From Schmidtea polychroa (taxonomy: Eukaryota): a stretch of 64,000 nt of DNA. The stretch lies in the NCBI GenBank assembly GCA_044892525.1, contig CM097885.1, positions 24,926,001 through 24,990,000 on the forward strand. Reading direction: 5' to 3'. Positions 1 to 64,000 of the stretch are shown in pieces. A program made the translations under genes and the position numbers. The first letter of the stretch is position 1. Each line of letters opens with the position of its first letter. The notes beneath the pieces were generated by a model that did no database searches, was not told the origin of the DNA, and saw only the letters and a program-made list of their open reading frames with translations.

Positions 1-549
1 AAATGTAATGGGCTTACTAGCATAATCTAATGGTACAACTGTTGTCCCTTATGGAAGTTTCTAGGGAAAACAAAGTTGGTACGTACCATGATGTAGCTTC
101 AGAAGTAACGAAAGTGTTACTTGGTTACGGTGAATCAGTCGGTGATGGGTCAGCTTCTATGGAAAATGAAAATAGAGTTTCTTACGGTTCCTGATTGAAC
201 TGCTATGATTGGTCTATGTGCATGAGGTGATGTTGGGGACTTATCATAGTTCCAATATTTTCCTGATGATTGAAAAAAAATTGCGGGGGGGGGGGCATAG
301 TTACTAAAAATAGCTTTGTCCCCTTAGCAGCGATATTATTGGTAGATCATGGTTATGGGAGTTAAATTTAGAAGTAGGGCGACTTGGTGGAAAATAATGA
401 ATATATAAAAAATGTTAAACAAAATAGATGTTGTACTTTAACCGATTTTACGATTTAAAAAATTTATAACTTAATAAATTTGTTAATATTAATAGTAGGG
501 TTCACAATTTTGCAGGATTAACGGTTTATCATTCCTAGAAAAAAAACTA

Positions 550-2235
550 CCGGATAGTCTCGAATTTTTATAGATTTCAACGCGAAATAAAGAAATCGAA
601 AGTAAGACCGGTCTTACTTTCGAGTGAAGAATGATACCCCAACCCTTGTTATGCCCTCGTTAAATCAATAAAAATGTGAGGAAATTAAGACATAAAAATA
701 AAATTGTAAAACAAAATACACTTTAACAGAACATAAATAAAGGTAAAACATAAAATATGAATTCACAGTGTTTTTAATGAAACATGATTTCATTTTTATT
801 CACCAAAATCAACATACTCCTTCTCTTCCGATAATTCTTCTTCCACAACAAAACCATCGTCTGCTTCCACACCTATCAATTTTTGTTTAAGATTGTTATT
901 AAACAAATCCCCGTTATAGTCTTGATTAACCCCAAAAATGCCACAACAAACAAATGCCTTCTGTATACTCTCGGTCTTTATTTGATCAAACGATTCAGAT
1001 ACCCATTTGAATATAATTTCCCAACAGGGTTTCTGCCTGTATTCCATTTTAGTGAAATTTGCATCCCCATTTGCCATCCATTCCGACCATCTTTTTCTAT
1101 ATTCGTTTTTAAAAATAAAATTAATAACAACATCAAGAGGCTGTAAAAATGCAGTTGTTTTTTCCGGAATTTCAATTGTTTTCACATTAAGTCGAGTGAA
1201 AAGATCTGTAACTTCATTTCTTGTATGCGCACTAAACTTATCAAAAATAATTACAGCTTTCCTGTTTTGCCCAAAAATATTATCGCATGGAAATCAATTT
1301 TGGATCCACGTTTTCATTATTTCTGTTGTCATCGTTCCAGATTCAGATGTAATTACCATTAGATTTTTTGGAATAAAGCATTTGGGAACTTTACACAATT
1401 TTTTAAGAATCACAAGAGTTCTATGAAGTTTTTCATTGCTGAAATAAGTAGCACGACTGAAAAACGTGTTTCGCAGTGCCCAGTTCCCTTTGCTTCGACA
1501 TTTTTTTCACCTTTGGTAGTTATAGTCTTTGATGGCAAAGTATCTATATAAATGGGTGTTTCATCCATATTATAAATATTACTTTCATCATACATTTGGC
1601 AAATTTTCACTTTTTCTAAATGGTTTGTAATTATTTCCTTTATCTCGGAATGACTTCGATTATCCTGTTGTCCAATGCTTGTTATTTTACGATAGGATAG
1701 ATTGTTTCTTCTAAAGAAATTATGAACCCAACATTGACTTAATACAAGCGACAAATTGTTTGCAGTTATATATTCCATTGCTTTTTGTCTCAAAAGGTAC
1801 ACGGAAACTGCTCGTTTGAAAACCATCCTTTCGAATTTAACATATTCAACCAAAAGTTTTTCCAATTCTGGAAATTCGGCTTTTCTTCCACATCCCACTT
1901 TCTTTAGTACATTTTTCCTGGTTACGCTCAAAAGAGTATCCTTCTGGTATAACCAATCACGCAACATTTTGGATGTTATATTGTTTTCACGTGCCGTCTT
2001 ACTGATGTTTCCCTTGTTCACAATCAAGCGTTCAAGTATATCCAGCTTAAACTTAACTGTTTATGATCGTCTTGTATTTGTCATATGGATATAAAAATTT
2101 TGGATATATAATGGATATATATATGGATATATAATTTTTTAATGGAAATCAATTTTATTTGTCTCGAAAGTAAGACCACTCGAAAGTAAGACCATGGTCT
2201 TACTTTCGAGTGGTCTTACTTTCGAGACTGTCCGG
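550..2235 (-). mobile_element. pogo-family (Tc1/mariner superfamily) DNA transposon, full length, decayed
   Basis: TIRs CCGGATAGTCTCGAA (550-564) and TTCGAGACTGTCCGG (2221-2235), with TA on both sides. Subterminal CGAAAGTAAGACC repeats lie at ~597-623 and ~2165-2225. A transposase relic lies inside. Confidence 0.93.
796..2084 (-). pseudogene. pogo transposase pseudogene (Brinker/psq-like HTH, CENP-B-type HTH, DD35D domain)
   Basis: Reads MTNTRRS*TVKFKL...GCGRKAEFPELE...WVHNFFRRNNLSYRKIT...NMDETP...IIFDKFSAHT...LQPLDV. There are 35 residues between the second and third Asp. One early stop plus frameshifts near 1410 and ~1280. Confidence 0.9.
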
Positions 2236-2399
2236 TATATTAATTATGCATAGAATTAGCAACGATAAAATGGTGATGCCAATAATAATAGTTATAATAA
2301 TAACAAATAATGATATTAATAATAATAATTCTAAGGATGATGGCAAAATTTAATAATAATGGTGATAATAATAATAATAATAAATTTATATTTTTATAA

Positions 2400-4100
2400 G
2401 ATTACCACATATATACAGCTTGAGGGGAGGTCATTTACGAAAAATTATGAAATTATATTTTTAAATGAAATATAATTTAACTCTATATGAATATGATCTA
2501 ATTCAGTATACCTAAGTAATAGTTAATGGCTACATGATTTGAGGTGGGTCGGTTAAATAAAAAATACAAGTTATATTTTTAAAGGTAATACAAGTTAAAT
2601 ATATTGAAAACAAATTAAATTAGTACTTTTGGGTAATCATTAATGACTATATGATCTGAGGAGGGTCATTTATGAAAATTTACAATTTATATTTTTAAAT
2701 ATAATAAGTTAAATATATATGAAGATAAGCTAATTTAGTATAGTTAGGTGGTAGTTGATGACTATATGGTTTATGGGGGGGGGGCAGACTTTGATGAAAA
2801 ATTTTCAACTATAATGTTACCGGTAATCTAAGTTAATTATATATTTAAAATAGTCTAAATTAATGCATTTAGATAATAATTATTGGTTATGTGATCTGAG
2901 GTGTTATTAAATTTGTTAACTGTACTTATATAAGTTAATTTATTACTATATATATATATATATATATTGTTTTCGACTAATGTATAGTTTGAGGGGATAC
3001 TTATGAAAAAATGTAAGTTATACTTTTATAAGTTTCAAATATACATATATAAGTTAGATTATGAATATGAACATTTGTTTCGACGATTACCTAACTTGGG
3101 GGGGGGGGGGTCGTTTATAAAATATTTACAACTTTTTATGAGGTTATAGATTATATTTTTATCGCTAACGTAGTTTATATTTTATACTTTTATGACCAAA
3201 TTAAGATTATAATTTATACTCTTACAGTTAATATAAGTTTATAATTTATATTTTTATGAAATTAAATTTATAGTTTATATTTTTAAAGCTAATATGATTT
3301 TATAATTTATACCTTGGTAGCTAATATAAGTTTATAAGTTATATTTTTATGAATAATCGAAGTTTCTTCTTTATAATTTCTACTTTTATAATTTCTACTT
3401 AGATGAATGAGTTAAGTTTATAAGTTATATTTTATGAATGTTTTATGGATAATCTAAGTTTACAATTTATGATATAATTTCGGTATACTTTACACTTTGA
3501 AATTAACCTAATTCCATAATTTATACTTTTATGGGTTTACGATTTTTATTTTTTATAGTTAGTTTAGAGTTTATTCAATTTATAATCCAAGTCTTGCCGA
3601 TACGCATATCGAACACCATTATGAATACTATCACTGTTAATTCAACCATTTTAAAAAATCTCTACTTTACACTATTACTAGAAAATTTATTTAGGACATT
3701 TATAAATCTAGATTCGACAAACGTATAGGTAGAGTTGGTTCTTGATGATATAGATTAACATTATTTTCGATTATTTTATAACTTGGTGGTGGGGGTGGGG
3801 GTATTCATGAAAAACTATAAATTCTACTTTTATAAGACTAATATATATCTATGTACTTTACATGGCTGATATTGACATCGGTATGACTAACATACAACTT
3901 GGGGTATTCATGGAAATTATAATTTACAGTTTCTTGAGTTTATAGTACATTTAGATAATTTCATTAGTATTTGTAACATTTATTTTGACCATTACACAAC
4001 TTGAAGGGGTTTTTGAGGAAAAATTATAACTTAATATAAATTTGTGTTATTAACCTAGTATCAGACTATTATACGGTTTGAGGGGGTAGAAAATATCATA
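2400..4100. repeat. Degenerate tandem repeat, ~95-120-bp period, with G-rich core
   Basis: TGAGG(G)n-TCATTTA-like cores recur at ~2421, 2540, 2657, 2773, 2896, 2990, 3097, 3785, 3900, 4002 and 4079. Confidence 0.55.
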
Positions 4101-4974
4101 AATCAGATCAAATATATCAAATCTATTTTTGATTAATTAATAAGTAAATAAACAGAATCTGAATTATGCATCAAATAAATGTGCTTGTAAATTACGTAAA
4201 AAGTTTAAAGTTAGCCAAGGCAAATAGTGAGCTCGTTGTATTGACGTCAAGAGTGAATGAAAATCAAATGCTGTGAATAAATAGTCGGATTGTGAATGCT
4301 GCTTGATTAATTATTGTATACTGTAATAGAAAGAGATAATAATATGCAGATGTATCCAACAATTTAAATGAAAGGTTTTGGATTTTGCGAGCCAGGAATG
4401 TCATAAAGAAATATGAATGGCAACGTTACGAATGTCAGCGACAAAAGTCAACCGCTATGACGGAAATAATAGAACCATGTTTTGATTTTGATTTCGCTTC
4501 AGTGGAAGTCAATTTTACGAGTCATTGCGAAATAGTTCAGGATATTACACGTACTCATACAGAACAATATTTGTGTCTTTTTACATGTCTTGATTGTAGA
4601 TTAGAAATGAACTATTGACTACGTGCAGAGTCCTTTATATTTCCGGTCAGGTCAGACCATTTCTCTGGGTATTTTATATTAGTTCGTTAAAAGTGACTTA
4701 AAATATTTTAAATCAGACATTAGAAAATATACATTGATTGGGTATTTAACGAGAATAATTTTTGTTTATTTTGTCTTTTTTGCAAGAAGTCAGGACTAAA
4801 ATTATTGCTTATTCAATCAGTCAAACAAAAATTCATCTTTAACTTAATATATTGAATTTATGTAAGTGAATCTATATATTATATCAATTGACGTATTGCA
4901 AAAATCATTTTTATTAGCTTTATTTAAATTTAACTCTTATTTTATTTATATAAATTTATAAATTATTTTTTAGG

Positions 4975-5636
4975 GAAATTGAATAAAAAAATTTATGATT
5001 GCAAATTTAAACACGAATGGTTGCTTAATAAGGAATATAAGCAATGGATAAGTCAGTTTGGTGAATATAGAGCAAAATGTATATAATGTAATGTCAATTT
5101 AACTGTCAAACATGACGGATAAAGGGCTTTAAAGAACATGAAGCAAAGATTAAATCTTTGGCTGGATCACAATTGCTTTCAGCTTTCATTACAACAGATA
5201 ATTTGAAAAATCGGAAGCAAACGATAGCCGAACTTAGTCCTGTTTATCATGCTGTTCAGCATCGTATTAGCCAGAGAGTCTTAGACTGTTCAATGAAATT
5301 AAGCTCTATAGTTTTTACTGATTCTGCTATTGCGAAATCGATTCATTGTGGTCGCACAAAAATTAATGCACTTGTGGAAGGTTTTTAGCCCCCAAAGCTT
5401 TGGAAATGGTTAAGTGATTTGACGAAAAACATAGGTGATTTTTATGAAGATCACTACGAGTTCCAAAGCAGTTTTTCAACAAATAATAGACAAATTAGAA
5501 CAGGTACATTTTTATATATAAAAATTGTCAACTTTTTCTGGTGATAATGCTCTAGTAAATTTTGACAAACACAATTCAGTTTAACAAAAACACCCAAACA
5601 TAATGAAAGCTAACTATTTGGCTCATCTACTACTTA
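4975..5636 (+). pseudogene. hAT-like transposase fragment (N-terminal zinc finger plus partial core), cut by a Polinton-like insertion
   Basis: Reads CKFKHEWL...KQWI...RAKCI*CN, AEL..VYHAVQH...DC..KL...F.DS.IAK.IHCGRTK, SGDNA.VN and ANYLAHL (degenerate CxxH position). Multiple stops and frameshifts. Confidence 0.65.
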
Positions 5637-7652
5637 AGTAGTATGATTGGAGCCCTCCAGAACAGGAGCCCGCCACGACACATATACCCCCCTCCCCCCC
5701 GGGAAATTTTTTTTTTAAATAAAAGGTCAAGCTCAAGGTCATTTTTTTTTGTTTTATTAATTGATCCAGCGGGGTCACACTTTTTTTCATCCCAAAAATT
5801 AATGTTCCCGCCAACAGATTTTATTGGACGATACCTCATCTTAAAGCCCAATGCAAGACCTTTAAGATGTGTTATAGGTATTTTATATATCTTTAACAGT
5901 TTTAATGTTATTAACATTTGATGACCACCATCTTTTCAAAGATAAATTATTATTATTTTCAAAATATTATTAATTGATCCAGAGGGCTCACACTTTTTTT
6001 CATCCAAAAATTAATGTTCCCATTATTCGAATTTATTAGTTGATAGCTTAATTTGAAGCTTAGTGCAAGACCTTTCAATGAGCTATTGAAGGTATCATCA
6101 TCATTAATATTGGGAAAGATACTAACGTTTTCCCGAGACCATTTTCAAGGTCATATAATTATTATTATTATTCAAAATATTATTAATTGATCCAGAGGGC
6201 TCACACTTTTTTTCATCCCAAAAATTAATGTTCCCATCATTTTATTTCATCGATCGATAGCTTATTTTGAAGCCCAGTGCAAGATATATCTATTGATATA
6301 TAAATATTATTATTATCATTATTATAGGCAAAATTATTAACGTTTTCCCGAGACCATTTTCAAGGTCATTTAACTATTTTATTATTTTTTCAAAATATTA
6401 TTTTTAAGGTCATTTATTTTTTCAAGGTCATTTATTATTTTCAATGTCAAATTTTAAACAAAGACATATGACTCATCAAGGTCATTTATAATTTTCAAGG
6501 TCATTTATTTTTTCAAGGTCATTTATTTTTCAAGGTCATTTATTATTTTTAAGGTCATTTATTTTTTCAAGGTCAAATTTTAAACAAAGACATGACTCAT
6601 CAAGGTCATTTATTTTTTCAAGGTCATTTATTTTTTTCAATGTCCTTTATTTTTACAAGGTCATTTATTTTTTCAAGGTCATTTATTTTTTCAAGATCGC
6701 GTGACTCTTCCAAGGTCATTCCAAAGGTCATATGACTCATTAGGATGAATCATCAAGGTCATATTATTATTTTTTAAAATATTATTATTATTTTTCAAAA
6801 ATATTATTAAGTGGTCTGGCGGGCTCCTGGTTTTCGTTTGCCCAAAAGTTATCGTTCCCATTATCCGAATTTATTAATCAAACACTTAATTTGAAGCTTA
6901 GTGCAAGACCTTTCGAATGAGCTATTGGAGGTATCATCATCTTTAATATTGGGAATGTTTTGGAAACGTTTTCCCGAGACCATTTTCAAGGTCATTTGAC
7001 TATTTTATTATTATTTTTTCAAAATATTATTTTTCAAGGTCATTTATTTTTTCAAAGTCAGGGTCAAGGTCATTTATTTTTTCAAAATATTATTTTTCAA
7101 GGTCGTTTATTTTTTCAAGGTCATTTATTTTTTCAAGGTCATTTATTTTTAGTAACATTTTAAATCTATTTTTAGTAACATTTTCGAACCGATGTTTTAA
7201 TTATCGATTATGTATTAATTTGATATTGTTTAAATCATTGATTATATTATATTATTTTTTGTTTTAATTATCGATTATTATTATTATTAATCTATATACT
7301 CCTAGTCTATCCGACAAGATATTCTGTCCCCCTATGGGTATTGCTCATATGGGTAATGGTCACAAGGGTACTGCTCACATTATTATTAAATTCTGACCAA
7401 CTTAAATCAATGAAGGGGTAGAACAAAAATATATTACTTTGCGGTATTTTAAATTTAAAAATATTTTAAAAACTTATTTTGACACTAAAGTTTACTTAAT
7501 TAACAAAGACATAATTATTGCACATGCTTTGCATAAATATTATTATTTTTTAAATTTTCAATATTTTCTTTTAAAGTATTAACACGCGCGGGAGTTATTA
7601 TTATTAGTGAAAACCTATAATATTTTTTACACACACACACAACCCATTAACA

Positions 7653-7686
<34 letters not shown>

Positions 7687-7729
7687 GTGAAAAATCTAAA
7701 ATATGGTTTACACACACAACCCATTAACA

Positions 7730-7791
<62 letters not shown>

Positions 7792-10700
7792 CAATATTAG
7801 TGAAAACCTAAAATATTTTTTTACACACACACAACCCATTAAACTTTATTATTATTATTATTGAAAAACCTAAAATATTTTTTACACACACAACCCATTA
7901 ACAATTATTATTATCAACATTAGTGAAAACCTAAAATATTTTACACACACACAACCCATCAACAATTATTATTATTATTATAATTAGTCAAAAAACATAA
8001 AATATTTTTACATACATAGTTATAGGATAGAGAATTATTATATGTTTGCACTAATTAATTAAATATGAAATTAATGAAAAATCTGTTTTCTGGGTTTGCC
8101 TTTACAGGAAATTGTCAATAAGGAGCGATAATTTTATACACACATTCTATATACACATACCTTGTTTAACATGGGTGTATATAGTCAGAGTTTATCCGAC
8201 AAGATATTCTGTCCCCCTATGGGTATTGCTCATATGGGTAATGGTCACAAGGGTACTACTCACACTCAACATGTCGCAAAGGTTTTCGAGCTTAAAGCAT
8301 ATTATGGTTTATTAAGGTTAGTAAATAAAACTTATCACACACACTATTTAAACGATAAAAATCAAGACAAGAGAGGACAAGGCAAAGTTTATGCATTTAG
8401 TATTGCCAGGTCTAATGAGCAGTGACCAAATATCTGTGCCTGAAAGACACGGTGGATATTTGTTCGCGTCCACAAGGGTCGTGAGGTCAGAAGAACCTGG
8501 GCATTATAGTTTTCCGTACGGAACATTACGCCTAGCATGGGTAGTCAACTACCAGCACATTCGAAACGTATAATTTCAAAATACATGCGTAATTGGCACT
8601 ATAACCAAATTAATTATTGTTTTCACTAACACAAATATATATTTACAGAGGCCTCCCACTAGTTGGATTACAACCGCCCACCACGACGATCAGCTTGTAA
8701 ATATATATTAATTAAGGGATAAAGAGGACCCACCCAACCCTATTATATTTAATTTACAAATTTTTCTCGCTCTTCTGCTGGTAATCTATCTCAAAATTAT
8801 CATCTCCATCGGGTCATTTGGAATACATCTTGCAAATTAGTTTCTGATGCGGCGTCAACTATCATTGCCAAAATTTATATTGATTTAAAAGCAATTAACT
8901 TACAATATCTAACATTTTATCATCACAGGCTTGATAAATTAGGCAACTGTTATTTGTGGTATACTTTATCGTTTCCCACCATAAAACACAGATACCTAAA
9001 TATAATATATATATTTTAAAGAATTAATTCATGTCTTACATTAATGATATTCTTCAGGTATGATGAGTACTTTACTTAATTGCTAAAACATCGGTTTTAC
9101 TATTTTTCTTGACATTTGTTAAAAGTTTACATAAGTCTGATAAGTAAACATTCATGTTGAAGGATACCGCAATCAGCTAATTCATTTAAGAAATCCAGAA
9201 CATAAGTCTTTTAGTGTTTCATCTTCTTCATAATCATATAATTCATTTTCTTCATTACTAAGTAAAATAATTAAAATATTGTAGTAAATTCTTTATTTAC
9301 TTACTTTATGGATACTAAAACGAAAGAAATAAAGTTATATGAAAAGTTTATTTAAATAATTTAAATTTAGTTATTTAAAAATATTTAAACAATTTAGTTA
9401 TTTAAGCATATTTAAACATTATTATATAGTATAATTTTATATAATATTATAATATTATAATTTTGTGTATTCTAAATTTATTAATAAATACAGTATAATT
9501 TTATATAATTTTATAATTTTATGTACACTTATATATCCTTCATTTAATTTTTTAAATTCAAAAATTTATAATGAAGATTCTGTTAGTATTTCCAGGCAGA
9601 AAACAACGAATTCAATAATTAAAATCTTAATTTTCATGTTGTTAGGGTTGTTGCCAGAAGTTAATCGCCATCTAATTGTTTGTTCAGTTATCAGCCTGTT
9701 CTCAATTTTGCTCATTTTTGTTCAAAACATTCAAGTGAGTTGTTATCTGGAAAGTTTCTTTTAGCTCAGCTTTGTTAAAACACTCACGGTATTCTTGAAA
9801 GATGTGACACTGGAAATAAATTAACAATGGGTGGTCATCCATAGATGTTGTTGGTTTGAACTGTTGATTTATTTTAGAAATAGATATATTAAAAACATTT
9901 ACGGTATCATTCAGTAAAATAATATAGTATTTTTGAGTATTTTTAGTTAATTTATAAATAACAGTATTTTGATATATCAATAAAGACCATATACTCCGAG
10001 TTTATCCGACAAAATATTCTGTCCCCTATGGGTATTGCTAGCAAGAGTACTGGTCACATTCAACATGTCCCAATATTAATCAGTTAAAAATTCCTAGATA
10101 ATTTAGTGAGATGATCAGAAATTCGTGAATATTTTAAATGTAACTTTACACTTATGTCGAGCGACTAATTTATTGGTTAACTTTGTAGTCATTTAAAGCA
10201 AAAATTAATTTATTCATCTAATGTTCGTTACAATAGTTAATAATATGAGAAAAACATGGTCATTATTCATTGATAATTTTAAATTCTTTATCATTTGGAG
10301 TAAATTTGTTTGAGGCAAAAATAATTAAAGGAGTCATAATAGAAATATGGTTATCATTTATCCAATTAAGGGGCTTATTAGTTAGAAATATATATTATAA
10401 AGTAACAATTATTTTCTAATTTAATTAGATGATCATTAGACGTAATATATCTTTGCGAGAAATTTAAGATGTTTGAGTAACCAAAACATGGATATTTTGT
10501 GCGATAAATTTATGAATATTGGTTAATTTTGTTATTTTTAGTCATTTAAAATAATATTTAGCAAAGGTAATTTAGCAAAATATCATTTATCCATCCGATA
10601 ACAATATTCCTTCAATAGATTAACTGATATTCAACCTATTTAATTTCTAATTAAAATCATAAATTTCCTTCAATAAAGTTAAATTTTCTTTAGTTGTCGA
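5637..10700. mobile_element. Polinton-like non-autonomous element A; left end only, right boundary not found
   Basis: Starts AGTAGTATGATT, then two 16-bp repeats and a C-tract, as in elements B and C. It has TCAAGGTCA arrays and copies of the shared TATCCGACAA cassette at ~7305, 8190 and 10000. 9985-10670 is an inverted homolog of ~18390-18800. The end coordinate is approximate. Confidence 0.7.
7600..8010. repeat. Minisatellite TTAGTGAAAACCTAAAATATTTTTACACACACAACCCATTAAC separated by (ATT)n
   Basis: About six copies visible directly. Confidence 0.85.
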
Positions 10701-11945
10701 TTTCCAACTTTTAAGTCAATATCTCTCAAGTTTTGTCACCGATATCCCCACAATGAATATCCGTCTATAACATGTTAAATGAAGGTAAATAATTTAAAGC
10801 AATAACCTTTGATATCATTCTCAATTAATTCTAAAGATTTCAGATATTTCATTGTCAAAACCAAGTAAATAAACACCTAATTGATCATTAACCCTAAACG
10901 ACTTAATAAAACCATGGATAATTAATAGATAATTAATAAAAACTTGTTCTAAAACATAAATCTAAATTACTGTGCAATAACATTCATCACGACTTAATAA
11001 ACCTCTAAAACGATATAAGTTCACTGGAATTATTATTAATTCATAGCTAAATACTAACTATTTCCTTTGAAAATTTGATATTTTACCAATAAGAACATTG
11101 TCGATTTAAATAGAGATTTCAAAACATGTCCACCTTAACCGATCCCTCACCAAATATTTCTAGCATTTTAAAAACCCCCTTAAAAATCATATATTACCAT
11201 CTTAACCGAACCTTCACTAAATCCAACCGACTTTAATATATCAATTCTCTTAAAATTCATGGGAAATCCTTCAAAATATGAATTTTATTTAATTGTTAAA
11301 AACATTCTTCCATTGAAATAATTTAGTAGCTAAATTCAAAGCGTCCACTAAAAGATCAAAATAAATATTTAACCACATGTATCATCAAATACCTAACTAG
11401 AGATGATAATATCTCATTGATTGATCATAATTCTTCATCGATTGGCGCTATATTCCTCCACCTATCGCTGCGCTCGTTACCTGTCCGCCCGCATATCCTC
11501 CAAGAGCTTTATCACTAAAACAAAACATAATTAATAACATGACTTCTCTCATTCTCGTCCAATCGCTCCGCCCTATTGCCACCATCATCGCAGTATAAGT
11601 CGCAATTTCCCCAGTGGCACTCTTGCCCTGACACAGAATTGCACCCGGACTTATTCTTCGGGGCCTTTCTGGATGCTGTGAGGTTGGAATGGCAGACAAA
11701 ATGGCCCCTCACACGCATTTCATAATAACGTTTGAACAATCGCATTAAGATTAATAAATTATATATAAAGGAACAGCAACTTATATGTAGATTATAATAA
11801 ATCAATACAACAGGAAAATACACAAAGGATTATACTGAAATCAAAACCAGAAGTCAAATCGTCATACACTATACATAGAGTATGGTGAAATCCAGACGAA
11901 ATTTCACTAGCTGTCACTTCGGCGAGTTAGCCACAGGGATATCGC

Positions 11946-12412
11946 TCAGTTCAATGCTCGCCCAGCTGCGGTGGAACGGTTCTTCCGTGGGCGCCCCCGC
12001 CGTCGAGCTTGGTCCAAACCTCGTGGTAGGCTCCTTGGGTGCTCCATGCCACGGCGAATGGCAGTGGTCCGTTCTGGATAACACTTCGATCGTGCAGACC
12101 CGTCGACGTCTTCTAGTTCATCGGCCAGGGTTGCGCCCTCGAGCCGTTGTAATCGATCCACGGCTACCTTGACATCCTCGAAGGCTTCGACCATAGTGAG
12201 GGAGGTAGTATTGATCAAGGGCTCTGCTTTCGGTATCACCGGAACCACATTCTGTTAAGTCCAATCGTGGATCTTATACCATATCTACCTGGATCTTAGC
12301 CGGGTGACTTCTCCATCTCGGTTCGGATTGGTGGAGTCTTCTGCCCCCTCGTGACTCGAGTCGGTTGGAGAGGGACCGGCCTGCTCTCTTCTTTGTCTTG
12401 TGTCGGGCATGC
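11946..12412 (-). pseudogene. GC-rich orphan ORF relic ending in an AT-hook-like motif
   Basis: ORFs 12285-12509 and 11946-12248 share a frame, separated by two stops or a possible 37-nt GT-AG intron. The C-terminus contains RRRGRPRK. Confidence 0.35.
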
Positions 12413-12727
12413 CTGTGATAATAAAAGAAACGTTAAATGTATCCTTGCTTCCCCATCTACGTTCGGTTACTCCAGGACGTTTGAGTACACCATTACAATC
12501 TAAATTCAAGCATGATATGCATTCAATCCAACAGACAGTAATTTTAGTATTTACGGTAGCTTTAAATTTCGAATTGATTTCTATGTTTGATTTTTATATT
12601 CAACTAAGAGATTAGGTTGGGGATCGATGAATTAAGGCTTGATAAATTAAGAATTACGACTTTACAATAAGTTTGTGTATTTAAATTAAAGATTAATAAA
12701 TTTAAGTTTAATTCGAGATATTAAAAT

Positions 12728-14450
12728 TGTTGGGCTGAGTCGAAAAAATATATCTAGGAAATTAGGATAAGTAAGACGTTGAATAAAATAAAAATAAGAA
12801 AATTTAAATAGGGAAATAAAATGACAAATAAAATAACGAAAAATTCAATAAATAACGAAGAAATTAATAAAACAAATAAAAAATATAATAAAAATAAGGA
12901 GAATTAAGGAAAATAACCATTAAAATAATAAATTAAAATAAATAACTTAAAAATAACTTAAAATAAATAACATTAAAATAAATAACCATTTAAATAACCA
13001 TTTAAATTTAAATAACCATTAAAATAATAAATTAAAATAAATAACTTGAAATTAAAATAATAAATTAAAATAAATAACATTAAAATAAATAACCATTTAA
13101 ATTAAAGATTAATAAATTTAAGTTTAATTCGAGATATTAAAATTTTTGGGCTGAGTCGAAAAAATATATCTAGGAAATTAGGATAATTAAGACGTTGAAT
13201 AAAATAAAAATAAGAATTTAAGAATAAAACAGAACCAAATACAAAGGAAACAAATAAACTAAGATATAAGAATTAAAACAAAAAATAAAAATAAGAAAAT
13301 TTAAATAGGGAAATAAAATGACAAATAAAATAACGAAAAATTCAATAAATAACGAAGAAATTAATAAAACAAATAAAATATATAATAAAAAAAAGGAGAA
13401 TTAAGGAAAATAACCAAAAAACAGGAAAAAATAAATTAAATTAGAAAAATAAGCGGTACTCAATTCTGATTGGTCCGCACAAATGAAAAATTAGTGTATA
13501 AACTAGCATTAAAATCATCACAATTACTGTTTAACCCAAAACTACTTAGGTAAGAAAATGATGTAAATTACTACTGTTTAACCCAAAACTACTTAGGTAA
13601 CTATCAGCGACATTCGAGAAACTCTATTTACGAACGAATCATCAGCGAATTTCTAATAACATTCAATTAGCGAGATCCAGTAAATTTTCGACTCAGCCTT
13701 TCAATATCTACGGAACAGTTTGGTAAGAATGTTTTCAATATAACTAGTTTTTATGCCGTAATGCTTAGTATATTAAATTAAATTTTGATAATTCTACCTT
13801 TTTCTTTTCATTTGATCCGATTGTTTTTGGTAATTTTAATTGATAACTAATAAACGTATTATTCAAGAATTTTTACGATTTATTTTATGATAGAATGCTT
13901 ATCGAATTTTATGATTTTAACTTTCTGAGAAACGTGGAGTTGAGAGGTTTCACCTCATGGTGTGAGGGGCCTTCGGGTGCTCAGCCGGTGGACGTGAAAT
14001 CTTTCAATCACGTAACTGATCCGGGCCGAAATGTGGGGGCTTCCTCGCGGGTCCGTCGCTGAAGATGCGACTGAAATATATGAATAATACTCTAGAAAGG
14101 TAGCAGCTATATAGTGATTGAAGGAGTAGTTGTATTAATCCAGTGAAATGAAGAAAGTTTTGTTTGAGAGTTCGCACAGTGATTGAGGGTGTCACGCTAT
14201 CGAATCATAGGATCATCTTTACCAAAACTTAGATTGTCTCCATCATCTGAAAAATCTATGCAAGAGTTTATTAAATTCGTCTGAACACTATTATCATCAT
14301 ATAGGGCGTATTATCTGTGTTCATAATTACACTCCAAATAGTTCCTGAAATTTTCAGTCTCCAGACCTTCGTAACTGCTATTTTCATCGTCTATATCCCT
14401 CGCGCACACTCAACTTTGATAAGTTTTTCTAAAGGCGTACATTGTAGCGA
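12728..14450 (+). repeat. LTR-like repeat, family 2, with local tandem duplication
   Basis: Starts TGTTGGGCT. An A-rich tract is followed by CTCAATTCTGATTGG...AAAAATTAGTGTATAA, matching ~35530-35575. The block ~12681-12920 is duplicated at ~13097-13416. The end is approximate. Confidence 0.5.
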
Positions 14451-16479
14451 ATTCCGAAAAATAAATAGTTTTAAAAAATAAAAACATAAAATACTATTGA
14501 ATCTAATCTAGAAAAATTTATTTCCAAAACAATCCAGCACCATACCTATTTAGCACATCGAATACACAATGACTGAAACATAATTGCGAAAGGTACGATA
14601 GTCTATCCAAAGGAGTAAAATCCACTGTTGGGTGTGGCATAGAGAGCAGTAGAATATCAGCATTTTGTCGATTGTCTTTTCCAGTGATCGTCGAGATATT
14701 TAGTAAATTTCCAATCGGTGTTGATGACGACGATAGAATTCCACAATGAGAGCTCACATCAGCCGAGTCTGTAATTTCCATAAACAGGCCTTCAGTGAGA
14801 ATCATGCGACATATGGAATATTTGTGAAACTAGCATATACCAAATTCATTAGATAAAGTAGCGACATTCAAGTCTGAGAGTAGAACAAACACACGAGAGT
14901 TCGCATGACAAATACACAGAGCACATGGATATGCATACATCGTAGTTACGATCGGTGACATTCATATGAGAAAGATAAGATTATTCTCACGTAAACATCC
15001 ATAGTAGTTAACTTTACCATATGCCATACCGATGGAAATTTTCATCTCTGAGAGGCCATAACGGATAAGTGTGCTAGAATAGCAGCTGACCTGAGACTAC
15101 TACACTCAAGCTGTTATTTCTCCGATATCACAGTGATAGAGATTTGCTTAGGCCAGTATCGAAATAAATTGTATAATCAGTAACCGATGTTATGAGGTAC
15201 GAAAACTCTCAAAGTGCACTTGTTGGAAAATTGCCAATTAAATATTTTGAATAATCGTAGTAATTTTAAATTAGGATTTATAGATAGTAGTGGGATGTGT
15301 CACCACTGGCACATGTCACCTCTGGCACACTACCCCCCCGGGGGGTGTAAACGAAAAAAATTTTTTCAAGGTCAAATTTTAAACAAAGACATATGACTCA
15401 TCAAGGTCATTGAAACAAAGACCATGACTCATCCTATGACTCATCAAGGTCACTGAAACACAGACCATGACTCATCAAGATCATTGGATGACTCATCAAG
15501 CTCATTGAAACAAAGACCATGACTCATTCAAGGTCATTGGATGACTCGTCAAGGTCATTGAAACAAAGACCATGACTCATTCAAGGTCAAAGGATGACCC
15601 TCAAGGTCATTGAAACAAAGACCATGACTCACTCAAGGGCATATGATGACTCATCAAGGTCATATTTTTAAGGTCAAGGTCATATTTTTAAAGGTCAAGG
15701 ACATATTTTTAAAGGTCAAGGCCATATTTTTAAAGGTCAAGGTCATATTTTTTAAGGTCAAGGTCATATTTTTTAAGGTCAAGGCCATATTTTAAGGTCA
15801 AACTTTCACCAAAGGGTATCATTCGAAAGGTATTTGAGAGGTCTATCTAATGGTTATACCTTCGAAGGTGTATGGTGGGTCCTCGGCCTTCAAAGGGTCA
15901 AAAACCTTCGAATTTTTTCAAACTTTATCATATATATATATCATTCGAAAGGTATTTGAGAGGTCTATCTAATGGCTATACCCTCAAAGGTGGGTCAATA
16001 ACCTTCAAAGGGTGTCCAAAATTAAATATTTTTAAAACCGTACAATATTTCAAAAGGACTTTTGATGGTGAGTTCGAAGGTCGAACGGTTCAAAAATTTT
16101 AAAACCTTATAATATACATATCAAACAAAAGGTATTTGAGATGTAAGTATCATGGTAACCATAAAATATTTCAAAAGGACTTTTGATGGTGAGTTCGAAA
16201 GTTGAAGGGTTCAAAAATTTTAAAACCTTATAATATACATATCAAACAAAAGGTATTTGAGATGTAAGTATCATGGTCATACTTTCAAAGGTCATATTTT
16301 ACAAGATGGCGGCTATATAATTTAATTAAAGATTGCGTGTGTGTATTTTCTTAAAATTAATATTTAATCCTTTGCTTGGATTTTATTGATCAAGGGGTCA
16401 TTTTAAAAGGTAATTCAAAGGAGAATCCGTGCGCGTGTTGTCTTAATTTGTTTTATTAAAGTAATAATATTATTATTAT

Positions 16480-16552
<73 letters not shown>

Positions 16553-16641
16553 CTATATACTCCGAGTCTATCCGACAAAATATTTTGTCCCCCTATTGGT
16601 AATGCTCACAAGGGTACTGTCACGCTCAACAACTCGCAATG

Positions 16642-16690
<49 letters not shown>

Positions 16691-16700
16691 TGTTATTATA

Positions 16701-16757
<57 letters not shown>

Positions 16758-16831
16758 TTTACTATTATTATTATCATTATTATTGGGAAAGATATTAAAA
16801 TTATTATTATTATTTTCAAAATTTTAATCAA

Positions 16832-16893
<62 letters not shown>

Positions 16894-17134
16894 TTTGGAA
16901 ATTTCTAATTATTATTTTAATTTAGAAGTTTCATTATTATTATTTACTTAAATATTTATAAAATATTTATAATTTCTACATCAATTACATGATTTTCAAC
17001 ATTTTCATCATTTGCATGATTATTTTAATAATTTTCTACATTTTCATGATTATTTCAGGATTTTTTCATCAAATATTTTTCAAAGTATTATTTTCAAATT
17101 ATTTTCAAAGTTTTTATCAATATTATTATTATTA

Positions 17135-17193
<59 letters not shown>

Positions 17194-17570
17194 TGCGAAG
17201 TTCTCATTATTTTATTTTCGATGTTTTATTATTATTTACTTAAATATTCATAAAACTTAATTTCTGCCTCAATTTACGATTTTCAATATTTGATGATTAT
17301 TTTCAGGAACATTTTCATAATTTTTAACGTTTTCATCATTTTCAATATTTTCATTATTTTCAACATTTTCATTATTTTCCATATTTTCACGATTTTCAAC
17401 ATTTTCAGGAACATTTTCATCATTTTCTATATTTTCATGATTTTTAACATTTTCATAATTTTCACGATTTTCAATATTTTCATCATTATTTTCTTCAAAA
17501 TTCTTAGTTTATTTATAAAATATCATTTTCAAAATTATTTTCAAATTTCTTATTATTTATTTTCAAAGTA

Positions 17571-17652
<82 letters not shown>

Positions 17653-18015
17653 CTATATACTCCGAGTCTATCCGACAAAATATTTTGTCCCCCTATGGGT
17701 ACTGCTCACACTCAACAGGTTGCAAGGTTACTAGTCATGCTTATTATTATTGTTATACAATATGATGTTACTTAGACATTTGAAGGTTCAACCATGGTTA
17801 CAATTTCTAAATTTTGAAAACTCTAATTTGATTGGCTATCTCAATTTTTATAAATGTAAAAACAAAAGTAATTTAGTTATTAAGAAATTTATTTATTACT
17901 GATTTCTACAAGTATGCATATGAATGTGTAAATCACAAAACACATTTGGTAACTTTATTATTTTGTCAATATTTTTTATATATGTCACTTATAGCAAGGA
18001 AGTCCTACTAGAAAT

Positions 18016-18358
18016 ATGGAAAAATTAAGTCCAACCTATTCCGAAGATAAGCGTTCATTGAAATTTTTCAACAACACAGTTGAAGATTTTATAAATAATC
18101 ATGATACTTACAGTGATAAGCAAATCATAAATATTTTAAAAATTTTCAAACATTCCTCTATTGAATATTTGATTGATTTATTTAATTATGATAAATGCAT
18201 TTTGAAGTTATTTAATGTATTTAGAAAAAACAGTGGTAAACAACGATTCACTGAATGAATACTTTTGGAGTTGCATATATTTAAGGTTGAAAACGGGATA
18301 TAGTAGATTGATTTATGAATGGATAGCAAAAGCCGACTTGATTGAAAATAAGCTAACT
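18016..18358 (+). pseudogene. Left-arm copy of an unknown ORF (MEKLSPTYSEDKRS...), frameshifted in an A-run
   Basis: Matches ORF 19947-20363; the frame is lost at AGAAAAAACAGTGG (~18225). Confidence 0.65.
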
Positions 18359-19946
18359 ATCTTTATTGAAAATATTTTATGATTTTAATTAGATTTCTAG
18401 AAATTAAATCGGTTGAATAAAGGTAAAATTTATTGAAGGAATATTGTTATCGGATGGATAAATCTTTCAATGATATTTTACTAAATTACCTTTTGCTAAA
18501 TAATAAATGACTAAACATGACAAAGTTAACCAATAAATTAGTCGCTCGAAATAAGAATTCGGTAAGTTACATTCAAATTATTCACGAATTTCTGATATCT
18601 ATGATCATCCATTTCTCACTAAATTACCTAAGAATTTTTAACTAATATGCATAGGCCTTAATTAATATACCCTTGCGACATGTTGAATGTGACCAGTACC
18701 ATTACGATAAATACACGTAGGGAGACAGAATATTTTGTCGGATAAATTCAGACTATATATAAAAACTTACAATATGCTATGGTTTTTATTGATTAATTTG
18801 TTGTATATTGCATTGATACATCAAAATGTCAGATTATATTTATAAATTAACTAAAAAATACTATATTACCTAAGAATTCAGTTATGTTTCTAGTTAAATA
18901 ATTGAAATAATTGGTATATGTATCAACTATATCAAAATATTTGTTATGAATCCTAGAATATTTTAATTAAATGGTACAGCCAAAAACCAGGGATTTCTAA
19001 CTAAATTGGTAAATTTATCTGGAAATATTTTACTTAAGAAATCGCTATATTTAAAATAACCATGTACTTTTCACTAAATTGCCTAAAAATTTGCTATATG
19101 GTATTGTTAAATAAAATAATCATAATAATAAATAATAATATTATGTCAGGGCATGAAAAAATAATATAATTGTATGACTAATAAATTTGCAATACAAGTG
19201 CATAATTAACAAAGACTTTGCAATAAATGGGCATGATTAACAAAGACACTAGAAATATTATCTTTGCATTTGGTCGAAGATGATTATGGCAGTAATATCA
19301 GAGGAGAATAAATGGAAAGAAGAAAAGCATCATTATGATTTATAATAATTGTAAATATAATTGTAAATATAATTGTATATATAATTGTAAATTTCCATAT
19401 ATACAAATAACACTATTTAAAAATTAATACAAATATTAAAACAAAATGAATTAATAATGAATATGTTTTAGTCAAAAGGTATTAGAATAAAACAATAAAT
19501 TTATAAAAACAAATTAAAAGATTTATTTACGAAACAATAATAACCAATACTACTGTAACACATAATATCAACTTTAAAATATTGATTAGGGTTTCTTCGG
19601 CTTTTCCAGCATCTTCATGGTTCTTGCGAAGATCTTTTCCCATTTTGATGAACTCGTGGGTATATTTCATTCTGAATAATCTAAAAATAATATTATAAAT
19701 ACCAAACCATCCAATATATCATCAACATTTGGTAGTTGCGCCCAATATATTTAATTACCAAGATGATTTCATATTATTCAATGTTTGAAAATTTTCTACA
19801 TTATAGTACCGTCATTATGTATGGTAATAATTCATTTGACTTTGATATTGTATTGATTTGTATTGAGAACTTACATGTATATAGTGTGATATTCATTATT
19901 CAGTGTTGAACAGGCTTGACAATTGTGAACATTCTCCTCGTGACAC

Positions 19947-20363
19947 TTAGAACAAACAATTACGTGACCACACGGTAAATACAAAACCGAAACTTTTCTT
20001 AACATCGTTCAGTTTTTCCGTTAGCTTATTTTCAATCAAATCGGCTTTTGCTATCCATTCATAAATCAATCTACTATATCCCGGTTTCAACCTTAAATAC
20101 ATGCAACTCCAAAAGTATTCATTCAGTGAATCGTTGTTTACCATTGTTTTTTTTCTAAATACATTAAATAACTTCAAAATGCATTTATCATAATTAAATA
20201 ATTCAATCATATATTCAATAGAGGAATGTTTGAAAATTTTTAAAAGATTTATGATTTCCTTATCAGTGTAAGTATCATGATTATTTATAAAATCTTCAAC
20301 TGTGTTGTTAAAAAATTTCAATGAACGCTTATCTTCGGAATAGGTTGGACTTAATTTTTCCAT
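19947..20363 (-). CDS. Unknown 138-aa protein carried by element B; may continue into the decayed core
   Basis: ATG-initiated, non-repetitive ORF with an inverted paralog that differs by conservative substitutions. Confidence 0.55.
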   Translation of the reverse strand: MEKLSPTYSEDKRSLKFFNNTVEDFINNHDTYTDKEIINLLKIFKHSSIEYMIELFNYDKCILKLFNVFRKKTMVNNDSLNEYFWSCMYLRLKPGYSRLIYEWIAKADLIENKLTEKLNDVKKSFGFVFTVWSRNCLF

Positions 20364-20732
20364 ATTTCTAGTAGGACTTCCTTGCTATAAATGACATATA
20401 TAAAAAATATTGACAAAATAATAAAGTTACCAAATGTGTTTTGTGATTTACACAATCATATGCATACTTGTAGAAATCAGTAATAAATAAATTTCTTAAT
20501 AACTAAATTACTTTTGTTTTTACATTTATAAAAATTGAGATAGCCAATCAAATTAGCGTTTTCAAAATGTAGAAATTGTAACCATGGTTGAACCTTCAAA
20601 TGTCTAAGTAACATCATATTGTATAACAATAATAATAAGCATGACTTACCCTTGCAACATGTTGAGTGTGAGCAGTACCCATAGGGGGACAAAATATTTT
20701 GTCGGATAGACTAGGAGTATATATATTAATAC

Positions 20733-20921
<189 letters not shown>

Positions 20922-21302
20922 TAATAATATACTTTGAAAATAAATAATAAGAAATTTGAAAATAATTTTGAAAATGATATTTTATAAATAAACTAAGAAT
21001 TTTGAAGAAAATAATGATGAAAATATTGAAAATCGTGAAAATTATGAAAATGTTAAAAATCATGAAAATATAGAAAATGATGAAAATGTTCCTGAAAATG
21101 TTGAAAATCGTGAAAATATGGAAAATAATGAAAATGTTGAAAATGATGAAAACGTTAAAATTATGAAAATGTTCCTGAAAATAATCATCAAATATTGAAA
21201 ATCGTAAATTGAGGCAGAAATTAAGTTTTATGAATATTTAAGTAAATAATAATAAAACATCGACAATAATAATATTAGTAATAATATTACTAATAATAAT
21301 AA

Positions 21303-21374
<72 letters not shown>

Positions 21375-21379
<5 letters not shown>

Positions 21380-22035
21380 TTTTGAAAATAATAATAATAT
21401 TTTGAAAATAATATTTTGAAAAATAATAATATTTTGAAAAATAATAATATGACCTTGAAAATAATAATATTTTGAAAAATAATAATATGTCCTTGAAAAT
21501 AATAATATTTTGAAAAATAATAATATGACCTTGAAAATGATAATATTTTGAAAAATAATAATATGACCTTGAAAATAATAATATTTTGAAAATAATAATA
21601 TGACCTTGAAAATAATAATATGACCTTGAAAATAATAATATGACCTTGAAAATAATAATATTTTGAAAATAATAATATGACCTTGAAAATAATAATATGA
21701 CCTTGAAAATAATAATATTTTGAAAATAATAATATGACCTTGAAAATAATAATATTTTGAAAATAATAATATGACCTTGAAAATAATAATATGACCTCGA
21801 AAATAATAATATTTTGAAAAATAATAATATGACCTTGAAAATAATAATATTTTGAAAATAATAATATGACCTTGAAAATAATTATATTTTGAAAAATAAT
21901 AATAAGACCTTGAAAATAATTATATTTTGAAAAATAATAATATGACCTTGAAAATAATAATATTTTGAAAAATAATAATATGACCTTGAAAATAATAATA
22001 TTTTGAAAAATAATAATATGACCTAGAAAATAATA
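21375..22035. repeat. Array of AATAATAATATGACCTTGAA / AATAATAATATTTTGAA units
   Basis: Directly visible tandem units containing TGACCTTGA. Confidence 0.9.
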
Positions 22036-22762
22036 AAATAATAATTATAATGTTATAATAATAATATTAATACCCTTGCGACATGTTGAATGTGACCAGT
22101 ACCCTTACGACAAATACATAGGGGGACAGAATATTTTGTCGGATAGACTAGGAGTATATAATAATAATAATATTGATTAAAACTTTGGAAATAATAATTT
22201 TGAAAATAACATCTTCCGCGCGGGAGGTAATATCTTTCCAAATATTAATGATAAATTAAATTATTACGTAATCGAAATTTAAAACAAAAAAAAATATTAT
22301 ATAATTAACGATTTAAATAAAATTAAATTATTACGTATTCGATAATTAAAACAAAAATAAAAATAATATATAATCAACGATTTAAACAAAATTAAATTAT
22401 TACGTATTCGATAATTAAAACAAAAAAAAATAAAAATATTATTATATAATTAACAATTTAAACAAAATTAAATTATTACGTAAACAAAAAATAAACCGCT
22501 GGAATAAAAATAGATGTCTTTGTTACTAAAAATAGAACGACCTTGGTGAGTCATCGGATCAAAAATGTTACTAAAATTATATTAAAAATGTTACTAAAAA
22601 TAGATGTCTTTGTTACTAAAAATAGAATGACCCTGGTGAGTCATCGGATCAAAAATGTTACTAAAAATAGATGTCTTTGTTACTAAAAATAGAACGACCT
22701 TGGTGACTCAGCGACTGAGTCATTGTCTTTGTTTAAATTACCTTGATAATTAAAACTTAATG

Positions 22763-22819
<57 letters not shown>

Positions 22820-23569
22820 TTAATAATAAATTTTGAAAATATCTTCGAAAATAATAATAATAATAATAAATAATAATAATAATAATACATTTGATAGTAA
22901 TAAATAATAAATCCCATGGGCGCGTAATTGTCTATGTTCTGAAAATGATGAGTTTGTTCAAAAAATAAATGAGTCATCGATGAGTACTTTTTTATTACCG
23001 TTTGTTTGATATGTATATTATAAGGTTTGAAAAATTTAAACCTTGGATCCTTGGACTCTTTTGACCTTCAAACTTGGACCATCAAACTCATCTTTGAATT
23101 ACCTTTTGTTTGATATGTATATTATAAGGTTTTAAAATTTTTGAACCTTGGACCCTTCGACCCTTGGACCTTCGAACTCTTATTATTATTAGTAACATCA
23201 CCTTTTGAATGATATATATATTATATGATTTGAAAAATATTTAATTTTGGATAGGTTATTGAAGGTTATTGACCCACCATATACCTTTGAGGATATAGCC
23301 ATTAGATAGACCTCTCAAATACTTTTTGACTGATATATATATTATAAAGTTTGAAAAAATTCGAAGGTTTTTGACCCTTTGAAGGCCGAGGACCCACCAT
23401 AGACCTTCGAGGGTATGACCATCATACTTACCTCTCAAATACCTTTCGACTGATATATATATTATAAAGTTTGAAAATATTCGAAGGTTTTTGACCCTTT
23501 GAAGGTTATTGACCAACCATACACCTTCGAGGATATGACCATTAGATAGACCTCTCAAATACCTTTCGA

Positions 23570-23617
<48 letters not shown>

Positions 23618-24829
23618 AGTTTGAAAAAATTCGAAGGTTTTTGACCCTTTGAAGGTTATTGACCAACCATACACCTTCGAGGGTATGACCATAAGATAGA
23701 CCTCTCAAATACCTTTCGAATAATACCCTTTAGTGAAGGTTTGACCTTAAAATTATGACCTTGGCCTTAAAAAATGACCTTGACCTTTAAAAATATGACC
23801 TTGACCTTTAAAATATGCCCTTGACCTCAAAAATGACCTTGACCTTCAAATATGACCTTGGCCTTTAAAAATATGACCTTGTCCTTAAAAATATGACCTT
23901 GACCTTAAAAATATGACCTTGAATGAGTCATGGTCTTTGTTTCAATGACCTTGAAGAGTCACCCAATGACCTTGATGAGTCATGGTCTTTGTTTCAATTA
24001 CCTTGATAAGTCATAGGGTGAGTCATGGTCTTTGTTTCAATGACCTTGCTGAGTCATAGGATGAGTCATGGTCTTTGTTTCAATGACCTTGATGAGTCAT
24101 ATGTCTTTGTTTAAAATTTGACCTTGAAAAAAAAATTTCGTTTACCCCCCGGAGGGTAGTGTGCCAGAGGTGACATGTGCCAGTGGTGACACATCCTACT
24201 ACTATAGATAACACTCGTAATTTGCTCAATAGGCGTTATAGATAATCATACAAAGTTTCAATTAATGGTGATCAACAATTCATCGAAATTTTGATTAAAT
24301 GTTATAACATTATTATTACTATAATATTATTTTATTATTATTATTAGATTATTATTATAATATTATTAAACATTATAAACCCTCAAACCATCAAGTATAA
24401 AATTGTCAAGTGGGGAAAAGAGGAAGAGTTTTGGGGAGGTAACTAGCGCCGATATAGTGTAATGATCGATCTAAAATGAAATCCAGTATTCGTAGAAAAA
24501 TTTTAGAGTTAGTAAATGTACTCCATTTAAAAATTCTTCCAGTTAATTCATTTGCATTCGTCAAGTCGATAGTAGTTATTATTAATTAAATTTGTGTAAA
24601 TAATGTAGAGTAGAAACGAGCTGTCGTCTGAGGGAAAATTCCCTTACCTATCTAATCAGTTCTTCTTTTTCTGTTAAACATCCAAGGTAGTAACGGAGTA
24701 GTTGCACCAAATATATGACATCTCGAACATCATATCTTAATCTCATCTTTATAGCTATGCAACATGATGCCAAATGCCAAGCCCGTTTTACGTCCTGTAC
24801 TACGCCCTTGCTTCTCCTGCTAGCACAAA

Positions 24830-25336
24830 AATGCAATTATCAAGGATCTGCAGACCCAGATCGGTCGATATAAAAGGAAGATCGACGAACTGGAAGGCAC
24901 ATGGTTCAGCCCAGTGCAAATGAAAGAGGTACAGAAGAAACTGTACCGCAGTGAGTATTGTCGGGACGCTCTAATCTCTGAGAGCCACTCACAAAGGAGC
25001 CTGATAAAAGAACAATCTGAAGCGATGCACAAAGTGTATCTGCAGGCGTCGACTACACGCAAAATAGTCAGTATTCCTATTCACGAGGCTGATAATCTCT
25101 TCCAAGCACACCACAACACCTCTTCTAAGTCGTCGTCTCCCTTCAAGAAGTCCTGCCGAGAGTGCGTAGAGACCCAGCTCTCACCGAAACAACAGAACGT
25201 CGTCTTCCTCGGAACTAGTAAAGTGCCACCTGCGATTGCCTCTACATCTGCAGCACCCCCAACTGATCCGACGACATTGAAACCAAAGCGTCGGCAATTA
25301 TCGAGAGCTGAACGCATAAAGAAGCAGCGGGAATGA
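24830..25336 (+). pseudogene. Orphan coiled-coil ORF, homologous to the ORF at ~34550-34950
   Basis: IKDLQTQIGRYKRKIDELEGTWFSPVQMKE here aligns with VESLRTSIAKFKGRCREMERTWFSPEDMKK; both end in a basic tail. Confidence 0.5.
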
Positions 25337-26216
25337 ATCACCGCCAAACAGATTAAGCAACCAATTAAAATCAACGACCCCGCGGTAGCGATAGACCTGA
25401 CATCAGGAATCACAGGACGAATTATCTCCGCTGCTGGAGTAACTTGGGAGGAAAACGCCTCCGAGTTTTTCAATTTGGATGAGTTATTGGCGGATACGGA
25501 GTGAGAGTAATGAGAACCCCACCATGGAGCGGCCTCATCGTCCGGAAGAATTGTCGAACTAAATCATTCACGTCCTTCTGTCCTTGCCTTTTTCTTATCC
25601 ACGTGGTGGGTTACAGGTACTGCAAAATCTCTACCTCCTCATGCTGTTTCCAGCGTAACCCAGAATACAATTTATAGCTGACCGAACTCAAGCTTCAATA
25701 TCACTAGCTATAAACGCTACTGAAAGTATTGAAAGATAATAAAACATTACTGTAGTAAAGCAATTTCGTATTCATTCTATTTCAAAAGACTCGAAATTAT
25801 CATAGCCAGAATTGTGGTTTGTGATATCCCTAATAAATAAGTTCAGTTTCTATTTAAAACTATTCCCAAAAATAATCTCGAATCGAACTCAAACTTCAAC
25901 ATCACAGTTTACCAACAATATTGAAGGCGCGAATTATCGTAACCAGAATTGTGTTACGTGATATCCCCAAACAAATAAGGTTTTATTTCTTTGTTATAAT
26001 AAAGTTTAAAAGATGTAACATTTTGTTATTGTTTTACGTTATATTCGTGACTTTATATTGTTCGTAATTATTATATTTTGAACATAGCACGCACCCCGAT
26101 TGTCCCGCTACAAGTTTTAACGGTGACTCTTTCGGGCTCTACAAAATCTTCATCAAAATAACAAAAATCAACATTAATTAACAATAATAACGATTGCAAA
26201 TTACAACCTCCATAAC

Positions 26217-27626
26217 AGTCGTCTCTTGGCTGGAATGTCAGAAGCTGCTGCTTCAGAAAGACAAGCATTTCTTCTTTGATTGGATTTAGTTCACTGGCAA
26301 GTTGATCATCACCGATACCACTTTCAAACGCTTGTCTGTTGATTGTTCTCCATGCTGCTGAGAATCTCTGGAACAATTTGATCTGTGGACCACTTGATGC
26401 CTTTTCAATCACTGTTTCAAAGACTTTAGCGACAATAAGTTCATGCCAATGCATGCCAAACTCAACAGCTGTTTCTTCAACTTGTTTTCCAACAAAACGC
26501 ATGCGCCAGCTTTATTTCCGGAGTTGCTTGCTGTGGTGTCAAATGACATGCCAATAATTCGATCGGTTAAATTCCAGTCCAGTAACACTTCATGCACTGC
26601 TGTAGCCTGAGCTTCACCAGTTCCACTTGATAACTTGGGAACAGCCAACAGTTTCATTACGCCATCCCCAGACACAATTATTGCAAGTCTATCCACAGTC
26701 TCTTTTCCTGTCAACTCGGGAAGCAGCTTGCCATCCCAGTGAACTGTCAATGGCGTATCGGGTGAAAAACTGTTTCGCACTTCAGCAGCAATGTCTGCAC
26801 GATGTTGCCTTCGAGCTAGTCTGGTTGACTCTTTGTTTAAAGTTAGCTCACTGGGATTGTGGCCAAGTGACTTGGCAGCGGCAGCCAAAATGTACGTGGC
26901 ATTTCTGTCACTTACTTTCGTCCGATCAAGTGCAGATGCCAGCTCTGGAGTAAGTATGTTCATTGGACGGTGACGTTTTGGCGCTGGCATAGACATACTG
27001 GGATCCGACACTGTTAGACTACTGCTGTCATCTTCACTTTCCCTGCTTCCACCCAAACTTCTTACGACTGAAGCATCGCACTGTCTCTGCTCTTCTCATA
27101 CCTTTCTTTGCTCCTCTAAAAGTTCTCGCTGCCGACGTCTTTCCTCCTGCTTCGTAAGCTTTGTGTCTACTGCACCCATGCATCCCCGCCTGCCCTTTTC
27201 TCGCTGTTTTTCCAAGAATTTCTTGTCCTCTTCAATTTTGATGAGTTTCATTGCATTTGCATGTGCAACATCGAATAAATCATCCAAACTTTCCGAAAAT
27301 GCATCCTCTTTACTCTTTTGCACTTTGGACATCCTTGCCGCATTTTTTTTAAGCGCTTGCCATTTTGCATGCAAATCCTTCAACTTGGCAACAATATTAT
27401 AGTCCTGTCGGGTTGGTATTCTGGCTTTCATCCAAAATTGTAATAGTTCTCTTGTTGTTGATACAGCACTGTCCTGAATAGTCAGCTTTTCATTCAAATG
27501 AAAGTGGAAAAATCTTGCAAGTACTTGACGATTTGATGGTAGTTTGCTGCCTGTTAGTTCACTCAATGTTCCACCAATCAACCAGATGCCTCGATCTTTG
27601 CCTTTACTTATACACACAGCTGCCAT
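26217..27626 (-). pseudogene. hAT-superfamily transposase (hATm-like), 3'-truncated
   Basis: Reads SKLPSNRQVL, FWMKARIPT, LDDLFDVAH, ALDRTKVSDR, VHWDGKLL, MSFDTTASNSG..GAC.LLE and LLSLAC/HWHEL (CxxH region). One in-frame TGA at 27096 and a frameshift near 26450. Confidence 0.8.
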
Positions 27627-28194
27627 TGAACCAAAATATCTGCAAGTATATGCACAGAAAAATATAAAACAAGCTCGCAAGTCAGTCAGTAGTCCGTAGC
27701 TCAGATCTATTATAATAAGCAACGTTATACTTGCATTGCAACAACAACAAAAAATAAGTAGCAGGACTAGACAACTAGACACTGACAGGCCCACTGGCCA
27801 ATTTGCAACAAATCAGTCTATTGCACCAATTAAATATTCATAAATTAAGTGTTATGAAACAATACACTTACCCAGAGTTAGCTTTGCATTAAATAAGAAA
27901 GTCACAAGTCACACAAAAATATATACGAGATATTGCCTGTCTGCATGTGAAATCGTTATTTGAAAATTAATATTAAATGCAGGACTAAATAGAGACGCAC
28001 TAAGACGCCGCTGATTAGTCAAAAAAAAATAAAAACAAGTCAGGTCTTGAGAGGGTTAAAATCAATTAAAATCATTAAAATAATTTGCATTAATGAATCA
28101 TATACAAATATTATTATCAATACTGAAAATGATGAACATCACTCAAAGAAGAAAAACCACTTACTGTTAGTTTTCTTGACAAAATTTTGTTCAC

Positions 28195-28899
28195 AAAATA
28201 TTGGCATAAAAGTGATGCTTGTGACTGAAACGTGTCAGTATATATACCTATTTTGTACACGTGTATGTATTGATGCATTAAAACAAACTCGAATTCTTTT
28301 TATTCCAGAATTTTCTATTTCGCGATTTTGATATTTTTAATGGCAATTTTTGTGCCATAATTTTTGTTTTTATTTCTAAATTTCAAATTTTTAATTATTT
28401 TTCATTAATTTTACGTCCATGATGGATTTGGAACGGTTCCAGAACATTCCATATTACTTTTAATTCAATTTTTATTTTAATTGATGTTTTCTGAGTTTCT
28501 TTTTAAGAATTTTTTATTTTTCTTACTAATTTATTTATTTTTCTAACTTTTACTGTTCTAGATGGCTTTTGTGATGGTCATCGCCATTTTTATGGAATGT
28601 TCTGGGTTTTTCTGGAATTCTTTACTGTTTTTACCGTCTTTTAAGTTATTCAAGTCTATTTTTAGTAACTCTATGTTTATTTGGTTATTTTTGAGTTCGA
28701 TTTTGCATAGCTTCTTGCTTTTGGTATAATTTTATTTAATTTCTATGTTTAAGTTTTTGTTGTTTTTTCCTTTAATTACTATTGTTTATTTGGTGTATTT
28801 TTAATATTTAACTATACTTTTTGCTTTTTGCATGTTATGTACCTGCACATTTCAGTCACAATTATAAGTTTGGGTCTAGAAATCAGTTCTAGCCCAACA
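28195..28899 (-). repeat. LTR-like repeat, family 1, 5' portion
   Basis: Reverse complement of TGTTGGGCTAGAACTGATTTCTAGACCCAA...GTACAAAATAGGTATATATAC, matching the copies at 37408 and 41688. Confidence 0.8.
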
Positions 28900-29099
28900 C
28901 ACGTATCACTATTTTGTATACATTGTCTGTATTTTTTGTATTTTGATGTCGAAATAAACTATTGTTTGTCCTTGCCTAATTTTCTGTTGTGAGAGTCCTA
29001 GTTAGAATTGGTAAATAGGTTTGAAAGTTTTTTTTTCGAGGTTCGAGGAATAATCGCCAGTTTGTATCTCAACTAAAGGTAGTACGGTGGTTTGATAAA

Positions 29100-29400
29100 T
29101 CTGAATAGACGTAAGCCCTTCTATCGGCAGTCAAGAAAAGGAAGTCGAGGAGTAGTCCTAAAGCAGGGGCTCACCTGCTTACTGGCGTCTCGTCGGCATA
29201 GTACATTTCCAACGTGAAGCAATTCACGGGTACTATGCTGGAGTGAAGGTTGTGCGTGGGCTCTGCTCGGGGTTAACAAAGTAACGACGGGAAAAATAAG
29301 AATGGGCACTCATCTCCTAGGCCACAAGTTGAACTAAGGGTAGTCAGCCGAGTAGTGCCCCAGCAAAATGTATAAATTAAATTTTTATAATTAGGTTTAA
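29100..29400 (-). repeat. Inverted homolog of ~36400-36690
   Basis: TAGACGTAAG..TTC.ATCGGCAGTCA...CTCACCTGCTT.CTG.CGTCTCG...CCAACGTGAAG.AATTCACGGG...TATGCTGGAG matches the reverse complement of 36537-36685. Confidence 0.75.
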
Positions 29401-32400
29401 AATCATCCAATAGCTATTGTTTAAATTAGTCAAAGGCATAATTTGTTTGTTTAATTTACCAACATTATTTTCAAAGTAGAATTTAAATATTCAACCAACA
29501 TTATGCTGCTAGGACCCACTATGGGAAGGTGCATTGTTAAGTGCCTGAGATTATATTCGGTTCTTAGCAATCCCTGACCGTAGTGGTTGTAAGTGGCTTT
29601 GACATCACTCAAAGAGGACAAGTAACCAGATTTTTTAAATTGTACATTCATTTATTTTTAGACATTCAATCCTTTTTCAACTCTAGGCCAATTACGAAAT
29701 CCATCGAGATAAATTTTTGAAATGTCGGCGCCGACAAAATCCAAAGCATACCGATCTGCTTTATTTACGAGGGGACTAATGGGAATTCAGTTCATCTCAA
29801 ATTTTTGGATATTTACCTGAATGTATCCAGCTATCTTGGTTAACAATACGAACTTGAGGGAAGTCAGAGAGGTCCTCTTTTTCATTTATTTTCCTACACC
29901 ATTGGCGAGAATTTTCAGTGGCGGAATAATTGGTTATACGGTTAATAATTTTTGTGAAGCAAACAAACTCAGCTACATTTTCGGGACATCCAAAGTGATT
30001 TATGTATTTTCATTTGTCTATTTTATTTTCCTTTTTTACTTTTATTACCACCATGCAGCGAAAGCACTCGTTATTTTAGTTAATAAATTTAGCTAGATTT
30101 TTGAGTTTTGATTTTTAAATAATTTTAATTAAATATTCCAGTTTTTTAATGTAACTTCTGTGTAATTTTTATTTTCTCGGGCAGGTAAATTAACTAGAAT
30201 GTTCCCATCATCCGATAATCTGGGGGGCAAACTATACCTTTATGAGGCTATTATTAATATAGATAAACACATGCACACACACAGACATATACACATATAC
30301 ATGCATATGTACACATACTTATAATTTAAGTTATTAATATTGACGTCGTTTTCCGGGGGATGGGTGTTACTAAAAATAGATTTTAGTGGTTTTCACTAAT
30401 TTTATTGGAGGGTAGGGCCATTGAAGCTAAATTTAGAGATAGGGATTCCCAAAATCAATAATTTGGTTTATGATTTTATTTTTATGAAATAAAAATAATT
30501 ATTTTAATAATATAATAATAATGATAATGATAATAGTTTGAAACAATATTTGAAATATAATTTCAAACAATATTTGTTTATTTATTATTTTTTATTATGT
30601 TTATTTATTATTAAAATCATTTACGCGCTTTTCTTAAGTTAAATCTATTGGAGTCAGATTTACGATTGTGTTAGTTCGAGTGCCTGGCCATCGAACCTAA
30701 CACAATTTTAATTTTGAATAAAATGAGGAAAGAATTAGGCAAAATAAATTATTCTTTTTTTTTCAAATTTTCGGGCTTTCTATGGAAAACTCTCTAGGTA
30801 ATTTTAAAATTAAGGTGGTCACCTTATTTATAAGAGATTTATTATGAAACTGGGAAAACCAGAGATTACGATCTCGGAAAATGGAACGCATTTTGCATGA
30901 GAAACCGAGAAATAATTGATATCTGATCAATATAAAGTAAAGAGGACAATGACAGAAAACGTTACATGAATTTTCAATCCACCCATTGCATCTCATTGTG
31001 GGGGAAAATAAATTTCATGTAGCCAGAAGCTGTTCGGATACATGGGGTATCGCTTTCTGGTATAATCGTGCGCCCAAAGACGGCAAGAATCATAGTGTCA
31101 CTTTTTCAGATGGGTTGTTTAGATATCATTGAAGATTCCCGAAAAGTATAAAGAAGGATTGTGAAATACACTGTGATTTCAAAGTTGGGCAGAAAGTTGT
31201 AGTAAGTCCAGTTCCTATAGAATTAATTGTCCGATGGTCCTGTAAAATTGTTACCGGCATAAATTCATCCACCAATATCGAGATTAACAGATTACCACGC
31301 CACATAGCGGATTTTCGAGTATTGCGAGGTAACTCATTTAAACTAGCGATGTGGAACTCGATTTTGAAGATAATACTATTGATGATGGAAATTCAGGTAA
31401 GAGTGAGGATGATAGACACCCGGCGCGCAACCGAATGAAGTCCGCTTATTTTGATCAGTACGAGCTGGATTCATCGTATGATCACGGTAGAATGTGATAA
31501 TTAAATTAAGAAATGTAATTATTATAAAATCATTACTTTCTTAAAAAGGCAGTATTTGAAAAACTGTTCGTATAGTTGGAAGTAAATATTAATCTCGTGT
31601 TTATTTCTTAATATTTTGAATCATATCGATTCAAAGAAATATAGTAAAAATATAGTAAAGCAAAAATCAGAATGACAATATATAACATAAAATTAAATGG
31701 AAAATGAAAAAGATGGATTGTTTAATAAAGTCAGCAATCTGACCAAAAAAACAACTTTTTCTCATCGTCCAACTGATTGGTACAGCATTGCCGTCGCCAG
31801 CAATGTTCAAATCGTATTACCAGTATAAAATATATGCGAAAGTGAACCAATCCAACCACCATTATAAATTTCTTTGATACAATTAATAAATTAAAATGAA
31901 GTGTTACAAATTGTGTCATATATTTTATAAAACATTACTTGAATACTTTGTCTTTGTTGAAATTAAATTGAATTTATTTTCCACAACAAATTACTTGAAT
32001 ATTTTATAACTTTGATATAATTTCTTTCAATATTTCCGTTTTTTTGTTACAAATTACAACGCATTTTAAATAGAACAATTTAAATTCTTTTTATTTAGAT
32101 TTTCTACTTTTTTCCAATGAATAGGTAAAAATAGTTTTTCATTTTACTTGAATTTTATTGGTCAATTATATATCTGTACTGAAGCTGTTATTAATGAGTA
32201 ATTTATTTAGCATAAAGTTTTTCAATTTTAATCATTTTTCTCAATGCCTAAACTAAGAAAAATAATTGAATTCAATAATGCTATTTAATGCTATCAATGG
32301 AAATGACAGGAAACGGTTTTTCATTTATTTTTAGTGCTTTATTAATCTAGGAAATTTAAATTCATTAATCGTTGAAAATGCTGAATCACTTTTAAACGAT

Positions 32401-34018
32401 AAAGTAATTTACTTCATTTTGTATTTATTGATTTTTGTGATTTAAAAATTGATGGGTGAAAATATAATATAGTAATTTATGTCGATGGAGCAACAATTTG
32501 ACAATAATAGATCTGATGGTCTATATAAGTGTTAGGTACAGCGAATTGATCAGTTTCTAGTGTAAATAAATACTAAAATGAACCTCACGAATATAGGGTG
32601 AATTTGAGATTAGTTCGATTAATAATAAATGAGAGTCGAAATCGTGTCGAGTTTCTACATGGCTTGGGCTTTCCACATAGCTAATAATTATTCATTTAGT
32701 CTTAATTAATTTTTATTTATTGAATATCGTTTATTGGGGACCCCATTGATTTCATATTAGTATATCTGTGTTCGTCTCAACATTCGCAAACCGTACATAC
32801 CATTTTCCCCACGGAATACGTCATTTTGTTTTTGTAATTTTAATTAGTTTTGAAATTTATAAGTTTCAGCATTTTATAGATTTGTACATGTAATATTTTG
32901 CACATTCCGATTTATTTTGAGCTATTTTATACGAACCTCAACTACGACAAATATATATAAAGTAGTATATAATTTTCAAAACTTCTTTCCCCGAAAGGCA
33001 ACTTCCCTCGAAACCGAAAGCAATCCAGAGACTTTAAAGAATCCTTTTTTCTTCAACATGTAAATTAATAAACAATATTTTTAATCTCATCGTCTTGTAC
33101 AAATTGTTGTTAAATTAATAAATCTTCAAACGAAATCTATATTGTTATTTATACAACGCAGTAAACGAAATTATCTTTGGAGTTAGATAGTTGTGTTCGG
33201 TGTTAGTAATCAATTAACCCAATTAGTCAGATCATAACACTATTATTATTACAATAATCCCAATTAAATGGGATTTTTAAAAAAATGAAATATTTTCTTG
33301 GGTTAAAAAGCTCATTTTTAAATATTATTATTATTATGGGCTTGACATTATCAGTATTATAATTGTCGTTAATATATCACATAGTATTGAGTACTCTACC
33401 ATTATAACTAAAATAATAAAATTAATAGATTCAAGGAGGAATCATAATTAAAAGGGAAGATATTTAAGGTAATAGATATTAAGGGACAAAATAAAACGGT
33501 AAAGCTGGAAAGAAAGTTGATCGAAGAAAACAATATCAGATCAGAACTTTTACGAAACTCCAAGAGAAACGAAAAATACAATTCAAGTAAAGCTAAAGAG
33601 AATTATAAATTATCGTACCAGAAAAGCTGATTACCACATTGGCAAACCACCCTACGATAACAAATATCTTGAAAGAAAAGTGCAAATATAATGACAAATT
33701 GTAAATGTTGTAAAATTTGAATAAAGTTGTTCTGTGTTGGGTTTTAGTCATTTATTATAAATCATAACTCAACAAATTGATAAACAAGATATAATTAAAA
33801 TATCAAATATCAAATTAGCTTAGTAATATACTATTATAAACAAAAAATAATTAAATATATTTTTCGATACTCCAAAATTAGTATAAATAACGACCAAAAA
33901 TTACTCCGATCTGTGAACGTAGTCTTAGAAAGTAAATCTTGGAGACTTTAATAAAAGAAAACAGACAAAAACGTTATGGGTTGTTATATAGCGATTATAT
34001 ATAAGAGAATCATTGTAT

Positions 34019-34270
34019 TGTTGGGCTAGAACTGAATTCTAGACCCAAAATCTTGCAAATGTGATGAAATGCGGTGGCAAATAACACGCATACTTAGCAT
34101 TAAGTTTAGTCAAATAAAAAATATGCAACATCAAATAAACAATAATAAGTAAGAGTAAAAATAACAGAAAATAAAAACATTTAAATTAAAAAATAAAACA
34201 AGACAGGATGCAAGAAGTATCACAGGACAATTGACTTAAACACAACAGAAAAACACAAAAAATTAGTTGG
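34019..34270 (+). repeat. Diverged LTR-like 5' fragment related to family 1
   Basis: TGTTGGGCTAGAACTGAATTCTAGACCCAAA followed by a diverged A-rich tract. Confidence 0.6.
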
Positions 34271-34549
34271 AATCATCAATAATCATGTGTTTTTTTAATT
34301 AGTAGTACATTTATCTCTTAGCGTTGGTACCATAGTTATTACTAATAAATGAATTTATTTTAGATCTTTATTTTAAAACTATTTCTTTTATTCTAAGTAT
34401 TGTTACCGCAATAGCACAGGATAAGCCTGAAGGCTCAGTATTAAGCATGTACCCGTATTATATTGAGATTAACAGTACTCTCGCTCAGGAGAGAAGGATA
34501 GGATATGTAGGAGAACCATCTAACTCTATTTTCATAATTTTAGTGTTCA

Positions 34550-34950
34550 AACTCTTCGCGAATATAAGAAAGTACCGGGAACAAGCCCAACAACAAGTCG
34601 AAAGCCTCCGAACGAGCATCGCAAAGTTCAAGGGGCGGTGCAGAGAAATGGAACGCACTTGGTTCAGCCCCGAAGATATGAAGAAACGTATGGGACAAAT
34701 CGAACTCCTGAAACTTTAAAGTGAGCAGGACAAAAACGAAATCCGCGCGCTGAAAATATAATTTCGCGCGATGGAAACGCAACTTAACCAGGAGGCCATT
34801 GACGAGCATGTTGCTGCAGCAATTTGCCCAATGTCCACAGAGCTGGCAGAGATCCATGCAGCTTAGTCAAGCAAGTCAAAGCGCAATAGGCTAGGTCGGG
34901 ATGGAAGAAAACGCTTGAAGCGACTCCGGATGGCCGAACAGGAGCGCCCG
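34550..34950 (+). pseudogene. Orphan coiled-coil ORF relic (TWFSP motif)
   Basis: Homologous to 24830-25336; in-frame stop at 34717-34719. Confidence 0.45.
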
Positions 34951-35205
34951 GTGAAAAAAACTTTGGGAAACGCTGATGTAGATTTTACATCTGCACGTTT
35001 AATTTCATAAAAATTTAATTTAGGCCATCTAATTACGAATTTTTGCTATATTTTGTCCAGTTTTATATTCCAAACTTCCATTTCATAGTGCCATCACTAA
35101 TGTAGATAATAGAGAAGTTATCATTTAATTTCTCAAATCCGAGCACGCATACTTTCCCATGAAATCTCAATAAATAACTATTTTTTATGTGGAACTTATA
35201 CAGAT

Positions 35206-36700
35206 TGTTGGGCTAGAAAGTAAGGCAATAATTTAAAAAAGCATAAGAGGAAACAATAAGGAATAAAATAAAATTAGGGAACAAAGCAAAAATAAATTAA
35301 AAACACAGACAAATAAACAATAGGAATAAATAATAACAAATTAACCAAAGAGAATTAAAACAAAAAATAAAAAATGAAAAATTAAGATGTGGAAACCGGA
35401 AAAAATAGTAAAATAATAGAAATTAAATAATAAATAAGAAAATTAATAAAAAACAAAAGAAAACGGTATGGAAACACCAAGAAAACTACGAAAAACAAAG
35501 AAAACGAATTAAATTAAAAAATTACACCGCACTCAATTCTGATTGGCTCTCATAAACATAAAAATTAGTATATAAGGAAAACACTGAAACAGAACTTTCA
35601 GTGTTAATCAAAAACTCATTAAGGTACTTCACCACCAGGAATTCACTACCACACAGGACTACCCAAGAATATTAGCCAGATAAATCACTCGGAGAACCAT
35701 TTCAAATTTATACAGAGTAAATTTTGTTATTTGTTATAAACCTTTTTATTAAGTATTTTGGAATATAGTAATTATTGTAATAACTTTACTTCAATGAATT
35801 TTTAAAGGTTTTTCCTGTTCACCAATAAATCTTATATAAAATTTTCGTAATTCACTCTTATTTTAGATTTTTATTGAATATTATAAAATTTTAGCTATTA
35901 TGAATTTTACAATATGCTATTTATTTTTGAGATATCAAGCGACACATAGTTCAACTGGCCACAGCTTGAGGGACACGGGTTGTTCCTCTCGCTAGAAGGT
36001 CAGGTGCGACATCAGCGACGTAGTGGCTGAGCGGGTCATCGTTGTGGCTTCCTCACTGATCCGTCGCCACAGGAAGAGCGGAGCTAAAAAATAGTAGAGA
36101 GGAATAATGCAATGAAAAATGGAAAGTTTTCAGGAAAGTAGTGTGAGATTCTTCGCAATGGCTAGGATGATCAAATCCTCGTACGTCGGACGTCGCCGGA
36201 AAGTTATTAAATCTTGATTTTCACCGTCATCGTCGTAACTCGTACAAACTTCGTATATCGCGCTAATCTAGACTTTTCATCATAAACTCGATCGTTGCTC
36301 CAGTAAAATCGACACTCTTCTAGAACACTAATAAAGATTGTGTATGTTAATTTATTGAAAAGGAAAAAAATTAATAATAAATCTTTCGTCTTTTGTCTAC
36401 TTTAATTGAATTTACTGTTGGGGTACCACTCGGTTGACAACTCTACGTTAGTGGCTGGCCTAAGGGTTGATTGTCCATCTCGCATAGAATTCGTTTTCAC
36501 CTTTTCAACTTGGAGCGGAACCCCACATAACTTACCCTCCAGCATAGGGCCCGTGAATTACTTCACGTTGGTACTGCACTATGCAGGCGAGACGTCAGCA
36601 AGCAGGTGAGCTTCTGCCTTAAAACTACTCCTTGCTGAGGCCTCGACTTTCCACACCTGACTGCCGATGGAAGGACTTACGTCTAACAACGCTATCAGAC
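35206..36700 (+). repeat. LTR-like repeat, family 2, with CCAAT and TATA boxes
   Basis: Starts TGTTGGGCTAG. ATTGG at ~35541 and TATATAA at ~35568 fall in a block shared with ~13460-13502. The end is approximate. Confidence 0.5.
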
Positions 36701-37407
36701 CCTTCGCTGGGTATTACGCCGGATGCAAATTGACGGATACATACTGGTTATCAAAACCCTGAATTAATTGAATGATTGCTACCTAAATTTCTCTAAAGTT
36801 TTCCAAACCAGTTATTATTACCGACTCCTTAATATACCGTACCGCATATCACCCTAATATTATCGTTCCCGAAACATACCTGAACATCGTTCGTTACCTT
36901 TGAGTACAGTTTAAAAATACCTTTGATTATATAAACTAAGTTTTTTCATTATTAAAATGTGCTTAATTATCAATTAGACTGACACCAATTATTAGTTAAG
37001 CAATATTTTTAATTCTTATCGAGAATATCTTGAATTTCTATTTCCGATATTTATAAGATTTAAGGAAATGATTCGTTATAAAATTCCGTTAACGAATCTG
37101 ATGGTTAGTAGCTTATTCAGTCAATATTTCTCTAAGGTTAGCTATGATATTATAGTTAAGATCGCAATTGTTATCTATGATATTTAATAGAACAAGGTTC
37201 AGGACCATTTGTAACGCTCAGGCTTAAAAATCCCGATTCTATTATTAGCGCTTGGTTTAAGTTTTCCATCGTTGGTTAGCATGTCCTGATTATCCCTAAT
37301 TAATTTAGCAAGTCCGTTATCGTCTAAATTATTTAATTATACTTGTCTACAATTATTCACTTAGTAATTCTGTTACCCTTTAAATTATTTAATTCAAATC
37401 ATAATTG

Positions 37408-38748
37408 TGTTGGCCTAGAACTGATTTCTAGACCCAACCTTATAATTGTGACTGAAATGTGTAGGTGCACAACATACAAAAAAGCAAAAAGTATTGCTAA
37501 ATATTAAAAACTACACCAAATAAACAATGGTAATTAAAGGAGAAAGCAACAAAAAATAAACACAGAAATTAAATAAAATTATACAAAAGCAAGAAGTTAT
37601 GCAAAATCTAACTCAAAAATAACCAAATAAACATAGAGTTACAAGAAACAAACTCGAATAACTTAAAAGATGGTAAAAACAGAAAAAAATTCCAGAAAAA
37701 CCGAGAACATTCCATAAAAATGGCGATGACCATCGTAAAAGCTACCTTAAACAATAAAATTTAGAAAAATAAATAAATTAGTAATAAAAATAAAGAAAAT
37801 CTTAAAAAGAAATTCATAAGACATCACTAAAATAAAAATTAAATTAAAATTAACATGGAATGTTCTGGAACCGTTCCAAATCCATCATGGACGTAAAATT
37901 AATGAAAAATAATTATAAAATAAAAATATAGAAATAAAAACAAAAATTATGGCACTAAAATTGCCACTAAAAATATCAAAATCGCAAAATAGAAAATTCT
38001 GGAATAAAAAGAATTCGAGTTTGTTTTAATGCATCAATACATACACGTGTACAAAATAGGTATATATACCGACGCATTTTAGTCACAAGTTAATCTTTAT
38101 GCCAAATTTTTTTTGTTATTATTATTGTTCTATTGAAAAATTTTAAAGAACTGTTTTTTTTATTTTATTTTATGTATTTTTACCATATTAATTGTATTTT
38201 GAGTATCTATTGAACAATTATATTGAAAGATTTAATCTTAATATGATTCTGATAAAGGAATCCCCATTTAAATTTTTTGAGGGATCAACATTGATCGAAT
38301 TTATCATCGATTTTGGTCCGTCTCGCATAATATTTTTTTTGCTATTTCAACAACATCTACAACGTCATTGTGCACGCAGCGTTGACGTATGCAGGCCACT
38401 GCCTGGCATGCACCTCAGTACTATAAAGGGTGGGGTCGTCGGAGGTCGTACCGACTCAGTGGTATACGCCGCTGGGTTCGTCGATGAATCACCTCCGGGC
38501 GATGGAGTTCTCGGAACACGTTATTGGTTATTATAATACGGTAGTATATTACCGATTACATTCACAATAGGGCTTGTCGTAGGGAGTACAGTGAGGCCCC
38601 GAAAGCAGGCAATGTTCTGTAAATTTGACTTTGTTTTCATGCATAAAGTACATATAACGTATACACTAAAAATCAACACGAATACAGTACACTAGGTATG
38701 ATAAACGGAGTAAAGCTCCAGACTCAATTAATTACACTGTCGAATACA
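37408..38748 (+). mobile_element. Probable solo LTR, family 1
   Basis: TG...CA ends with a candidate 5-bp TSD AATTG (37403-37407 and 38749-38753). The first ~700 bp closely match the copies at 41688 and 28899(-). TATATATA lies near 38061. Confidence 0.65.
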
Positions 38749-38756
38749 AATTGTAG

Positions 38757-39090
38757 TTCATACTACTTATATATACTACTCATTAACCTGTATTTCGGAT
38801 AAAAATTTATATCTTATATACAATCCTTCGTACTACTTATATATACTACTCATTAACCGTATTTCGGATAAAAATTTATATCTTATATACAATCCTTCGT
38901 ATTACTTATATATACTACTTATTAACCGTATTTCGGATAAAAATTTATATCTTATATACAATCCTTCATACTACTTATATATTCTACTCATCAACCTGCA
39001 TCTCGGATAAAAATTTATATCTTATATACAATCCTTCATACTACTTATACATACCTATTCATTAACCGGTATCTCGGATAAAAATTTATA
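38757..39090. repeat. 69-70-bp tandem repeat, ~4.7 copies, upstream of the decayed pPolB
   Basis: Unit TACTACTTATATATACTACTCATTAACCGTATTTCGGATAAAAATTTATATCTTATATACAATCCTTC(G/A). Confidence 0.92.
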
Positions 39091-39775
39091 ATTTGTGATT
39101 TTATAAATTACCCTCATAACAATCTATAATAATACTAGTGTATATATCATTCATAAAATCGATTTTACGAATTCACCCTATAATATCCTATTTATAAATA
39201 TTCGTCTTAATATTACTGAAATATACTATTTGTAAATATACACTTCTAAGGCATTATAAATTCCAATCACACCCCCATAATTTTATAACAACTTATACAC
39301 CTACACTTACATTTATACACTGATATATATATATACTACTTATAGAGGAGAATCATAAATTTCATTCTGATAAATTACCCCTTTCATATTCTCCCCTTAC
39401 CTATACTACTATTTAAATGTATTATGAAAAAGGTACGATAAAAATTTCATAAATTGGAAATCTGGGAAACGCCTCCTTTTTGTTGATAATTCTATATATA
39501 TCTATATCATATTATGTGCATATTACCTATAAATGACAATTTTAAAAAATAACACCCCTTTTATGATATTCTACATCGTTAGAACACAAAAACTATAAGT
39601 AGTATATACGAAGTTCGATATCCCGCAAAGGTGATGTCTGCACACTCCAAAAGATGTGTGTGTGTATCTTGTAGGCCCAAGAGGTCTTGATCATTTGCCC
39701 GCAGGTCTATAGGCAGAGGATTGCGGGCAGCGGGATATCGAAAATCATAAACCAATATAATTTTTTTACTAAAAA

Positions 39776-41687
39776 ATGGCAACAAAACGAAATGCAAAAC
39801 CGATTCCTAAAAAAGGAATTCATTGCAAATAAAAAACTTAGAAGAGGAAATTAGACTTTTAAAAGCACAACTGAAAAAGACAGAAGATGAAAACAAGCGC
39901 CTACGTCAAGAAAATTTAATGACAAAAGTTTTTAAGGAACTATTGTTTAAAACCCAAGAGCGAGAGAAGAGAAAAAACCAATGGAGAGATATTTTTAAAG
40001 TTACAAGATAGACAAAAACAAAGGGATTTAAAGGCACAAGTATTAAAAGACCTAATGTTTAAAATTCATGGGAGAAAAAAACACGAAGAGACCCAAATAA
40101 ACTATTTTAATGAATATTTTTCAGTTGTACTTGAAGATGGAGATGAAAAAATTCAAGGATTTATGGTTAGTATTTTTGGAGTGTTGAGAAATACTAGGAC
40201 AAACACATCCCAAGAATTAAATCAACCTTTAAATATGTTCACTCGGAAAATGTTGCAAGCATATAGAGTCCTTCAATGAAAAATCCGACATGGATGAATA
40301 TAGGTTCACAGGAATATTAAAATTCACAAAAGACGAGTTTAGAGTGTTGGAGAGAAGTGATTTTGGAAGGGGAGTTAATTTTAAATTTAAAATTCAAGAA
40401 TATAAGAGTGAGTATTTTTATATACCCTCAGGTGGGAATTGTTTTATTAAATGTGTGATAGAAATTATTTATAAACATTTGAGCAATAAATCAATTCAAG
40501 AAATCACACAATTTTTAACACAAAGATTATCCACTGACAATTGGGTAATTCGCCACCAAGAAAACGAATGGTGTTTAACTTCAAAACTCGATGAAACTTG
40601 TTATAATGGAAGTTTAAATAAATGTCTTTCAATAATAATGACAGAAAGATATAAAGAATACTTGTATAAAAACGAAGGTGATTATCGTGGTGGAATTATG
40701 ACTCTAGCTAAAATACCTAGTTTTTGTGCAAGTCAAAAAATTAACATTTTATATTATAGTGGTAAAGACCGACACTTATACCCCAAACAAAATGTAAAAT
40801 CATGTGAATTTGAAATGGTAATATATTTATTTGAAAACCATTTCTGTTTAATAAATAAACATCATAAAAACGAAGCAATAAAAGAAATAAACAAAAATTA
40901 AAATAAAAAATTATGTAGATTGTAAATTTGAAAATGTTTCAAAGTTTCAGAGTATCAAACAACCACAAAAAAATATCTGAAGATGAAACATTTGCGTGGG
41001 ATTTGGAAACTTCACCAAACATAACAAATGATAATTATTTTAAACCATGGGCAGCCGGATTAATATCTCTAAAAGATGTTTAAAATGTTTTGGGTGAAAA
41101 ATTAGAATTTATCCAAGATTCAAAAAAACAAGACTTGTTAAAACCAAAAGCAAAAATATTTACAGGATTTAATTGTATAACCCAAATGCTTAAATATATA
41201 GGAAACATTCCAAATCAAACAAGTGCAATATTGATCGCTCACAATGGAAGTAAGTTTGATAATTATTTAGTATTACAAGAACAAGGAATTTTTCCATACA
41301 AAATTTTAAAAACATCACAAGGTATAATAAACCTACAATATAAAAATATTTATACATCAAAGAAAAATCAAGATTTAATTAAAAAAAGATTTAGAGAGAA
41401 ACACCCAAATATTAAAAAAATAGAAGGAAAAAGATTTTTTCAAAGAATCACATTTAGATGTTCATTGAACCATATAAAAAATAGTTTGAAAAACATATGT
41501 ACAGCATTTAAACTTCCAAAAGAATTAAGTAAATCAGGATTAGATCATAATAAAATAACTTTGGAATGGGCACCATATTTAAAACTAGATGTTATCTCAT
41601 TAGCTATAATTATTATAAAATATTCTTCAACAATGGAAAATTTGGTTGAACAAAACATGTCGTCGTGTATGTCATCACCATCACTAG
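39776..41687 (+). pseudogene. polB: Decayed Polinton/adintovirus-type protein-primed PolB, N-terminal half, second lineage
   Basis: Across frameshifted ORFs: YIPSGGNCFIKC and NHFCLI (OTU-like Cys/His), AWDLET (ExoI), IAHNGSKFDNY (ExoII), FRCS...SLKNIC.AFKL and YLKLDV (ExoIII). Cut at 41688 by an LTR-like repeat. Confidence 0.82.
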
Positions 41688-43010
41688 TGTTGGGCTAGAA
41701 CTGACTTCTAGACCCAAATTTCTAATTGTGACTGAAATGTGTAAGTACACAGCATGCAAAAAGCAAAAAGTATAGTTAAATATTAAAAACTACACCAAAT
41801 AAACAATAGTAATTAAAGGAAAAAACAACAAATAATAAACACAGAAATTAAATAAAATTATGCAAAATAGAACTCGAAAATAATCAAATAAACACAGATA
41901 AACATAAAATAGACTCGAATAACTTAAAAGACGATAAAAACCGAAAAAATTGCAGAAAAACCCAGAACATTCCATCAAAATGGCGATGACTATCACAAAA
42001 GCCAGCTAGAACAATAAAAGTTAGAGAAAATAAACAAATTAGTATTAAAAATAACAAATCTTAAAAAGAAATTCATAAAAAAACCAGTTAGAATAAAAAT
42101 TAAATTAAAAGTAAAATAGAATGTTCTGGAACCGTTCCAAATCCGTCATGGACGTCAAATTAACGAAAAATAATTAAAAAAATAAAAATTTAATAATAAA
42201 AACAAAAATTATGGCACAAAAATTGCCATTAAAAATATAAAAATCGCAAAATAGAAAATTCTGGAATAAAAAGAATTCGAGTTTGTTTTAATGCATCAAT
42301 ACATACACGTGTACAAAATAGGTATATATACCGACACATTTCGGTCATAATTTAATCACTTTTATGCCAATTTTTGAAGAAAATTTTGCCGACAAAAACA
42401 GTAAGGATTGTTGATTTGTTTTATTTTATTTGTACATTAATGAATTAATTTTGATTTTTATTTGTGTTGAGGATCTATTCTTCAATTTTTTTTGTTGTTT
42501 ATAGTAATGGTTTATTTGGGGAAACTTAAAGTAATTACATATGTTGATGTTTCTTACTTTCGATTTTTCTCCAGGATGCACGAATGTTCAACGGCGTACT
42601 GGTATTCCTGCGTCGTTGTTCAGTCCTGCATCCAATTTATTTAAAATTTTTTTTTGTACATGCATTATTAATACTATATCGATTTACTATTATATCGTCC
42701 TCTTTTTGTTCGGGTCCTTCGGAGGTCGAACTACTTCATGGTCAGGCCATGGAGTTAGGTCGAGGAAACCCTCCGACTGACTCTTTGTATTTATTAAAGG
42801 TCAGCCGTAAGTGGTTGATTTAACACATAACATTAAGGTTTGTGGAAGTGGTCACAGTGGGGCCATGGAAGCAATATTCTTCCCGACCTTTGCTTAATAC
42901 ACAATTAATTTCAACATTTAAAATCATAGACAACATCTCTACACTAAGGTATTAATCTGAGCAGAGCTCATACCTAAACTTACACAATACTGCACTCACA
43001 CTCATGTAGT
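41688..43010 (+). repeat. LTR-like repeat, family 1, interrupting the pPolB relic
   Basis: Starts TGTTGGGCTAGAACTGACTTCTAGACCCAA and is colinear with the 37408 copy; the 3' half is much more diverged. The end is approximate and no TSD was found. Confidence 0.7.
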
Positions 43011-43776
43011 TGGTTGACTCCTAAAAGTAATTTCAAGTATAATTTAACAGGCTAATTCAAAGTGAACGTAGGTATTCCAGATCAAATTTCCACTTTAAAA
43101 TGTTCATGAACGACTAAATAATTGGTTATAAATTTTAAATACTTCAGTATGGATTTCGAGTCCGGATATTCTAAATCATGGTTAACTAGGAAAGCCATTT
43201 TTATTTTAAAAACACAAATGATGAAGATCGTAAATGTTATATATAAATTAGGTCGAGTCTAAAAATCATCAAATCCCCATAGTTATCGTCGAATTTTGCT
43301 AGAAATAGTGGTATAGGGAGTTTGATTTATAACCAATTATGTATTAGCTATATATGTATATTAATTCTGAGAATATAATAATGGTAGATAAATTTCACCA
43401 TCATAAATAATTAGGGAACAATATTGATTATAAAAGGTAATTTAGAAAAGTTGACCATAAAATTATAAAGTATAAAATATAAAGTTGCCAATCATAATTA
43501 GTTATATATATGATGTTATGGATATGAACTATAAATAATTGTATGTCTTAACCATAAAGGTAGAGTATACAAATAATTCGAGGAAAATTTGTATATTTTG
43601 TAAACAAGTATAAATATGAAGTATAAATGTGGAAGTAAATTATAAATAGTTATGGATAGAAAATCTTACTAAAATCATAAATTATAAATGGAAATAATTG
43701 TATTTGTTAATTTTATCATAATCGTTCTCATTAGTGTTGTTATTATCCTGATTATTGTTATGATTATTGTTAATAC

Positions 43777-43828
<52 letters not shown>

Positions 43829-43862
43829 GATATTATTATTATCATTATACTATCATAATATT

Positions 43863-43904
<42 letters not shown>

Positions 43905-45245
43905 GATTATTACTACTATTATTATTATTATTACTATTATACTTACGACCGGCACCGATATCACTATTATTAATATCAATCTAATCATGATTCCTATCTT
44001 GGCCCTGATTGCCATTGTTACCATTATCGACAATAATCGTTCACCAAAATCAATATTCTAATCGAAATATCGATTTAGGAATTCCCCAATGTAGAAATAA
44101 CTTCTTGATCCAATAGGAAGGATCCAAATTCCCCGAAGCTATTTTTAGTAACACCCCCCTGGAAAAATGTTAACAGTACCGAATTTGATTGGAGATAAGG
44201 GTGGAAGTATATCACCAAAACATATAAGATACCCTTATTAAATCATTAACGAATGGCGAACGTATCATCGGTTTACAAGAGAACTAAATTCCCATTACTG
44301 AAATACAAAAGATTTCTCTCATTATGATTGATAAATTATAAATGCAAACGGCTACGAACCTCAAAGGAGAAATTCTGACAAGGAGTCGTATGACGATCTC
44401 CCAAAGCTAGACTCATCCATCTCCAACCAAGAAAAACCACCCTCCAACCTTCCTGGAAATGAAAATTTGCGGTAAATAAATAAATTACCCGAACTGCATA
44501 AAAGCCGATTGTACCACTCATGACAAGCACGACCAAGGGAGAGGCAAGTAGACGAGAAACTAAGCTCGCCATTAATACCTATCACCCCGATGTACCCGAA
44601 TTCAGTGGTAATTTACTAATTTCTGGGAAATCGTCAATAATTAATAAAAAAAATTTTTTTAAATTACCAACTAGTGGTAAATAAACTATTAAAATGAAAA
44701 CTAGTTAATAAAAACAAAAGTAACCTTGAGGCAATTTTCGATCAGGGTATAGTCCTTCCAACATTAATGTCTAACTTGTGTAAAATTCTTTTTAATTTAA
44801 TTAATTAAAAATTATGTCAATAAATTAAATCGAAAATTTTATGATAAAAGTATTTATATTAACCTCAGTAGTTAAAGTAGTATTCATTTTTGTATATTCT
44901 ATCATAATGTTAATTATAAGCCACATTGGTCATGAACGGGGCTTAATATTTGTGCTGCAGATAGTTCTCAATCAAGCAACCCCAGTGAAGAGGAGGACCG
45001 ACAAACGATCACCCGGCTCCGTACGCGGTACATTTGGTACCATATCCACCGGTGGGGTCAGGGACGGGACCTGGATTGCGCAGATCGAGTAATCCGGACG
45101 GGCCCCGAAGCAGATGCCCCGGCATGGGTGAAGGTGGAGCCGGAGAATAACCGGTTGCAGGAGGCCCGAGATCAAGCGGCCTGGGATGTGGAAGCCGCTC
45201 AGATCCGACTTAAAAAGATAGAGCTGCAAATCAGGGCAGATACTG

Positions 45246-48200
45246 ATGAAAATTTTTGACAAGTTATTCGAGAGACCCGCCGTTAACCAGTGCTTAGCAG
45301 AATTGCTTCTACATAGCATTCAAGAGCACTGGCCAGAAATAAAAGAGTTTATTTCATTGGAATATCTATTAACATTTATTTCAGAAAAGAATCAGAATAA
45401 TGATGCTGAGATTTATGAACACTGGAAGAATGTTGCGAATATTATCTATCAGAATGATCCGAGAACCCATGATTATGTTAACCAACTGATATCCCGAGGT
45501 GCTCGTTGCTACGACAGAGAAAGGCATATGAATGCCATATCTATTATCTCCAAATTGACTGAAAGATCTAAAATAACGGTAATTCATGGTCAAAATTACT
45601 ATATAAATAATATTAAAAATTCTGGGTTTAATAAGGAAAATTTTTCTAATTTAATAAATGATAGATCTATTAATAACTATAAAGAAGATAAAAATTATAA
45701 AAATTGTGAAAAAAAGAATTTTTTAGAAAAAACCTATAAAAATGATAGTTTTTTATAAAAACTGTGAAAATAAAAAATATACACCTAAATATTTTGAAAA
45801 ACTATCTGAAAAGCCCGAAATTTTTAATAATCATGATCTAAATATTTTTATGAATAAGTTTATGAATAATTATTTTAAAAATAAAAAAAATGATTTTAAT
45901 ATTAAAGATAAGGATTTTGAAAAAAAGGACGAAAACCACGTTTTTAACAATAATAAATTAAATGATTTTATAAAAAATAATTTTAACAAAAATGAAAATA
46001 AAATTAAAGATTTTAATGAAAATAATTTGTTTGAATATAAATATAAGTTTATACCCCATGATACTGATGAAAGGCCTATACGCAGCTCGCCGGCCTGCGG
46101 CCGACTCGCAGAAAATGTCACCCCCTTTGATAAAATTGATAATAAATTTTTTAATGGTGGAGCCTCACCACAAATAATCCCAGATTGTAAAAAATCTGTA
46201 AATAAAATAGATATTGTAGCTCAAAGTGTTTTTGATACCAAAAATTATTTACAAAATATGAATATTATAGGTAACGAATTTTTTGCAGATATAACATCCC
46301 AATTTGTAAGACTTCACGATATTGACCAATCTGCCTTAAAAATAATATATAGGGATTTTTTTAATAATATTAATAATGACTATACTACCCTAATTAAAAT
46401 TTTAAAACCCGATTATAAGATAGAAAACCTTCCTTTTAACACCACCAACTTCAGATTCTTCTACCATGCTAATATGAAAAAAGAAAACGCAAACTTCATA
46501 AGATACCTAAACAATCTAAGAAATCAACTTTTTTTGATATTTATAAACAACTAAATAAGAATAATAAAACCATAAACTTTAACATCATCACAGACTATTT
46601 TTTTATACTAGGTATCAAATATAAACAATTAACCGCATTTATCTTTCCTTCACTAAATAATATTGAAAGTAAAAAATCACCCATTAAACCATCCGCCTCT
46701 TCTAAATACGCACCGCCTATTAATAAATCGCAAAATACGATAACGCCGCAACCAAATACCGATTTACCACAACCCCCTAATACAACAACGCTGATCGATT
46801 CCCCACACCAACAGACGCCCGCCACAAAACCAATTCCAAAACCGAGAAAAAATTTTCTAGCTCGCACTAACCAATCCACCAAATCAAATCTAGTATCAAA
46901 TAATGACAAACCAACATATAAAAAAGTGTATATTGATAACAACCCCAACCAAAAAAAGAACACTACTAAGCCCTTTCTTAATATAACAACAAATCCGAAA
47001 CTAAAAAATAGATACGAAGCACTCCATAACAAAACCAACTTAGATAACACCACACACCTTCTCTATCAGAATAGACCAATTACGACCAATAAACCCACAC
47101 AAAACCTTAAACTAAGCTCTCAAATCCCAACCCAAATAACCGAATTAAGCACTATCCCAAAAAAAGTCATACCTAAATACAATATAAATACTTCCAAAAG
47201 ACCACATTTTTCTGAATCTATCCCATCGACATATGACCATATTAATAAAAGACCCTTGAACCAGCTAGGGAATATCATTGCGCTAAATGACCAAACAACT
47301 AACCTAATTGACTTAGATGATCATGATGATATGAAAAAAATCCTTATCTGCTATAACCTTTCTAATGAATCATCTGGCCCACCTTCTATTAGCAATAACA
47401 CCGACGTATCCGACACTGAAATAGTTAATACCGATCTTGACATTAATGATAATAATAATCCATATCATAATCATAACGTAGATCTTGATTATAATAACCC
47501 ATCCGACTCTGAATGTAATATAATACCTGACGATCTTGCCATAAACCACCAAATCACTTCCAATGCAGAACCTGCTATACCACCTATTGAAATAATCTAT
47601 GACAAAATTGAATCCTCAACGGAAACTGCGGAGCCGGATATTGATGATATCCAAATCTCTGACTCTGAACCCTCTATAACTTCTGAGCCTTCTCTACAAA
47701 AAACGACTGAAACTATCTCATATAGCCCGCTTGAAAACACAATCAACCCTAGCTCTATGACTCCTAATAAACCGAATATTCATCCACAAATTGACTCAAG
47801 TATAGATCTTTTTGAAAACACACCCTCAAACACGCAAATAAGCACAACAAGTAGCTATACTAATCTATATGACACTAAACCCTCATACATGAATACGCAA
47901 ACATATGAAGCTTTTAATATAGTAAATAATCTAGATGTAGTAGGAAAAACAACCACAATAACACATAATAACATATTAATCCCCACCCCAATAGACGACA
48001 CCAACATTACGTGTACTAATGCTACCCCCATTATAAATAAAGCTGATCTCCAACCAATATTAGAAACAAACGAAACTGAAAAAATAAACACCCCAGTTCT
48101 AAAGCCCAATAAAGTAACATTACGCAAACTAAGAGAACCTATTTTTAAATTAAGAAGTGACGGCTATCTAATATGTTATTTTCCAAACTGTAAAGGTAAG

Positions 48201-50660
48201 ATAGGCGCTACTAGATTAGAAGACCAATTAAAACATAGACTAGAGGTACACACAACTGAAATAAACAAGTATGACACCTTCCAATGTGTTTTATGCTCAC
48301 AACGAAATACAAATATTAAATGTAACTTCTTACTGAATACTATTAACGAACACATAAATGAAACCCATAAAGACTTAGTGGTACCTTTATCTAGAGAAAT
48401 GATTAACATTAAGCTTAAAGAACATACCTTGACTATAAATGAAGAAGGTACCATAAACTGCAACAATAAAACACTAAGAAAACCATGCATAAACAAACTT
48501 ACTATTAGATCAACGCAAGATGAGATTGACAAACATATTAAAACAAAACACAAAACCAAAATATGCAACACCAACCAAATTACGTGTTACTGTGGCATGA
48601 CAATAGAAACGCACACCAAACTAGATCATTTCAATAAGCACATAGGTGTCATACCAGTAGACAAAGGTAACAATATAATTCCTGATGATATACCACTAGT
48701 AAACTCTGACTTAAACTTAGATTGACTAAATCAGCATACAATTAAACTTTACCTACTTGTTTTTGTCAAAAAATATACAACCATTATAATAGATAACTTC
48801 ATAGGCATTGCTCTTATTAAAAAAAATTTTAAAACCTTTTTTGAAACATTCCCTTTCCACCAATACCCTGACTGGAACGAAATTTTCTTTCCAATTAAAA
48901 TTGAGGATAACACATGGTCACTTTTTTACCTCAACAAATTAAAAAAAATAGCTACGCTGATAGACCCGACATGTGGACACAGCACTCTTAAACACAAATT
49001 AATTGCCGATAGCATATTAAGTACAATCCTAAACTTACAAAATATAATATCTCCAACCTCTATTACAATAACTGAACTACAATACCCGACTTGCAGCATA
49101 CAAGAGTCCAGTTTCTATATTTGCCATTTTGCACTCTGCCTAAATAACAATAGAGAAACTTTTACCATTCCAACGATAAACCACATAAGATCACAATTAA
49201 GAGAAATTATTAGTAAAATATTAAATGACAGACTACCTGATGACAACATTAATAAATATAGAAATTTCCTAACTAATCTCACTATACAAATAGATAACAA
49301 TGATATTACCCCAACACTAGGATTAAATGAGATATCTAAGATACATAATGCTCTTTTTCCAAACAAATACCCTAAACCTAATGTTATTATTAATATAAGG
49401 AAAAACACTAAAAAAAATGAACTTGTATATGAAATAAGAAATAATTATATTAAAAAGCCTAAAATAACTATTAATAAAATATTTAATAATATTACCCAAG
49501 TACAACCACCGGCTAGTGAAAAAATTACTAACAACTTTATAAAAAATTTAATTATTGTTGAGAATTTACCACTTATTGAAAATAAATATGATATAGAACA
49601 ACTAACTAATAAGATAATAACAATCAAAGAGATTAATAATAATATTAAGAAAAAGAACCTAAATTCAGCACCAGACACCGACAAAATAACCTATAGAGAC
49701 TGGCGAATAATTGACCCTGACCTCACATTCTTATGCGCTCTTTTCAATAACTTAATCCGTAACATAAAAACTCCAGATAATTGGAAATTTTTTAAAACCA
49801 AACTAATAATTAAACCACATAAAGAGAAGTTAAGTTACGATAGATCTTCATGGAGACCCCTTGCTATCTTAGATACATCTTATAGAATCTTTTCAGCGAT
49901 AATAAACAATAGACTTCTTGAATGGGTAAAGTTAAGGGGCCTTATTAGTATCAACCAAAAAGCAATAGGTATACCAGACGGTTGTTCTGAACATAATATA
50001 ACCCTCACACTAGTAAAAGAAAGAGCAATTCGCAATAATAAAGATATTAATATCATATGGCTTGACTTAGCAGACGCCTTTGGAAGCATCCCACATAAAC
50101 TAATTTGGCAAACACTGATAGAACTAGGTATTAACAACAACACGTTGAACGTATTTAAAGACCTATATAGCAACTGTAAAACACAATATGACTGTGAAGG
50201 GCAACTCACTAGCGAAATAGAAATACATAACGGAGTTAAGCAAGGATGCCCAATGTCCATGACACTTTTTTGTCTGGCAATAGACTTCATACTTAAGGAT
50301 ATACTAAATAAATTCCCCTTAATAATTAGTGAATATAATGTCAGCATATTGGCGTATGCTGATGATATTGTTCTAATATCAGACTCCAGAGATAACATTA
50401 AGGTGATATTAGAACATATAATCAACCTAACCGATAGATCTAAGCTAAAATTCAGACCAAACAAATGTGGATATTTCCAACTACTAAAAAATCATTCTGA
50501 CATCCCTCTAACAATATACGACGAAAAGATCCCGATTATAGATAGCGATAACATTTATAGATACCTAGGTGTAGGTTTTGGCGAAAAGGGAAAACACAGC
50601 ATTGATGACATTTTATCTAAAGCACTAGAAGACGCAAATATGATCTTTACCTCTGACCTA
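45246..50660 (+). pseudogene. Retrotransposon polyprotein, 5' part: N-terminal region, C2H2-like fingers, Ulp1-like domain, reverse transcriptase
   Basis: Joined by T-run frameshifts at ~45750 and ~46530 and one TGA at 48723; open from 48726 to 50660. Motifs SAPDTD, WRPLA, QKA...GCSEH, WLDLADAFGSIPH, GVKQGCPMS, AYADD and YRYLG. Confidence 0.92.
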
Positions 50661-50769
50661 AGTAGATGGATTGGGCACCGCTGGCACAGGGCACCGCTAG
50701 CACAGTACCCCCCCCCTCCCCCCCGTCGGTAAGATTTTCAAAAATATTCTAAGTCTAAAAGTACATTTT

Positions 50770-51345
50770 TTTTCAAGGTCAAATTTAAACAAAGACATAT
50801 GACTCATCAAGGTCATTGAAACAAAGACCATGAGTCATCCTATGACTCATAAAATTTTTCAAGGTCATTTAAACAAAGACCATGACTCATCCGATGACTC
50901 ATCAAGGACATTTTCAAGGTCATGACTCATAGTATGACTCATATGACCTTGAAAAAAATTTTTCAAGGTCGTATGACTCATCCTATGACTCATCAAGGTC
51001 ATTGAAACAAAGACCATGACTCATAGTATGACTCATATGACCTTGAAAATTTTTTTCAAGGTCATATGACTCATCCAATGACTCATCAAGGGCATTTTCA
51101 AGGTCATATGACTCATAGTATGACTCATTAGACCTTGAAAATTTTTTTCAAGGTCATATGGCTCATCAAGGTCATTCTCAAGGTCATATGACTCATCCGA
51201 TGACTCATCAAATTTTTCAAGGTCATTTTCAAGGTCATCTGAGTCATCCTATGGCTCATCAAGGTCATTTTCAAGGTCACATGACTTATCCAAGGTCATT
51301 CCCAAGGTCATATGAGTCATCGCGATGACTCATCAAGGTCATATT
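50770..51345. promoter_or_regulatory. Subterminal array of TGACTCA, TCAAGGTCA and AACAAAG motifs (left arm; mirrored at ~61948-62480)
   Basis: Roughly 20 TGA(C/G)TCA and a similar number of (T/C)CAAGGTCA, counted by eye. Function is inferred only. Confidence 0.5.
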
Positions 51346-51497
51346 ATTATTTTTAAAAAATATTATTATTTTTATTATTATTTTTAAAAATATTATTATT
51401 TTATTTTTAATTTTTTCAAAGTTCCCGCCAACGAAAATTAATAATCGATAGCTCATTTTAAAGCTCAATCCAAGACCTTTCGAATGAGCTATATAAC

Positions 51498-51532
<35 letters not shown>

Positions 51533-51555
51533 ATTATTATTATTATTATTATTAA

Positions 51556-51620
<65 letters not shown>

Positions 51621-51745
51621 GTATTAATCTATATACACCGAGTCTATATACTCTGAGTCTATCCGACAAAATATTTTGTCCCCCTATGGGTAATGCTCAC
51701 AAGGGTACTGGTCACGCTCAACAAATCAACAAAACATACATTTAT

Positions 51746-52177
51746 TTAAACAATAAAATAATGTAAAATTAACAAAGGTAAACTAAATATTGATGCACTT
51801 CTATTCGCAGCATTATTGTTAGAAATTGGTAACGTTGAATTGATTTTCAGATATTCTATTGATCCTTTGATTGTTTGAATTTCTCTTAATAATAATTCAA
51901 TCTTTTTTAACAAATAATCATGCTTCTTATCAATAATCTTCATATTCTTTTTATTTTCAGTAATAGAGTTATTGAAAACCTCAATATGATCAATCAATTT
52001 AATTTTTATATTTTGTATATATTCAAATGTTAGTTCATAACTGTTTTCTAAATTCTCCAATCTTTGAGATATTCTTTTTCCTGGATGCTTTGACCATTTT
52101 GGTTTATCGAGAATATATAAAATATCCATCAACTTGGCTGTATTCGGACAAACACATATTGATTTATTAAAAATCAA
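51746..52177 (-). CDS. Unknown small coiled-coil protein with hydrophobic C-terminus (left arm); start uncertain
   Basis: 143-codon non-repetitive frame downstream of polB, identical in both arms. The listed start is TTG. Confidence 0.5.
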   Translation of the reverse strand: MIFNKSICVCPNTAKLMDILYILDKPKWSKHPGKRISQRLENLENSYELTFEYIQNIKIKLIDHIEVFNNSITENKKNMKIIDKKHDYLLKKIELLLREIQTIKGSIEYLKINSTLPISNNNAANRSASIFSLPLLILHYFIV

Positions 52178-52251
52178 AATAGAGCTTTCAAAATGTAACC
52201 ATCAAATGTATAACAATAGCATGACTAGTACCCTTTGCAACCTGTTTAAAG

Positions 52252-52312
<61 letters not shown>

Positions 52313-52320
52313 ATTATTAA

Positions 52321-52372
<52 letters not shown>

Positions 52373-52412
52373 ATTAATATTATTAATATTATTATTATTA
52401 TTATTTCATTGA

Positions 52413-52556
52413 TATAGCTGCATGCCCACTGCAGACTATATAAAACATATAGCTGCATGCTCACTGCAGACTATATAAAACATATAGCTGCATGCTCACT
52501 GCAGACTATATAAAAAAAACATATAGCTGCATGCTCACTGCAGACTATATAAAAAT
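52413..52556. repeat. 35-bp tandem repeat ATAGCTGCATGCTCACTGCAGACTATATAAAACAT; 4 copies left, 2 copies right (~60704-60773)
   Basis: Directly visible. Confidence 0.9.
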
Positions 52557-52767
52557 CACCATTAAATATAAAAAAATTATAATAAAACACCAAATACTTA
52601 AAAAATCTGATTAAAAATTTTATTGAATATGTATATATAAATACAAGTTTTATACAATATACAGGTTTTTGTACAAGTTTTTAAATAAAAGTTTCTATAC
52701 AATTTTTTATAAATCATGAAATCACTATACAAGTTTTTATAAATCAAAAATATAAAGTTTTTTCTAT

Positions 52768-55700
52768 TTAAATTTGATCTTCGTCCCATTCGCTGTCGTC
52801 AAAACTGGGACTTGGAGCTGGACCGAATTCCTCATCATATTCGCTTAATTCGTCAACTCCTAAATAGTGCCCAAATGCGTAACTTAAGTTTTTTCCTAGC
52901 CACGCGCGCTTATCATCATTATTACTTAGGGCAATTTTCGAATTTTTAAAAGTAAAAAGTTGGTGATTTCTAGTACCTATTCTAGTCTGCGGTACAGAAA
53001 TCACCTGATTTGAATGAAAGCAATTTAGATATGATTCGTGATTTATTGATGTCCCTGGTAATTTAACCCCTTTCGCTTTTACCGTTTCCTTACTACCTAA
53101 AAGACTATAACATTTAGGGCGTAAGAAAACCCATTCAGAATACCCTAATCCCTTGCTCTCATCTTTAAACTTCCCGATGACCGAGTCAAGGTTCCTACTA
53201 TACAAGGGGTGGGTTGGATCGTAATTTGACGTATCCAATAAATTATCAGAGATCATCTGAGGTAATAAAGTTGTTAATTTTAAATTTTTTATTTCCAAAA
53301 AGAAACTGTCGGTATCACCGGCAATAATATTTATGATACATTTATATTGGCGTCTGTACTTCTCCAAATCAATATATTGGAGCTGGTACATCCGCAGTTT
53401 AGACAGATCTAGTACTGTTTGACCAATGTAGCTAGGTCTGTCTAAACAAATCACATCTTTTTCCAAATGTGCCGCAATCAGATCTTGATCGATTCTTATG
53501 GACTTTCTGAAAGTCGGCTTTGAGGAGTATACTATCATCTTTTCGGATGAATTACACAACCTCAAATTCATTCTTTTTTTCAAATTTTCAACCGATTTAC
53601 CGTAAAGAGAGTTATTATACAATTTAAACAAGTCCCTATATATCTCACTAGTAGACTGAGATCGTAAAGTGGTGTTGGTGTCTATGTAGGATTTAAAGAT
53701 AGGTCCTTGTTTAAACTTTATACACCTATGAATATTTACAACAACCGCACCTAATTCTATATACAATTTGAGAAGCCTCCAATGAAGAACATAGTTCCTC
53801 TTTGGCCAATGCGTAAGCATAAGCTTCTCAACTTTTGAATTAGGCGGGCACAACTTTTCCGGCGCAAGCGGAAAATCATTCAAAAAGTCATGCACACATT
53901 CCGGAATATCGATATCGACCTCCATAGTATACCCATATGGAAGGTTATCAATATCCGTGTTCATACATTCAAGTAAAACATCATTCAAGTTATTATTCAC
54001 CCAAGAAAAATCACCATACGGAAGATTTTGGCTAAGAGCCCAACCATACAGATTATTTATATCAATGTACAATAATTCTGTATCATCTGAAGTAGCCGTG
54101 TAATGTTTGTTAACAAATGTTAACCCACCCCGGATACCTCCCTCATAGAAATTATACATTTCCATGTCCTGCAGAAGTTCTATTGGTTCCGTTAATGTCA
54201 TAAGCGCTGAGGCCCATGACATACCGGGAATCCCGTAGAAATTAAGAGGATCCAGACCATTGTAAGCAATTGCCTTACCGCGGAATTGCTGAAAATAATC
54301 TGCGAGGAGGTATACGTCCAATTTTAGGTAGATTAACATATAATCTAACAAATTATTACAGTTATGCTGACTCCAAATTAGTTGAGCCTCAGCGTACTGA
54401 TCTTCCGTAACATCAGACCAAATAGGAGGTAATTCTAAAGTCGATTCAAGAACATCTAAAGAAGTGGCGAAATTATATGGAAAGATACCTTTAGAGTGAA
54501 TCATCGACCCTTGAAAGACAGACGAAGTCAAAGGAAAAGTAGTTAAGGTTTTCACAGCTTTTGCTAAAGAACAATTAACAAATTGCATGCTGTCAATAAA
54601 ACGAACAGGCAATTTGTTAATATATGCAATTAAAGATATAAATTTTTCTGTAGAGGTAGGTATAATATTAAGTTCCCAAAGGGGAAAATCACTGAGACCA
54701 TGTTTTAAAATATGGTGGAGGTCATAGCCTCGTAAATTATGAAAGACAACAGGTAACAATTTATTAATCCTGCGAGAGACATTGCATTTCCTACATGCCG
54801 CTCCGACATATCTACCTGTAAAATGGCAATGATCTCTCACAGGATTAATAATAGATTTTTTACACAAATAACAAATAGTGGAAGATCGAAAGGCACGCTC
54901 CTGAGCAAAAGACAAAGTAGACATACCTTTACGACCTTCAAGATCATAATATGGCAGGACAATTGTGACAGCAATTTCCTCCACTTTCCTCAAAAAATCC
55001 AAAATACAATTAGGTCCAAAAAAATAATAATAAAATTTAGTGTGTGTATAATTATTAATTAATAAAAGACCTGCTGATATGGGTAAATGTATTTGATGAT
55101 ATGTTTCATGTTCTGGTAAAACCGATTCAAAATCGGCATAAATTACGAAGGGAGGTGTAACTGTTTTCGCGTAATCTGTGAATAATAAATCTTTATTTTT
55201 AGGAAGTGTATACAAAGTTGTGCCAGTCTGATTTTTACAGCATAGAGCAACATGCTGATCGAAAGCATTCTTATATCTAAAGCCATTTAAACAATGAGGG
55301 CACCAGTTACACCTTATTTGAACATTTACATTTTCATTTTCATGACAATTCATTAATTTGTCCAAGTCTGTCACGGCTGTATAATGATATTTATCTTTAT
55401 TACTCAAAAGTAATAAATAAATTGGTCTACCGTCTATAACCTTGGAGCGATGTACTATATTAAGATGAGGGTGGTGAGCTACATAATCCTCAGAAATATC
55501 TAAATCAGAACTGGCTGGATTATAAGACAGAACGTTTATGCTCAAGTTTAAATCTCTATTTTTTCTTTCAAATTTGGGAATGTTGCATAGCCTCATCGGG
55601 CAATCAGTGTCTTCGTCATAATTTAATAGAGGTAAAAATTCTATATATTTGGCGGCTCTTTGGTGATTACGACCTATTTCTTCTCTTTTTAAAAGTGCAA

Positions 55701-56763
55701 GAATGCTATACAAGAAGCACTTATGGTCGTTGTTTTTTACATTAATTATTGCATGTTTTAATTTTAATGCTGATGGGGTTTTTATATAGCTATGTCCGGA
55801 TAATCTACTGACGGGTGCGTATTTCGTTAAAATAAAATCTATTTCTAAAATATTCATTACTCGCCACCCGCTTCCTAAATAGGTGAATTGCTCAATCTTT
55901 TCATTTAATTTGCTCACCCCCTCGTTTATAAAGTTTGATGTAAAAACTTGAGCATTGTTCGAAAAATAATTATCCCGGATCTCCCCATCTTTTTCAAATT
56001 TAATTAAAATTGTGAATTGAATTTTTACATTGCCCATCTTTTCTATTTCCTGTATTAATCTATCTTCAATTTTTGATGTTAGGGCTATTTTTACTAAGTT
56101 TTGATTTCTAATATCAAATCTTAAAGTTTTACGCGATCCGTTCAAATCGGATTCTACCATAGGTTCAAACAAAGAGCCGCCTATTTGGCATATGTTCAAA
56201 GACGTTGAAGCTACACATTCATCATTGATGACTATCACTTCTTGTTGTGTAATGGGTGCGTGTTGTGTAATGGGTGCTTGGTGTGTAAACGATGTTGAAG
56301 CTACACATTCATCTTTGCTGATGACTATCACTTCAGGTCGCGATAATTTATTAGGAATGCAATTTTTAATTAAACCAGCAGGTCTTTTAATAGAATCTTT
56401 TTTAATATTTATAATATCTTTTTTAATAATATTTATAGTATCTTTTTTAATAGCATCTTTTTTAATATTTGAATCTTTAATAATATTTTTTTTATTTTTT
56501 TTAATATTTTTTTGCAAATTTTTTTGTAAATTATTTTCTAAATTTTTTTGTAAGTTTTTTTGTAATTTATTTTCTAATTTTTTTTTTTTATTTAATTTTT
56601 TATTTATTTTTTTAAATAAAACATTTTTTGATATCGAAAATTGCCCTAAGTGATTATGATGTTTATTAAAAAATTCCCTATATTTTATTTTTTCGCTCGT
56701 TACACATTTGGGGCATATAAAAAAGTTGACAGAATTAAACTTTTTTCGGTAATATTTTGTCAT
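52768..56763 (-). CDS. polB: Protein-primed family B DNA polymerase, Polinton type, intact, 1331 aa
   Basis: ATG at 56763. Motifs GSGW, INVKNNDHKCFLYSI (OTU-like), YADFES (ExoI), CYLC..VRDHCHFTG.Y.GAAC.KCN (EndoVII/HNH-like), FHNLRGYD (ExoII), KGIFPY, YLKLDV, YIDINNLYG, KLYNNSLYGK, GDTDS, RPKCY and KAKG. Confidence 0.96.
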   Translation of the reverse strand: MTKYYRKKFNSVNFFICPKCVTSEKIKYREFFNKHHNHLGQFSISKNVLFKKINKKLNKKKKLENKLQKNLQKNLENNLQKNLQKNIKKNKKNIIKDSNIKKDAIKKDTINIIKKDIINIKKDSIKRPAGLIKNCIPNKLSRPEVIVISKDECVASTSFTHQAPITQHAPITQQEVIVINDECVASTSLNICQIGGSLFEPMVESDLNGSRKTLRFDIRNQNLVKIALTSKIEDRLIQEIEKMGNVKIQFTILIKFEKDGEIRDNYFSNNAQVFTSNFINEGVSKLNEKIEQFTYLGSGWRVMNILEIDFILTKYAPVSRLSGHSYIKTPSALKLKHAIINVKNNDHKCFLYSILALLKREEIGRNHQRAAKYIEFLPLLNYDEDTDCPMRLCNIPKFERKNRDLNLSINVLSYNPASSDLDISEDYVAHHPHLNIVHRSKVIDGRPIYLLLLSNKDKYHYTAVTDLDKLMNCHENENVNVQIRCNWCPHCLNGFRYKNAFDQHVALCCKNQTGTTLYTLPKNKDLLFTDYAKTVTPPFVIYADFESVLPEHETYHQIHLPISAGLLLINNYTHTKFYYYFFGPNCILDFLRKVEEIAVTIVLPYYDLEGRKGMSTLSFAQERAFRSSTICYLCKKSIINPVRDHCHFTGRYVGAACRKCNVSRRINKLLPVVFHNLRGYDLHHILKHGLSDFPLWELNIIPTSTEKFISLIAYINKLPVRFIDSMQFVNCSLAKAVKTLTTFPLTSSVFQGSMIHSKGIFPYNFATSLDVLESTLELPPIWSDVTEDQYAEAQLIWSQHNCNNLLDYMLIYLKLDVYLLADYFQQFRGKAIAYNGLDPLNFYGIPGMSWASALMTLTEPIELLQDMEMYNFYEGGIRGGLTFVNKHYTATSDDTELLYIDINNLYGWALSQNLPYGDFSWVNNNLNDVLLECMNTDIDNLPYGYTMEVDIDIPECVHDFLNDFPLAPEKLCPPNSKVEKLMLTHWPKRNYVLHWRLLKLYIELGAVVVNIHRCIKFKQGPIFKSYIDTNTTLRSQSTSEIYRDLFKLYNNSLYGKSVENLKKRMNLRLCNSSEKMIVYSSKPTFRKSIRIDQDLIAAHLEKDVICLDRPSYIGQTVLDLSKLRMYQLQYIDLEKYRRQYKCIINIIAGDTDSFFLEIKNLKLTTLLPQMISDNLLDTSNYDPTHPLYSRNLDSVIGKFKDESKGLGYSEWVFLRPKCYSLLGSKETVKAKGVKLPGTSINHESYLNCFHSNQVISVPQTRIGTRNHQLFTFKNSKIALSNNDDKRAWLGKNLSYAFGHYLGVDELSEYDEEFGPAPSPSFDDSEWDEDQI

Positions 56764-56770
56764 TGTTATT

Positions 56771-59700
56771 AAATATTATTAAAGATTCAAATATTAAAAA
56801 AGATGCTATTAAAAAAGATACTATAAATATTATTAAAAAAGATATTATAAATATTAAAAAAGATTCTATTAAAAGACCTGCTGGTTTAATTAAAAATTGC
56901 ATTCCTAATAAATTATCGCGACCTGAAGTGATAGTCATCAGCAAAGATGAATGTGTAGCTTCAACATCGTTTACACACCAAGCACCCATTACACAACACG
57001 CACCCATTACACAACAAGAAGTGATAGTCATCAATGATGAATGTGTAGCTTCAACGTCTTTGAACATATGCCAAATAGGCGGCTCTTTGTTTGAACCTAT
57101 GGTAGAATCCGATTTGAACGGATCGCGTAAAACTTTAAGATTTGATATTAGAAATCAAAACTTAGTAAAAATAGCCCTAACATCAAAAATTGAAGATAGA
57201 TTAATACAGGAAATAGAAAAGATGGGCAATGTAAAAATTCAATTCACAATTTTAATTAAATTTGAAAAAGATGGGGAGATCCGGGATAATTATTTTTCGA
57301 ACAATGCTCAAGTTTTTACATCAAACTTTATAAACGAGGGGGTGAGCAAATTAAATGAAAAGATTGAGCAATTCACCTATTTAGGAAGCGGGTGGCGAGT
57401 AATGAATATTTTAGAAATAGATTTTATTTTAACGAAATACGCACCCGTCAGTAGATTATCCGGACATAGCTATATAAAAACCCCATCAGCATTAAAATTA
57501 AAACATGCAATAATTAATGTAAAAAACAACGACCATAAGTGCTTCTTGTATAGCATTCTTGCACTTTTAAAAAGAGAAGAAATAGGTCGTAATCACCAAA
57601 GAGCCGCCAAATATATAGAATTTTTACCTCTATTAAATTATGACGAAGACACTGATTGCCCGATGAGGCTATGCAACATTCCCAAATTTGAAAGAAAAAA
57701 TAGAGATTTAAACTTGAGCATAAACGTTCTGTCTTATAATCCAGCCAGTTCTGATTTAGATATTTCTGAGGATTATGTAGCTCACCACCCTCATCTTAAT
57801 ATAGTACATCGCTCCAAGGTTATAGACGGTAGACCAATTTATTTATTACTTTTGAGTAATAAAGATAAATATCATTATACAGCCGTGACAGACTTGGACA
57901 AATTAATGAATTGTCATGAAAATGAAAATGTAAATGTTCAAATAAGGTGTAACTGGTGCCCTCATTGTTTAAATGGCTTTAGATATAAGAATGCTTTCGA
58001 TCAGCATGTTGCTCTATGCTGTAAAAATCAGACTGGCACAACTTTGTATACACTTCCTAAAAATAAAGATTTATTATTCACAGATTACGCGAAAACAGTT
58101 ACACCTCCCTTCGTAATTTATGCCGATTTTGAATCGGTTTTACCAGAACATGAAACATATCATCAAATACATTTACCCATATCAGCAGGTCTTTTATTAA
58201 TTAATAATTATACACACACTAAATTTTATTATTATTTTTTTGGACCTAATTGTATTTTGGATTTTTTGAGGAAAGTGGAGGAAATTGCTGTCACAATTGT
58301 CCTGCCATATTATGATCTTGAAGGTCGTAAAGGTATGTCTACTTTGTCTTTTGCTCAGGAGCGTGCCTTTCGATCTTCCACTATTTGTTATTTGTGTAAA
58401 AAATCTATTATTAATCCTGTGAGAGATCATTGCCATTTTACAGGTAGATATGTCGGAGCGGCATGTAGGAAATGCAATGTCTCTCGCAGGATTAATAAAT
58501 TGTTACCTGTTGTCTTTCATAATTTACGAGGCTATGACCTCCACCATATTTTAAAACATGGTCTCAGTGATTTTCCCCTTTGGGAACTTAATATTATACC
58601 TACCTCTACAGAAAAATTTATATCTTTAATTGCATATATTAACAAATTGCCTGTTCGTTTTATTGACAGCATGCAATTTGTTAATTGTTCTTTAGCAAAA
58701 GCTGTGAAAACCTTAACTACTTTTCCTTTGACTTCGTCTGTCTTTCAAGGGTCGATGATTCACTCTAAAGGTATCTTTCCATATAATTTCGCCACTTCTT
58801 TAGATGTTCTTGAATCGACTTTAGAATTACCTCCTATTTGGTCTGATGTTACGGAAGATCAGTACGCTGAGGCTCAACTAATTTGGAGTCAGCATAACTG
58901 TAATAATTTGTTAGATTATATGTTAATCTACCTAAAATTGGACGTATACCTCCTCGCAGATTATTTTCAGCAATTCCGCGGTAAGGCAATTGCTTACAAT
59001 GGTCTGGATCCTCTTAATTTCTACGGGATTCCCGGTATGTCATGGGCCTCAGCGCTTATGACATTAACGGAACCAATAGAACTTCTGCAGGACATGGAAA
59101 TGTATAATTTCTATGAGGGAGGTATCCGGGGTGGGTTAACATTTGTTAACAAACATTACACGGCTACTTCAGATGATACAGAATTATTGTACATTGATAT
59201 AAATAATCTGTATGGTTGGGCTCTTAGCCAAAATCTTCCGTATGGTGATTTTTCTTGGGTGAATAATAACTTGAATGATGTTTTACTTGAATGTATGAAC
59301 ACGGATATTGATAACCTTCCATATGGGTATACTATGGAGGTCGATATCGATATTCCGGAATGTGTGCATGACTTTTTGAATGATTTTCCGCTTGCGCCGG
59401 AAAAGTTGTGCCCGCCTAATTCAAAAGTTGAGAAGCTTATGCTTACGCATTGGCCAAAGAGGAACTATGTTCTTCATTGGAGGCTTCTCAAATTGTATAT
59501 AGAATTAGGTGCGGTTGTTGTAAATATTCATAGGTGTATAAAGTTTAAACAAGGACCTATCTTTAAATCCTACATAGACACCAACACCACTTTACGATCT
59601 CAGTCTACTAGTGAGATATATAGGGACTTGTTTAAATTGTATAATAACTCTCTTTACGGTAAATCGGTTGAAAATTTGAAAAAAAGAATGAATTTGAGGT

Positions 59701-60491
59701 TGTGTAATTCATCCGAAAAGATGATAGTATACTCCTCAAAGCCGACTTTCAGAAAGTCCATAAGAATCGATCAAGATCTGATTGCGGCACATTTGGAAAA
59801 AGATGTGATTTGTTTAGACAGACCTAGCTACATTGGTCAAACAGTACTAGATCTGTCTAAACTGCGGATGTACCAGCTCCAATATATTGATTTGGAGAAG
59901 TACAGACGCCAATATAAATGTATCATAAATATTATTGCCGGTGATACCGACAGTTTCTTTTTGGAAATAAAAAATTTAAAATTAACAACTTTATTACCTC
60001 AGATGATCTCTGATAATTTATTGGATACGTCAAATTACGATCCAACCCACCCCTTGTATAGTAGGAACCTTGACTCGGTCATCGGGAAGTTTAAAGATGA
60101 GAGCAAGGGATTAGGGTATTCTGAATGGGTTTTCTTACGCCCTAAATGTTATAGTCTTTTAGGTAGTAAGGAAACGGTAAAAGCGAAAGGGGTTAAATTA
60201 CCAGGGACATCAATAAATCACGAATCATATCTAAATTGCTTTCATTCAAATCAGGTGATTTCTGTACCGCAGACTAGAATAGGTACTAGAAATCACCAAC
60301 TTTTTACTTTTAAAAATTCGAAAATTGCCCTAAGTAATAATGATGATAAGCGCGCGTGGCTAGGAAAAAACTTAAGTTACGCATTTGGGCACTATTTAGG
60401 AGTTGACGAATTAAGCGAATATGATGAGGAATTCGGTCCAGCTCCAAGTCCCAGTTTTGACGACAGCGAATGGGACGAAGATCAAATTTAA
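56771..60491 (+). CDS. polB: Inverted duplicate of pPolB lacking the first ~92 codons and the native ATG
   Basis: Protein is identical to the minus copy from NIIKDSNIKK to the stop. The listed start is TTG; the first in-frame ATG is at ~57099 (MVESDL). Confidence 0.9.
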
Positions 60492-60806
60492 ATAGAAAAA
60501 ACTTTATATTTTTGATTTATAAAAACTTGTATAGTGATTTCATGATTTATAAAAAATTGTATAGAAACTTTTATTTAAAAACTTGTACAAAAACCTGTAT
60601 ATTGTATAAAACTTGTATTTATATATACATATTCAATAAAATTTTTAATCAGATTTTTTAAGTATTTGGTGTTTTATTATAATTTTTTTATATTTAATGG
60701 TGATTTTTATATAGTCTGCAGTGAGCATGCAGCTATATGTTTTATATAGTCTGCAGTGGGCATGCAGCTATATCAATGAAATAATAATAATAATAATATT
60801 AATAAT

Positions 60807-60879
<73 letters not shown>

Positions 60880-60887
60880 TTAATAAT

Positions 60888-60970
<83 letters not shown>

Positions 60971-61044
60971 CTTTAAACAGGTTGCAAAGGGTACTAGTCA
61001 TGCTATTGTTATACATTTGATGGTTACATTTTGAAAGCTCTATT

Positions 61045-61476
61045 TTGATTTTTAATAAATCAATATGTGTTTGTCCGAATACAGCCAAGTTGATGGATAT
61101 TTTATATATTCTCGATAAACCAAAATGGTCAAAGCATCCAGGAAAAAGAATATCTCAAAGATTGGAGAATTTAGAAAACAGTTATGAACTAACATTTGAA
61201 TATATACAAAATATAAAAATTAAATTGATTGATCATATTGAGGTTTTCAATAACTCTATTACTGAAAATAAAAAGAATATGAAGATTATTGATAAGAAGC
61301 ATGATTATTTGTTAAAAAAGATTGAATTATTATTAAGAGAAATTCAAACAATCAAAGGATCAATAGAATATCTGAAAATCAATTCAACGTTACCAATTTC
61401 TAACAATAATGCTGCGAATAGAAGTGCATCAATATTTAGTTTACCTTTGTTAATTTTACATTATTTTATTGTTTAA
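61045..61476 (+). CDS. Unknown small coiled-coil protein (right-arm copy)
   Basis: Identical to 51746-52177. An in-frame ATG at 61000 is separated from it by TGA at 61018. Confidence 0.5.
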   Translation: MIFNKSICVCPNTAKLMDILYILDKPKWSKHPGKRISQRLENLENSYELTFEYIQNIKIKLIDHIEVFNNSITENKKNMKIIDKKHDYLLKKIELLLREIQTIKGSIEYLKINSTLPISNNNAANRSASIFSLPLLILHYFIV

Positions 61477-61601
61477 ATAAATGTATGTTTTGTTGATTTG
61501 TTGAGCGTGACCAGTACCCTTGTGAGCATTACCCATAGGGGGACAAAATATTTTGTCGGATAGACTCAGAGTATATAGACTCGGTGTATATAGATTAATA
61601 C

Positions 61602-61770
<169 letters not shown>

Positions 61771-62596
61771 TAATAATTAATAATAATAATAAGTTATATA
61801 GCTCATTCGAAAGGTCTTGGATTGAGCTTTAAAATGAGCTATCGATTATTAATTTTCGTTGGCGGGAACGTTGAAAAAATTAAAAATAAAATAATAATAT
61901 TTTTAAAAATAATAATAAAAATAATAATATTTTTTAAAAATAATAATATGACCTTGATGAGTCATCGCGATGACTCATATGACCTTGGGAATGACCTTGG
62001 ATAAGTCATGTGACCTTGAAAATGACCTTGATGAGTCATAGGATGACTCAGATGACCTTGAAAATGACCTTGAAAAATTTGATGAGTCATCGGATGAGTC
62101 ATATGACCTTGAGAATGACCTTGGTGAGTCATAGGATGAGTCATATGACCTTGAAAAAAATTTTCCAATGTCATATGAGTCATACTATGAGTCATGGTCT
62201 TTGTTTCAATGACCTTGATGAGTCATAGGATGAGTCATATGCCCTTGAAAAATTTTTTCAAGGTCATATGAGTCATACTATGAGTCATATGACCTTGGAA
62301 ATGACCTTGATGAGTCATGGTCTCTGTTTAAATGACCTTGAGAAAATTTTTTTGACCTTGGTGAGTCATATTATGAGTCATATGACCTTGAAAATGTCCT
62401 TGATGAGTCATCGGATGAGTCATGGTCTTTGTTTCAATGACCTTGATGAGTCATATGTCTTTGTTTAAATTTGACCTTGAAAAAATGTACTTTTAGACTT
62501 AGAATATTTTTGAAAATCTTACCGGCGGGGGGGGAGGGGGGGGTACTGTGCTAGCGGTGCCCTGTGCCAGCGGTGCCCAATCCATCTACTGACCTA

Positions 62597-63964
62597 CACC
62601 CAGCACAGAAACTACATGCATATAAAACCTTTATACACTCCCGATTTATTTTTCCTTTCCGAACATGCACAATCAATCATATGATACTTGACTGCAATAG
62701 GAATAAAGTAGTGCAGAATAGAGAAAAACAACTAGGCTATGACCAAAAAATTAAACGAATAATTAAAAACGAACTAAAAGACATACACCAAAATCTTAAT
62801 AATAACTTTATTTATGCGAACTGCTCTTTAGGAGGATTAGGTATCACATCATCCATTGATGAATACATAATCCAAAGTATCACCCAATTTATTAGGATAT
62901 TTAACTCAGATGACATTAAGATGAGAAATTTTATATTAAGTGAACTTATTGAAATAGTCAAAATTAGATCATTAAATAAGGAAATCAATATTAATAATGC
63001 CCTAGACTGGCTTAATGCAGACTGTAAGGGGGACATAAGTGGTAAATCTTCAACAATTTTTTCAAAATTTAGGGAATCATGTAAGAGAATCCGCGAAAAA
63101 TTCAATATTCAATGCAAAATAATAATTATTAAAGGCTTTTTTAACCTAGAAATAAAATACAATAATGAGATTAATTATATAGATAAGAATAACCTAGAAG
63201 ACACATCCTCGGCATTACATAATATTACAAGTAGATGGTATGCTGAAAAATGGTATGACATGATCCACCAGGGACACATATCAAAAACAATAGGAAACAA
63301 TAACTTATCTGCATACCCAATAAAATCAACTGACCTTACCGACAATCAATATTACTTTATAATTAAAGCACGCAATAACATGCTCAGTCTTAATTACACA
63401 ATAAATAGGCACAAAGAGAACCAAAACATACTCTGCAGATTATGCAGCAAAGACTGGGAAACACAGGCACATATTTTTAACCACTGCACCAAAACACAAA
63501 ATGCTAGGAGAAATAAGCACAATAGAGTATTAGAAATAACGCATAAATATCTAACCTCCAAAAACTTTAATGTTGACACAGAGAGAGCACCACCAGGAAC
63601 AATAACTACACTAAGACCTGACTTAATTATAACTTCAAATAGAAACAAAAAAATACACCTACTTGACATTAAGGTACCGTATGACACAATAGAAAATTTT
63701 AACAACGCTAGAGATAACAATTTTGAGAAATATAGAAACTTGGCTATTGAAACTGGCACTGCAAATAAAACTAAAACTACATTATATGCACTTGTTGTAG
63801 GGACTTTAGGAACCTGGGATATCAACAATGATAAACCCTTAAGAGGTATAGGATTAATTGATAGGGAAATTAACATATTAGCTAGGAAATGTATTATAAC
63901 AGCGATCACAGCGAGCTATAATATCTACATGGACCACATTTTAAACACTTTAACTGATAATTAA
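62597..63964 (+). pseudogene. Retrotransposon polyprotein, 3' part: thumb, CCHC knuckle, restriction-like endonuclease
   Basis: Reads HPAQKLHAYKTFI, GGLGI, CRLCSKDWETQAHIFNHC, RNKHNRV, RPDLII, LLDIKVPYD, EKY and VVGTLGTW. In frame with ...IFTSDL at 50660. Confidence 0.93.
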
Positions 63965-64000
63965 TATACTATAATATTATATACTAAAATTACTTTAATA

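Follow-up and report, generated by a model that had tools for sequence, protein, structure and literature searches.

Paired 16-base boxes and sub-terminal motif arrays at the ends of Polinton/Maverick-derived elements in Schmidtea polychroa

Three sequence-divergent elements, designated A, B and C, lie within the 64,000-nucleotide stretch of Schmidtea polychroa DNA analysed here (the window), and each appeared to begin with the same arrangement, a 12-base head starting AGTAG followed by two tandem 16-base repeats. A first-pass annotation read this arrangement as a protein-priming origin with subfamily-specific binding sites, and likened part of the repeats to an NFI half-site. The locus raises the question of whether this layout is a genuine property of element ends, how far it extends among related elements, and what the paired repeats (hereafter boxes) might do.

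The 12+16+16 layout and the elements that carry it

The layout was found at five ends of three Polinton/Maverick-derived elements. The left-end strings of A, B and C were recovered exactly, with the claimed spacing, starting at 5637, 15286 and 50661, and the same layout is additionally present at the right ends of B (24203, minus strand) and C (62590, minus strand). The terminal features are as follows.

5637..5680, plus strand: left head and two boxes of A, boxes 13/16 alike
15286..15329, plus strand: left head and two boxes of B, boxes 15/16 alike
24160..24203, minus strand: right head and two boxes of B, 43/44 identical to the left end of B
50661..50672, plus strand: left head of C, 12 bases that begin with AGTAG (integration end and putative motif for jump-back priming, from sequence and contig boundary)
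50673..50704, plus strand: left paired 16-base boxes of C, in tandem, 15/16 alike
50708..50724, plus strand: left C-tract of C
62547..62590, minus strand: right head and two boxes of C, 44/44 identical to the left end of C

The 12+16+16 pattern is real. AGTAG occurs 88 times in the window, and six of these sites precede a 16+16 pair (offset 12, at most five mismatches), namely the five ends and a duplicate of the B right end offset by three bases; the remaining 82 sites show at least seven mismatches in the same test. When 16-base tandems with no more than three mismatches were sought throughout the window, eight loci emerged, five of which are these element ends, and block shuffles (32 bases each) gave p = 1.5e-5 for A and no equal in 200,000 for B or C. 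All five ends begin with AGTAG (AGTAGT in A and B) and have GAT at positions 9-11 and ACA at 26-28 and 42-44. The C-tract said to follow each end starts at position 48-51, the tract at the right end of B being interrupted.

The coding content and extent of the elements were then compared with those of autonomous Polintons.

15286..24203, no strand: element B, 8.9 kb, with terminal inverted repeats of ~650 bases and a 6-bp target duplication
50661..62590, no strand: element C, an 11,930-base near-perfect palindrome with a 6-bp target duplication, inside a LINE reverse-transcriptase gene
52768..56763, minus strand: left polymerase ORF of C, a protein-primed family B DNA polymerase of 1331 aa with an endonuclease VII-like insert
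56489..56770, no strand: unique palindrome centre of C, 282 bases, holding the 5' end of the left polymerase ORF
57099..60491, plus strand: mirror polymerase ORF of C, without the 5' part

Both B and C have perfect 6-bp target duplications and terminal inverted repeats starting with an AG-type motif, the hallmarks by which Polinton/Maverick elements are recognised, which bears out the annotation's premise that these are true element ends. Its further premise, that the elements carry a protein-primed polymerase, is borne out in C only, and integrase was found in none of the three. None of the polymerase, integrase, ATPase or protease queries used matched B, and a tblastn search of the window with four integrases and with ATPase-like and protease-like queries from distant elements likewise gave no match. 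B and C are thus non-autonomous Polinton/Maverick derivatives without the autonomous gene set (integrase, packaging ATPase, protease, capsid). For A, neither a right end nor a target duplication was found in the window. An internal inverted duplication was also observed in B (window 17062-21423), within which a 138-aa ORF without a recognised family is present twice.

The arms of C hold only the polymerase and a 127-aa ORF, and its core arms are identical at 3973 of 3973 positions. A search with the C polymerase retrieved 2517 relatives among 7999 scored candidates, most of those listed having PF03175 and/or PF02945; a direct Pfam scan of the C polymerase itself gave a weak PF02945 match and no match to PF03175. 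An assembly artefact was considered for the palindrome and rejected, as the flanks are not mirrored, a 6-bp duplication is present, and one LINE frame continues. The simplest account would be that synthesis begun at one end reversed direction close to where the polymerase gene starts, yielding two identical ends. Copy-back or fold-back defective genomes are known in linear viruses; C is similar to these in consisting of a single end with its neighbouring genes followed by the same stretch in reverse, and unlike them in being integrated with a target duplication. No paper combining copy-back and Polinton terms was found in the literature search. The clean insertion of C, whose two ends are identical, indicates that a single type of end is sufficient.

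The three elements are relatives and not independent cases. B and C have 34 of 44 terminal bases in common and ~72% identity over positions 120-400, and A has 24-28 of its 44 terminal bases in common with B or C. Shared sub-terminal arrays, described below, and a shared 87-base internal module (window 7293, 8178, 16554, 17654, 51630 and 51645) place A, B and C in one lineage of Polinton/Maverick derivatives.

Within one element the two boxes are alike at 13, 15 and 15 of 16 places (A, B and C, respectively), whereas the same box compared between elements is alike at 7-13 of 16, so that the pair evolves in concert. Identical changes in both boxes number six for A/B, four for A/C and two for B/C, with p = 3e-4, 3e-3 and 0.016; a lenient null raises these values to 0.01, 0.03 and 0.05, and the three comparisons are interdependent. 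These comparisons demonstrate concerted evolution of the boxes, which alone does not imply a binding site. Tandem repeats of any kind normally change in concert.

Several other features of the window were recorded. Two bases from the head of A, a second head, AGTAGTA, reads outward, and the two together make up a perfect 16-base palindrome (window 5628-5643); the outward head comprises ~11 head-like bases only, with no arrays behind it, and the palindrome could be a relic of an end-to-end junction. A candidate end of a different Polinton family lies at 39598-41700, with an AGTAGT head, a 13-base inverted pair and no 16+16 pair, ~180 bases before a broken polymerase-like gene with a weak PF03175 match. 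No partner end was found for it; its first 12 bases equal those of a weak candidate end, L030, from the distant set described below. A 700-base repeat is present in three copies (28160-28900, 37406-38111 and 41687-42405), one of which cuts the broken polymerase-like gene, and a tandem array of ~69-base units, AGTAGTA-rich on the minus strand, occupies 38757-39090. Finally, a ~70-base palindrome of 16-base tandem units (2160-2229) lies upstream of a Tc5/pogo-type transposase fragment.

Copies in the host species and ends of distant Polintons

Contigs of 4 of 18 listed public runs of the host species were aligned to window 50600-50860; runs X7-X14, which had small shares, were left out, as was summed contig depth as a measure of copy number. 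Loose contig ends before 50661 were present in 23-38 contigs per run with an agreement of 0.42-0.46 (three runs), and this low agreement indicates a true boundary with many insertion sites. Places variable at 2% or more made up 2 of 44 terminal positions versus 14 of 62 adjoining ones (four runs; Fisher p = 0.012, or 0.010 without the C-tract and 0.068 for substitutions only), a comparison biased to conserved heads in that contigs with diverged heads were clipped or unplaced. With that bias, the terminal block is conserved among many copies, as the annotation had supposed.

Both variable terminal places fall in box 2, at ~10% of depth in run X2 and below 1% in X15 and X16, and for the double change in X2 no matching change in box 1 is listed. 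Among the 12 of 122 rows listed, one contig end has two 16-base units that both finish in ACCA instead of CACA, and two others read as head, a single 16-base unit and then the C-tract (depth ~300 of more than 1 million). Joints at 50688 were not counted as evidence for single-box ends, as box 2 can misalign onto box 1. Two claims of the annotation therefore stand in part. AGTAG, GAT and ACA are kept at all five ends in the window, but ACA is not invariant, given the ACCA variant; and the boxes change together beyond chance between families, but changes in one copy only occur among the contigs.

To look beyond the host species, relatives of the C polymerase were aligned, giving 2, 42 and 27 loci, from which eight candidate ends were readable. 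Placement is good for four of these (L024, L049, L134 and L152), whose contigs match both polymerase and rve-type integrase, the integrase matches in L049, L134 and L152 being below the Pfam cut-off. Of the others, L030 and L040 are weak candidates and L143 and L148 are without a head; a target duplication was confirmed in none of the eight. The 42 loci sit in prokaryote assemblies and are probably binning contaminants. Candidates at L045, L035, L048 and L056 were rejected as internal, and L137, which has paired repeats but an end that was not placeable, was left out of the eight.

Paired 16-mers were present in none of the eight distant candidate ends (2-6 of 16 alike), and GAT at 9-11 and ACA at 26 and 42 were absent from all eight, although a C-tract starts at 46-60 in three. 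The head of L024 matches that of C at 11 of 12 bases, yet no pair follows it. A quick-version polymerase tree, used solely for this placement, puts L024 and L049 outside the C clade. The 12+16+16 grammar is thus lineage-specific and is not needed by Polintons generally: the annotation's expectation that a larger set of termini would keep fixed spacing and paired 16-mers fails at the scale of the family and holds within the lineage. As a separate observation, L024 (72-100) and L049 (39-67) have seven identical bases at positions 23-29 from the end, possibly a different position-fixed box.

Scans of sequence collections for the layout returned five chance matches in viral contigs (one phage family, mismatched at 12 of 16), 18 in metagenomes (none with a tandem pair) and six in phage coding DNA, and further scans gave 0, 6 and 15 matches attributable to chance, apart from one of the 15, which is the L024 end already known. 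These collections hold few animal contigs, so the blank scans do not show absence. A single-protein search matched none of three stretches in viral contigs and gave no match in phage records.

Motif arrays behind the C-tract

Behind the C-tract, the elements carry arrays of TCAAGGTCA together with TGA(C/G)TCA, which we take to be an AP-1-type motif.

5720..7160, plus strand: sub-terminal array of A, 18 copies of TCAAGGTCA, all pointing inward
50773..51350, plus strand: left array of C, TCAAGGTCA and TGA(C/G)TCA, mostly inward (15 forward, 2 reverse)

End zones totalling 3.9 kb hold 69 of the 83 occurrences of TCAAGGTCA in the window, the other 14 being inside B and none elsewhere, and 58 of the 64 occurrences of TGA(C/G)TCA. 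Sixty-six of the 69 end-zone copies of TCAAGGTCA point inward. The combined pattern occurs 25 times in the window versus 0 in 100 shuffles, and the number of array units differs between the two ends of one element. According to the available part of a mouse study, TCAAGGTCA is the Esrrb motif, is also bound by Nr5a2, and has been spread by a SINE (10.1101/2022.05.17.492379). The elements described here are similar to that SINE in being mobile and carrying this ERR/NR5A motif; unlike it, they carry inward-pointing arrays, as putative receptor sites, in the Polinton ends of an invertebrate-type genome.

One distant end has a comparable arrangement. L049, whose polymerase is 28% identical to that of C, shows a C-tract (starting at position 46), then an AP-1-type motif (64) and then TCAAGGTCA (83), with similar motifs at the other end of the contig; the chance of this arrangement is ~3e-6, calculated after the fact. 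B and C have the AP-1-type motif and TCAAGGTCA in the opposite order. Among six matches from a pattern search of 30 genomes, L049 was the sole real end, and the combined pattern was found in these genomes only at both ends of the L049 contig (control 0). We would like to note that this Polinton contig, represented by L049 (39-130) and L107 and showing C-tract, AP-1-type and receptor-type motifs at both ends, was binned into a bacterial genome. The receptor-type motif is present in only one of the eight distant ends, and L152 has a C-tract and an AP-1-type motif only. Receptor-type and AP-1-type arrays behind the C-tract, found also at both ends of one distant Polinton, are new.

Possible roles of the paired boxes

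Polinton/Maverick ends were reportedly described by Kapitonov and Jurka in 2006, as cited in Barreat and Katzourakis 2021. In its available passages, PMC8097293 already proposes that AGT/AG end repeats serve jump-back priming in Polintons, and describes only 6-base end motifs, inward of which conservation falls less steeply. The ends studied here resemble those in having an AGT-type motif, a 6-bp duplication, long terminal inverted repeats and a protein-primed polymerase; they differ from the ends in those passages (PMC8097293) in their paired 16-base boxes, in their motif arrays and in the head of C, which is AGTAGA and not (AGT)2. The accessible portion of a report on a nematode Polinton repeat mentions putative transcription-factor sites (10.1101/2024.01.15.575659). 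In a literature search that covered mainly open-access papers, no title or start of abstract pointed to paired terminal boxes or such arrays in Polintons. The grammar is a lineage-specific version of a known kind of Polinton end.

Adenovirus origins offer the closest layout for comparison. As given in the available parts of the sources, the adenovirus ITR contains a core origin, an NF-I site and an NF-III/Oct-1 site, and simian viruses and old HAdV-E4 lack the NF-I site, so that helper sites differ between lineages (PMC6410123, PMC6141750); in adenovirus 2, NF-I binds bases 23-36 (PMC6410123). By analogy, the ends described here may be tiered in a similar manner, with a priming head and putative protein-binding segments within the first 50-90 bases. 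AGTAG at all five ends is a terminal short repeat that allows jump-back, and the boxes lie at the same distance from the end as the adenovirus 2 NF-I site. Unlike adenovirus origins, the ends lack both NFI and Oct-1 sites and have a direct tandem pair as their putative second tier, and the element itself integrates.

Our best reading, held tentatively, is an adenovirus-like tiered origin with family-specific boxes. At bases 1-12 the protein-primed polymerase would start and jump back on the AG/AGT repeat, and the integrase would join the end to host DNA, as is known for the family for both steps. The paired boxes (13-44) would most likely dock an element-coded protein at initiation, a role that we infer and consider quite possible without leaning on it. 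Slippage or template switching of the element polymerase may keep the boxes alike; the pattern is observed, and the mechanism is our suggestion. A change that spreads to both boxes would give each family its own version. Behind the C-tract, the array of ERR/NR5A-type TCAAGGTCA and AP-1-type TGA(C/G)TCA probably acts as an enhancer or origin helper, presuming that it is bound, and gene-poor B and palindromic C may keep their ends because these are needed in cis. Offset, period and copy number are fixed at five of five ends, and insertion of B and C was clean although no integrase is evident in either; both observations favour the tiered origin. Counting against it are the change confined to box 2, the single-unit contig ends, the absence of pairs from eight of eight distant ends, the presence of the receptor-type motif in only one of those eight, and the reversed motif order in L049.

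Some of these same observations would suit a neutral origin of the boxes, in which one 16-base duplication took place in the ancestor of the lineage, within a GC-rich spacer whose length and not sequence matters, and slippage has homogenised the copies since. Common ancestry of A, B and C, the 6-9 of 16 places per box at which A differs from B and C, the single-unit ends and box-2-only changes, and the distant Polinton with a C-tract at the same distance (46) and no repeat are all consistent with it. Nevertheless, three families and one contig variant all have two copies, next to arrays whose unit number varies, the block is less variable than the adjacent spacer even without the homopolymer, and both boxes retain their final letters where the remainder has changed heavily; we regard the neutral account as doubtful. 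That gene-poor B and palindromic C retain both ends with perfect 6-bp duplications would also fit boxes that serve as integrase or end-pairing sites without a priming role, like the sub-terminal repeats of cut-and-paste transposons; the ends of transposons often have inner binding sites in tandem. Retroviral-type integrases, however, contact roughly the last 16-20 bases, which would leave box 2 outside, and distant elements with the same rve-type integrase domain lack the pair, making this role unlikely.

The NFI half-site seen by the annotation invites the idea that the boxes recruit host NFI as in adenovirus, and TGGCA does occur at 22 and 38 in B and at 22 in C, overlapping the position of the adenovirus site. 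The half-site is absent, however, from A and from the second box of C, no end has a full palindromic site (the best match to the NFI consensus being 6 of 10 in all three), TGGCA/TGCCA turns up by chance 73 times across the window, and the ACCA-ending variant alters the motif too, so that the NFI resemblance does not hold up and NFI recruitment is very improbable. A single-strand hairpin formed by the boxes, suggested by an 8-pair stem in the first box of B, was rejected as exceedingly improbable: 0 of 11 strands (six ends) fold better than shuffles (z from -0.95 to +3.14), and C folds worse than all 200 of its shuffles.

The tiered origin could be extended further, to three-tier origins of Polintons. 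Behind a common head, a family-specific box address would choose the autonomous family by which a given satellite is copied, and a host-factor module of deep conservation (C-tract with AP-1-type and ERR/NR5A-type motifs) would make activation depend on the state of the host cell; the boxes and their reader would co-evolve. We give this extension a rather low probability. Were the boxes neutral, the finding would shrink to an ordinary lineage-specific repeat. As to what Polintons need in cis, the literature passages available offer only a 6-base end motif; the present ends provide 44-base natural candidates in three family versions. The motif array in a distant element and the gene-poor derivatives that keep their ends make this question one that binding and priming assays can address, and if the address reading is true, several Polinton families may coexist in one genome without copying each other.

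Follow-up and report, generated by a model that had tools for sequence, protein, structure and literature searches.

A palindromic Polinton derivative that carries one parental end twice, a likely trace of strand switching before insertion

Introduction

Esteban et al. in 1997 reportedly described palindromic phi29 DNAs in which one end had been duplicated via a template switch. The terminal-protein DNAs of this phage are end-primed, strand-displacement replicons, and displaced strands that are left unprotected give rise to palindromic DNAs (PMC2175359). The element described below would be comparable in these respects, whereas the phage palindromes are short products made in a test tube and those of concern here are 10-20 kb in length, flanked by target-site duplications (TSDs) and fixed in an animal chromosome. 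Snapback genomes of AAV offer a second parallel, as defective self-complementary genomes that derive from either parental end, carry partial genes and have been proposed as a source of dsRNA; unlike our element, AAV is a hairpin-primed ssDNA virus, packaged into particles, with no integrase or TSD (10.1101/2020.10.20.346957).

The element itself belongs with the Polintons, or Mavericks, whose replication has so far been inferred from gene content and from analogy with adenovirus and tectivirus (PMC8097293). Those treated in PMC8097293 and PMC6431247 share with the present family terminal inverted repeats (TIRs; here the ends start AGTAG), 6-bp TSDs, a protein-primed polymerase gene (polB) and, in our case, an 18-19 kb parent with ATPase and integrase ORFs. 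In contrast, the element in the window is without integrase, ATPase or other core ORFs, has arms of 5.8 kb as compared with the TIRs of 46-1,447 bp listed for intact vertebrate elements (PMC8097293, PMC6431247), and consists entirely of one end, twice.

Two further processes bear comparison. Chromosomal fold-back inverted duplications (PMC3907307) and templated fold-back insertions at breaks (PMC11724301) also leave an inverted duplication about a single-copy spacer and short templated pieces at joints, but they come with terminal deletions, dicentrics or 5-34-bp inserts, whereas the event in the window is confined between intact ends. Template switching at short inverted repeats with inversion of the spacer (PMC8604942) recalls the inverted loop of one related element (sister D below); in that process the polymerase is back on its first template within a few bases, whereas in the window copying would have run for kilobases to the terminus with no return. 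The window element appears to resemble a copy-back or snap-back defective genome in how it works.

Results

The window, the whole stretch of 64,000 nt that was analysed, is C1:24926001-24990000 of a 781-Mb assembly, and positions below are window positions unless prefixed C1 or C2. The element and its insertion site comprise the following features.

48726..50660, plus strand: RT ORF of a host non-LTR retrotransposon, split by the insertion (RVT_1, E 8.5e-32)
50655..50660, plus strand: left TSD, GACCTA
50661..62590, no strand: palindromic Polinton derivative, 11,930 bp, ends AGTAGATGG...CCATCTACT
50661..56488, plus strand: left arm, 5828 bp
50661..52172, plus strand: equivalent of the parental TIR (~1.5 kb), with a TGACTCA/TCAAGGTCA array and (TTA)n
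52254..52554, plus strand: (TTA)n and four 35-bp units, outside the parental TIR
56489..56770, no strand: unique spacer, 282 bp, made up of polB codons 1-92, 4 parental upstream nt and 3 inserted nt
56771..62590, minus strand: right arm, 5820 bp, the inverted copy of the left arm
60705-60968: mirror region of 52254..52554, with a longer (TTA)n and two 35-bp units
61050..62590, minus strand: right-hand equivalent of the parental TIR, its array 22 events away from the left one, private alleles common to both
62591..62596, plus strand: right TSD, GACCTA
62591..63964, plus strand: host retrotransposon ORF resuming past the insertion (zf-RVT, E 7.4e-5, under the Pfam cut-off)

Positions 52511-56488 and 56771-60748 form a 100% complementary inverted repeat of 3978 nt with its halves 282 nt apart, and the inverted match reaches outward to 50661 and 62590. 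GACCTA flanks the element on both sides, a TSD of 6 bp as in Polintons and Mavericks, and the termini read AGTAGA, which is related, not identical, to the (AG)3 or (AGT)2 given for vertebrate elements (PMC8097293). Flanks and TSD are intact, with no terminal deletion or other rearrangement beside the element. No integrase, packaging ATPase or other core ORF lies within 50661-62590, and because integrase and ATPase are absent here yet present in a parental copy the element counts as a Polinton derivative that is non-autonomous, rather than as an autonomous Polinton.

Its parent, a young Polinton family of 18-19 kb, resides in the same genome, with at least 359 polB 3' ends that fall into two allele-specific patterns (213 and 146), and the spacer matches 40 scored places in the assembly at 97-100% identity. 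Six family copies read end to end measure 14.2-19.1 kb and have 6-bp TSDs, the 14.2-kb copy being a plain deletion derivative; 23 of the 26 copies checked at both ends retain both termini, all 23 with matching 6-mers. One parental copy has both a Pox_A32 ATPase ORF (E 3.5e-7, above the cut-off) and an rve-like integrase ORF (E 1.3e-5, below the cut-off); four parental ORFs gave no Pfam match. In the closest subfamily the TIR occupies element positions 1-1512, and therefore 52173-56488 (4.3 kb) is single-copy in the parent and doubled in the window element. No 14-mers diagnostic of polB-side as against far-side TIRs, sought in order to date the event, emerged from 22 and 23 ends.

Over 3928 nt (52561-56488) the arms differ by no substitution. 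None of the 741 pairs that can be formed from 39 family copies is identical (minimum 2, median 20 differences), the nearest family copy departs from the window at four sites, and alleles shared by the arms and present at both ends of the element are absent from 45 other TIRs. The terminal arrays, by contrast with the point alleles, are separated by 22 events, and ordinary left-right TIR pairs show a median of 21.5 (range 8-49, n=22); the arms further differ in two (TTA)n tracts, in their 35-bp units (4 vs 2) and at one plain site. Because substitutions are absent, where no two family copies are identical, and yet the tandem repeats differ, the arms derive from one lineage and are no mere echo of the assembly; the unique flanks and the TSD add to making an artefact unlikely. 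Compared with ~49 relatives the arms carry no private substitutions, whereas the median among ordinary copies is 3 and just 2 of 39 are free of them, a zero count that is favoured by the choice of the 39 comparison copies for their likeness to the window. Since such substitutions are lacking there is no sign of chromosomal life before the duplication. Both ends of the element come from one parental terminus and one template lineage, as is the case for copy-back genomes.

The two arms differ in what they retain of polB.

52768..56763, minus strand: polB ORF, 1331 aa, ATG at 56763, polymerase motifs read from the translation
56771..60491, plus strand: 5'-truncated polB copy without 92 codons; first in-frame Met at 57099, 1130 aa thence

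The spacer contains 275 nt of the minus-strand ORF and the plus-strand copy is therefore without 92 codons, so that the original prediction of one full-length copy and another ~92 codons short is correct. The motifs visible in the translation of the minus-strand ORF we take to be those of a family-B polymerase. Atlas feature scores of 0.97, 0.96 and 0.95 identify it as a protein-primed family-B polymerase, the matched clusters carrying PF03175 in 40-70% of their members; direct Pfam and PDB sequence scans gave no polymerase match for polB.

The joint between the spacer and the right arm can be followed base by base.

56764..56767, minus strand: furthest bases before the polB ATG that still agree with the parent, which diverges past this point, exactly at an AG
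56768..56770, plus strand: 3-nt junction insertion, a candidate slippage copy, which makes an 8-nt direct repeat of TTATTAAA at 56766-56773 and 56776-56783

It had been proposed that the spacer is the 5' end of polB plus 7 nt, and the 282 bp with 275 nt of ORF agree with this; only four of the seven nucleotides are parental, however, and three are inserted. Positions 56768-56770 directly match neither parent nor arm, and in 39 of the 40 genome matches to the spacer the alignment opens at query base 4 or 5. Of 39 copies examined, 36 yielded the start motif, and all 36 share a different upstream sequence, ...TCATAG followed by AACAATG, and at the joint the window reads ...TAATATTT, then AAT, then AACAATG. 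The parental element does extend past the end of the spacer, many copies continuing beyond 56767, and the predicted jump into the opposite strand of polB, within an A-rich Lys/Ile/Asn stretch, is confirmed at 56771. Parental microhomology to AAATATTATT, which was to be looked for, is absent from the joint, or at most 2 nt long if the insert is read as slippage.

The copies of the TTATTAAA repeat lie ten bases apart, the pattern expected from pairing over two bases, copying of six, a slip and onward copying. Because 4 of the 64 possible triplet inserts (14% with AT weighting) would yield an equally long local match, an origin of the insert by slippage is suggestive only. The parent has no short inverted repeat at the spacer boundaries at the window's joint, which rules out a simple fold-back guided by microhomology there. 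A spliced-cDNA origin was also considered and discarded, the bases upstream of AACAATG being a mismatch to the end of the putative upstream exon; a 58-nt GT..AG stretch before the ATG is a candidate intron.

Across all 781 Mb of the assembly, the 30-mer that spans the junction is present at one place only. With the joint at a single site there is no amplification after formation in this assembly and a mobile sub-family carrying the joint is ruled out; since the 30-mer is single-copy, the spacer is known in one orientation only, not in the two that had been contemplated. Logan contigs (four runs, one study) aligned to 56640-57240 do not contain the joint, their loose ends at 56766-56767 and 56771 follow parental continuations and depth dips across the joint, in a data set from which rare variants are dropped and where individuals may differ, so that these contigs weigh neither for nor against the joint.

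A search for inverted pairs of markers just inside each end, using a far-end marker that fits one subfamily only, uncovered at least eight more family members in which one end is duplicated, some involving the polB side and others the far side, and 8/8 candidates examined were confirmed. This makes at least nine independent events including that in the window, each with a different joint.

C1:29602228-29617439: sister A, spacer ~1.8 kb
C2:98812707-98830934: sister D, spacer 2.0 kb
C1:248413091-248428169: sister F, spacer 0.6 kb
C2:18130830-18142667: sister G, spacer 1.3 kb
C1:93468810-93479225: sister H, spacer 0.5 kb, inner deletion
Sisters B, C and E: far-end arms short, ~2.7-3.5 kb, spacers ~10-13 kb

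Matching 6-bp flanks are present in seven of the eight sisters (A, B, C, D, F, G and H), the right end of E not having been located. B, C and E were considered as full-length copies with long TIRs and proved to be short-arm end replacements. At joint A the switch took place at a 9-bp inverted repeat, 125 nt were copied and a second jump followed with 1 nt of microhomology. The switch at joint D used GACC/GGTC, an inverted repeat of 4 bp that occurs naturally there, and left its 9-nt loop in reversed orientation, after which ~44 nt were copied before a second jump marked by a 5-nt slippage duplication. Joint G has 1 nt of microhomology and sister H has two joints. The junctions of A and D are each single-copy in the genome, like that in the window, so there is no sign that any of these three elements moved once it had formed.

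Spacers are no longer than 2 kb in six of the nine events listed, against an expected share of 0.22 for independent breaks (P=0.005), and the remaining three are ~10-13 kb. The switch point of G lies 8 nt from that of the window, so that two of four polB-side switch points nearly coincide, with a chance of 0.7-5% depending on the assumed range. Private changes shared by both arms number 0 in the window, G and D, 4 in A, 7 in F and 33 in H, where A and D were compared with only 10-11 relatives and H belongs to a thinly sampled subfamily. Changes specific to one arm number 1 in G and 3 in D, and the arms of F differ at five polB sites.

Discussion

The joint in the window is likely to be a rare trace of Polinton replication, left by a copying enzyme that switched strand before insertion. 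We assign a probability of roughly 55% to a strand switch during end-primed displacement replication, followed by integration with the aid of a helper. A free linear Polinton copy would have been replicated from its polB-side end, and the growing strand would have quit its template after passing the start codon of polB by 4 nt, to re-prime some 280 nt further back on the opposite strand, either the displaced one or its own. The 3' end may then have paired over 2 nt, been extended by 6 nt, slipped by 10 nt and run back to the terminus, after which re-copying of the hairpin would give a linear duplex bearing that end on both sides, which the integrase of a full-length family member could insert into the retrotransposon. 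In sister D, re-priming would have occurred just ahead of the switch point instead of behind it. The outcome would be a non-autonomous dead end, both polB copies being without their native upstream region.

The strand switch with copy-back to the same terminus that was originally predicted is supported by the shared terminus of the arms, 4.3 kb of which the parent has only once, by their single haplotype, by the inverted loop of sister D and by the short spacers of the sisters; the joints do not name the enzyme, and this part of the prediction is left standing in a weaker form. An inverted loop indicates switching to another strand as opposed to self-priming (PMC8604942), and replication primed at the ends would provide just such a strand, single and displaced. 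Counting against copying in one step, the tandem repeats of the arms differ beyond the parental TIR as well, and the end arrays are as different as those of ordinary TIRs, differences that one-step copying would predict only together with fast repeat change.

The alternative that survives best, although we regard it as unlikely, is repair by the host after insertion, whereby a full-length copy inserts, an internal break folds back, host polymerases extend it with the left arm as template and the product is rescued when it anneals to the right TIR, with ~13 kb replaced. The style of the joint is like that of fold-back and templated-insertion repair, and 0-1 nt of microhomology, templated inserts and double jumps are made by host repair as well (PMC3907307 and PMC11724301). 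Such repair would also fit end arrays as different as those of ordinary left and right TIRs, the finding that all three tested junctions (window, A and D) are single-copy, and the arm-shared private changes of A, F and H, which are compatible with later duplication or thin sampling. The window, G and D, however, have no such changes, the inverted loop of D would require sequence ahead of the break that is unavailable on a resected left fragment, and 6 kb of back-synthesis with more than 10 kb of resection would be demanded at least nine times in one young family.

Also unlikely, in our judgment, is a head-to-head joining of polB-side pieces from two free copies of a clonal pool, broken at different places, by alternative end joining of the host and prior to integration. 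Identical point alleles with unequal repeat counts (35-bp units 4 vs 2), a 3-nt insert with no microhomology, the long spacers of B, C and E and the arms of F that differ at five polB sites are all accounted for in this way, and plain deletion derivatives do occur, as the 14.2-kb copy illustrates. The excess of short spacers over the expectation for independent breaks (P=0.005) argues against it, as do the local inverted copies in A and D, which need synthesis on the opposite strand. An assembly or library artefact, be it a fold-back chimeric read or a collapsed repeat, might be read into the single copy, the 3978 nt of perfect identity and the AT-rich joint, but it is very unlikely because four repeat tracts and one plain substitution set the arms apart and the flanks, unique on both sides, carry the same 6-bp duplication within a retrotransposon frame that continues across the insertion, with a haplotype unlike any of 39 other copies and eight sister events that have distinct joints and arm divergence.

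It is quite possible, if short of probable, that Polintons routinely shed copy-back genomes by strand switching of the polymerase in end-primed displacement replication, with a stall hot spot at the 5' boundary of polB and integration in trans, the products grading from enlarged TIRs into complete palindromes and giving rise to the satellite families of palindromic Polintons that are multi-copy in this genome. Were this so, the window would be the youngest frozen step on the path to palindromic families and the joints the first sequence-level evidence on Polinton replication. A palindrome of another polB-bearing Polinton family lies at C1:15.38-15.40 Mb, and the arm marker of that multi-copy palindromic family has 571 matches, the first 100 of which include 33 inverted pairs; since such a family is present, palindromic polB-bearing molecules can be integrated.

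A literature search of titles and abstract openings found no paper on palindromic, snap-back, hairpin or inverted-duplication Polintons, and the word palindrome is absent from the main text of PMC8097293 and PMC6431247. What is new here is that one family, ordinary in other respects, has undergone nine such events independently and each at a single site, together with joints at the level of single bases. Base-resolved copy-back joints in one young family provide a natural record of replication errors, and the series can be used to test end-primed displacement from both ends, to locate stall sites and to account for variation in TIR length and for how palindromic non-autonomous families arise. 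The same series serves as a warning that kilobase-scale palindromes in assemblies are not invariably artefacts. The 5.8-kb inverted repeat with polB could, moreover, be a source of putative hairpin RNA directed against the family.

Region upstream of polB and variation among family copies

In parental copies of the Polinton family, for example the loci L040 and L022, a TATATAG box lies ∼110 nt 5′ to the polB start codon and is followed downstream by a 58-nt GT..AG stretch, the end of which coincides exactly with the point where the window diverges from the parent. This stretch is a candidate 5′ UTR intron or, alternatively, could provide a splice acceptor at the switch point. Mosaic alleles are present in the polB region across 39 family copies, with the allele of the window's spacer common to one set of copies and the alleles of its arms common to another, a pattern that suggests frequent recombination between copies.

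Among the matches listed, the polB-side end of the family occurs in ∼20 tandem copies at C1:242.70-242.77 Mb (L074-L077), spaced by ∼2.3 kb and with the flank TATGTT common to every such end seen, which we read as a tandem array made from the element end. Two family copies 160 kb apart, at C4:3.38 Mb (L040) and C4:3.54 Mb (L079), have the flank TACGGT in common and are probably a segmental or assembly duplication. Palindromic derivatives nested within another Polinton copy are observed at C2:18.13-18.15 Mb (L124-L127) and C1:15.38-15.41 Mb (L131-L133).

Terminal arrays and host retrotransposon

50767-51335 and 61945-62486, TIR arrays of the main element, with TGA(C/G)TCA and TCAAGGTCA motifs
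46473-50660, host retrotransposon, two ORFs in a single frame

In a single element the TIR array can be longer at one end than at the other; in the main element TGA(C/G)TCA is found 20 times in each array and TCAAGGTCA 14 and 12 times in the two. We take these motifs to be putative AP-1 and NR5A/ERR-type binding sites, and the array may be a host-responsive enhancer carried within the element ends. The two in-frame ORFs of the host retrotransposon are parted by a lone stop at 48723-48725, and its layout of zinc fingers, RT and a C-terminal nuclease-like part is reminiscent of NeSL/R2-type elements.

Other elements in the window

15268-24223, second, older element with TGACTCA arrays and Polinton-type ends resembling those of the main element
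18302-20075, its inner inverted pair, beginning AGTAGAT
28195-28901, 37406-38110 and 41687-42405, three copies of a 0.7-kb repeat
40233-41698, broken remnant of a different family-B polymerase (DNA_pol_B_2, E 2.3e-5, below cut-off)

The arms of the older element are ∼80% inverted-identical across several kb, and no long ORFs of note were found between 15268 and 24223. The first two copies of the 0.7-kb repeat form a 91% inverted pair, ∼9 kb apart.
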